Source: Botryllus schlosseri (Eukaryota). Taken from it: 64,000 nt of DNA. Within the stretch, counting starts at the first letter, position 1. The number at the start of each line of letters is the position of its first letter. This document shows, piece by piece, positions 1 through 64,000 of the stretch. The position numbers and the translations under genes were made by a program. Below the pieces are notes generated by a model, which saw only the letters and a program-made list of their open reading frames with translations, did no database searches and was not told where the DNA came from. Where the stretch lies: the NCBI GenBank assembly GCA_051294905.1, contig CM119372.1, positions 3,412,001 to 3,476,000 of the forward strand, given 5' to 3'.

Positions 1-717
1 CCTATGAAACACATTGCCGCGGATAGATTACTTTAGCCTAGCATTAGACGAATCCACCGACTCAGACATTGCATAGCTAATTTTCTGGGTGTATTTTATG
101 AGAATGGACATATTTGCAGCAGAAATGCTGGCAAGGCGACCAGCGTAAACCATCGACTTGACAAATCTGACTTCTGTAACTATTGATGCAGGGCTCCAGC
201 TATGGACAGAAAGGAGAAGGGCTAATTGGTTTGCTCAGAAATGACCCCGAAACGCCAGACTTCTTCTGATATCACTGAAAGCTCAAGTGATGATGGCTTC
301 TGTAACGAAAAAGTTACCATGATTTATACTTGCTCGCGCATTGAAACAGACAGTTCCGTTGTCTGGCGAAAAGGTTTGAAGGTATACACTATACATATAC
401 CGACTTGGCAATGGACGCAATGCACGCTCCATGAAGGAATTTACATGCGTCAGGAAGATACATATTCCTCATGCAAAACATTAATTGCAAATTTACGAAT
501 GCTGTCCATTATAATGCTTTCGAATCAGGGATATATATATCCCTGTTTCGAATGCATAAAAATGAACTGAACGCCCGTATACGGCTGGTAAATATGGGCT
601 ACAGCAGCCTAAATTTAACAGTATAGCCCACAAATACATGGTAATAATGTCCTGCGGCCCGGGGCGTCTTTTTCTGTTAAAATTCAGCCGTTAAACATGG
701 GAAGTCGAGAAACCCTG
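1..717 (+). mobile_element. Right part of a decayed hAT (Buster/Charlie/SPIN-like) element with transposase remnants
   Basis: YFSLALDESTD..IA*LIF motif near 28-90 and a frameshifted VT.DGAPAM motif near 175-205; ends in gagaaaccctg; homologous to 2470-3146. Confidence 0.8.
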
Positions 718-728
718 ATATAAAGCGA

Positions 729-1143
729 CAGTGGTGGCTTTTGGGGTGGGCAAGGTGGGCGGTCGCTCGGGGTCCCCCCTGGTCGAAGCCCTGCGCTTTT
801 TTCAATAATAGCGAATAAACATGGAAATCCGTGTACCAAGCATGAATATGATTTCGTACAGATGTGTCAATCATCATCAAATATCTGCATTTGTTAGAAA
901 AGTCCCGTATCCCGAAAATCACCACGCCTCTGCATGCGGTAGAATTACTTAGTTTTGATATAGTGTATCCTGGCACATATGCAATAATAGATATGGCCGA
1001 ATCCAGCATCTGGCCAAACCTTGACGTGGCGAAAGATTGATAACAATAACAGACGCGAAAGGGGGGTCTGGGGGCGGAGCCCCCAGAAGTTGGGGTTAGA
1101 TACTTATAGGGGGCCCCCGGTAAGTCTCGTAGGGCCACCACTG
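729..1143. mobile_element. hAT-type MITE
   Basis: TIR cagtggtggc..gccaccactg; 8-bp TSD taaagcga/aaaagcga (7/8). Confidence 0.8.
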
Positions 1144-1582
1144 AAAAGCGATGATATATTACGCTGAGCTAAAATTGTCGGATTTCCTTCAAAGCTAGGT
1201 CAATATCATATTGTTTACGGAAGAGGGCGCCACAAGGTCGTGCTCAAAATGTCCAGTCCATGCAGAAGGTGAGACAGTGGTTATCACTGGGGTTCAAACA
1301 AACCCCAGGGGTCCGCCGAGCGCCGAACCAGTTTCAGAGGATAACTGGGAGTCAATACACACCGACTCATACAGTAAAAGTAACACTGATTTACAGAAAA
1401 TATTAATTACACTGTTTTTGTTTCGAGTGAAAATCATGTTCTAATACTGTCTTGCTTTTTTAACACAGTTGTTGATGCACACTTCATTCTGTGCACCGGT
1501 ATTCTGTTGTAACGTGGTGTAATGCGATTGATTTTTGTTTTCGTGACTCTGCGAAAATTCAGGTTTCGTCGATGGCTTACAG

Positions 1583-3146
1583 CAGGGGTTCTCAACCCGC
1601 GGCCCGCGGGCCGCATGCGGCCCGCAGACGTATATTTTGTGGCCCGCGACATCTTTCATCGTAAACGCAATTACTAATGACACGGTATTGTTACAAATTA
1701 ATTTAGATACTTGGCTCTTTTATCGCACCGTCTCTGTTTCGTTTCATTACTCATTCTTGAAGACAGTGGTTCTCAAATTGGGGGCACGCGCCCTCTTTGG
1801 TGCGTGAAGCATCTGAAGGGGGCGCGAAGGTGCGTTCAACTGAAAAAAATTTCGCGCTGCGCGCAATTTATCCCTAATTCACTGTTATTTCTCTGCGTAT
1901 AGTCCGAATTTCATATTTGAGAATTCTCTGATCAACGGCTATAGCCTTCCATGCCATCAAACTAGCCGTTTGTATTGCTAGCATTCTGGTTGCATTTTGT
2001 TATAGGACGATAAGGGGGCACGAAATTTTTCCCTATCAAAAAGGGGGGGCGTGACTAAAAAATGTTTGAGAACCACTGCTTCAATGTGTTCTCGTTTCTT
2101 GATATATGCTCGACTTCAGATTGTTATTGTTTTGAATCATTATTCGGCTGGACTCTGGTTCAAGAGAATCCCGCTTCTTAGTAGGCCTACACTTTTAAAG
2201 AGTGTTTGACTCACTGCGAACGGTTGTTGAGATTGCCGACGACGTTACAGACGCATCGTTTAAAATTGCTTCGAATATCGCTAAACCCAAGAAATCTGAT
2301 ATAGAAGGTGTGATTTCAATAAAATCGTAACATACTTTGCGAATATTTGCTGTTTCCGGAACTTAGCAGCAAGGACAACATCACCAGACAAATTTCGAAG
2401 ATGCAATCGTCTGATTCAATCCTGACCAGACGAGTAACATCAATATCAGTCAATCTTTTATCGCCTGTTCTGAAACACGTTGCCGCGTAGACTACTTTTA
2501 CGCCTTGGATGAATCCACCGACATTGTATAACTAATTATCTGGTTGAATGTCATCAGAGGGGACATATATGCAGAGAAATACTGGCTGGGCAAACGTGGG
2601 GAGGGGACCAGCGAAAAATATCAACTTGACAAAGCTGACTTCTGTAACTATTAGTACAGTGCCCTAGGCATGAACGGAAAGGAGAAATGTTGATTGTTTT
2701 GCTCAGAAATGCCTCCAAGCACCAGATCTCTTCTCGTATCACTCAGAGCTCAATGTGATAATGGTCTCTGCAACGCAAATGTTATAGTAATTTTATACTT
2801 GCTCGCCCACGCATTGGAAGAAAGAGTTCGGCTCTCTGGTGGAAGGATTTGAAGTTGCATATACCGACTTGACAACGAATGTAATGCACGCTCCATGAAG
2901 GGATTTATATGCGCAGCTAGAAGATACATATTCTCACAAGCAGCAGCTGCAAACTTACGAACGCTGTTCATTATTACTTTATAATGCATAGAAATGTACT
3001 AAATGCCGGTATACGACTGGTAAATCGGCTACAATAGCCTAAATTTAATAGTAGCCCATGAATGCAAGGTAACATAGTTTTGCGGCCCGCAGCGTCTTTT
3101 GCTGTTAAAATGCGGCCCGTTATACCAGGAAAGTTGAGAACCCCTG
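1583..3146 (+). mobile_element. Internally deleted non-autonomous hAT transposon with transposase remnants
   Basis: TIR caggggttctcaac..gttgagaacccctg; perfect 8-bp TSD gcttacag; decayed ALDESTD motif near 2500-2525. Confidence 0.9.
1764..2078. mobile_element. hAT-type MITE nested in the 1583-3146 element
   Basis: TIR cagtggttctcaaa..tttgagaaccactg; TSD degraded. Confidence 0.7.
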
Positions 3147-4884
3147 GCTTACAGATTGGCGCAGTGTTCGCCAGGCAACAATGATTAATATATATATATA
3201 TATCGGCTTTCAATTAAATAAAAGGGCAAAAGAAAACAGGAAACAAAGGAACATCAAGATATCAGTTTTGGGCCCTTATCAAGCGCCTCCAGCGTGGGCG
3301 GTCGTGGGCGTCTTCGAGCGATAGCCCGCGTTGCGCTAGCTCGGTCTCTATTGTTGAGCGCCATGTGGTTCTATTCCAGCCACCTCTGCGCCATGGCTCT
3401 GTCATTGACACCTGCCGCTCACACAACAATGATTAAGGACCACTTAGATAAGACTTTCTACTCGGTTACGGCGTCACAGTCAAATTATGATATATGTTAA
3501 AGGCAAGCTCGTGTAAGCAATACCTTTAATCCCTCTTGCCTAAGCTTGAGGTTTGATGCATTGCGACGACATTCATCGTATATGCAAGTAACGGCAAAGC
3601 ATTCATAGAACGAATCAAGGTAACCGCATCTTTGTAAATGATAAGGTATAAAAACGTTCTTATATTGTACTAATTAATGTAATAGTACCGCTTTCACTAC
3701 TACACGCACGCATGTAATTATTACGTTATTGATGGGGTTTATATGATTCGTGAGCCTTAGCTGATTCTGCACCGCCTTATTGTGTGATCGTGATTTCCTC
3801 GCCTGCCTGATTGATCATGAATGATAATTAAATATATCCAATTGCACCAAGATGCATGCATTGCTTCGCATCTATGAAACATTCGTTCGAGCGTCAGATT
3901 AGGAAGACAGCAGTAATATTCTATTCCGTGAAACCGACGAAAGTGAACGCACCGATATGAGCAGTGCAGAATAGACAGAATATATTTTATTGATGTCGTA
4001 TCATGGTTTCAGGTGTTTCTATTCTATCATTGTTTTTGGCGCTGTGGGGTATTTGTGTGGCGCGTAGAATGGGAACAGGGGGACTAACTTTTAACTGCGT
4101 AGGGTGTTTGAACTTTGAAGACGCCTTTTCAAGCAATGCTAGAACTGGGCATTGAGCTCGGTCGTGGCAGGCTGGATTGTTCGTGATTTAGCAGAGTAAC
4201 TTATTTTGCATAAATGGAATGAGTTGATACTTCACGCGATGTTGTGATACATTTAACCCTATCTGATATGCAGATGTGCAGACGTAGGCTATAATGCGTA
4301 TTCAGAAGTTCGCAGCGACCCTCGTCAGCCTGTCAATATTGTAGTATAAGGCATAGAGCTGTTAGTATGAAGAATTTGATACCAGTATTTAGTATGAGGA
4401 GACAGAATAGCGTGTCATGATGTTGGGTGAAACCCATAGAACCAGTAAACGTGATGGTCAGCTCAAGTTCTTATCTCATGATTTGCGCTTAGGCGACGAC
4501 TGGTGTATATTTTATGTGTTAGTTTAGCTTTCACGTAAAGGTCTCTCTTGCTCGGTTTCAGTTGTAAAACAGCAGAAGCACTCACGCCATATTTATTAAG
4601 GTGGGAGAGCGGCTGTTGCCTCTTGAGCGTGTTGTGTTTACAGAATGTCAATTACAAAGCCAGTAAAATCCGATAATACTGTCAATCAGCAGATTTTGGT
4701 GTTCTATGTTCAATATTTGTATGCAGCACTATTCACGCCAGGCAGATTGTCCGAATGTACATTTAGTTACAGTTTCGGCTTCGCGCAAACACCCAATACC
4801 CATTCATTGAATATAATGAACCGAAATTTGATTACAATTCCGTTAGTGGACAGTTTCATCGATGATGGAACTTAATATCGGATG

Positions 4885-5591
4885 TAGGGTTTTTTAAAAC
4901 GCCGTAGCATGTTTTAAACAGTGTTTTAAAGACATTTCATTTCAAAGAATTGTTTTTTCAAAAGTTGTATAATCATGCCATAATAGTGTAAACACTTTCG
5001 ACAAGCATGTAGTATGAGCCTACGGACGATTTGCACCCGATATAGTTGACGTATAAAACATAAAGTGATGGTTCAATATTCGTCAGATTATATTTTCATC
5101 TGTCCAAGAGCCCATGACATACACACAATGTACAATGCGATATACAAGATACACAATGCCATGTAATGAACAGATATGAAGATGCCGAGCGACCATTTGC
5201 GGTCTGCGGACTGGCATCCACCTCGGCCTACTATAATGGCTGGAGCCCTCGAAATGGTCGTCGCTCCAACAGCTATAGCACGTAGACATGAATCATTGGT
5301 ACGGATCGGATGTTCTGATGATGACCTCCGACCGTAAAATGCCGCATATTTATGTGGTCTAGGTCAAAGATACTTTTGGTCCGTTTCAGACAGGAGTCGG
5401 AAGCTTTTTTTTTCATCAAGGAGCCATATTTACCCCATATTTCAATTGTTAATGTCAATCACTGTGGCGTCACAGTTCATATTCGTGACATCATGGCTAA
5501 AGAAAAACAAAAGCATCAATAAAAACATGTTTCAAGCGAGAGCCATTTTTTAAACATGTTTTTATTGCTTTTTGTTTTAAATGCAAACCTA
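4885..5591 (-). mobile_element. MITE family A (taggg..ttttaaatgcaacccta)
   Basis: TIRs with TSD atcggatg/atcggatc; reverse-complement homology to 27970-28523 and 38484-39033. Confidence 0.75.
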
Positions 5592-8500
5592 ATCGGATCT
5601 GTGTTTGAACGATCGGCGATCGTACTCACTACACTGCAGTGACAGCAGGTCACATTTGAAAGACATACCGGCAAATCGTATCAGATTACGAGGGCGATTT
5701 TTTTCGACCTAAAACGGAAGATTTTGACCTATCACAATCACAATTTTTACATTTCTTGACCTTAAAAAACTTAATTTCCACCAGATTTTGATCACATGTA
5801 TGTAAATTAGGTGTTTTCGCACATAATGTTAGAATTGTACTACTTATCTTCATCTCTGGTTGGAACGGTCTGTCCTTACGAAGTAGTCTGGCCTGAAAAA
5901 ACATTTTTGACTGAAAAACGGACAAATTTTTACGTGAAAAAAAAACGTTATTTTAACGGAATGTGGACGTATGAAGGATTCCAGTATAGTTACATCGCGC
6001 ATTAAGGTAGAGATAATTAAAATTTGTTGTAAGTGCAACGAAAGATACTTTCATGCTGTCTCGTGTAAAAAGTGTCTGTCCTCACAAACTATAACTTGCC
6101 AATAATATAGAAAAAAACGTTCAACAGCAGCAGTTGTTGGCTAGCAGCACTGAAGTTGCGCAATGCGCATACACTGCTGGTAACACTCTGTGTTGCTTCA
6201 TTCTCTCGAAGGTCTCTACATCACAATTTTTGATATAAAAACGAATGCCCACGCACCCTTGCCTCTGTTGGGACATTGCGGTACATTAGGCATAATTTAT
6301 TATTCACAATGAGCAGACAAGGGGCCGTATACAACGGTGACCCTATAAATTGGGCTACAAGCTGTAAAATATCAAATGATAAGTTCGCTGACGGTGCAAA
6401 CATCTACAATAAAACGATTGCTAGAATGACGAAAATGCCCTGGCCATGTAAAATAGACCCTATACCCCCGGGTTACTTCGTGATTTCTGCACTTCGAATT
6501 CCCCGTGAAAGCCGTCCTCCGCTGGCGAATCAAGAGATAGATGATCTGGTACATCCTACAAAAGCATGAAAGTGGGTTGGTCTTATTTGATAGTGCAAAC
6601 AGTACAGCTTGAAAATGTGTTATATTATATTATATAGGAAATAACTCTTCAGAAATCACTGTAACAAATACGACAGGTCTATTAGTATGAAGAACGTCAA
6701 TGCAGTATCTATGAGGGTTTCCATGAGAAAATAAAACAAATATACAATGTTGTAAAGATGGTATCATTTTGATTTTGTCGCATGAAAAATTCCTATCTGA
6801 ACGTTGTGAATTATCAATTCTGTTATTACGTCATGTGGGATTCTCAAATACCCTATTCGACTCGGATGCTGACTAATGGATTCATAATCGAAACTGTCAG
6901 GTAACTGATTTTTCCCCAGCCCTGTTTATAACGCTATGTATTACGTATGCCCTGGGTGCAGCAATAATCAGCCTTGTCACTACAGACAGGATCCCGTATA
7001 TATGTTGACGCCCAGTGATATCCGAAAGATGAGTAGGTTAATTGATTGTATTTACGGACGATCTGTCATAACTTGCCTATCCCCTCGTTTCGGTCAAACA
7101 CACAAGCACTGCTACAATTTATGCGCATCAAAGTTGAGTTTATGGAATGAAGTCACGCGAGTGATTGCTAAGGTGACTCCACAACGCTGGCACAATTAAA
7201 ATCATAATTGAATACATATTTATATAGTAGACAAAGGCAGTTTGATTAGTGTCTTGGAGCTGTTGCTGCGAAAATACCACGACTCTCAGGTCTTAGTCAC
7301 TCCATAACTTCAAATACTAATAATATTTTTTGTTTTGTAACGGAATAATAGGGTTATTTTTGTTCACATCCGGGTTTTCCGCAAATCATAATTCACGCCT
7401 GACTGTTCAGTCATTTACTGATAGCGCGTAACCTTTAACGTAGCTAAACTCAATTTTTTCGGCAATTGAATCCCCTTCCCGTGTTGAGTAGCATCTAAGT
7501 TTATCAGTGATGAGATCAATTAGCGATAAATATCCCGTGCTTGATTGTTGACCAGACGCACTGCCATGGTCGGACGCGACTCAATAGACTTTGAATCACG
7601 CCTTCACCAGCCGTGTCTGGCAGCCTTTTAAGAAAGCGACATATGCGTCTGGCTGTACGTTTTGTATAGTGAATGTGATACAGAAAACAAACATTCGAAT
7701 ATTCAGCCTTAGGGAAATCAGACTCGGAATGTACGCTGGTTAAAGTTCTCACAATTTTCCTAATGCATCGGGAGTCAAGAGTTTTTTTTTACAGCAGAGT
7801 TGATGATATCTGTATTTGCAGCATCTGAATCAGTGAATATTTCTGTGTGCTTTAGAGATGTTGTGACCGACAACGTGCGAGTCATTTCTCAGAGCCTCAG
7901 CAGGGTGAAATGGAAGTGATGTTCCGTAATTTTATTTCAACTATTCCCCAGCAGCTCTTGCTATTTTTCCACTCACTTCAAAGGATTATGGTATAATACC
8001 TGATCTTGGCTGACTATCGGCGTCCGATTGATGATCAGCTTCTTAATGCTGACACTGTATGGGTATCGAGTGGGTTGCCATTTCGCGTGCCATTCACAAA
8101 AGCTTAGTTGTTAACCAAGCAATTGTATAGTTAGGCGATGGGCCTCCTCAAACAATTGCTGGCGAGGAAGAATACCTCGACGTTTAGCAAAGACCTCTCC
8201 CAAATAATCCGATTTTAGTGTGAGACTCTGAGCGCAAGAATAGACAACCATGAAAATATTTATATTTGGTAGCGGGAAATGTTCAAGGATTTAGAAAGTT
8301 GACGTTTACCTAAGCCAACCCGGCAGAATGGTAGTCACGGTATGGGTTATTGTATGGAATTCAATGCAATTAATGTGTCAATCTGTTGGTCTCTGCCCCC
8401 TACAGCACATTTGCCCGTTAATATACCAATCATTGCAATATTGTATCAGTTGGTGCTTCATTTCTATTGCAATTATTATCTTTGCAAAGTTTCACTAAAG

Positions 8501-10070
8501 TTCTGCATCATCTACAAATCAATTGCGATATTTGAAACCGCCAACTTCACGAGACACTCGATCTGTCACGACCAGATTTCATACGTGTTTGAGTATGGCA
8601 TTGCGGTACTTGACCTCCGTAGTTTCAGATGGAGCGCAGATACAATTTGATATGAACTTGTACAGACTGAGATAAGATATCATTTCATTCATACTATAAC
8701 GCAAAACAGATTGTACAATGTATACGTACAATGTACATAGTAAGTTTTATCTAAGCATGGGTGAATGAATGGGCGCACGATTGCCAGTCGTGAAATATCT
8801 CATAACGAAGTTTGGTAATCGGGGTTTACGATAACCTACATCCGGTGCATTTGGCGTGATTTTGATTAAGGATACGCTAGCAACATGCGAGAGACAAATG
8901 CATCTCACAAGTGTGAATATCGAACTCTTGTCAGTGATATTGCTATATTGTATAGGGTTTTGGTTGTTAAATGGATTTGATTCTGACAGTTCGCATATCT
9001 TTAATTGTCACTTTTGCTGTGCAATCAACAATGGCTTATTGGAATATCTAAATAGATCATCGTACTGCGACTATCCACCAAGTAATTCGGATGGTCTCTT
9101 TGACTGCGCAATTGTTTTATTTTGCCTGGCAATTCTGCTAATTACACAACGTCGTTAAGGTCATTACCGTCATATAAGATCACTGGGCCTGTGCATTGCA
9201 TGTCAGAGTCTCAGAATTCAAAAATATGAGGGAAATTATACGCCCAACCAGTATTTGCGCAATAGAGCTAAAATACTGTGTACACACACACGTGAGCTCG
9301 AAGATGTCCCAGAGCATCAGTGACGAGTCCAAGCTAATCCACCTAATAATAGTGAAACCTAGGTCACTGCGTTGTTAAAAATGGCTGTGCAGTGTGCACG
9401 TAGCTGTTATACATGGTACTCGGGTGAATCAAAATACCATTATCTGAAACTGTCAGCAAACCCATAGTCAAGAAGCTCGGGAGCATATTATTAGATACGC
9501 CCATATATACGCCAACGCTTCCTTAGTGTTGCGCAGGCGTAACCTGTGCGATATCTATGATATTCAGTGAGGCGTTGTAGCAATGTCAACAATCGCCGGC
9601 ATAACTGGCTCAACTCGCATTCCCAGTAAACATTCGGAGTGTTCTACATATCTTATCCAAGATTATAATTTGGCTAAATGTGTTAAAACAACATTTCGAC
9701 GACCTTGTGTATCGCATTTGAAGCACCAGCTGCGCGTGATTGCAGATCGCGGAACGGCCTTCTTCAACGATACGTCTGTACTTAATGTTACTGGCCATGT
9801 GTATTTCGTCTATTCTATTGTCAAGGCCACAGCCAGACTTGGACAACTTATTTGGAAAAGATTGTGTACTGTGTAGCTGTATTCTAATTCCAATATACTT
9901 TTTCAATATTTTATTGTTGTTCAACTCTGATCATGTCACTAGTTAGACTACGAGGTATCAAATATCGGGTTCGTAACCGTATACCAAATAGATGGTTGCT
10001 GGTAGAACTTGTAAAGTTTAGGCACTATCCCTTATTGGGCGACTTGCAACGGGCGAACTAGCTATATACG

Positions 10071-10369
10071 TAGGGTTGCCATACGTCGCCCATTTTCAGT
10101 AAATGTCCTTTGAGGACGCCTAAATGTCTTCCTTAGAAATTCGTCTTCCTTTACAGGTTTGACAGCCAGGCGTAAACTGAAAATCGCCATAAATAACGCG
10201 AAATACGTAATGCGGACGTTCGAGCGGGTCACTCAGGAGTCAGGTCGGATTGGTGACGTTTTTTTAGACCAGCAAATATTTCAAAATCACTTGCTTTTTC
10301 GGTCGTAAATTAACTTTTAGGTTTTTATAAAAGTGTTCCCCTTTTCCGATTCCCTACATGGTAACCCTA
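10071..10369 (+). mobile_element. MITE family B (tagggttgccat..atggtaacccta)
   Basis: TIRs; near-TSD tatatacg; homologous to 62697-63127. Confidence 0.75.
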
Positions 10370-10530
10370 TAATATACGTCCATCACTGTAAATACACTGA
10401 ATTATTAGACTCACTTTGTGAATTGTGACCTTAAAGGAGAATACCGATCTAAATATGATGCGATCGCAACTTGAAGATAAAATCGTGAAATATTTATTTG
10501 CAGCGACCGCTTTCTCCTGAAAGCCACCGT

Positions 10531-10810
10531 TGTTGTTTGTGGTATTCATGGTTGTTGTCGACTACTATGGTCATTTACTGATTTACACCATAGGTAAATT
10601 TATTCAGTTTTATTCCGTAGCTGCCGACTTGTAGCACGGCCCACTTAGGCTTCTATAATACACCGTCTACGCGGATGAGATGACGAGAAGGAGCCTAGAT
10701 AACCCTCCAACACTTCAGTAGGAATTCTGAAGTCGACCTCGGTTGGACTCGAACCCGCAACCAATTGGTGTTGCAGCTGTGTCTTATACCACTACGCTAT
10801 CTCGCCAAAT
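10531..10810 (-). mobile_element. tRNA-derived SINE family 1
   Basis: Reverse strand has A box tagcgtagtgg and B box gggttcgagtcc, (aac)n tail; flanking direct repeat aa(g/a)ccaccgt. Confidence 0.8.
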
Positions 10811-11976
10811 AAAACCACCGTATTCGAACTGCATATTCATAAAACTATACCCATTGCACTATAACTGTATCAATCATGTCATTATATTTAGAACGCAGTG
10901 CTCCTGTAAGCCTAATGTGATCCTCGCTCGCCTAATGTATACCTATGTTAATTCGCTGGCAAAAGGACAGTGCACCTGACGTACACTTTGGAAACGACAT
11001 ACTTAAGTAAATGTAATCATTAATTACAGCTTGGGATAGAGGAAAATAGGAATGTGATGAAAGCAAACACTTTCCATTGAGATAATATTTCTTTGAAATG
11101 CGTAATCCCGCCGTAGGCGTAACATCACGAGACCTTGTTTATCGAGGAATGAGACGATCGCCTTGTGGGTCCGACAATCATGTTCCGCAAACAAAGTCGA
11201 TAAATTTGATTCTGTCGGAGAATGATCAAACCGAATTGTGACCTATAAAAATCACACGCGACTTATATGCATGAGGTAAACGACCTTCGGGAGTAGTTCA
11301 AGTAGTATGGTCAGCAGATGGCTTCTTTCTGATTTTGATTTTGACAAAATTCCCGTTCTATATCTCGCAGTTACGCAGAGTCAGGTAACTAGAAAATTGT
11401 CAGGTTTTCCAAATTAAATTTGAATTGTTGATTTGGACCTGGAACTTGGTAATTGAATAAAAATCCATATTAGGAAGGAATACAATAAAATTCAAGTTAG
11501 TTAATAATAATAAATCAGAATTCATTTTCATAAGCTCACCAAGCTTGGTTCGTCTCACACTCTACACTTGTCCTGTGTAGTGTCAGTTTGAGGAATTCCA
11601 GAAAGTAGCTTGGAATTAAAATTAGAGTGTAAAAATATGTCAGAAATCAGATTAAAAATAGATGACCGATATTTGTCTTCAACGCATGGGTTCTTACCGA
11701 ATGGGTCCGTGGACGCCTTGTGTGTACGAAGCACCAAAGCGAAGGGTACGAGATGTAGGCTGTTGGCCTTGCGTCCGGGAATTGTGTGATCCAGGGCATT
11801 ATTCGACATGGAATGAGTGTGTTTGTTCTATGTGCCTAAATGGTAGTGATGAAATGGCCCGCATTAGAAGTTATGTTGAAACCCTTATGGGGGCCCAAGA
11901 CCAGTGCGTGGTGGCGGCCTGATGATGGACAGGGGCACGAGAAATTTTAATGGCAGCTTAAGGTTAAGAAACACAC

Positions 11977-14034
11977 AATGGTTAACATATTTTGGAATTC
12001 GGAAAAGAGGACCCTTTTTACAAATCATTAAAGTTATATTACCGGACCAGAACACTGCTGATTCTAATTTTTTTTTCTGGACATCTTGTTTTGTTGACTA
12101 AAAAGAGGTCATCTTTCCGACTGCACTCTCGAATTTCCCACTTTTTGTAGTGACTGCTGTGGTATTGAGTGTTGACTAAATGTAGTTTCTCTCCAGTCCT
12201 GCTCCCGAATGACGCGCTCGAGCGTCCGCGTTGCAGATTTATGGCGATTTTTAGTCGAGCATGTCCAGTAGGGTTGTCCATAATTTGGAAAATCTTACAA
12301 ATCCTCGGTTGTAATGTCTTATTCGATAGATTATTGATACAAAACGACACTGAGCCTGAAAGAAGCTCACAGAAAGGCCGTTAAGATTTCGTGCAAAGCG
12401 TTTGAAAGTAGCTGCCGAAGAATGGGCGTGCCACCGACCATAGACCGGCGAGAAGACTAGTAATCAAGAAACCACGGCTCTTGATTGGATAATCGGCTAT
12501 GCTTCAATGACCACGTCAGCAGCAGCTTGCTGATTAGGTGAACAAGGAGTCTGCTACTGGCGGCGATTCTGAAAGCGTATTGTATGTAGGTTGACAGATA
12601 ATGATTTAGGATTGATTCAAGGTATCTTGAGGTACGAAATACATGATGTACGAACAACAGCAGCTTCACAAAAACGTCTAAAGCATGACCGCTTCATTGT
12701 GAAGAAAACCGCTGTAGCCTATATGCCTTGTTTTCAACGAGGGAAAGCATAGGCGCTTATGCAAGTGGCGACGGATTCCTAGTTTCAGAAATAATATATC
12801 ATTATTGAATACAAAGATAAAGCTTAACAATGACACTATAAGTTAGGTGATCTTATTAGGCTCAGGTTGCAGTACATAGTTGAAGTTTTGAATGCTCTAG
12901 CGATCGGCTGAATCAGGCGGTTAGGCTTAGCACTCATCAGATGTTTGCAGCAAATTAAATTCACTTGTAAATGTTTTCAAATTCCCTAATGATGTGGCAG
13001 AAACGGGGTTTAAATGCAAGCACAGGCCCTGCTTGATATGATATGCAAACTATGCTGGATACTATGCACTATGCAGCATTGTCTGTGTTTACCTTTACAC
13101 CCCTTTTCTGCGCGATTATTAAGATATTTGACATATCATATCCAGCATATTATGTGCTTACTTTTACGCCTCTTTTCTGCGTCATCATCAAGGACTCTGA
13201 CAACACTTGCAAGGGAATACAGTTTGATGCAAGCATCTGACAAGTCCCAAGCATAACCCGCTGATTCAGCCGACCCTTAGAGCTTTCAAAACTTCAACTA
13301 TGTACTACAACCTGAGCCCAATGAGATCACACAAACTATAGTGTCATTGTTAAGCTTTGTCTTTGTCTTCCATAATGATATATTATTTCTGAAACTAGGA
13401 ATCCGTCGCCACTTGCATAAGCGCCTATGCTTTCCCTCGTTGAAAACAAGGCATATAGGCTACGGCGGTTTCTTTCACAATAAAGCAGTCATGCTTTAGA
13501 CGTTTTTGTGAAGCAGCTGTTGTTTGTTCATCATGTATTTCGTACCTCAACATACCCTTAATCAATCCTAAATCATTATCTGTCAACCTACATACAATGC
13601 GCTTTCAGAATCGCAGCAAGTAGCAGACTCCTTGTTCACCTAATCAGCAAGCTGCTGCTGACGTGGTCATTGAAGCATAGCCGATTATCCAATCAAGAGC
13701 CGTGGTTTCTTGATTATTAGTCTTCTCGCCGTTCTATGGTCAGTGGCACGCCCATTCTTCGGCAGCTACTTTCAAACGCTTTGCACGAAATCTTAACGGC
13801 CTTTCTGTGAGCTTCTTTCAGGCTCATTGTCGTTTTTTTATCAATAATCTATCGAATAAGACATTACAACCGAGGATTTGTAAGATTTTCCAAATTATGG
13901 ACAACCCTATTGTCCAGCTCTTTAGCCTTGACTGTCAGAGCTATAAAGGAGGCCGAATTTCCAAACAAGGAGGACATTGTCGATTTTCGGAAAAAGGAAG
14001 ACAAATCGTCATGTAGGAGGACACATGGTAACTC
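11977..14034 (-). mobile_element. Family B MITE split by the foldback element
   Basis: 11977-12268 and 13910-14034 match the two halves of the reverse-complemented family B element. Confidence 0.65.
12269..13909. mobile_element. 1.64-kb foldback (palindromic) element with ~780-bp inverted arms
   Basis: 12269..~13050 is the reverse complement of ~13127..13909; ends tagggttgtcc/ggacaacccta; TSD atgtccag/ttgtccag. Confidence 0.9.
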
Positions 14035-16741
14035 CGAGAAACACTGCTCTAATAAGTCTAATTCGAAAACTTGAAGAGCAGCTCAATTTACGTATTGCGA
14101 CATTGATGCGATTAGAATATCGAAGTTGGTATGGCACGGCGCTGTTTCGATGGCGCCAATTTGGCCACAGGCTTCGTCTGTATCAATACTTCGTTTGCCA
14201 CCCAAGTATAAAAACAATGCCTGTCTTGATGTCATCGCTGAAATCTGGATTGCTTACGTAAAAGTGTGGGAAGTCAGAGTTTTCTTTGCTAAGACAATAT
14301 CACCTGTGACGATAGTGGTGATGCGGTATTAATTCCTCGGGTGACATCAGTATGTTGGTTCACACAGCGACGTCAAAAGAACGTTGATCGTTAAACACGC
14401 TATACACTGCCCCATACAGGCTATGTAAACAAGCACTTGGCGAGTTTAAAAGCTGAAAACAATGATTGGGATGAACTTGACAATACCCCCATCTCCAATT
14501 GGAAGCATTATTTCATAATATCCACAATATGTCTGAGATAAATTGTTAGTTTCCATAAATACAAGTTCATGTAAATCCTAACATTCATCCGCTACATCCG
14601 TATAGATGATTTATTAGAAATGAAACTTTATACAAAGTTAGTGACGTTTCTTAAACATCTCATCATAGCAAATTCTTATATGTCCAGTGTCGACTGTCCA
14701 GAGCATTTTCAAAATTCCTTCAGGCATATTTCCAGTATCCTTATTAATACGAAATATTCCTGTGTTTGCACTATAGTCCACGGTTATTTGTGTCAAAACT
14801 GGTACGCCCCTAAAGTAAACTTAGCAAAGTTTTGAAATGCGTTGCGAATGCAAAAGCTTCACTATCCTCTTTGTTAGACCGGCGGTATATTGCTGGTTTT
14901 GTGATCTAGAAGCAGTCGGATGTCTTTCAGGAAGCTGCAGCCTTGCATTCAAGGAGTTGAACTAAAATAGGCCCATACAAATGTATGGACGAGGTCTGAA
15001 TATATAGAAGTCGCGAACGGTTTTTGAAGCAACTTTGACGGAGATTGCGCTGCGTAATTTCAAATAATAATCACTATTATTACGGTATGACTTGTATAAG
15101 AAGCATACCGTCACCATCTCGGTGACAAGGGGTCGGCAGTCAGGCAAAACTAGCAGTACACTTAATCCCCGTATCGATGACTTGGAGGAGAGAAGGGCAT
15201 TTTTCTGTATTTCCTCAGAGTCATAGAACAGTTGATCGCATCAGTAATCGATATGGATCTGCTGTATGATAATGGAATATATGTCATGACGTGTGCAGCA
15301 TTGCCATGCGCCAAGAACATAAAGATTCATACATAAGTATTTATATATCCGAAACACCTCTACCCACATTACGACAGAAGTCGGTTGGCTGAAATCTCAG
15401 CCATGTACTACCAAGGCCGGCTAATCGACAGGGGTACAATCTGGACTGGAAAGCCTTCCCGAGTTCAAACTTCAGTTAAACCATCATGCTAATCACTAAT
15501 CTACTGTGTTACCCCTAAAGATCTTTATTATAGTACTTCTTACATATTCAACACATGTAACGGTGTTTCTCTTGCTAGTGTCTTAAACCATTTCATTTAT
15601 AAGTTCGGCTACTCCTTATCATAATGGTGTATATAGTTAGGCTGTAGAGTTTAGATGCTTGCAGCATTACTTTGCATTTGTGTGATTTCTTAGCAGCAAT
15701 GGTAAAGTAACTTAACATCGCTTTGCACGGAGGTATTTGTAGATTTGTAGACTTGAGAAGGTTTGGTTAGTCACCAAATAGTTGAACGATTCCTCGACTA
15801 TCTGTACTCTACTATTGTGAAATAGCATAGTGTTGGACGAAATTGACCAATACGTCGTAATGAAGTGTGCAGGTATGACTGACTGCAGAATTGGAGCTGT
15901 GAATTGAGCAACACGTGCAGTTGCGCACATACCAACGGACCGCTGTTAAATAGCTATAAAACTTGATGACTTGCTTCGAAAAATGACATCCAATTCATAA
16001 ATCACATCGCGCAGGTCACTACATAGTAATGAGAAAGTTACCTAATTGCTGACAAGAATGTCAGCGAACAAACAGAGACAGTAAGAAAGTCATTTAGCGT
16101 ATAGTCCCGTTCAATATTTATAGCTACACATCGCTATATTATCACTACGAGAATCGATTTGATATGATATGATATACCTGGTAGATTTTGAACATAAGAG
16201 GGGTGTTAGGTGTCATAAAACAAGCATAAAAATATTGAGACAGACGTAATTAATTGGTAACTGAGCTACTGGGAGATGGATTTAGCAAACATTATGTCAC
16301 GTAATAATAGGATTCGAAGCGGTTATAGTAGATGCTGGTCATATTTGCCAAATATAGCTTATGATGGGGTCGCGATTGTCGAATGGTACGCTCTTGACTT
16401 GAGAACAAAGCTACGCGGGTTACCCAAAGGGTATCATTGGAGAAAGATAATAGGTTTGCCCAAAAAACCTTTCAGGCGAATAATTACTAGCAACTCAAAA
16501 GCGACAGGCTTTATGAAGTGGTGAAAAGAAATGTGAATGTTTTCACGATTGGGTTTCGAATAGCATTTACTATAAAAATTTATGGAGCACGACATTGAAG
16601 TAGGCTTGAATATTTTGTGTTTCAGATATAATATCTTCACAACATAAAATTATCCCATCACTGTCAGATCACTTATGTAGAAGCCGAAAAACGCCGTTAA
16701 CGCCTTCAAGTCTACTGTTGTGACACATATACGTTGGCATA

Positions 16742-16873
16742 ATGGAGTTACCGGCGAGAAAGAACGGCGGGGTGACGATGGAAATGGAAAATATGGCGTA
16801 TGCATCCGACCAGCTGTCGCCAAGTAACATACGCCTGACCCAGTATGATATCAACCATCTCACCGTACACCAG
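16742..16873 (+). CDS. TRPA1: TRPA1-like coding exon 1a (MELPARKNGG...DINHLTVHQ)
   Basis: ATG-initiated ORF ending cag|gtaatg, phase 0. Joining to exon 2 gives LTVHQ|AAREGD, a good first ankyrin repeat. Confidence 0.75.
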
Positions 16874-19800
16874 GTAATGAATCGTATACGATTTCCAATT
16901 GGTAGTTTGAGCGTACAAGATACGGTTCGTTTATATTGTGCTACACCCTGCACGCTCACTTTAGTAATGCTACGGTCACGTTCTATACACGTACTCGATA
17001 TTTCCTCATATTTCCACGAAAATGCAAGGATCTTGCATACTCGACTGTTGTAGCTGTTGGCGAGGTCGATTACCGTGATTTTCCCGAAATTTCGCGACAT
17101 CAGCAGCGTCTCAGAGAACGCTCAGAGCCCGAATATATTAAAAACGACTGTAGCTTCTTATTGTGAAGTTACGATGTCATAGGAGAGGAATCGAGACAGC
17201 AATCACCCCACACGAAATTACATTTTTAAGCATTTACACTTGGATTAGAAAGAGGCTGTTACATCCAAGTTGGTTAGTTAAGTTGTGCGGGGACACTAGT
17301 TATGAATATAACGGGTATGGAATTGGAGAATATAAAAGAGGAAACGGACACGGGTCGCCCAGGCGCGAGAGCAGTCTCGAAACGTGACAAGCACAGCGTT
17401 AAAATTCGCCAGGTTTGTAGTACAGCATCGACGCGAAGCAGCCGCTGTCTCATAAATATGACTATCATCTTAAATTTGATTACATTTCGCAATCTGTGCC
17501 ATTCAGTTCGTGCCTGTTTATCGTGTAAGATTATGTGCGTACCGTTGCGGTTATGCGCGTTTACTGTACGCTGCACGTTCCGACGCGTAGAGACGTGTGA
17601 TGTAAGTGAGTTGCCTACTCGATGAGGCGCTTTCGACGATAAAGTATGGATCACGAATGGTATGAATTTGAGTCGCGACCGCTCCAGAATAAGCAATACT
17701 TGCTGAATGTCTTGCAACAAAAGATATTGTTATGTCTGACAGTAGAAAAGATCCGCACCGAATAGTCCCTAATCTGAGCCCCGTAGAGGAAATAAGTGCG
17801 CCCCAATTTAAAATCGCATGTGTCTCATAAAAGAAGTTCAATGATTCAGGTGTCAATGACCTTTTCAACACCCTGCAATTAGTACGTGTGAAGAAAATGT
17901 TGGAAACCATGACATAGCTTAGAGCTGAATACAAAAGAGTCCTTCATAAATAATAATATGAAAGATAAATCTCATGAGACGCCAACCTCATTGAAGCAAT
18001 GGCAGTAATGACAGTTGCATAGATCTGCGTTTCGTGCAACTGGTTGTCGGCACCATCTGCGTTTCATGCATGTCTGTAAAAACGTAGCATGCCGGTACTA
18101 ACATTAGAAATACATTCATTTCGATATGTGAGGCTTGGGTCGCGAGATGTTAATAAATTCTAGGTTTGCGTTACGGGCTAAAAAGTTCAAGAACCACGGG
18201 TATGTGGAATAGCTCTGTTGGTTTGGTTTTCTTGGTTGGATTGATTGAAGTCTTGAATGGCTAAAAGCAATCTTGCACCTTCGCGCGAGACTAGATAAAT
18301 ATCCTAATTCGTAGGGATGGTATGAACCTCTGAAAGGTTCAGGTTCGTGTGAACGCGAACCTTTTTGAAAGGTTCTGTGTGAACGCGAACGTGAACCTCA
18401 TGACGTCACGAGACGTCATAATGCTAATTCCAACCCATCATTTCAGTGAAGTGACAGCCTGTGTTAATGATCATTGTACACGATACCTGGCGACGACTCG
18501 GACCGCATAATGCCGCAAAGCTGAAGTACTATACAAATACATACATATGGTTTAAACGTCGCCAAATGTATCAACTGGGGCAATCAAATGATATAATAAT
18601 CCCATTAAATCAATTTCTTCCGTCGCTTTGCCAACAATTTCGACGAGGACTTGCTGGTGAATATAAGCTTATACCTTAGCGGTCGAGGCCAGACCGGACA
18701 ATGTATTCGGCGTCAGAGTATTGCTATAGTTGCTACGTTGATATTGAGCAGAGTGTGAAACGGGTTTCTATACTTGCTACCGATATTACCCAACATAGCC
18801 AATACCCCAATCGCACGGATTTGGTTTTATGACACAATAAATATATGAAGTCAAGATTGACCCTGTACGCCTGCTACATTTTTTACATCAGACAACGATA
18901 TCAATTCCATCGATTGGTTGAATAATGCATCATTCGCTGACTACATGTAGTTTATTTCGCTCTGATGTTGTGTGATTGCGGGTCAAGCTCACAGCAGAGA
19001 GTCACAAACGAAAAGCTGGATATTTCGAGCAAACTATTGCAACAAAGCAATTAAATTTTTTAAGATTGTCAAGGTGCATGCTCGTTTAGTGTTGCTTTTT
19101 TATTCTGTCAGCACCATGATTGGCCTGCAGTTGAAATGCAATAAATTTCAACCAAAGATGTTACAATGAAGTGAAAATTGTAATATATGAAAAAGGTTCA
19201 CAGTGCAGAACCTACCAAGGTTCGTTTGTGAACGTGAACCTCTAAATATCTGAGGTTCACACACAGAACGCGAACGTGAACCTCACGCTCACACCATCCC
19301 CAGTCGTACAGTACGGTTAGGGCTGGGCAAAATCGAGTACCTGAGTGATTCGATTCTGAATCACGTTTTACGCTTCGAGTCGAGTATTCGAGTATCGCTC
19401 ATTATGACGTCACAACAGAATTTACTATGTCAAAGTTCAAATATGTACCTTTTATGCCACCACAAAGAACATAATGCCTGTTATCCGGCACATTAGAGAT
19501 TTTTCGGTAATTTTTCGACCATAACCAATTTCATTGCACTTCTTGACAATGATGTGGAATGATCATTTCCAGTAACGTTCGTAGCTATGTACTATGTCTC
19601 GTATGCCGCGACACGGCCAATCAAGGTTTCAAGGCTTCCTCACCGGAAAATAGTATCAAAACTAGAATTCTCGTTAGTAAATTAACTTTCAGTTGCGGGG
19701 AGCGTATAATTTCAGTACTCGAAAAAATCCTATTTTACTACTCGACTCGAATCATTAAAATTAATACTCGATTCAGATTCGAGTACTCGAATCATTGTGC

Positions 19801-22800
19801 CCAGCCCTAAGTACGGTACTTGGCGAACAAGACCGTGCCGTGAATTGGCAACCTGAATTTAGCCGAAATTCAATCGTATCGTATCTTAACGTACCATGTT
19901 AGTTCTTTGATGATCATGTCTAACTGGCACAATTTAGTGAGTCATCCCGTAGAACGGTGTGAATCTTTTAACGTGGGACTTCATAACGAGTAGCTCCTAG
20001 TAGTAGTGATATCTCATGTATTGTACATGTACGATTGTACAATGTCATGGGCTCCTTTTATGTTCTAGCGCTGACATTATACGCTCTAATCAGTTGAATA
20101 GAATTTATCAACGAGAATCATGGTTTCGATTCTACTTTTCCATCGTGGACGCCCTGAAACCTTGATTGGTTGTATTACTGCATATACGAAACACTCTAGT
20201 AGCCTACAGTGATATAAACGACTCGTTAATGGAAATGACAGCATTGATCAATTTACAGCATTGTCACAAGTGCAATGAAATGGATAAAGTCGAAATAATT
20301 CGAAATTATTCTTAATGGAATGTAAAACTGGCATTGTGTTATGTGTAGGTCGCTAGGTCAGCACATATCTGGGCTGTGTGATATGTTTCGACAAAATAGA
20401 GTGTAAAAATTACTGGATACTTATCAAGATAGCTATAAATAGCTACAAAGACTCACTCTGCACATTCGCAATAGTGTCCACTATCTCACTGTGAATTAGA
20501 GAATGATATTTGTCACTATTACAGTGTTAAAACAGCAGTTTTATTTGTGCGGTGGAAGCATGCTATTGGTAGCCACCACAATATTGCGACTTTTGCGCTG
20601 GCGATGGGTCGTCGATGCACGACCTGTTTTAATAGCAAGGATTTTATCACGTTTAGTAAATAATCGTAAAATTAATCGTATGCGAAATGATGAACCCATC
20701 CGCGCCGATGTTTCCTAGTATTGTTCACCCGCATATAATTCACAACCTTTCAAAAATGATATACAATCCGGACATTGTCTCGGTGAAGAAGTCGATTTCG
20801 ATAAATACATCATAGTGGATAGAATACGATTTACATGTCTAATACTTACCACATACAGATATTGCATGCTTGTTCCATATTTTGTCTGTAACAGCCCAAC
20901 AGGTAACTATGTTGGGTTGCGTGACACGCATTGGTAAAGATATTGGTCCGTCCGTAATTGATATTCTTTAGCACATAGAATGGACCGCATATATAAACCT
21001 ACTTTTTGCAATGAATCGTGATAGGTTTTTCAACTGTACACGTAATCGAGTAACACTCCTGGACAGCGATTTGTTATAATCAGAGAAATCTGATACGACC
21101 ATGACCGCTTAACCCATACCAAATCATGCTCTAATAGTTTTTCAAACGGTATTTAGTACAACCGCACTTATGTTAAGGATATAATGTATATGGGCCCTTG
21201 ATTTATTGCGTTGGCGATGTTTGATCTCTTTTTTGCCAGGCACTTGCCCGGACACATTAGCAAATCCGTCCCAGTGACCCGTGTGTTTACCTATTTGTGG
21301 AACGCAAACTTTGGGAAATATCGTGACAATAACCAACCGTCACTCAACGCAGCTGCTGACGTAACCAGAGTTGACAACTAGAATATTTTCATCTTTTCCA
21401 AATTATAGAAGAATTAGAATTACTGGATTCACAAAAACTAGGAAATTGAAGTAAATTCCGAATTATAAAAAAATACAACCGAAATCAAATTCAGTTCGTA
21501 TCAGATCAGACTTCATTCCTATAATTACGAGAATGGCAAATGTCTGTATACACCAAGCTTGGCTTGTTTCGCACTACAGAGTTCGCCTATAGCATTTTCA
21601 GGAAAACCAGAAATTAAATTTGACCATAGAAGCATTTCACAAAGTAGATTTGAAATAGGTTACCAGTCTTTCGTCCGAATTAGTCTAATTAAAACGACTA
21701 GAATTATCTCATTGCGCAAGTTTGTAACATGTTTCATTTCGCAGGCGGCCAGAGAGGGCGATGTCGCCATTATCGAAAGGCTGATGGAAAAATATCAAAC
21801 CTCCCAAGCCAAGAAGAAGCGATTGAACTCGCGAGACGACAACAAGCTCACGCCGTTGCACTACGCGGCGAGATACGCGCACTACCACATGCTCCAGTAC
21901 CTCTTGAAGAATGCAGCAAGTAAGACGCGCTGCGGGAATTCATGAACCAGAGTCGAACAGCTAGATAATTTTCTGCTTTTCAAAATTAGATTTGAATATG
22001 AATTATAGAAACAATTTTTCTTCCGAATTTACCTAGAATTAGAATCACAGCTACACAGTTTCTTTTACGAATTACACTAGATTTAGAATTATTGAATTCG
22101 CGAAAACCCTGATATTGAATCTAGTCCCGTTCATAGCAAATCAAACTTAAAAAGCATTCTCATAAGCTTGAGAATGACCAATATATGTACAGTATGATTA
22201 TGTCCTTTCGCACTATACACTTCTCCTACAGGATTTTCAGGAAAATCGTTAACTAGATTAAAAATAAAATCACAGCACAGAAACATTTCACAAATTATAT
22301 TAGAATTAGTATGAGAGCCAAGATACAGTCAACAGTCTAGGGCAAGTTTTTGCAACTTTTGCAACTTTTTTGACAGCTTCCGGCGGCTTCCTAAATACTC
22401 GTAAGATATGTAGAATGCTGTTTTAAGCTGTTTGAAGGAATCTTATAGTGCAACATTTCGCAACTTTTGTCCATTTTTTTCATGCTACTCTTTGCAACAT
22501 TTTGCAACTTTTTCGATTTTTCATGAAGTATTTTCGGTTTTGGTGAAATACACGGCCAAATTCGACTGAAACACCGTAAATCAGCACCGAAGTACGGGTA
22601 TTTCGGGAGCTGAGCCGATAAATTGACTATTTTTTTTAGTCAACCGAGCAAAGTGTGGTCTTTTAGTGACACTTTTGCAACTTTTGTCACACTAGATTAG
22701 AATTGGATTAAAACCATTTGGCTCTAATTCGTTTAATAATACAACTGGATTAATGTACTCGTCTACGTCTGCCGTACATCAGCCTAGGGGGCTTTATATC

Positions 22801-25800
22801 AATGGCACGTATTTTGTATATCGTTGTAAATATTCGCAAAGTTCACTCATTGAACGCGCTGCGTTGCAGATCCCAACCTGAAGGCGGAGGATGGAGCCAC
22901 CGCGCTGCATTTCCTGGCAAAGTACAAGAAAAAGCGGATAGCAGTTGAAGGAGCAAATGACGTAAGACGTATTTCACAACCGAGCATAATATTACCTATT
23001 TTATGGCGACATGACCTTATTTTAATGGGGATGGGGTATGTTGCGAAATTCTCTAGTCATATATGAATTCGATGGCGGTATTATGCTTTATACATCCAGA
23101 TGCGGTTAAAGCAGTTCAAGTTTTTACTCAAGTGGACATTGACGTATAACCCCGCAATATTCCTTGAGGTATCGATTTCCAAACATGTCAAAATTACCAC
23201 AAATCAAAGTAGAAATGAATGCTCTGAGAAGTACTCCGTACTCGGCAAAATGAGCGTGTTTCCACTTGCGTACCACCCCTGATATATATATATACGTATG
23301 CGTGTGTGACTATATAGCCATGGCACGCGAAACCAGAACCTACTTCAGGCTCATACCTCGGTATAAATCGAGTACAACATTTTACCGTAGGATTCGTGAC
23401 TGCGATATAATTCTGAGTTAGGTTCAGGTTTCGCGTACCATCATTTTCGGCCCTTTTGGTGTAAATACACAAGTTTATTTTCTAGGAGTGTAGTTTCAAA
23501 AAGTGGGTTTAGGTGAGGGATCGGATGTTTTATCAGTTAATCGGATGTTGGTACTTTCGCGATTGTAAGATGCTTCTTCGAGACTATAACATACAAATAC
23601 TCATGACACACCGAATAGGTGCAAATATATATTTACTTACCGTGATACAGAGGCTATTTAACGCGATTTTAGAACACCTTAACTCATAAAACGTGATGCA
23701 AATCTGTCCCAAAATTATTTTTTTACTTTCAAAAGTTCAGAATGTAAAACGTAAGCAATTTTTCTTAACAAACCGTTCAAGTACAAGTGGAAGTGCTCTA
23801 AAAACATTACTAATTGAGTAAGTATACCGCAATTAGTCAAAGCCTGCATGGATACTCCAAAAAGTAGTAATTCGTTAATGACCGCGTGCCGTGTATAACC
23901 CGAACAGTCTTTGCGTTAGTAACGGAATCGCAATTAAGCTATGCTCACATCCGTGACCAATGGATCAGTCATCCCGAAATTTACCTTATCCGAATTGGAG
24001 GTGGCGTCTCAATCAGTGGTAGCACGTAATATGCTGTGATATGGTTGATGAGACTCTTGGAAGTGCAGAACTGCAATATACAATTGAGTAGTATATTCAT
24101 ATTGAATATGTTCGACTGATCATCACCAACTAGTAGAGAATTGAAACGAATACATTGCATGTCAGCTTTCAGATATCACCAAATACGACGTCACCGGAAA
24201 ATGTTCGGGTGTATTTCAGTATCAATATATTATTCAATTGTATGTGGTTGAACGATACAACTCGCATGAAATCAGAAGAATATATTATAATCCTTATGCT
24301 AAAAGAAATATCTGCACAATTGTATCATGTGATCCCGACATTATTTTAATCTTCAAGCATATCTCTAATGTTTCAGAACGGCGACTCATCAGAGTCGGAG
24401 GAGGAGGAATTACCTCCCGAGGAGACGTTTAGTTGCTTGAAACTTCTGGTCGAAAACGGCGCTCAAGTCAACGCAAAAGACACGATGGGACTTACGCCGC
24501 TGCATCACGCTTGCACGAGAGGAAATACAAAAGCGGTTAAAGAGCTTTTAATGTGCGCCGGAATAGGGCTTGAGGTAAAAACATATTACTTCCCTTAAAT
24601 ACTGCTGGAAGTGATATACTAGCACCTGATTGTCCTTGTCGGGTTGCATGCACAGGCTTATGTGTATTATATAATTACAGAATGCATATTCAGAGCTATG
24701 CACTGGATAAAATTTTCAGTGCGATTTTACAAAGGCAATGCATACGAGGACGGACTAAGAATCGATGGCGTACATCTAAAATCCTGTGTTTGACCTATAG
24801 TTCCACTATAGTTTAAGCCTTAAACTTTAAGGTGTAAATTCAAATACACAAGATATATCCCATGTGTTTATAGTGTATCATTTCCTCGTGTATCGGCCCA
24901 AGAAGGTACAAAATGGTGGTGCACTTAGTCAGAACCCAATATACATCGCTGGGATATATCTGAATCAATTTTCACCCATTAGAATCGATGTATGTGAAAT
25001 CAAAATAAGACCTATCTATGGCATGATTTACATCCTACACTATACAGTTGAAATCGGGTAAGAAGCATATTTTCAACCCATGTACTTACAGAGTGGCCGT
25101 TATCAAAGATTCCCGCATATCTACTTTCAACAGTTATTTGAAATCAATGCATTCGCGTCTAAGATCGCTTGAATTTTGTATAGTTCACTATGCGTGGTGA
25201 GAATACGATCATCAAACCATATCCGATCACTGCTTTACCATCACCATATCACGAATCACACCTCTAACGCATCAAATGCCCACTGCAGATGACAGACAAT
25301 CAAGGGATGACAGCGCTTCATTTAGCTTGCCTCTATAACAAGCGTTCTATCGTGCGTATTCTCATCGATGCCGGTGCGAACATGAGGGCGCGGGACAAGG
25401 ATCAGACGACGCCCCTACTTCTTGCCTGTGCTGAAGGTGGACTCAAGGTAAAGTGATTACGTGATGAGGAGTTAATGCAGAAAACAATTGTACTTCACAA
25501 TGAATGTTTGATCCACACATGTCAGACTGCAACAACTAGATAAATCTAGTTATCTAATTACGGTAGACTATAGTTGTAGTGGTTCCCAACCTTTTTGTCT
25601 GCATTCCCCACTTCAGATTTATTCCGAGTCTTCATTCCCCACTACCCAAAACCATTGTCGTATTTCCTTTTAACTTATGTCATTACAGAGCAGCTATTTG
25701 CTTGTTCAAGTACCCAAGACACACAACCACACCAGCACGCAGACAATCGCCTATAACTCCAACATAAACGTATTGTGAACCGTATTGTAACCCTCGAAAT

Positions 25801-28800
25801 TTAGCGTAAGCGTTATTTCACATAATACTGGTCGTGCTGGATGCGTTTGTGACGCCAGTATTGGTATCCACAGTTAAAATGAGTTTTTGTGAACAGCTCG
25901 CAATACAATTTTCGATACACACACTCCAGACCAATTAATTGGAAACGGTAATCACGCATGTGTCTCCGTAATCTAATTTGTCATATGATTCTATATGTTT
26001 CTAGTTTTACTGAAAATGATGCAGGAGAATTGAAGTGCGAAATGAGCCAATCTTGGCCTACATACATTATTGCCACTCTCATGCTTCTGAGAATTAATTC
26101 TGATGTGATATGAAGTAAAAGTGTGTAGGTATAATTCCGATTGTAATCCAAGGTGGAGAAAAAAAGTTAGGTGATCCGCAGAATGCTAACCGTGCGATAA
26201 AATACTGCCAATCGTGACTCGTAAAGTTGGAGAAGGTTACGCGCGATGATTACTTGAGGTGTCCCGAGTTTTGAATCTAGTGGTGTAACCTGTTGCATCA
26301 TAATGCGAATACGCGGTTTTGGCTGGATGTTGTCAATTTGTTGAATGAAACGACAGCCTGCCATCGCGTCACGTCATCGTACAGCTAAGAAACGGATTAT
26401 AGAATATTGAAATCGCTCTGCAATGGTGATTACATAATTCGTTAATTGTTTAGTGAAGCCTAGGAGACAATCGGCACGGTCATTATCGGAAATATTTGCG
26501 CGTAGGAATGGTACACAGTGTACGTTGTTTTATGAATAACTAGTTATCTATAGTTTGTTCCGGTTTGTTAAATCATAAGATTGAAACTAACTTATGAGCT
26601 GCGATTACCCGGTTTACTTGATGCTGGGTTGTTACATTCTGATGAAGTACTTTTAACACTACTATACTACTATGTAGAGTGCATAAAGTTTAGTGTTTGA
26701 GGTCGGAAGGATGCTGATGATCATAATGACGTAAAATCTATACATATCAACGTAGTTCGCACGGGATTGCGTCCAATGATTGAAATTCCCGTCGCCGAAT
26801 GGAATTTCGTACAATGGGCGTATATTTGTGCGGAAAACGGGCTCATCACCGGAATATCGAACAGCTTCCGAAAAATTGATTTTAATATCTTGATATTTAC
26901 GTCGCGTACACATATACGGGGCCGCACAATAGCAGGTTCCTTCTGCAGGGTGTCGCTTGTTTGGAAAAGGGGAGTTGACATTGGAACACCCACAACTAAA
27001 ATTTTATGCCACAGTTTTTTTTTATTGGAGGAATTCAACTCGTTTTTAAGATTCCGGGGAAGTCATCGGATCCGGTTTTACGACCCGCATCTGTTCATCT
27101 TGTTTTACAAAGTTTCCGGTGCGTATTTTGCATCAAGCCATCAAGGAAATTATGTGCCAAGTCGAGTTACGATATAGCCAAGGCTAGGCTAAATCGACTA
27201 CCTGAGTGATTCGAATTGGAGCCTATTAGAGTAGCACCCATCAGGGCAAATTTTTAAGCTTATGGCACACTAAAAAATATGGAAATGACTCGCGGCACAC
27301 CTACTGGAGAAGAATTGTCGCTTCAAAATTATTTTATTTTAAAACTTGGTTTATTTCATGTCCAGGCGTAGCAATGGCTATAAAGCTGTCCAAATAAATG
27401 TTCTGCAGTTTTGGAAATGCGATCTTTACTGGATGTCATACACATGTCCGTGTCCGTGGAATATATCGGTGTTGGCGGTAACCGTGCAAGTGATCGGTTT
27501 TATCGGTCTCGGCTAAAAAATCGGATATCTGCCGAGCTCTGATCAAGAGTACTATAGGAGCTCTCTTTGACTTTGACCCAGCCGAAATATGAGTGTGAGC
27601 AAATTTATGGATGGCTTGTAATTTTAAGATTGCTGAATTGCTGTTGGAGAAGGCGGAAGAATTCGCAAAGCGCCAACCATCAGCCGATGAAAATAACAAG
27701 GAGAAAGATCCAAACTACGCGACTTTATCAACAGGTAATAAGTAACACGCAGTTACACCTATATCGGTGGTCTTGATAACGTGTAATGTTATTTATCACC
27801 CCCTGGTAGCAAGTGGTATGGAATAGAGTTAGTGTCATCGAATTTTTGGAAAGTTAGCGATATGCATAAATCTGCTAAATGGGGGGTATATGATTATAGG
27901 TTTTTATTACATTCATTCGGGACATAGTAGGCCTGCGGAATGGGAGTGCAGTGTTTGCAGTGTGACAAGTAGGTTTGCATTTGAAACAAAAATCAATTTA
28001 AAACAAGCGTGTTTCAAACAAGGCCCTCGTTTAAAACTTGCGTTTTTTAAAGCATGACGTCACGAGTATTCAATTGCGACGCCATAGTGGATTGACAGTT
28101 ATGATTGAAAATATAGAGTAACTATAGCTCCTTTGGCGAAACAGGCTTTCAACCACTGTCATATACTAACCAAAAATATCTTTAACCATCAGGACTACTC
28201 GTCATGCAGCATTTTTACGGTCGGTGGTCATAATCATCAGAACATTCATTCCGTACCGATGATCTATATCTACGTACTATAACTGTTAAACCGACTATTC
28301 CGAGGGATCCAACCATCCCATATCTTATATACGTCTGCTGTATATTGGGTGGTAATTGTCCGTAGGCTCATACAACATGTTTTTTGAAAGTATTTACACA
28401 ATTATGGCGTAATTTTACAACTTGAAAAAACATTTTTTTAAAAAGGCCTTTGTTTAAAACACTCTTTGAAACATGTTTTAAGCAAAGTGTTTCAAACAAC
28501 CATTTATTTTAAATCCGACCCTATACTGACAAGCGTTCGAGATAAAAACTATATCCGTGAAACCGCGGGTCGCACATAAGCTTTGTTGTATAGTTGCAAG
28601 ACTCAACGTCTTATTTGGATTTGATAACGCTAATAACGGGACTTAGCTTATGAAATGCATTTTGTCAACATATTCAAGCTAAAGTCCGCATATAGCTACT
28701 TTAGTGAATTTAGTGTTATTTTTGCCCTTCTCATGGACCGCTTGACCTTAACCCAAGCTTTCCGGATAAATCTAAATCGAACATCCATTTCAAGGACCTC

Positions 28801-31800
28801 ACATCTCGTACCGCAAGTTGCGCAAACCTGCGTGAGAATACAACCCAAGCCGTATACATTGAGAGAGAATCATCATTTCTCAGCCGGCAAATTATTAACA
28901 TACACAACAAAAAACAATTGGGTGATACGATATGTGATAGGTCTGTACATATAAGCAAGGTATAGACTAGGGACTCGAGATAACTGAGTCATCAAAGCCT
29001 AGCCACCCAGGCCAAGGAGCATCTTACTACATAATGCGTTAGCATCAAAACTTAAGATTTTAGAATAACTAACAAAACGCGGATCTGGTTTAAGTATAAC
29101 AAATTACACACAGCATCTTGGAAAACAATTAGGAATCAAATAAATGCAATATCGTCATTGCAAATAAAATTTAGCTGAAAGTCAAAAGATCGTTTTGTGA
29201 ACTTTGCATAAGGTAAATTACGGAGTTTACGCTGTGAGTCATTCCACTGGCACCAATTGATTGAATTTTGCACGAGACCAGTAGAATGCTGTTGCACCGA
29301 CATGGGCATAGGAAATCTCGTTTAATGTACGACAGTGAGTTGATGTGCATTCAAATAATTCCCATTGTTTATTACAGCGGTCGGTGCCGCCGAGCTTCTG
29401 AAAGACACGGACGGGGAGAAAAACCTCCCGCTGCATTTGGCCATTGAAAACGCCCACCTTGAGCTGGTCGAATTCTGCATCAACAAATCGAAGGAAGCCG
29501 GTAAGCAAGTATTCTATTCTATCGCTTGCAATGTCTCCAATCGCTTGCAATGTCTCCAATCACGACTCGGCACGACATTTATTTGCTATAAGCCCCAGTC
29601 GTACGTCTAGACTTGGACCACAATATAATTTTAGTTGTGCTATTGGATGCATTAGAGCGAAAGGCAGGTAATATAATCCTAATCCAAGTTTTGGTTTTCC
29701 TGCAAATACTACAGGAGAACTGTATAGCACAAAACGAGCCAAGCTTGCTGTACACTGTACAGCCTTTTTTATTCTCATACTCGTGTAATGAACTGTGATT
29801 CGATCTAAACTTAACTTGATTCAAGGCCCAAGGTTTCACGAATTCATTAATTCCAACTCTAATCTAATTTGGAAAAAATCTGTGTAACTATAGTTCTTAT
29901 TTTAGTCTAATTCAAACAAAATTGTGCCGCTATAATTCTAATTGTAGTCTAATTTGGAAAAAGAACGTGTAGCTGTAACTTGGAAAAGTCTGGTCAAACC
30001 GAGTCTGGCCCAATTCTAATCTAATTTGTTAAATGTTCTTATGCTTTACTTTTAATTCCAATTCCAATCTGTTATACAGTTTTCGTGAAAATTCTACAGA
30101 GAATTGTATAGTGCTAAAAGAGCAAAGCTTAGTGTACAGACATTTTCCGTTCTCGTGCTTATGAGCATTAACTCTGATTTCATATGAACCGAACTTGATT
30201 TGTGCTGTACTTACTGGTAATTGAATAGTTTATTCATATTGAAATGAACCCGAATATTTTCGGCTGACACTAGTCAGGGGTTATCGTCAGCAACTAGTAG
30301 AGAACTGGAAAGAACATTGCAGATCAACAATCGTATCACAAAATATGTCGTCACCTGCATGACATTTCGAATTAATTTCTTGCTAATTCGGAATTCAATT
30401 CAATTTCCAGGTTTTAGCAAATTCAGTAATTTTAATTCTATCTAGTTCGTAAAAAACGTGTGTAGCTAAAATTCGAATTCGAATCTAGTTTTGGAAAAAC
30501 TGTAGCTATCATTCTAATTTTATTCTAATTTGGAAAAACTGTGTAGCTATAATTCTATTTCTAACAACCTATTTTGGAAAAGCTGAAATTTTTTTGAGTT
30601 GCGCAACTCCGCGTATGACGCAGATCATTCCGCGTGTCTCGTCTTAGACTTAGAACTATTGAAGTAAAGTGGCCTTTACTTGTAACTGGCGGTGTGTGAA
30701 TGAAAAATCGTTGTATGAAAAGTGATATGTCATTGGTTTGTAATAATTGTGCGGTTACACGAACCATACAGTAAAATTGCGCAACACGCAAATGTAGGAT
30801 TGTATAGGTTTATATGCGAAGCACAAATTACGTGTTGGTGATGTAAGAGGCTTTATTGGAAAATAACACATTCCAAACTTAAACCACAACCCTAATCTTA
30901 ATTCAGATGCTCAAGTCCGGGGTTGAACAATTAAAAATTGATCCCCATTTTCAAGTTAGATTAGAATTGGAGTTATAGCTGCACAGTTCTTTTTCCCAAA
31001 TTAGATTAAAATTAGAATTACTGTATTCGTATTCGCAAAAACGTGGGAATTGAATGAAATTCCTAATTATAGAAAGAAATAAAAAAAAATTTAAGCTCAG
31101 TCCATATCAAATCAGACTTCATCCTCATGAGCATGGAGAATGACAAACGTCCGTACAACAAGCTTGGCCCGTTTAGTGCTATATGGTCCTCCTGCAGCAT
31201 TTTTTCAGGAAAACTAGAAATTTTGTAACAATTACAATTATCGCATGGAGACATCCCACAAATTAGATCAGAATTATATCAACGCCAGCTCCTAGGAATT
31301 ACTTTATTTGTCCAAGTCTGCCCTAGCTGTCTAAATAGACCAATTAGAACTAAATGCCGATAATCTAATTCTAATCTTATTGATGAAATGTTTCTTTGCT
31401 CTACTTCTAATTCTAATTTGTGAAATTTTTCTATGATTTAATTCTAATACTAATGTAATATCTGGTTTTCCTGAAAACGCTGCAGGAGACTTTATCGTAT
31501 TTCTATTTCTAACCTAATTTGGAAAAGAATGTGTAGCTAAAATTCTAATTTTAATCTAGTTAGGAAAATACTGTATAGATATAATTCTAATCCAAATCAA
31601 ATTTAGAATGGCTTAAAATTTTCTAGCTGTCCAAGACCAGTTTGGCCACATACATTGAACTTGATATTCTCAGGTCTCGGTTCCATGGTCGACGTGCGAA
31701 GATCGCGTGAAGAGACCTGCCTGCATCTCGCCGTTCTGGCAAACAATTTGGAAATCGTCAAGTTACTAATGCAGCACGGCGTCGACGTGAACGCGCGAAA

Positions 31801-34800
31801 CTCCGCCATGGCGACGCCTCTCTTCGTCGCGTCCCAATTCAACGCGCACGTGATAGTTCAGCACCTTCTTGCGAAGTGAGTAAACGTAGTGGTTTTCCGA
31901 CTTTAATCGGATCTGGCCAGGATACATATTATATCATTGAATCTGATCAACTCATTCCGTTGGACAAAAATAAATTTTCCTTCAAATTGTATCGGCTATG
32001 AGTTAAACTTGTCAGGTTGGCTACAAAACGACTCACACCAGATTTTGCTCATTAGCTATTAGCTCGGAAGCTATTGTTTATTGCATATCTTCGGCAAATT
32101 TTACTGTTAGTTGTTTACAATTTTCCACCGTAAATACTAGACTTTGCTCAAATGGAAAATTTTGAGCTCCAATATCTGCACTTCTACTGTTTGGAGTTGA
32201 GTCAAATTTGCTGTGCACCGTTTTTGCAGAAAACTGCACAATTTGATGGGATTGCCAGTAAAATTATTTACCACCTAAAATTGCGAAGCTATTAGAGTTA
32301 GAAAACGTTTAATTTAAAAAAAAAATGAAAAATAGATGTTTCAAATTTAACTGTCAACCCCATGAAATTGTTATGTTGTCTAAAAATGCAACGGATACCA
32401 AATTTAGCTCAATTTCGACCGGTAGAAACGAAGTTATTGGAGTACAAAATTCTGGATCTGAATAAATTAGTATTTGCGACGGGAAATTATTTTTATTAAT
32501 TAAATTACTACCGACCGTACATATCATTATTTCAAATCAGAAATTTTAATATTTTTCAACTCTAATAGCTCTAGACTAGAGGTTGGAATTTAGCCAAATT
32601 TGGTTTTTCGATTAGCCAGTAAAATCTGAAAGGAAAAGTTATTTTTGAACAATCCCAATCTGCATCTTGTCGTCTTTTCATGTCGACATGATTAATTTGC
32701 TTCCATACCCAGTTCGTTCCATAATCAATGTCTGGATCACGGCATCTTGATAAACTGCGCCTGTCGCTTTATTTTGCAGTGGCGCGAACGTGGATATGAA
32801 AAACAACGATTTCTTCACGCCGCTGCTGATGGCCTCGAAGCACGGGCACTTAGAATCTATGAAGCATCTGCTAGACTACCACGCTGACATCACAGAAACC
32901 GACAAGGACGACAAAACGTGTATTATATGGTGCGCGGAAGAAAACAGAACCGACGCCTTAGCCGTGAGTTGACTATATAAACCAGCATTTGCATGTGTGG
33001 GGAACATGATACTGTTCATTTTTCGTTTTCAAGAAATCGAAAGTGTCCTTGGAGGACTACTAAATGCCCTCTTTTTCGGAATTTGTCCTCTTGTTCTAGA
33101 AAAAGTGTTAAAATACTTGCAATAATTAGACTCCGACGTACTAAAACATGAACGAAAAATACGCCCGACGGGTATTTAGGAAGCGAGATCGGAAAAATGA
33201 CCTTTTTTACAGTCAAACCAATATACTATTACTTAGTGGCGAGATAGCGTAGTGGTATAATGCACACCTACAACACCTATGGGTTATAGGCTCGAGTCCG
33301 ACCGAGGTCGACTCCAGAATTCCTACCCAAGTGTTGGAGGGGTATCTAGGCTTCTTGCCATCTCATCTTCATAAGCGGTGTCTTACAAAAAGCCTAGAAG
33401 TATACCGTGCTACAAGTCGGCAGGTACGGAATCAAAAATAAGGAATATCGGCCTGGTGTAAATGGCCATAGTAGTCGGCACACACCATGAATATCACAAA
33501 CAACAACATACTATTACTCGATAACAAATCCAGATCGCCGTTTTCTCCTCCGGTATTATAGTTTGAAAACGAAAAAGATTTTTTCCAGCTCCTCGCCCCT
33601 GACGGGGGTGCGGCCCCCAGTTTGACAACCACTGACGTAGGAGCTTCATAAGTTCCGTATACTACACAACCGTATATTGAAGTAACTTAGATCAAAGAAA
33701 AGTATTGCCTATTCGAATTGGACGTTAGCCCGAAAGTTACGAATGCATTTTCTTAGTGCTGATATTGAATGTAGACTAGATCAGTTCAACCTGCAATGTG
33801 AATGACTATCTTCAAGTTTTACAATACATAACATACCATAATACTGTAATTCCACAAAAGGCACGAGGCAAATTCCGAGTGTTTAGGACAGGTTCTAATT
33901 CGCGGTGTCGAATACTGTTCATTAAAATCCAACCTGGAAGCTATAAGGACGATTAATCCCGAGAATGCCAAATTACCCCTTCTGAGAATAATCACCAACA
34001 GGTTAAGGACCTGTGACTATAATACTTCACTGGATTCCGACACAATGTGAAGCCGATGCTTTTGTCTGGCGATCCACCTCATAATCCCCGTCAATGTATA
34101 AAGTGTGGAACATCACCGAGTACCGACTCATGCATATTCATTGTAAGGCAATATTACGCCATGCACCATTTACGCGTGACTATATAATAAGATTATCAAA
34201 AGAATGTAGGAATATAAAGACGCATACGTTATAGATATCGTATACTTATATTCCAAGGCCATGCGCTAATTACAAGGCAAACCAAAAGACAATACCTTTA
34301 CTTTGTCGGAGTAATCAAGTACTTGAGGTTATGTATTTTTGACTGTTTCCACTTCTACTTGACTTTTTTAGACAACACTAGTTGCTTTAAGCTTGGCCCA
34401 TGCAATACGATAACTGGGTATATCATCGCCGTTGAATTAGAGTGGCTGATGCCCAAATTACACATTTTGAGAATATTTTGAGTTTTCATTTTCTTTCATG
34501 GCAATGCTTGACTTTGACACGATGTGACAAACATAAACACAGCCAAGATATGCGCGAAAAAATCGAAAGATTTACAAAAACTTGATTTTCTATCAATTTG
34601 AAAAATGGATCTGAAAATTTGAAAAAAATGGATATAAAGTACTTTGATTCCACCGCGAAGATATATTCGAAAATTCCACCGATTTGTAGCGTCATAAGAC
34701 GTCTTGAGTTAGTTGCATTGTCTAAAGTACAGCCAACGTTGACCGACTATTAAAAGTGTGCGACTTCTCTACCAAATTTACATTTTGAAACAACTTACTT

Positions 34801-37800
34801 GGCTTCTTTTCAGATCTTCATGGCCGACTTCGACTTGAAGGATTTTAGGCATGTTGAAATAGTTGCTCATACTTGTAGTTGTATAGAAATTTGCGATCCT
34901 GCTTCCGCTTCAACTTGAGCACTAACGATAGCTGCTTTGATCACCGATGGCTTATATACTATACGCAAATATGCAATGTGGTGTGTGTATATATAATATT
35001 ATATATGTGTATACAGCATGCATTCTGTAATTTGTAACATAACAAGGTACATTCGGGCTTTAGGAAAGTATTCAAGCTTTCCCCGAATGGCTTTTCAGAT
35101 ATCCCACATATGCTATTCTTCCGAAACACTTGATGTGTTGGTTAATGCTATTGTATATTTCAGTTACTGCTCCGACACTCAAAAGGTAGAAGCCTCATCG
35201 AAGAGAGGGACAGATATAACAACACAGCTTTACATATGGCATCGTCGAAGGGACATGTTAACGCCGTAAAAGTAAGACTTCGTCTTATTTTGTCATCAAC
35301 ATTTTTCGAACCAAGTGACGCTTATGCCACCCAACGCACCGGATCAGCAAAAGCTACATTCGCTTTTAAAGGAATATCCTACTGTATTCGATGTATCTAC
35401 CTTATCCTTAATACCCGATGGTAGGTGTTGAAATTGATGCTCCAACTTGGATTTTTGGTTCCACATTCAGTCACTGAATTGCATTATTCCATCAGATCAA
35501 ACCAGCACAAGATTGCGACACAATGAAAAGATAGGAGGAACGACTTGGAGTAGTCTTTTGATCAGACATCCACATTGCCGTAGCTAGAACATGTGATAAG
35601 AGGCATGCACGCTGGCTGAAAAGTAATACAAGATGACATAAAAAGGAAACCCGATGAACATGAATGTAACATGTATCGGTATAGGCGAGGTCGATGTGTC
35701 AAATTGTGGATTGTTGGGTATTTATTCAGTAGAAACTACTTGTATTTCGACTTGAATGCGGACATCTGTACAATCCGGACATGCTCGTCGGCTGTCGGAT
35801 AGTCATCGAGATATTGTTCCACGGGTATCGTCCGGCATACTTGATAGAGAGGTGTGTTTTCATGTAATTCGTCCTGACTATAATGGTAGTGGTAGTTGGC
35901 TGGTCATGACTAGGGCTGGGCACAATGATTCGAGTACTCGAATCTGAATCGAGTATTAATTTTAATGATTCGAGTCGAGTAGTAAAAGACGATATTTTCG
36001 AGTACTGAAATTACAAGCTCCTCGCCACTGAAAGTTAATTTATCAACGAGAATTATAGTTTTGATGCTAGTTTCCAATGTGGAAGGCTTAAACACTGATT
36101 GGCTGCATTGAAGCATACGAAACATAGTACAAAGCTACAAAGCGTACGTGAAATAATACATTTTCGAAGTCATAATCATCCCATAACCTTGTCACGAAGT
36201 GCAATGAAATAGGTATGGTCGAAAAAATATCAAAGCATCTTTAATGTGGTGGATAACAGGCATTATATTCTTTGCTGTGGCATAAAAGGTACATATTTGA
36301 ACTTTGACATATGACATTCTATTATGACGTCATAATGTGTGATACTCGAATACTCGACTCGACTCGAAGCATAATACGTGATTCAGAATCGAATCACTCA
36401 GGTACTCGATTTTGCCCAGCCCTAGTCATGACGCGCGTGTGTTGCACTTACGCGCTTTTGATTCCGAGGATAAGTAGACGTCGAATATTGCGCGGCAGTG
36501 GTCGCAATGGAATTGATACATGAACTTCGCGATTTTTGGCTTCCTCGTATATTCTACGTCCAAAACACCAAATCCTTAGGGACGATATGTCAGCTGCACA
36601 CCCAGACCCTTTCGGGGCCTTTGCAATGACACGAAGAACCTGATTCTGTAGTAGTAGTAGTAGTACTGATAATCGTCACCTCTGCCTCTTCACGCCACTG
36701 ATGTATATGTTCGCAGTTTCTATTGCAATATCGCGCGCCCGCCGACATCAAGAACGACGACGACAGAACTACGTTGCACATGGCCGCGTTGAACGGAAAC
36801 GACCTCGTCATTCCCGAGCTGATTGCGCGAGACAGGTCCATCTTGAACGCGGGCGACGAGGACGCCAACGCGGCTCTGCATTTGGCCGCGATGGGGGGAA
36901 ATGTGAAATGCGTAGATACGTGAGTTTTTGTGCATCGATATTTAGTGCCCTTTCTACCCATTAAGTCGCACTAATGCCCCTGCTATACTGCATTAGCTAT
37001 AGTACTGCTATTACTATTATTGCTCCTGGTACAGCTTGTCCAGCTAGAACTGTTGTTACACTGCTATCACTACCACTACACAGAGTTGGACAGCTAGAGA
37101 ATTGTCAGCTTTTCCGACCAAGATTAGAATTGGAATTATAGCTATACATATTTTTTTCCAAAATAGATTCTAATTATAATTACTGATTTCGATAAAACTT
37201 GGAAGTTGAATTCTATTCCTAATTGGAAAGAAATACAACAAAAATCCAGTTCGGTTCATCTTAAATCACGGTTCATTCCCGTAAGCAGGAAAATGGAAAA
37301 TGTTTGTACAACAAGCTTGGCTCGTTTCGCACGATAAAGTTCTCCTGTGGCATTTTCAGGAAAACCCGAAATTACATTAAAATTATAATTGGACCATAGA
37401 ATCATTTGACAAATTTGATTTGAATTAGATTGCCGACATTTCGCTCTAATTAGTCTAATCAGGCAACTAAACTTATCTAGTTGTCCACGTCCGACTACCA
37501 CTGCATATTTAAGGCCACGTATACCTATGCCAAACCGCGCATTTCCAATGCTCAATGTTCATATTGAGAGTTATGAAATAGGTCGAGTCAAATACCCCGA
37601 CACCGACCTCAAGACGATGTAAATGCGTTTTAGAGAAGTAGGTATTCCAGTATTTAGATCATATTTGAAACCGTATTCGTGCAATCAATTTCCTTTCAAA
37701 ATATCAATTTTGATATAGGCATATAGGTCATTCGTATTTATAACCATAATTCGATTTTAAATACTCTATTGCAAGAAAACAGTCGCAGGTAACTCCATAT

Positions 37801-40800
37801 TTTGTAAATAGAGAGATTATTGAGGACTCACGGACATATCGTTGCTCGAGGCTGCACTTTACAATTACCCGAACTTTCATATCGATGCTCTACGTTTATA
37901 TCGTTACGTATGGTTGCAGCTCAGATGCTTTTACACCTGTACAGTAAACAATATATATCGCTTTTCCGTAAAAGATTACAGTATTTAATCAACTCTCCGT
38001 AAATTCTTGTTGGTTTTATTCGTACGCAGACTGATACAACTTGGCGCAAATATTGAGTTACGAAACGCAAAGCAATGGACTCCGCTAGACAGCGCTGCGG
38101 CAGCGGGTTGGGAGAAACCGGCTAGGGCTTTATTGGAGGCCGGCGCATCTGTACAACCTAGGGGGAAAATAAAGGTAACTTATTCAGTAGAGTTATACAT
38201 TTCGATGCACTTTTATTTGGAGACTTAATACATGGGGTCGAGAGATACCAGATCGCTTCTAACAGTGGAACGATACGGTTTTTGTTTTTCAAGGCATACA
38301 AGTCTGTTAACAAGGTAAAACGGTGGAATATTGCATCATCATTCGTTTTGATTTTAATGCGTGTGTTTTTGTTGCTAAAGCATAGCATGCGATGTGTTTG
38401 GTTTATTGCTGTGTGACTATCTCATTATTTCGTTTGACTTTCAAGAATTTCAGTTCGTTTATTTTTGTCTGGTTATGTATGTGTAGGGTCGCATTTAAAA
38501 TAAAAATCTATTTAAGACAAGCATGTTTAAAACAGGACCCTTGTTTAAAACATGTTTTTTATTGTTTTTTCAGTCATGACGTCACGAATTCTTGTTTTAT
38601 CACAGTGGATTGACATTGACAATTGAAAATATAGGGTAAATATGGCTCCTTCGACGTAATGGGATTCTGACCACTGTCCTAAACAGATCAAAAATATCTT
38701 TAACCGGGATTACATCGTTATGCAGCATTTTACTGTCGGCGGTCACCGTCATCAGAACACCCATTCCGTACGAAGCATCTATATCTACATGCTATAATGG
38801 TTAAACCAGCGACGATTTTGCGGGTTCCAATCACTCCACATCGTATACGTCGACTATATTGGGTGGAAATCGTCCATAGGCTCATACCGCGTATTTTTTC
38901 AGAAGTATTTACACAATTATGACGTAATTACACAACGTTTGAGAAACACAATATTTTAAAGGCATTTTTAAAACACTAAAATATGTTTATACCAATGTGT
39001 TTTAAAACATCATTTGTTTTAAATGCAACTCTATGTATATTACCAAAGTCATGCAAATTATGTTGCTTGTGTTAGACCATTACCCCTATATTTTGGGGGG
39101 CTACGTGTTCCCCTTCGTGGCCTTGTGCGAGGAGATTTTTTATACTAATGGACATAACACACTAAGATCAAAATGTATTAGTTTTGGTATTGCATACCGT
39201 ATGTTTGTTTTAATCAATATAAGTAATAGCGAATGGCATTTGTTTTCAATATTTTCGATTTAACCTCACTAATGACAATGACTACGGCTGGGCAAATTCG
39301 AGTACCTGAGTGATTCGATTCTGATTCGAGTATTAGGTTTTGATTCGATTCGAGTATTCGAGTGTGGCCAGCCCTACGAATGACTAATGTGATGAATGCT
39401 GCCGCTTTTCTGTAAAACTTGACATTGTGGGTGTACGTTTTTGATGGGACAACACGCATGTCATCCTTTGCATTCGACCGGTTTTGACTCTTCGTGTTTA
39501 TAGTAAGTCCTGCCAGGGTTGTAACCAAGTCACAAGGTTCTGAGTCACAAGTCAATCTCGCTTTTGTATAGTTCTGACTCGAGTCCAGTCAGATCATTTT
39601 CAATTCACCACCGAGTCAAGTCTTAACCCAAGTCAGCGAGTAGAGGGTCGAGTCCGAGTCCAAGTCATTAAGTTCACTGTTCAGTTACCTCTTCAAACGG
39701 TTTCAATCCACTTTTTTCAACTCTGCTCGAGAGATATAGAATGGCTCGCATTCATGTTATAGTAATTTTTCTGTCTTATTAGTTTTTGGTCCTATTTTCC
39801 AAGTATCAGAACTGATAGACGAAATATCAATCATGTGGTAACTTGACTTTTCTTCGAAGTTACAATGAAATGTCTGTATTGGCCGTCCTAGTCTCGAGTC
39901 ATATAACTTGGTTCAAGTCATGTACAATGACTCGAGTACAAGTCGGGTCCATACAAAAAGTGACTCGAGTCGAGTCATTTTACGCGTTTGAAAAGATGAC
40001 TCGAGTCAAGTCGAGTCACCAAAACATCGTGACTCGAGTCATTACAACCCTGACTACTACAAAGAGGCTATAGAAGCAATGGCTCCATTGATCAAAAGAG
40101 TATATAGGTACAAAACCTGACTCCAAACATCACCAACACGTTTCGAATGACAGGACAATTGAATGATTCCATTGTCAATCTGCTCGCTTCGAAAAATGAA
40201 ACTACGTAAGCATTAAATAGAGACCACCTAATTTAGTACCTAAGGAAAAGCAAATACCTTGTCATTAAGCATTAGAGATAGAGACAACTAGAGAAAAGCG
40301 AAGTATGCTTAATTTAGAATGCGGATAGAATCAAACATCACTTCAAGACCACCACCCAGGGTTGTAACCAAGTCACAAGGCTACAAGTCACAAGTCCATT
40401 TGACTTGTATAGTTCTGAATCTATAGTCAAGTCGAGTCATTTTCAATTCACCACCGCGTTAAGTCCAAGTCCAAGTCATAGTGTTTACTGTTCAGTATCG
40501 AGCTCAAGTCAAGTTCAACCCAATTCTGTGAAACTCTATGGTGATATCGAAGTCCTCGGATTCATAATATACAAAATTTTCTCACCTAAAAGGGCAGTGT
40601 TGACTGACGCTAATTTCATCATTCGTGTGATACAACTTAACCGGCATATTGCGTTCCTGGGTCTAGGTCTCGCCTCTGCACCTCGCGTGTAAGAACGGCC
40701 ATCTCGAAATGGTCAATCTCCTGTTGAACTGGCGGGCTGACGTGACGTTTCGATCTAGCGACGGGAAGAACGCCATGGACTTTGCAATAGATTCGAACCA

Positions 40801-43800
40801 AAAGGATTGCGTCGTTGCCTTGCTGAGACACTCCACCTGGAAGGATTCTCTTCGGAACGCGGTTTATAACCCAGTGAATGGTACGTTCAGCCAGACTTGG
40901 ACCGTTAAAATATTTACTTTTTTTTCAAAATTATAATATAATAATAATTATAGCTACACAGTTTATTCAAAATTATACTGAAATTATAATTATTGCTGCA
41001 CATTTTTTTAAATTGAATTAGAATTAGAATTATATCAACACAATTTATTCAGAAAAAGACTGAAATTCGAATTATTGCTGCAGTTTTTATAAGTATATGA
41101 AATAAAATTACAGCTGTACGTTTTTTTTTTCAAATTACATTCGAATTAGAATTATAACTGCACGGTTCATTGAAAATTGGACTGAAAATAGAATTATTGC
41201 TACACAGCTTCTGCCAAATCATATTAGCATTACAGTAAGAGCTACTCAGTTTGTTCAAATTAAGACTGAAACTAGAATTATTGCTACACAGTTTTTTTCC
41301 AAATTATATTAGAATTAGAATAATAGCTGCGCGGTATATTCAAGATTATACTGGAATTAGAATAATTGCTACACAGTATTTTTTTAATTAGAATAGAATT
41401 AGAATTACTGAATTCGCAAAAACTTGGAAATCGAAGCAAGTTCAGTTCGTATCCGGTCAGAGTTCAATCTCACAAGCATTAGAGCGACAAATGTCTGTAT
41501 TCAGCGAGATTGGATCGTTTCTCGCTATACAATTTCCATTTATTATTTTCAGGAAAATCAAAAATCAAATTATAATCCAAAGCATAGAAACATTTCACAG
41601 ATTAAATTTAAATTTCCGGCATTTCGTGGTAATTAGTCTAATTAGTCATCTGGTTGTCCATAAAGTCTGCTGTCATGTACGCGTGGGGTGCGCATATAGG
41701 TTATACGCATGTATGTATTGTATAAACATGGATGGCCAATGGCCATTTTGCAATGTTTGAGATGTATTTTTGTCACGCGCTCAAAATTGTTTTCTCATGC
41801 CGCACATCTTAAGAAATGGAGGACGCCGCCGGTACGATTTATTACTTTAATTTTTGATGCATGTATTTGTATACCCTCGGTGGAAACCTATTTGATTTTT
41901 ATACGCGCGTAGGTCGGATGACCACTCCGATGAGGAAACTGATCAAGAAGATGCCGGACTTGGCCGAAATAGTTTACAACCAGTGCATCACAGACAACGG
42001 TAAAAAACCGGAGGATGATAACTATAAGGTATACGCTGCATCGTTTGTATCCGTAATTACGACCCACACCTTCGGCGTAATGCGTGTTCACACCCAAAGG
42101 GTGACGCATGAAAATATAACCTAGCTCAGAATTACACGAAGGAACGTAGTGTTTAAAACAATGATTTAAACCAGGGGTCACCAACTCGCGCAACAAGCAA
42201 GCAGTCGTTTTCCTATTCATATCTGCATTGCCTGTGCTAACCTTTACACCTCATTATGCGGCATCATTGAGGAGTGTGTCGGAACTTATGGGCGAATTCA
42301 ATTTACTGCAGGAATCGGATAAGTGTCCAGCATAATCGGCTGATTCAGGCAATCCTTAGATTATATACCACAACTGAAACCCAATAAGATCAGACATAGT
42401 AGTGTCATTGATAAGCTTTATATTTGCATTCAATGATGGTGCATCCCTTCTGAAATGATAAATTCGTTAGCCTTTGCAATATTTCTCCCCGTGTTTCTGT
42501 GATTTTCCTCGATGAAAACAAGACATGTCGGCTACAGCGGCTTCCTTCAAAATAAGCCAGACATAGTTTTAAAGTTTTTGGGAAGCAGCTATATTGTTTT
42601 CTCTTCAGCTGAATTTGCAGTGATACGCTGTTTCATCTCAAGCTTTCAAAACAAAAGTCAATTCAGGAACTGTCCATTACAGAATAAGAACATATCCCTC
42701 CGTGACTTATGGTCATCCATTTCCTGACGTGACCTGTTACTGATCGTATGAGTGCGGGACTCGTGATCAGTGCTTTGTTACCGAAGTATTCACGTAATGC
42801 GATTAGGAAAGAATGAAATCACTTCTGCTGATCTATGAAGCTATTCAAATGACCTTTTCGTGTATTGTTCACGTGCAGCATTTGTAGGGTTGTTCCTTCA
42901 GACCGGTATTTCGCGCAGTCACGATATGCTACGTTTTCTCCGAACTTCTATTTTTGTTGTAACCGCATTCGTTAACTAATTAAGACGCGACTTTTTTTGG
43001 CTATTTATGTAATGCTACCTATTGTGTCAGATATTCTAATTGATTTGATAACTCTCGACACCGATATCATATATTTTCTGAAGGGTTACTTGGAGGTACA
43101 AAACTTCAATTTAAAATTGAGTAATATATCCATATTTGTCTTTAACCCGGATATTTCGATTACCCCTGACCAATAAAGCTAAAATATTGGTCCTTATCAC
43201 TGAAAGAAGCGTCTGATGTGCACAAGGTCACATATACCAAGCACCATTAATATATATACCAAGTTAGCAGCAACAACAATAATATCAATTTATTTATTCA
43301 TAGGCTCACGAGGACACACTAGAAATTGACATTAACTTGCAGAATATTCTGTGCTCTGTCCCCAGCGCTTATTACATTATCGGCAATATTTTACAGCTTA
43401 CGTTGTTATACGAATTTCTCGATGATGTCTACGCTAGCTCCGCTTGGACCGACTATACTAGCAGTGCAGATAGCCAAAGGAAGGAGAATATATACGATGC
43501 CGGCGATGACAACGCCTACGTGGTACATAGAACCTTTAATTTCTTCTGCGACCAATACATAGGTTATGGTGACATTGAATACCAATATATGTGGTGCATA
43601 TACAAGGTCTGTTTTCACGAAACGAAGAAAGGTTATAGATCATGATTGAAAACACGCTATTCCAAAATATGCAGCGTAAGCCACCTTTAGTCTAAAAGTC
43701 TATCCTTATCAAGAATCAATACTGGTGCGATACAGTTTCTCTTGCCATGCAATACTCAAAAGTGAAGTCGTGTACCTGACGAGTGAATCGATAATCAAAC

Positions 43801-46800
43801 GATTGTTAAGCTTCTAGTCCATTATGACTTGATGTAACCTCCTAAAAGTATGGATAACGTGGATAATTCAAAAATAGCGCTTGTGACAATGTTATAGGTT
43901 GGGGCCCAGGGCTGGGCGCAATGAGCACTCGAATCTGCATCAATTTCAATTATTCGAGTCGACTGGCGGGTGAGGATTTTTCCAGTCGTGAAATTAAACA
44001 CTCCATACCACTAAAAGTTTATCAACGATAAATATAATTTCGATACTATTATTCACCGTGGAAGATTTGAAACCTTGATTAGTGGTATCGCAGCATAGTA
44101 AGCATGTAATACAAAGCTACCCACTCCATAGGTTAAATGGCATATATATGAACTTGTGATCAACCAACAGCATATAGGCTATATATCACCCGCATCATAT
44201 TTCTATATGTACTCTGTACCACCGTGAAATTATGCGTTTATAGCTACAATGTATTTCTTCAGTTCAATCTATATACTGTATAATAAATTATTTTCTTTCT
44301 GAAGACTGTTCGCAGCAATAAAGACGTGAGTTTTACATCGGCATGTCATTCGCTATGGTTGTTGCACTAACGAATAATAATATTGAAGATATTATTGTTT
44401 CTTATTTTTCGTTTCTAAGTCAACGCGTGATATTTTATTTGCCAAAGCCTAAAACAAACGCCTTGTTTGGGAATTCATCTGCGCATTCAAGAATTGCCAT
44501 ACGACGCTTCAGATTTGCGCATGGAGAGATGGAGAGCTAGAAAATTTTCGGATTTCCCAAATAGAATCATAAGTAGAATTACTGCCACATAATTTTTTTC
44601 GAATTAACGAAACTTTGAAATTGAATACATCGTAACAAAATACAGTTAACTTCATATTAAATCAGAATTCCTTTTCATAAGCACGAGATAGAACTGTGCA
44701 GTTCTCTGGTTGCATATCCGGAAAACCCGTTATTAGATAGGAATTGAAATTAGTTCAGAATTATATTACCGACATTTCGCTCTAATTAGTATAGTTTACC
44801 GCTAGAATTATATAGTTGTCCAAGCCTGCGTAGGGTATTGGGAATCATAACCGGGACCGTAAGACTATATTTTGTACAATTTGAGTGTGTCGCTAGAAAG
44901 GGGGTATTTTCCGGAATACGCGGAGCGGATTTGCTACTGTACACCTCAATGAAGGCATATGGCAGTACATCATTTTTCGTCTAACCGTGAGCACCTGTGC
45001 ACACGGTTATTAAATGGCATTGCATTGGTGAAGATCTACTGCGATTTTCTCCCGAATATTTTGTGCATATTCCGTATTATCGCTGACTAGCATGTGCGTT
45101 CGTCATGAGTCACTGTTATACCATTTGGATTTGTGCTTTTATTAGTTTTCCTCGCCCGCTAACTCAGTATATTGCTAATCAGTTTTGATAGAAAAAGTAA
45201 CGGTAGCCCGTACTGACTTACAGATGCTTGAAATTTAGTGGCTTAGGGTGGGTGGCACAGATCCCGATCGCCGTTTAACCAGCGGGTGACCTTACTCGCG
45301 GATTAAATTATCCCCGATTAAGGCGATCGAAGATTACTTTTTGATCGGCATCTGTGCGATCCACCCCTAGGGGCTTCTGATTTACATCTTATACTTACAT
45401 TGCATGATATTTGTTTGAAATAACTTGTGTTCCCGACACAGTTTACGCAATCGGACAGAGATGCTCAAAGTAATCAGCGTTTCTACTCAAGTAGAAGTAG
45501 AAGTAGCAATTTTAATTTTCAAGACATCTCAAAACTGCTTGAAATCGAAGCAGCAAATGAAAGATATGAAATATGTTCAAGTAAGTAGTTTAAAAGGGTA
45601 GATTCGGTCGCGATAGTAAATTCTTCACTTTCGTGATAGTAAGTTCCATCATTGGAACTAGCACAAAATTAGTGTTAATACTAGAAATAGGTGCAATCTT
45701 CTAAAACATTTTCGAACTAAAAGTGGAAGTAATATGCCACTGGACAGAGTAGTACAAGTAAGCACTGCTAGTGTAAGTGTAAGTGTAAGTGTAAGTTAAG
45801 TGTACGTGAATTGTGTAAGTACTTCGTTACTGGCCAGCTCTGTAATTAGCCTATGGAAAGGGTATTACATTATCCCTGTACTGAGCAGTAACTTTCATGA
45901 ACGCAACACTTCCCGTTTTACTAAAGATTTTATACTTGCCACAGGTGTATGATGACAACAGCCGCCTCACCCCCGAATCGAGAACGTATTCCAAAGATTC
46001 GGATGAGCTGCAGAAAAATCATCCTTTGAAGATAATGGTAAAGTTGCTAACTTGCCCAGAGAGCCAGTCTACTATATATGTAGAATATATCAGTGCTATT
46101 TACGATACAAGGAGAAATTTCTTCAATGGTAACTACTGATGTTAGTTTCTGGCATCTCGCTTTCGAATATGATTATTCAGTAGCCTGCATATTAGTACAT
46201 CGTTTCTGAACTTTACCAACCGGTGGAACCTTACGATAATCTACAAGCCGGCTGCCAATCCGAAATTTTCTCCGAATAACAAAAACGACAAACTACCACA
46301 TTTCACATTAAATGCATTAATATAGAATACTGTTGCACAACATAAACTGTGTATCAACAACAGCGTTAAAGGAGAAAAAACTTTCACCATGATATTCACA
46401 CAAAACAAGAAGATGATGATAATGAATATTTACAGTAGACCAGCGTGACTTCTGCTGTACCAGTCTGGTTTCTGTCTTGAGCTCGGGCACACCTGCGATT
46501 CGTTTGAACACGGGTTCTGAACCGCTAAACTATAGGTAGTTGTGGGCATTTAGCCTTTGTATGATATGTTAATTTATAGTATCCGGCAGCACTTCGTCAG
46601 CCCCCCCCCCCAAAAAACGTTGGTCCTGGTCCCCCCATGTGGTGATAAACCGAAGACCCCCCCAGACCCCCTCAGGCTATACGCTGTTTGCCACTACTTA
46701 TCTGATGCATTGGTTGTCCGGTTAATGAGTCGGCTCTACTCGCGGAAACGCGCGTAGCGCGCGAAATTTCGATAATTCATGACTGAATCTGTCAATATGA

Positions 46801-49800
46801 TCGGGAATTGCATATATATTGCTATCAATTTTTATCCTCTCTCTGCTCACATAATCTGATTGACAGGTAGAGCTGAGTGAAGTGTGTTTGAAAGGGTAGG
46901 ACCCCTCAGCAATAATTAAACATCTCCTGGTGTGTAGGCCTACCCGTTGGCAGGAACGAAACAGCACTTCGTCAGCCCCCTCCCAAAAAACGAACTTGAG
47001 TCCTGGGCTCCCATAGGGTGATAAACTGACCCCCATCATCACGTTGTTCGCTTGGACCACGACATTATAGCTGTACCGTTCAGTGAGCCAACGCGCAGCG
47101 CGAAAATTTTCGATAATCCGTCATAAAATCGGTCAATAAGATCGGGAAATGCATATATATTGCTATCAATGTCTTGTCCTCTCTGATCACGTAATCAGAT
47201 TTACCAGTAGAGCTTAGTGAGGTGTCTTTGAAACTGTAAAGCCTGTAAATAATAATTGAACATCTTCGGTCAGGCGGACCCGTTGCTATGACTTCGTTAC
47301 ATGATGTTATTTCGTGACCTCCCGATCACACGATTTCGGATCGGTATTTCTTCACTGGCATATAATTTTTTTCCTGTGGGATGGTATTTGTCTTGTGAGG
47401 TTCAGATTGCCAAGATAGGAACATTCGGCGCCAGTCATTTAGGCGTCCATATGGGCAATTAAGCTTATATGTATTTTGTATATATAACGAAGTTTTCGGT
47501 CAGCATAAGGGCAGTCCTTTACGGTCAAGGTCGTCTCGCTGCCGATCGTTCTGGCACACTTCTTGGAGTCGCATGTTGCATGGCCGAAAACTTTATATGT
47601 CTTGGTGCGTCGTGGCACGGTAATGGCCAACGACGATATGTGTATTTCTATAAATCTTGCGTATTTTTTTGGGGGGAGGACCCAATAATTAAGATATCTG
47701 GCGGCTCGAAATCGCGCGCATCGCGAAAAACTTTTTAAAAAGTTGCATGGATTTTCAAAAAATGCTCCATAATTTATGCTAATTCACGAAATAATTTAGG
47801 CCCCCTTTGAGCTCGCCCCCCCCCCTCCAATTTGGGGGTTTTTGGTGCGGCAGTTACGGCCCTGCCTGCATATTTGAATGACGGGATTCTCTTCGTCAAT
47901 GACTGAAATCTTCCGTTACGAGCTTCACTGCTTTGTGATAACGAAATACCAAAACAACCATTAGGAAAGAAATTGGTCAGCTAGCGTCAACTCCTATATA
48001 TCCGTGCATATACTGATTCAAGCTGTCGCCATATAATCATAGTCTATTTGCAGGTGTCTGCAAAACGTGAAGAGCTTTTACTGCACCCCGTTGTCACCGG
48101 ACTTCTGAATTATAAATGGCGGAGATTCGGCCGATACGTTTATTACTCAAATCTCTCTCTGTTCATCGTGTACCTCGTGCTGCTAAACGTCTACATGATG
48201 GTCATGCCGCGACCGTACGAAATTAATTGGGCTTTAGTCGTCAATTCCAGGCAGTACATCTTAAACAACAGTACTTCTGGAGAGGCAGGTACGTTTCATC
48301 AACTTCAAGCGTAAGCAAATCAAAACAGACGTGTGATTCACAATTGTACATGTACATTGTACATACAATATATGTGTTGCATTTGTTGTTGGATAGCACG
48401 CGATAATGTAGTTAGTATGGCAAGACAAAATCTAGTACCTGAGTGATTCGATTCATAAATCAAGGATTGGGCTTCGAGTAAAGTATTCGTATATCACTTT
48501 TATGGCGCCATTTCAGTATGAATGATGCGGGAAGTTCAAATATGTACCTCTCATGCGACTGGAATTTGATTCCAGTTCTACATCACACTGAAGATGATTT
48601 TATATTTTTTCGACAATACATATTCCATTGCACTTTACGACAATGCTGTGAGTTGATCACGTCACGCTATTGTCATTTCCACCAACGTGCGTACGCTTAG
48701 CATTGTACTACATGTTTCGCAGGGTTGTAATGACTAGAGTCATGAATCGATTCGAGTCAGACTTGAGTCACGATTTTCTGATGACTCGGCTTGACTCACT
48801 TGACTTCTCAAAATACGGATATGACTCGACTCGACTCGAGTCAATATGTGTATTGACTCGACTTGGACTCGAGTCATTACGCATGACTCGAACCAAGTCA
48901 TATGACTCGAGATTCAGACGGCCAAGAGCGACGTTTCATTGTAATTTCGAAAAGTAGCAAAGTATAACCACCCTACTGGGAGTTCGTCTATTGGTACTGG
49001 TACTTGAAAATGCGACCAAAAACTAACACAAGTGGGGAAAATTAGTATATTATAAATGCGAACCATTCGATATCACCAAACAGAGTTATAACAGTGGGTT
49101 TAATAAGACTTTATCTGGAAACTGAGCAGTCAACACAATGACTTGGACTCGGACTCGAGTCATAATACTATGACTCGGACTCGAACCTCTGCTCGATGAC
49201 TTGGACACGGACTTGACTCGGTGGCGAATTGAAAATGACTCGACTTGACTAGAGTCAAATCTAAAAAAGTGAGATTGACTTGTGACTCGGAGCCTTCTGA
49301 CTTGGTTACAACCCTGATGTTTCGTATGTTGCGATAAGACCAATCGAGGGTTCAAGGCTTCCACGGTGGGAAATAGTATCGAAACTAAAATTCTCGATGG
49401 CAAAAACGTGTAATTTCAGTGCTCGAAATCATCACTGCTCGACTCGAATCATTAGAATTAATACTCGATTCAGACTCCAGCACTCAAATCATTGTCCTCA
49501 GCTCTGGTAGTTATCACGAGCAGTAACAATTTAGTAGCAACGGCATCAGTTAGTTTACCAAAACCACACGAATACAATGGGATAGTATATTCCAATTCAC
49601 AGTCATATTCAGGGGTGACGGTTACCTCTGACGTGTGTCAGCCACTATATTTCCGTATTCAATTGTGTATACTGTATTTGAAGTTCGGTGGCTCCAAGAA
49701 TAAGCTCTTAGCCGGTTGGCACCTGCGCGTCTATTTTTCGACATGCCGGTACGAGAGAAGGGTACCGTAATCGCCCAATAGCAGAGAGAGAGAGAGAGAG

Positions 49801-52800
49801 ATATTTATTGATTTGTCCAACCGTAAAGAAAACATCATTGGCACATGCAACAACAATAAATGAACTTACGGTATAGGACAGGGTGTGACCGATATGACTC
49901 TGGGTAGGGTCAACTAGTCTGATCACACCCTGCATTAACAAATACAGATATTGTGTTATAAATTTGGATGCATTGGTTGGGATCAATCAATTCAGCTCAG
50001 CATAAAAATAAAATACTAAAGAAACTACAAATTTGGTGGGAGACAAGCGGATCATTGGTAATGGGAGATGAGGTGACTGAATAATTCCTTTTTGAAGGAG
50101 TGGTATGGGAGGTCCACGATATGGCCACGATATATTCCATTCTAATCGCGCTAGGCCGCTGTTCATTTCTGTAATTATATATTGCTCGTGCAAGTTCATT
50201 GATACCTTGTTATTTGATGTTTATTATGTCTAAGACGACACAATCCGACATCAATTACCGTAAATAAATGCGTTGCAGACACGCTGTCTCGACGGCGCGC
50301 GCGTCTTCACTCTTCAGCCACGCAAATGCCGATTTGAGAAGGATGAGAGCAAAACTACAGACCGCATTAAATTATGCCTACCGAGAGCGTTCATTACGAC
50401 TCGCTGGTAGAACATGGTATTGTTTGAGTGGTAATATGTTGACTTAATTTTGCAGAGATCATCGCAGCCGGTTACGAACCTGATCAGTGAGTGAATTCAT
50501 CATACTAACTGATAATATCGTTTTACTAAGTCAGTTGTATGCCATCACAAGGAACTACACGGTTCAAGATGACGTTTTCTTTATTATATCGAAAATTTTG
50601 TATGCTATGGCCTACAGACTTGGACAACTAGAAAATTTTCCGCATTTTCAAATTAGATTAGAATTAGAATTACAACTACAAAGTGTTTTCGTTTTGTAAA
50701 TTGCAGTAAAATTAGGATTATAGCTGCACAGTTTTTTTTCAGGTTCGATTAGAATTAGTATTGCTAAGTTAACGAAAACTTGGACATTGAGTCAAGTTCA
50801 ATCAATATCAAGTCAGTTCATTGTTATGAGCATGACAATAGCAAATGTCTGTGCAGCAATCATGGCTGGTTTCGCACTATACAGTTCACCTGTAGCATTA
50901 CCAGGAAACCAGAAATTAGATTAGAATTAAAATAGGAGCATAGAAATATTTCACATATTCGATTCGATTTAGATTTAGAGCAAAGAAATATTTCACAAAT
51001 TAGATTAGAATTAGATTGCCGGCATTTCGCTGTAATTAGTATAATTATACAGCTAGAATTCTCTATTTGTCCAAGTCTGCTGGCTTATGGCATAGTTTCC
51101 CAATCCAACCCAAAATGTTCTGTGATCCAGTTTAAAATTTAGAGCGCTGATTACGAATAACAGATCAGCACCTTCCCTCAGACGTTCCCCACGAGTCACG
51201 ACCTGTTTACGAATCTGATTACCATACAAAAAACTGTCTTTCATCTGATAAAAATTTCTATCGAATTCCTCAGGCAATCGCTCGACTGTTATTATTATCG
51301 TGACGAATTGCTGGGTCTTCCCGGATACGACCGGGGATGCCAGCGGCTGCCGACAACGTTTGAAGGACTTAGATGGGCAATATTCGTATTTTCGGCCTTC
51401 AATCTGTTGCGAGAGGTGATTTAACTTGCCATTTATAGGTTGTGTGTGTGAAAGTTCGACTAGCTAAGCTAGGCAGTAGAGCTAACACACATAGACCTTA
51501 CATTTCTACTCAATTACAAATAAAAGCTATTATGATTCCCTAGGCATGCCAAAACTACTTCACTGGAAGTAGAAATTGAAATATCTGACTTGTACTGCTC
51601 AAGGAAGTATTTTTTAAACTGTCGTGATTAGAAGATATATATACGCTGTTAACTCAAAACGACCGTTGTCATACCAAATATTATACTGAGTTGCACTCAT
51701 AAAAATGAAAAAACTTATCTCAGACGTAGTTTCTAATTGGGTTGATTTTAAAACAAATGATTGTTAAAAACACTTCGTTCAAAACATGTTTCAAACAGTG
51801 TTTTAAATAAAGGCCATTTCAAAAATTAATTGTGTCTTTTTAAGTTGTCAAATCATGCCATAATTGTGTAAATACTTTCCAAAAAGATGTTGTATGTGCC
51901 TACGGACAATTACCGCCGAATATAGCCGACGAATATCGATATGGGATGGTTGGAACCCTCAAAATAGTCGGTTCAACAGCAATAGTACAGATATTTCGTC
52001 AAAGTAGCTATATTTATTATTTTCCCTATATTTTAATTGTCAATGTCAATCCACTATGACGTCACAATTGATTTTAACTTTTTTATAAACATGTTTGTTT
52101 TAAAATTCATTAATGTTTTAAATGCAACCCTATCCACAATTGAAGGTATAGGTGTGGACGGAAAATACATAAATACATACAGGCTATACATCAGTAAGGG
52201 AGTGTATTTGCTCCGCGCTACATGTTTGCCCTGGCCACTAAACGATTCATTCTACATCCACGCCGTTGGTTTGTGAAGTCGACGGCGCACTGTATAACTA
52301 CACTGCGATTGTCGGATTGTTAGTTACAATGAGTGCCTCACCTGGTCGTTGTTTCGCTACGCTGTCATTGTACGTAACAATGCCTAATTTCAAAATTCAT
52401 TTGCGATTTTGAGGGGTACTGGTAATCGTAAGTGATAAATATTTATATTTTCGGAATCATTGCGACGATAGCATTCGATTAATGCCAGTTAATACAAATT
52501 CTGAGATTTTTATGATGGATTGCGCCATCACAGGCAAGGCTTGGCCAGCCCGTGCCTCAACTCCCTTTCGCGCTATATTGTTGAACAATAAATATGTGAA
52601 CTCCGTGATTTCGTATGTTACCATGTTTAAAAATTAGTCGTTCATGATCATCGATGGAAAATACACATAATTATAGGTGTTAAAGTCATTGAAGTTGTCA
52701 CAATTGTCTTTTACTGATCCTGACGACTGGTGAAGCACTGTCTCAGTGGCCTCCCCTGACCGCACGTCACTGCTTGTTTGCTTGTTTTGTGGTATTCATG

Positions 52801-55800
52801 GTGTTTGTCGACTACTATGGTCAATTCCGCCAGACCAATGTGCTTGATTTTAATTCCGAAGCTGCCGACTTGTAGCACGGACGACTTCTATAAGACGCCG
52901 CTTACGCGGATGAGTGAGATGGCGAGGAGCCTAGATAAACCTCCAACACTTAGGTAGGAATTCGGGAGTCGACCTCGGCCGGACTCGAACCCGCAACCCA
53001 TAGGTGTTGCAGCAGTGGATTATACCACTGCGCTATATTGCGTTCCCAGGCAATTTACGTTATGCAAGGTCACACAGGGGTATCTTTCCGGTAGTGTTCA
53101 ACGTGTACTCGATGGAAGACAAAGCACAACCTTCTTTGCGTCTCTTGAATCTTTAATAAGTTGACACAATGTCTCTAATAGGAATCCGGTAAACTGAAAT
53201 CAAAATACTTCAATAAATACACAATCTAATCCAAACCCAAACTGAAAAATTTCCCAACTTTCCCGGCTCTACTTTCACTACAAATTCGCTCCATCTACTA
53301 CATAAAATGAATTAAGCCGGACATGACGCCAAAGGGTTCTAACTAAAGGTGAATGATGCACAACCGCACAATCTACATATAGATATTATGTCTCTAACAC
53401 GCTACTTAATATATATTTGCTATTTGTAGAGTTATTGGTGGTTTTGCATTGGTGGATGCAGTTTGAAAACATAAGTACTTGAGTAAGTAGTGCGGGTACA
53501 CGAAACCTACTTGAGTACTTCGTTACTGACCCCTCTCTACTCCATCTAGTTATAGTGTCTCTTTGTTTACTTGACAGTTTTTCCAACTTTTTAACCAACG
53601 CCTGCGATACGTTTCGGAATTCACAAATTTCGTCGAAGTATCGCTCTACGTGCTGGCACTGTTGCTGACGCTGGACTACGAGAGCTATTACATCGACCCT
53701 ATTACCGTACCGGCGGAGGACCTAGCCTTCACGAGTAGCAGTAATAGTAGCGAAGTCATGGCAGACTTTCAATTCAACACTGGGCTGCGCCAGGTATGGG
53801 GTTTAAGTTTGATTAGCAATACACGCTTCACCTTTTGCACTAAACTAAGTTTGAAATATTGCCTAACCTGTTTCAACTATGCATTGTATATCTTTTTTCG
53901 CGTCTGGATATAACACCATGCGACATACTAGCTATATAGTTGTGACACTTCAGCGTGTGACACTTTGGCATGTATAAGGAATTAGGCTTAGGGTAGTGGT
54001 AGCAGATTAGTTGTCTAAATATACTGCCGAGCGAGATAGTGTAATGGTGATGTGTCCGGCTCCTCGATCGGTAGGACGTGGTTTCGATTCCCGGCCCGGT
54101 CAGACCAAAGACTCGAAAACTAGTATCCGCAGCATCCACGGATAGCATGGAGCAGAAAAAACGGGGATGCAGAACTAGGTGACCTGTCGGTCGTATCGCG
54201 TGTCCGTCGTCAAAGCATCTCGATGGTGCAGGCGAAAAATAATATCATCCCTCTCTCTCTCTCTCTCTCTCTAATTAGAGCGAAATGCCGGTAATATAAT
54301 TCTAATCTAATTTGTGAAGTGTCTCTATGCTTTAATTTAATTATAGTTTTTGGTTTTCCTGAATACCCTGAATGCTACAGGACAACTGAGTGCGAAACGA
54401 GCTAAGCTAGGACTACATACATTTGTCGTTCTCATGATAATAAGGATGCAAAGCTCTAATTTGCTAGTAAATCACCAGATTAAGCGCAGCTATGAACAAA
54501 CTAAGTTTGAATGCAGATAAGACCGAGATGTTCCTTTTAAATAATGCCAATCATAATTTCACTGTGAACATCAATCATAAACAAATCTCCATATGTGACT
54601 CAGCAAAATATCTCAGCGTCACCATTGATGCCAAAATGTCTTGGAAGCAGCATATTGAATGCACAATATCAAAACTAGCTCGGTGTGTGGGAATAATGAC
54701 CCGTCTGCAATCTTTGGTTTCCAGATCAATACTACGAACCATCTATTTCTCTCTTTTCCATTTTCACCTGCAATATGGAATCGTAGTATGGGGAAGTGCA
54801 TGCACAACATTTTTGTGCAGAATTCGAACCCTGCAATACCGTGCGATACGGCTGATCTCATCTGTACCTTTACGTACCAAACTATCGCCTTACTACCGTA
54901 AGCATCGAATTTTGCACGTTGACAAACTATATCGCTTCGAAGTATCAAAAATCATTCACAAATATTTTTTCAATAGTTTGCCTCCTGTGTTTGATGACTT
55001 TTTCATGCCTGCCAAAAATGTCCACTCCCACTACACGAGATCCTCGTCAAAAGGAAATATCTACTTACCCCCACCTAATAGCAACCTAACTAAGAGATCT
55101 ATCGACTACTCGGGACCTATCATCTGGAATGTATTACCACCACATATCCGTGAATTGCCTTATAATAGATTCAAAAAAGCCCTACTTGATCACCTCTTGT
55201 CGTTACACTAACACTGTGCCCTACCTGTTGCCCTACCTCGCCCAGGCATTGCTTCATTCATCATTTGCTACCATCGTTTAATTTTTCTTCTATTTTATTT
55301 TTTTAACTACTGTAACCTTTTTTACAACCAGACTGTTCAGAGTCAAGTGTACCTGTTTGATGCTGGTGTGATCAGACTAGATGACCTTCACGGTCTTATC
55401 GATCATTCCTATCTAATACCGAATACTGTGCCAGCATATTTGCTGTACCACCATCACTGCCGTGTGTTATGTATTTTGGATGATGAAAATAAAGACTCTC
55501 TCTGACTCTCTCTCTCTCTCTCTCTCTCTCAATCAATTGTTTCAGAATTGGTATATAGTTCGAAATTGCACATTTATGAACGAAAAATGGGCCTGTTGAG
55601 TCCACAGTTACAATATCGCACAAACTAAATATGAGTTGAAGCAGTGATTCAATTTATCGTCTTTTCACGGCTGTTCATAGTGCCTGGTTATGGTTACTTC
55701 TGATTACAGAAAAACATTATTTACTTCAGGAGTGGCAAAGCGAAGTCGGCGCATTTGCGATCTTTCTTGCCTGGATGGGGCTGTTGCTCTTCATTCAAAA

Positions 55801-58800
55801 GATCCCGTATCTGGGAATATTCGTGGTCATGTTTACGGACATCTTGAAGACATTTGCACAGTTTTTCTTCGTCTTTTTATTTTTCATTTTGGGATTCGCG
55901 TTCGCCTTCAACATTTTACTAGGAAACCAGGTAACGTTTTCGTAGCAGCTACACATGACTTGGCGATATCTATTAACCAAGTCAATCATAAACAGACACA
56001 TCATATATATTTATATATATCAGTGGGCATATATATAGCATAGGCGAATAAATGATATCCCAAAAGCCAGATTGCATATGCTGAGTATAATTACATAACA
56101 CCACTATAACTCAGCGACGTGTCACAACGAAATCGCAGACAGCTTGTCGTGCAAAGTCTCAAAATGAAAATAATAATAGCTACATAAGCATATTTACTAT
56201 TGCTAGGCCTACCATATGTCCTCTTTGAGGGCGAATTGTCCTCGTTTCGCAAGAAAAGCTAACGGTCCTCCGAAAACGATAAAGTGCCCAAATGTCCTTC
56301 AGGCGAGACAGCCTATTAGTTAGATCAGTTTCGAGCATCTTGACTGCTGTGTATAATTTCAATGATGTTTCGTGTAAACAATTTCACGAACTCGTTAAAA
56401 ATGATCATTCCTTATCGACGAAAGTTACGGGAACCGCGAAGTATTCGTGGGCTGAATCTGAAAAATTATTTTATTGTTTTTTGTCTGTATTTGTATTTAT
56501 TCATTTTCAAACTTCTGCCTGCAACTTTCAGAGAAATATATAGAAACAAACTAAAACGTAACAAGCCTAATTTCGTTTTACTTGCTGTCAAAAAAGATGT
56601 ACTTGTTTTGGATGAATCTTCAAATTTTAATTCGATCTATGACGTTCTCTTATAGTATGTATTTGCAACGTGGTACGATTCCATCATCAAAACCACCGTG
56701 ATGATGATCGGCGAATTGGACTACGGATCGATATTCTTCGGCGACAAGGAGGACAATGCTGGATATTTCGATAGCATTTATACGAAAACAGTCAGCTACG
56801 TGCTGTTCTATATCTTCCTCATCGTGATGACTATTATCATCATGAATTTGCTGGTAAGTCGCTTTCATAGCTATTACATAAGACTGTGGTCGATCTTCGC
56901 GTCCATGCGTTCTTTTTTAGGATGATTTATTCTCTTTTCCAGAGAAAAATGATTGGTCCTGCAAGTCCCTCAAAAATGCCCAAATGCCTACTTTTTTCGC
57001 GTTTTAAGTTAGTGACTTATATTTTCAACGAGACTTTTATCGAGACGTTGTATTCATTTCCAATAAATTACTGTAGCCATGAAACGTGCTGAATTGCTGG
57101 TTTACCAACAAATTACCCTACCAGCCATGCCTTCTTGATTGCTGTTGCAAACATTGTTCGACAATCTCTGTAACATCAGAGCCTTTTTACATGTAAGGAT
57201 CTGGCGCAATTTTTCTGGCGCAAGTTCGAACTTAACACGCTTATTGGTTGAATCATTTTCGAAGATCCTGACGGTTGTATATAATTTCAATGATATCCTG
57301 GGAGCAATTTCGCGAACTCGTTCAAATTATATTATCATTCTTTATCGGCAAAACGTTAAAGGGACCGCAAAGTATTCATGGGCTGAATCTGAAAATTAAA
57401 TTTGATTTGCTTTTGTGTGTGTTCTTGAAAAACTTTTGCTTGCCGCGTTTTTGTAACTTTTGCCTGCAACTGACAAGGAAACGTGGCATAGCAACAATTC
57501 TACTTTTTCTTTTTATTTACCGGCAAAATATAATGTCCTCTTTTTGGGTGCTGAAAATATGGTATGCCTAGCCAACAAGTTTAATCGTGGAATGCTTTCA
57601 ATAGGTCGGTTTGGCAGTGGGTGATATTATACAAGTTCAAGAACACGCAACTTTGGAAAGATTAGGCATGACGGTAAGTACCGATGAATTTGATTAGGAA
57701 AGGAAAGGACGTAGTTTATTTTTGTCCTTGATGTTTTCGCGGCATATACACCGACTCATTATACACATACACACGATCTGTGCATATGCATACCATGAGC
57801 TCTTGATGTGCATATGCCGCTGGACAAGGAAGTGCAGATCTAGCCTTTACGGCTTTCTAAGTCGTGCACCACCCCTCCATGCTATCCCTGTAATGCATGA
57901 GCGCCAAGCAGGGAAGCCATGGATACCAGTGTTACTAATCAGGTCTTTGGTCTGATCCGGCCGGGGATCGAACCCACGACCTACCGAACAAGAAGCCGGA
58001 CGCTTCACCATAACGCTATCTTGTCGGTAATTATTTCACCATTACGCAATTTATAAACGACAGGGTAGTAATAGACAGGCATTTCATTGAAACTTCAAGG
58101 AGTAGTTAAATTTCCGCAGAATTAGTATTTCTTCGATCAGTATTGATACTTGAAAATTGACTTGTGACTCCGGACCTTATTACTTGGTCACAACCCTGAA
58201 TATTACTAAAAATAATAACTACAGGTTGATCTCGCGCTTGACGTGGAATTCACCTTGCCGGAGTTCATCCGGAAGAAAGTCTGTCTCCGGAAGCAGACCA
58301 TCGAAGTGAACAAGTACCGGCGGGCGAACGCGTTCAAGAAATTCTTCTTCGAAGATTCCGATCTCACGGTGGAAAACATCAACAAGTCTCTGAACCGCGA
58401 GAAGGTAGAGAGACCTCTATGCTGCATGCAGAGTTTCCGAGAAGTTGCAATCAGTGATTTTCAGTGTTGGGATGACTCGAGTCATGACTTGACTCGAGTC
58501 AGACTCGAGTCACCTTTTTCGTATGACTTGACTTGACTCGAGTCACTTTGCTAAAATGACTTGACTTGACTTGACTCGGCGCATCAGAAATGTGGATTGA
58601 CTCGTGACTCGGAGCAAAATTCACAAGTCAATTTCAAGTCATCAAGTAATCGGTGTCGATTAAAATCACTGTATCTTGCACATGTTCGGATTGTTCGCAA
58701 AACGCTGATGTAACCCGTGAGAGCGACCAATCATCCAATGATCGTGCTTTCTACTGAGCCTCCATTGTTCTCTCACTAATAAATTGACCGCAAACGAAGT

Positions 58801-61800
58801 GATCGAAGCTTGCAGCTTACGTTGTCGTAAGCTATAGTAAAATAATTTAATGGAAACATGTCCATTCATGTTTTCTGTTCTCTGTTCTTACGTCAACCAA
58901 ACCTCTTGTGTTATTGAAATTGAATTCGAATAGTTTATATAGTCCTGAACCATTGGCGCAAGCAGGAATTGTATCATGTCATTTTGTAAATGGATAGGCC
59001 CTAATGTATTGCATCTTATCAATTCGTTTCTCAATTCTCTATTTTGACTGGTAACAATAATCTGAGGCTATGCAATTACTTACGTAGTTTAACAGTTCTA
59101 CGTATATGTGACCGATACAGCGACTTCTTGCAATGACGTAATCATGCCTCATACTTCGACAAGACAACTTGACTTGAATTGTGACTTGACTCGTGACTTG
59201 ACTTGACGTGACTCGACTTGACTCGAGTCACCTCCAAAAATCGAGTGACTTGACTTGACTCGAGTCACCTTCGAAAATCGATTGACTTGACTTGACTCGA
59301 GTCAAAATTTGCAATGACTCGAAATGACTCGTGGCTCGAAGGTAGTGACTTGATCCCAACACTGGTGATTTTAGAGTTTACGGTGCTCGCATTGTAAAAA
59401 GCTCATTCATAACATTAAATCTCGTGATTAAATCACTGCGTGTTGTCGACTATCTGCTTTTATTGTCTTGTTATACCTACATTCACGTATTCCGATAGAA
59501 AAATTTGAAATGTAGGAGTATGGCATCTGAGAGCATGCCTTTTTCAGATGTATATGATGTATATGATGTATCATGCATCCTGCTATTCATCCATGGTACA
59601 TTAATGACAAGAAATGCGATCACACATTAGGTCATCAACCACGGCGAAACAGCACTGAATAAGGAATTTATACAGCGAGTATTGCAAACCATCGTTATAA
59701 CTAATGTGACCTGAGTTATAGATACATTGATTTCGACTAAAAGAGTGCAGGTCCAGGCCCTCTGTCGAGCAAGAAATCAGACTTTCGGTCATAATAAGGT
59801 CATCATCGGGTTGACAATCTTCCGCACATTGCTATTAGTTGAATATCCTACTTGGCCAAGAGAGCTGGATGTACCTTTTTCGTACATGTAGAAGATGAAG
59901 TGTCCTACGTACGTTTTTGTGGATATTTGATTTCACTTCAATGAAACCATGCTGTGATTTTCTGATTGATTGTAGAGATTTCAATGCGTTTAGGGACGAC
60001 ACCGCGATTATAAGGACGAAAAAGTAAGGATCGTGAAAATGATTAAACCTAATCACGCCCGATCCCGCGATCGACAAATATATCTTGCATTGCGGTTGCG
60101 TTTTTAACGTTCTCTAATTGTGGTTGTGATTTTTTATGAGATCGGCCTGCTGATTATCGTGCTTGGGATGATACCTTATCGAACAAATATTCCATACAAT
60201 TTACTGCGTGCCTTGATCAGATTTGAATATTTTGATCAGATTTTATGCACGCTAGCCGTTATGACGGTGGTCACAATTAGTTATCAATAAGCCCATTCAC
60301 ATGGCCGTTTGGGTCAGCTTCGAAGCTGACTCGTCAATCCGACTCTCTCGTTTTTGAAAAAGAGAAAAAGGCAGACGGCTTCAATCCGTCTTGAGCTCAA
60401 TCCGTTCTGCAGAGTCGCTCGGAGACGGCTGGAATAGTAACGGTACTTGGGAACGAATCCAGACTGCAGCAACCCTCCAACATTTCATGTTCATATTTCA
60501 CGAAACCGGCACGTATTTCAACTGGGTGAATGTGAAAGCTCTATCAGTACATGATACTGCTTTTATAATATGCACGTGGTCTTATTTGTTCAGCGTCACA
60601 ACTTATGAAGCGGGTACAGCCAACAATATAACCGCCCAACTCACTATCAGAAAGAATATATACACGGTGTATTTGGTCATTCTAGAATTGTGTTAAAGTA
60701 TTTCTGGATATCTCAACTGCCGTAGCATATTCCCGAGCTCAATCCCAAAGTGCTGTGTATCACTCGAGATGCGATAAACATGACCATGTAAACTCGATCA
60801 CTTTGGCAAGCCGTCTCATGACGTCACTCCAAGACGACTTGGCTTCAACACGACTTGACCATGTAAATGGGCTTATTGGTACTTGAGCGGGCAAGTAACA
60901 ATTTCTAAAACATGCCGTACATACTTCAATGGAAGTAGAAATGAAAGCCTGAAAAGTAGTTTCAAAAGGTGGATATGGTCGCACACTTTTACCAGACAAT
61001 CGAGAGTGACTTTGGAATATCAAGGCTCATCTTCGCAGCCAACATAAAATTATAAACAATACTACAAAATAGGTGCAATTTTCGAAAGCAATCTCAGCAC
61101 ACTTACCGTCCCTCGTGTCTGTCATCGACTGCATAGCACACCCAACGCAGTTTCCTAAACAAACAAGAACTTATGCGTGCGCTATTGTGGAGATAATCAT
61201 AATCAATCTTTGAGTTGTTTTCTCCGACTTCAAATTTATCAACATCAATCAGCTTGTACGCGTCAACATACACTCTGATCAGTGTGCTAACAAGCTTACA
61301 TTACTCTTCAAGAATCGGTTTAGGCGCTTCTGTATCAATATTTTTATCATTCAGGGCGAGCAAGACGAAATGCGGGACTCGCTAGACCGAGTTCTGACCG
61401 GAATGGGGCGGCTGCGAAACAGGCTGACGGACGTGATTGGAGAACAGTCAGAAGTGAAGATGGGTATTTTCGCGGTGCGCTCGCAAGTACGCGAGTCGAG
61501 GATGGAGAGCCAGAGCGCATCGAAGGTACAATGCCTCTATATTCTTAGCATTAGGCCTACTATAGTGTTGAATAATATATTGATATAAAATGAACCGGAA
61601 TATTATCGGCTGACACTCGTCAGGAGTAATCGTTAGCAACTAGTAGAGAATTGCAAAGAACGTTGTACATAGTATGGAACTCGGACTATAAGACGACATG
61701 ATTGGTGATTTTCGTGCATTCAAATAAAACTCCGTTTTTGGAATCAAGCATCAAGACAGATTGGTGAACCTAGAAAACTTTTTCATCTTTCCCGAATTAA

Positions 61801-63383
61801 ATTTCAATCAGCACAGTGTTTCTCAAATTGTGGGCGTGAAAGCATGTGCTGGGGCCGTGCAGTCTGCTGAGAGCAATCACGATTTATGAGCTCGGCATGA
61901 GTTTAATTTCAGAGTTCAGATTTCATTCTCGTGAGCACAAGAACGGCAAATGTCTGTACAGCAAGCTTGACTCGTTTCGCACCATACCGTTTTCCTGAAC
62001 CATTTTCAGGGGCACCAGAAATTCGATAAGAATTACAATTAGAACATAGAAACATTTAGAAATTAAATTAGAATTAAAGTAGGTAAAGTAGACATATAGA
62101 AATATCTAGCAATCCCAGTGTGTTCGGAATATAGGCCGACACAGTAGTTGAATTACGTGGTAAAAATTCGAACTGATTTTGCGAATTCCAACCTGTCTCG
62201 TATCAAGGGCGCTCTGCATCACCTTACTCATATGCAAATTTAATACAGTCGTTTATTCTGTCATAAAGTACCATAAGGTATTAACTTCAAGTTATGTGAG
62301 GGGTCGTAAAATCCAAATCAAAATGTTCGATTCCAATCCAAATCCATGCTCATCTCTGACATATGAACCTGCTAGGCAAAATCATATTACGTAAGGTAGT
62401 TCGGACCGCTCTGGTATACAGAATATTGTCCCTCATTTGAGTAAGGAAAATTTGGTTCCGCGAGTTACACTTGTAGCAGTGATGGATTGTTAAACTATGT
62501 ACTATATACTTGCTGATAACTATATACGATTTTTCGTATACAAAGTTCTATTCTCTACTATAGTTGCCGACAATTACCCCTGACGAGTGTCAGTCTGAAA
62601 TATTCTGGTTTATTTCGATATGAATATATTATTCAATTGTATATTGAAGTACTCTACCTCCAAGAGTGAGGCGCGCGTACAGCAGCGACTGTTACATAGG
62701 GTAACCATACGTCCTCCTTTACAAGGATTTGTACTACTTTTTCAGGTTTTTGAAACTGTCCTCCGAGGACGCCTAAATGTCCTCTTTTTTTGGCAATTCG
62801 TTCTCCTTTACAGCTTTTACAGCTAAGATAATGGACAAATTCGAGTGAAAATTGGCATAAATGACGTTAGATATAGCATAGACGGACGTTCGAGCGGGAA
62901 ATTCGTGGTTCGATCGAAAGTGGCGACCCTATTTTTAGTCGATACCACTAAATTTAAGTAAAAACTGTGTAAATTGGGAGTCGAACGAAAGTGATGACCC
63001 TTTTTTAGTCAACTCACCAAATTTTACCCCAAAAATAGCGAAACCGGCTGTTTTCAGTTTTGATCAACTAACTTTTTGATTTGGTAAAAGTGTTCTCCTT
63101 TCCCGATCACAAAATATGGTAACCCTATTGCTACACGATGCGCCTCGGCTAGAGAGAAATGCCCGTCTTTGACAACCATGTTTCCATTCTGCTCTAGGAA
63201 TTGAAAGAGTCGGTTCAGAAAACTCGGGAATATCTCGGCGGTCAATTGGGGGAAACCGGCGAAGGTCTCACCGCGCTCGCCAAAATTGAATCCAGCAACA
63301 CCCGCACGTCGATAGAAAACACTCGGGCCATGGTGCAGAGTCTTCACGATGAGTTGAACGATACCAGGAGCGTGATTTTGGAG
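16742..63383 (+). CDS. TRPA1: TRPA1-like transient receptor potential cation channel, spliced CDS of 26 exons (~1335 aa in window; 3' end may lie beyond the window)
   Basis: Exons join in frame through GT-AG introns with consistent phases (total 4005 nt). About 17 ankyrin repeats, TPMRKLIKKMP..YEFLDD linker, NHPLKIMV..REELLLHPVV..KW pre-S1, six TM helices, MMIGELDY filter, MNLLVGLAVGDI S6/TRP-like helix, coiled coil. Confidence 0.95.
17317..17412 (+). CDS. TRPA1: Candidate alternative first coding exon 1b (MELENIKEETDTGRPGARAVSKRDKHSVKIRQ; upstream in-frame ATG at 17302)
   Basis: ATG ORF ending cag|gtttgt, phase 0, in frame with exon 2 (VKIRQ|AAREGD). Its MELENI start resembles MEMENM in exon 1a. 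Confidence 0.5.
18312..19301. mobile_element. ~1-kb non-autonomous TIR element with GTGAACGCGAAC subterminal repeats
   Basis: TIR gggatggt..accatccc; gtgaac/gttcac motifs repeated at both ends. Confidence 0.65.
19318..19809 (+). mobile_element. MITE family C (tagggctgggc..gcccagcccta)
   Basis: Perfect TIR and perfect 8-bp TSD agtacggt. Confidence 0.92.
21366..21720 (+). mobile_element. MITE family D (cagacttggacaactag.., AATTAGAATT-rich)
   Basis: Shared core caagcttggct.gtttcgcacta.acagttc.cct.tagcattttcaggaaaacc seen in 10 or more copies across the window. Confidence 0.7.
21745..21919 (+). CDS. TRPA1: TRPA1-like exon 2 (ankyrin repeats 1-2)
   Basis: ttcgcag|gcg..gcaa|gtaag; AAREGDVAIIERL..DDNKLTPLHYAARY. 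Confidence 0.93.
21948..22770 (+). mobile_element. Family D MITE interrupted by another TIR element (~22307-22694, gcaacttttt repeats)
   Basis: Family D core to ~22305 resumes at ~22695; the insert has tagtatgag/tgtcacacta ends and duplicated attagaa flanks. Confidence 0.6.
22870..22961 (+). CDS. TRPA1: TRPA1-like exon 3
   Basis: ttgcag|at..gac|gtaag; PNLKAEDGATALHFLAKY; phase 1 to 0. Confidence 0.92.
24377..24574 (+). CDS. TRPA1: TRPA1-like exon 4
   Basis: tttcag|aac..gag|gtaaaa; LLVENGAQVNAKDTMGLTPLHHAC. Confidence 0.93.
25289..25447 (+). CDS. TRPA1: TRPA1-like exon 5 (absent from the ORF track)
   Basis: ctgcag|atg..aag|gtaaag; DNQGMTALHLACLYN..DKDQTTPLLLACAEG. Confidence 0.93.
27629..27734 (+). 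CDS. TRPA1: TRPA1-like exon 6
   Basis: ttttaag|att..acag|gtaata; IAELLLEKAEE..; phase 0 to 1 bridges exons 5 and 7. Confidence 0.88.
27970..28523 (+). mobile_element. MITE family A
   Basis: taggtttgcattt..aaatccgacccta; tgacaag near both flanks; homologous to 38484-39033. Confidence 0.75.
29378..29500 (+). CDS. TRPA1: TRPA1-like exon 7
   Basis: ttacag|cg..gccg|gtaag; DTDGEKNLPLHLAIENAHLELVEFC. Confidence 0.93.
29521..29558. repeat. Perfect 19-bp tandem duplication (atcgcttgcaatgtctcca)x2
   Basis: Directly visible 20 nt downstream of the exon 7 donor. Confidence 0.95.
29588..31640. repeat. Cluster of family D MITE copies and fragments in both orientations filling intron 7
   Basis: Reverse copies at ~29588-30210, ~30370-30600 and ~31340-31640; forward copy at ~30920-31320. 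Confidence 0.7.
31674..31875 (+). CDS. TRPA1: TRPA1-like exon 8
   Basis: tctcag|gt..gaa|gtgagt; ETCLHLAVLANN..ATPLFVASQFN. Confidence 0.93.
32780..32963 (+). CDS. TRPA1: TRPA1-like exon 9
   Basis: ttgcag|t..gcc|gtgagt; DFFTPLLMASKHGH..DKDDKTCIIWCAEEN. Confidence 0.93.
33234..33507 (+). mobile_element. tRNA-derived SINE family 1
   Basis: A box tagcgtagtgg, B box ggctcgagtcc, (caa)n tail, 11-bp TSD atactattact. Confidence 0.88.
35164..35271 (+). CDS. TRPA1: TRPA1-like exon 10
   Basis: tttcag|tta..aaa|gtaag; DRYNNTALHMASSKGHVNAVK. Confidence 0.92.
35911..36424 (-). mobile_element. MITE family C
   Basis: Perfect TIR, perfect 8-bp TSD gtcatgac; reverse complement of 19318-19809. Confidence 0.92.
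36717..36919 (+). CDS. TRPA1: TRPA1-like exon 11
   Basis: tcgcag|ttt..ac|gtgagt; RTTLHMAALNGN..LNAGDEDANAALHLAA. Confidence 0.93.
37081..37493 (+). mobile_element. MITE family D
   Basis: cagagttggacagctag..ctagttgtccacgtccg ends with family core. Confidence 0.75.
38030..38174 (+). CDS. TRPA1: TRPA1-like exon 12
   Basis: acgcag|a..aag|gtaact; RNAKQWTPLDSAAAAGW. Confidence 0.93.
38484..39033 (+). mobile_element. MITE family A
   Basis: tagggtcgcattt..aaatgcaactcta; partial TSD tgtat. Confidence 0.75.
39514..40052 (-). mobile_element. MITE family E (cagggttgtaa..ttacaaccctg, GACTCGAGTC-rich)
   Basis: Perfect 11-bp TIR; reverse homolog of 48720-49316; further fragments at ~40357-40520 and ~58150-58198. 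Confidence 0.85.
40667..40880 (+). CDS. TRPA1: TRPA1-like exon 13 (last ankyrin repeats)
   Basis: gtctag|gtc..aatg|gtacg; SPLHLACKNGH..GKNAMDFAID..WKDSLR. Confidence 0.93.
40891..41669 (+). mobile_element. Family D MITE with an expanded internal ~42-bp tandem array
   Basis: cagacttggac..gtccataaagtctg ends; about 11 units of aattagaattatagctacacagttt.. between ~40945 and 41410. Confidence 0.75.
41913..42028 (+). CDS. TRPA1: TRPA1-like exon 14 (linker domain)
   Basis: cgtag|gt..aag|gtatac; TTPMRKLIKKMPDLAEIVYNQC. Confidence 0.92.
42330..42590 (+). repeat. Degenerate fragment of the foldback element arm
   Basis: ggctgattcag..agtgtcattgataagcttt.. matches 13260-13520. Confidence 0.65.
43397..43522 (+). 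CDS. TRPA1: TRPA1-like exon 15 (3' end 43519 or 43522)
   Basis: ttacag|ctt; LYEFLDD motif; two in-frame donors, tac|gtggta and gtg|gtacat. Confidence 0.85.
45945..46037 (+). CDS. TRPA1: TRPA1-like exon 16
   Basis: ccacag|gtg..atg|gtaaag; LQKNHPLKIM. Confidence 0.92.
46587..47285. repeat. Diverged tandem duplication of a ~375-bp unit
   Basis: cagcacttcgtcagccccc at 46587 and 46962; tgcatatatattgctatcaat and gtagagct.agtga in both units. Confidence 0.85.
48054..48288 (+). CDS. TRPA1: TRPA1-like exon 17 (pre-S1 and S1)
   Basis: ttgcag|gtg..gcag|gtacg; REELLLHPVVTGLLNYKWRRFG followed by hydrophobic S1. Confidence 0.94.
48413..49506 (+). mobile_element. Old family C MITE split by a family E MITE
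   Basis: Family C left half 48413-48719 and right half 49317-49506. Confidence 0.7.
48720..49316 (+). mobile_element. MITE family E
   Basis: TIR cagggttgtaa/ttacaaccctg; perfect 8-bp TSD atgtttcg. Confidence 0.92.
49784..50150 (-). mobile_element. 3' end of a CR1/L2-group LINE (5' truncated)
   Basis: Minus strand encodes HIVDLPYHSFKKELFSHLISHYQ*, homologous to the end of the 54492 ORF; shares ggtgtgatcagactag; aataaa plus (ct)n tail. Confidence 0.75.
50456..50486 (+). CDS. TRPA1: TRPA1-like exon 18, 31-nt microexon in the S1-S2 loop
   Basis: ttttgcag|ag..ca|gtgagt; phase 1 to 2, which is what is needed to join exon 17 to exon 19. Confidence 0.8.
50615..51079 (+). mobile_element. MITE family D, best-preserved copy
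   Basis: TIR cagacttggacaa..ttgtccaagtctg; TSD atggccta/ctggctta (6/8). Confidence 0.85.
51274..51415 (+). CDS. TRPA1: TRPA1-like exon 19 (S2; absent from the ORF track)
   Basis: cctcag|g..gag|gtgatt; LRWAIFVFSAFNLLRE. Confidence 0.9.
51738..52132 (-). mobile_element. MITE family A, internally deleted
   Basis: gggttgattttaaaac..tttaaatgcaacccta; reverse homolog of 27970-28523. Confidence 0.7.
52775..53042 (-). mobile_element. tRNA-derived SINE family 1
   Basis: Reverse complement of 33234-33507 with A box and B box (gggttcgagtcc). Confidence 0.82.
53578..53793 (+). CDS. TRPA1: TRPA1-like exon 20 (S3 and S3-S4 loop)
   Basis: tgacag|ttt..cag|gtatgg; FFQLFNQRLRYVSEFTNFVEVSLYVLALLL. Confidence 0.93.
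54026..54272 (+). mobile_element. tRNA-derived SINE family 2 with LINE-like 3' tail
   Basis: A box tagtgtaatgg, B box ggtttcgattcc, then ggtcagaccaaagac core and (ct)n tail. Confidence 0.8.
54492..55530 (+). mobile_element. 5'-truncated CR1/L2-group (Crack/Daphne-like) LINE: C-terminal part of ORF2 (54492-55211) plus 3' UTR and (ct)n tail
   Basis: NKLSLNADKTE, SAKYL.VTID..MSWKQHI, IYFSLFHFHLQYGIVVWG, YSGPIIWN.LP motifs typical of the RT C-terminal region; aataaa then (ct)n. Confidence 0.9.
55730..55930 (+). CDS. TRPA1: TRPA1-like exon 21 (S4-S5)
   Basis: cttcag|gag..cag|gtaacg; WQSEVGAFAIFLAWMGLLLFIQKIPYLGIFVVMF..ILKTF. Confidence 0.95.
56204..57570 (+). repeat. Two direct copies of one TIR-element family flanking exon 22 (~56204-56620 and ~56900-57570)
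   Basis: Shared tataatttcaatgat..aagtattc.tgggctgaatctgaaaa; outer ends taggcctaccatat/atatggtatgccta. Confidence 0.7.
56656..56853 (+). CDS. TRPA1: TRPA1-like exon 22 (pore helix, selectivity filter, S6)
   Basis: ttatag|tat..ctg|gtaagt; IIKTTVMMIGELDY..IIIMNLL. Confidence 0.95.
57605..57673 (+). CDS. TRPA1: TRPA1-like exon 23 (S6 end, TRP-like helix)
   Basis: caatag|gtc..acg|gtaagt; VGLAVGDIIQVQEHATLERLGMT. Confidence 0.94.
57800..58028 (-). mobile_element. tRNA-derived SINE family 2
   Basis: Reverse strand reads tagcgttatgg..gggttcgatccc..cagaccaaagac..ggcttccctgcttggcgctca. Confidence 0.8.
58225..58404 (+). CDS. TRPA1: TRPA1-like exon 24
   Basis: ctacag|gtt..aag|gtagag; VDLALDVEFTLPEFIRKK. 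Confidence 0.92.
58462..59364. mobile_element. hAT-type non-autonomous element with GACTT/GACTC subterminal arrays
   Basis: TIR cagtgttgggat/atcccaacactg; perfect 8-bp TSD gtgatttt. Confidence 0.92.
60291..60872. mobile_element. PIF/Harbinger-like MITE
   Basis: TIR gcccattcacatgg/ccatgtaaatgggc flanked by taa/tta. Confidence 0.65.
61355..61525 (+). CDS. TRPA1: TRPA1-like exon 25 (C-terminal coiled coil)
   Basis: attcag|ggc..aag|gtacaa; phase 0-0, heptad-like MRDSLDRVLTGMGRLRNRLTDV, GC-rich like the other exons. Confidence 0.8.
62697..63127 (+). mobile_element. MITE family B
   Basis: tagggtaaccata..tatggtaacccta; TSD ctgttaca/ttgctaca (6/8). Confidence 0.8.
63198..63383 (+). CDS. TRPA1: TRPA1-like exon 26 (extended coiled coil; donor at 63384 or stop at 63387-63389)
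   Basis: ctctag|gaa..gag|gtatag; phase 0, helical heptads IENTRAMVQSLHDELNDTRSVI. Confidence 0.75.
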
Positions 63384-63422
63384 GTATAGGCTTTCTCGTG
63401 GATTAACATTTAATGTTATATG

Positions 63423-63919
63423 TAGGGCTGGGCAAAATCGAGTACCTGAGTGATTCGTTTCTGAATCATGTAATATGCTTCGAGTCGAGTCGAGTAATCG
63501 AGTATCACCCATTATGACGTCATCGCAGAATGTAAATCGTCAAAGTTCAAATATAAACCGTTTATGCCTGTTATCAATCTCATAAATGATACTGTGGTAT
63601 TTTCCCGACCATACCGATTTCAATCCACTTGGTCACAATGTTGTGGGATAATCATGATTTCGGAAGTGTGCTATGTCCAGTAACCTTCGTCGCTTTGTAT
63701 TATATGTTTCGTATATTACGATACCACCGATCAAGGTTTCAATGCTTCAACAGTGAAAATTGGTATCGAAACTATAATTCTCGTTGACAAATTAACTTTC
63801 AGTGGCGAGAGGCGTATAATGTCAGTACTCGAAAAAATCGTATTTTACTACTCGACTCAAATCATTAAAATTATTACTCGATTCAGATTCGAGTACTCGA
63901 ATCATTTTGCCTAGCCCTA
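63423..63919 (+). mobile_element. MITE family C
   Basis: TIR tagggctgggc/gcctagcccta; TSD gttatatg/gttacatg (7/8). Confidence 0.88.
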
Positions 63920-64000
63920 GTTACATGTACGGCAGGGCTGTATTGACTCGAGTCGCAGTTTTGCGAGTCATTTTCGTAAAATTAGAGAATGACTCGGCTC

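What the first reader, a model, noticed from the sequence alone, without database searches (positions are those of the whole stretch)
16742..17412. Two tandem candidate first exons give the TRPA1-like channel alternative N-termini
Seen: two ATG-initiated segments about 440 bp apart each end in CAG|GT in phase 0 and splice in frame to exon 2 (LTVHQ|AAREGD versus VKIRQ|AAREGD). They share a similar motif (atggaaatggaaaatat = MEMENM; atggaattggagaatat = MELENI). Joining 1a to the nearest acceptor before 1b (ttttaag at 17230) hits a stop, so 1b is unlikely to be a constitutive internal exon. Each exon supplies the start of ankyrin repeat 1, and 1b replaces the consensus His with Arg. Known: Drosophila TrpA1 uses alternative first exons whose N-termini tune thermal sensitivity. 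Inference: an independently evolved, possibly duplication-derived, N-terminal isoform switch.
Basis: partly seen in the sequence, partly recalled or inferred. Interest (0 to 1): 0.75.

Follow-up and report, generated by a model that had tools for sequence, protein, structure and literature searches.

The report
Duplicated first exon, sea-squirt TRPA channel
A sea-squirt sensory ion-channel gene carries two diverged copies of its first coding exon, and the second copy is likely used from its own start site to give the channel a different front end, as insect and mite TRPA1 genes do, though any effect on heat or chemical sensing is untested.

Summary
Exon 1b is a true homologue of exon 1a. Both run exactly 96 nt from the shared Met motif to a phase-0 CAG|GT donor. 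1b is the top non-self match among 1,471 open GT-ended frames, against both this gene's 1a and a related ascidian's exon 1. The 1a-to-exon-2 junction is seen directly in one run's contig. For 1b the evidence is indirect: one run has a separate 1b contig at 1a-like depth, and its contigs fork exactly where a 1b-to-exon-2 splice would leave the genome, while a DNA-like run does not fork there. No junction letters were displayed. Against: the 1b donor is weak, unspliced forms are common, four sampled raw RNA runs had no 1b read, and no 1b-type protein was found in other species. The gene looks closer to the uncharacterised invertebrate TRPA1-like clade than to fly or human TRPA1, so thermal tuning is only an analogy. 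Verdict: a likely real, lineage-restricted N-terminal exon-duplication isoform switch; new member of a known kind.

The parts
16633..16873 (+). Exon 1a, ancestral-type first exon (CDS from ATG 16742; 5' end at or upstream of 16633)
   Evidence: 66% identical to the related ascidian N-terminus; X4 contig 16633-16874 continues into exon-2 letters; X1 contig 16673-16874 has the same geometry
16778..16873 (+). Duplicated unit, copy a (32 codons, Met motif to donor)
   Evidence: ungapped alignment to copy b, 46/96 nt, 8/32 aa
16874..16879 (+). 1a donor GTAATG (strong)
   Evidence: score 8.5 within the gene's own 5.0-10.4 range; used in X4
17128..17412 (+). Exon 1b, likely alternative first exon (5' end at or upstream of 17128; CDS from ATG 17302 or 17317; 2-codon uORF at 17174)
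   Evidence: X1 contig 17128-17399 depth 10.7 with no cover over 16888-17115; X5 contig from 17199; ATG list
17317..17412 (+). Duplicated unit, copy b (32 codons); last 16 residues hold 6 Lys/Arg against 1 in copy a
17413..17418 (+). 1b donor GTTTGT (weak, +3 T)
   Evidence: score 3.7, below all 23 downstream donors of the gene; X1 contigs fork at 17414
21745..21919 (+). Shared exon 2: rest of ankyrin repeat 1 and repeat 2
   Evidence: Pfam ankyrin hits, Ank_4 profile matched from position 4; 82% identical to relative
21745..61525 (+). Shared body of the TRPA channel gene (23 exons mapped by homology plus one predicted 31-nt exon at 50456-50486; 3' end not modelled)

Best explanation
This ascidian TRPA channel gene holds two homologous tandem copies of its first coding exon; 1a is spliced to exon 2, and 1b is likely a second first exon with its own start that splices, less efficiently, to the same exon 2, and so would give a channel with a different ~35-residue N-terminus and an altered cap on ankyrin repeat 1. 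Shown: homology, equal length and phase, open frames, the 1a junction, contig cover of 1b. Inferred: a local tandem duplication (offset 539 nt) in the styelid lineage copied the coding tail and donor of exon 1; the copy gained or kept a start near 17128; promoter choice makes the two exons mutually exclusive. Inferred from an AlphaFold model of the Ciona orthologue: the last ~11 exon-1 residues form a short capping helix plus the first turn of repeat 1, and the rest is disordered. 1b keeps the invariant Asp, two hydrophobic positions and the final Gln, but swaps Ile, Thr and His for Lys, Lys and Arg. The likely effect is a looser, basic N-cap that shifts gating sensitivity or trafficking in the cells using the 1b start, not a new pore function.
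For: Flanks at the same offset show 6-13 of 30 matches. Constraint: pS 0.73 (saturated) vs pN 0.47, dN/dS about 0.28; neutral simulation gives no stop plus score of 34 or more in 0.65% of 50,000 trials; about 5.7 indels expected at this distance, none seen. No indel in 1b in the three runs that cover it; listed changes are T4A and a silent Val codon. Transcription: X1 covers 17128-17399 at depth 10.7 against 11 for 1a, with no cover between them. Splicing: X1 contigs restart at 17384 on both alleles, and depth falls from 23.3 at 17400 to 7.64 at 17422, while X12 runs 17370-17506 unbroken. Of 5 simulated graphs, only the 2 with a 1b-to-exon-2 splice reproduce both the 17384 starts and the 227-nt 1a contig. 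Structure. Precedent: PMC4843866, PMC4929936, PMC9741552 (passages).
Against: The 1b junction letters were not displayed; the case rests on contig geometry in 1 of 3 presumed-RNA contig runs, and these runs are only guessed to be RNA. X5 reads through the donor unspliced, and X4 has no 1b contig yet ends its 1a contig at the same base, which an allele at 21771 would also explain. 0 reads on 1b in 4 of 4 raw runs (3-13% of each read; the gene is nearly silent there, about 85 read-bases on 1a in X20 only). The donor is weaker than 23 of 23 others. 8 of 8 isoforms of the closest relative, 3 of 3 Clavelina and the full-length Ciona isoforms start with a 1a-type head. 1b searches found no relative. 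1b has changed most where 1a is most conserved, which also fits decay. The dN/dS estimate rests on 32 codons and on a pair found because it aligns.
Confidence: 0.7

Rival explanations
1. 1b is a decaying duplicate: still transcribed and sometimes spliced, but its product is neutral noise or is not folded or trafficked.
For: Weak donor; roughly half of the X1 depth and the whole X5 contig continue into the intron; loss of Thr, His and a hydrophobic cap residue kept in the ascidian 1a heads; no orthologue found.
Against: Exact length and phase, no stop or indel after about 0.9 substitutions per site, and saturated synonymous sites; depth equal to 1a in X1; a paralogue in the same genome has a +3 T donor on its own predicted first exon; His is not invariant among relatives (Gln in 1 of 9 rows).
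Confidence: 0.17
2. 1b transcription mainly serves regulation: an internal promoter yields unspliced or prematurely ended RNA that dampens or replaces 1a output in some tissues, and protein from 1b is minor.
For: X5 has only an unspliced 17199-17745 contig and no 1a cover; weak donor; short uORF at 17174.
Against: Does not explain retention of the reading frame and of protein-level similarity; fork at the donor in X1.
Confidence: 0.07
3. 1b is an internal cassette or tandem exon spliced after 1a through the AG at 17276-17277.
For: That join is open and in frame (1 of 28 AGs).
Against: Poor pyrimidine tract; the X1 contig passes through 17277 from 17128 unbroken; 1a joins exon 2 directly in X4.
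Confidence: 0.03
4. 1b is a chance intronic ORF and the contig signals come from DNA or alleles.
For: X1 and X5 are only guessed to be RNA, and X1 has some cover elsewhere (16215-16443, 17420-17723).
Against: Homology scores about 5 sd above the null against two references; the DNA-like run lacks the fork.
Confidence: 0.03

Closest known systems
Drosophila and mosquito TrpA1 (A)/(B) isoforms (PMC4843866, PMC10073219; passages read)
   Same: One TRPA gene, two N-termini ahead of the ankyrin repeats, shared remainder.
   Different: There the thermal difference is measured (Q10 about 9 vs 116); here nothing is measured. The ascidian gene is probably not the fly orthologue. Here the two heads are homologous duplicates that include the start of repeat 1; the passages read do not describe the fly heads as duplicates.
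Tropilaelaps TmTRPA1a/b/c and Varroa VdTRPA1 L/S (PMC4929936; passages read)
   Same: Isoforms from different transcription starts, with the start codon in the unique 5' exon; N-terminus sets chemical sensitivity.
   Different: Arthropod TRPA1, 5' RACE-verified, heads differ greatly in length; here heads are similar in length (44 vs 32-37 aa) and homologous.
N-terminal tandem duplicated exon substitutions (PMC9741552; passages read: 40 of 236 human events, enriched in ion channels)
   Same: Homologous, mutually exclusive 5' coding exons in an ion-channel gene.
   Different: Most described events are ancient; this one appears lineage-restricted and asymmetric (1b carries 16 sites where both 1a-type sequences agree against it).
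Ascidian TRPA1 homologues (P0001/P0011-P0017, Clavelina P0002/18/19, Ciona P0006/23)
   Same: Orthologous protein, 1a-type head.
   Different: No annotated isoform has a 1b-type head; their genomes could not be inspected.

Membership tests
TRPA channel family | Long N-terminal ankyrin array | tested here: met
   Pfam ankyrin hits on the orthologue P0016 and on exon 2; window exons map along it at 55-92% identity
TRPA channel family | Six-TM ion-transport domain closest to TRPA1 among solved channels | tested here: met
   PF00520 on P0016; the S4-S5 exon's 9 best PDB hits are TRPA1 chains, ahead of TRPV
TRPA1 sensu stricto (human/fly orthologue) | Closer to human and fly TRPA1 than to invertebrate TRPA1-like proteins | tested here: inconclusive
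TRPA1 sensu stricto (human/fly orthologue) | Electrophile-reactive linker cysteines | tested here: inconclusive
   The linker exon gave no PDB match, so positions could not be mapped by tool; one Cys is shared by the 8 relatives printed
N-terminal tandem duplicated exon substitution | Two adjacent homologous coding exons in the same phase | tested here: met
N-terminal tandem duplicated exon substitution | Each exon spliced alone to the shared next exon | tested here: inconclusive
   1a direct (X4); 1b indirect from contig forks in X1
N-terminal tandem duplicated exon substitution | Both copies conserved across species | tested here: inconclusive
   No 1b relative in protein searches; no related eukaryote genome available; within-pair dN/dS about 0.28
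Alternative-promoter first exon | Own capped 5' end upstream of 1b | tested here: inconclusive
   Contigs begin at 17128 and 17199 with no X1 cover over 16888-17115, but contigs cannot show a start
Fly-type thermal isoform switch | Isoforms differ in heat or chemical response and in tissue | not testable with these tools
   Needs heterologous recording and in situ data

The most novel reading that the evidence does not exclude
A chordate TRPA channel has independently evolved a promoter-switched N-terminal isoform pair by tandem duplication of the exon that caps ankyrin repeat 1. The basic 1b cap retunes thermal or chemical gating in a separate cell type, giving a natural 32-residue swap experiment in the uncharacterised TRPA1-like clade.
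Probability: 0.3. Interest if true: 0.7.

Novelty: new member of a known kind. Interest (0 to 1): 0.45.

Why it matters
How the extreme N-terminus sets TRPA sensitivity is still open: that segment is missing from the fly cryo-EM maps (PMC10073219, passages). Two homologous, equal-length heads on one channel give a clean swap test. If 1b is functional, it extends the alternative-N-terminus strategy known from insects and mites to a chordate and, probably, to the TRPA1-like clade, which a 2024 review calls functionally uncharacterised (PMC11526382, passages). Alternative first exons and duplicated-exon swaps are themselves common, so the surprise is moderate.

Tried and rejected
No RNA holder was listed on record in the run search. 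Four raw RNA runs (X20, X22, X24, X18; 4 of the 7 raw runs listed) gave no listed joint in the gene and almost no exon cover, so they have no power. Contigs were laid for 4 of the 17 contig runs listed; X4 had no cover of 1b. The 26-base reach of the 1a contig into exon 2 was first read as proof of a merge with 1b; an allele at 21771 gives the same length, so it is not used alone. Protein searches with 1b: 3 candidates, none scored; 2 HMMER hits, both unrelated repeat proteins. Exon-2 search gave 8 proteins, only the known relative close. Metagenome scan gave 80 loci; 5 were examined (L006-L010). They keep the same intron position inside repeat 1, and where an exon 1 was recognisable (4 of 5) it was single, but they are too distant and hold only 1.4-8 kb upstream. 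Paralogues: C4 has one first exon in 6.7 kb upstream; the C8 first exon was not found; C15 was not examined. Spliced-leader addition was not seen at three contig starts. Dating the duplication failed: 4 sites group 1b with this 1a and 4 with the relative's. PDB alignment of the linker cysteines failed. Ten paper searches listed no report of ascidian TRPA N-terminal isoforms; the library lacks most subscription journals. Earlier-findings look-ups returned nothing.

Full report
Identity. The window is from a 495.5-Mb genome in 219 contigs. The S4-S5 exon matches an ascidian TRPA1 homologue at 94% and Clavelina and Ciona proteins at 80-86%. The closest protein's label is cut to 'Tax=S'; I read it as Styela clava from recall of its accessions. 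The gene runs on the + strand from about 16.6 kb to beyond 61.5 kb, with 23 downstream exons mapped by homology. Three further TRPA-like loci lie on other contigs.

Observation. All coordinates check out. 1a gives 44 codons from ATG 16742, 1b gives 37 from 17302 or 32 from 17317; both end in CAG|GT in phase 0 and join exon 2 (21745) and the next 15 exons without a stop. They are the only two ATG-opened frames of 30 or more codons ending in CAG|GT in the first 21.7 kb of the + strand.

Homology. From the Met motif to the donor both exons are 96 nt. Ungapped they share 46/96 nt (14, 19 and 13 by codon position) and 8/32 residues. Among 1,471 stop-free GT-ended 32-codon frames on both strands, 1b is the best non-self match to 1a (34; next 12) and to the relative's exon-1 tail (35; next 14). 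With the first six residues and the last one removed, 1b scores 23 against the relative (0 of 1,469 null frames reach it) but only 5 against this gene's 1a (18 of 1,469 reach it). Flanks at the same offset are at or near background. The region is single-copy. A paralogue on C4 and the metagenome loci examined have an intron at the same place inside ankyrin repeat 1, so the split is ancestral and 1a is the ancestral type.

Constraint. Between the copies pS is 0.73 and pN 0.47 (dN/dS about 0.28, imprecise). Random mutation of 1a to the same distance leaves no stop in 28% of trials, and no stop plus a score of 34 or more in 0.65%. At the indel-to-substitution ratio of X12 (4 to 60), 5.7 indels are expected and none is seen. 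These tests are conditioned on a pair found because it aligns. No indel is listed in 1b in X1, X5 or X12; the listed coding changes are T4A and a silent one, and 24 of 64 difference rows were not shown.

Expression. Four raw RNA runs, sampled at 3-13%, barely touch the gene: about 85 read-bases on 1a in X20, none on 1b, none on exon 3. In whole-run contigs, X4 has 16633-16874 followed by 25 exon-2 letters, a direct 1a junction. X1 has a 1a contig of the same geometry (depth 11; its loose letters were not printed) and a separate contig 17128-17399 (depth 10.7), with no cover over 16888-17115. Beyond the allele at 17400, both X1 allele contigs restart at 17384, and depth drops from 23.3 at 17400 to 7.64 at 17422. 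In X12, which covers all 30 bins like DNA, the matching contig runs 17370-17506. Simulated 31-mer graphs reproduce the 17384 starts only when 1b is spliced to exon 2, because exon 2 shares the intron's first G and differs at 17414 (2 of 5 models). Roughly half of the X1 depth leaves the genome there. X5 has one unspliced contig 17199-17745 and no 1a cover. X4 has no 1b cover. X1, X4 and X5 are RNA by the tool's guess. So 1b use is likely but rests on geometry in one run. The 1b donor scores 3.7, below all 23 other donors (5.0-10.4) and matched or exceeded by 13% of + strand GTs, which fits partial splicing.

Conservation elsewhere. All 8 isoforms of the closest relative, 3 of 3 Clavelina isoforms and both full-length Ciona isoforms begin with a 1a-type head. 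Searches with 1b found no relative. No related eukaryote genome could be read, so absence is not shown.

Mechanism. In an AlphaFold model of the Ciona N-terminal fragment (mean pLDDT 79.6), residues 1-49 are disordered, 52-57 form a short helix, and 60-66 form helix 1 of repeat 1. Exon 1 thus supplies a cap and the first turn. In that stretch 1b keeps the Asp shared by the four ascidian 1a-type heads, two hydrophobic positions and the last Gln, and replaces Ile, Thr and His with Lys, Lys and Arg. Its last 16 residues hold 6 Lys/Arg against 1, and it has three [ST]-x-[RK] motifs against none (reading these as kinase sites is recalled consensus only). I infer a channel with the same pore and a looser basic cap, made in cells that use the 1b start. 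The 1b isoform itself was not modelled.

Comparison. Fly and mosquito TrpA1 isoforms differ in N-termini and heat sensitivity (PMC4843866, passages). Mite isoforms from different starts differ in chemical sensitivity (PMC4929936, passages). The isoform-specific N-terminus is unresolved in the fly structures (PMC10073219, passages). N-terminal duplicated-exon swaps are a known class enriched in ion channels (PMC9741552, passages). [quoted passage not shown] The S4-S5 exon scores 64-74 bits against six crustacean, cnidarian, echinoderm and unnamed TRPA1 'homolog/-like' proteins and 37-39 against human and fly TRPA1. This suggests the TRPA1-like subfamily, described as not functionally characterised (PMC11526382, passages; that passage does not list tunicates). 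No supplements were read. Ten searches listed no report of this arrangement in ascidians.

Verdict. Duplication about 95% sure; spliced alternative first exon about 80%; a selected, functionally distinct isoform about 55%; thermal tuning specifically under 20%. New member of a known kind, interest 0.45.

Noticed in passing
window 38903-38923: Candidate 21-nt phase-0 microexon with good splice signals between the last ankyrin exons. The closest relative, Clavelina and Ciona all toggle a 6-7 residue insert at exactly this site, which suggests a conserved alternatively spliced microexon; the sequences themselves are not similar and no RNA was checked.
   Followed up: partly
window 43522-45945: The closest relative has an optional 14-residue segment in the ankyrin-to-S1 linker, the same general region as the fly's second isoform site; no matching exon was found here.
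   Followed up: partly
window 50456-50486: Predicted 31-nt exon that restores the frame between the exons ending 48288 and starting 51274.
   Followed up: partly
window 16215-16443: X1 contig (depth 6.7) upstream of exon 1a: possible upstream non-coding exon, outron or DNA carry-over.
   Followed up: no
window 16817: T>C allele in X4 changes 1a Ser26 to Pro.
   Followed up: no
window 54471-55211: 246-codon open frame inside an intron on the + strand that reads like the 3' part of a non-LTR retrotransposon ORF (resemblance recalled, not tested).
   Followed up: no
window 12190-13980: Long inverted arrangement: sequence near 12200-12900 appears again reverse-complemented near 13250-13980, as in a non-autonomous DNA transposon (seen by eye).
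   Followed up: no
window 18186-19955, 21372-21725, 22080-22787, 23850-24200: Dispersed repeats in introns 1-3 that draw nearly all RNA reads laid on the region.
   Followed up: no
G000:C4:775857 and C8:4846800, C15:23314772: Three further TRPA-like genes in the genome; the C4 paralogue has a single predicted first exon with a +3 T donor.
   Followed up: partly
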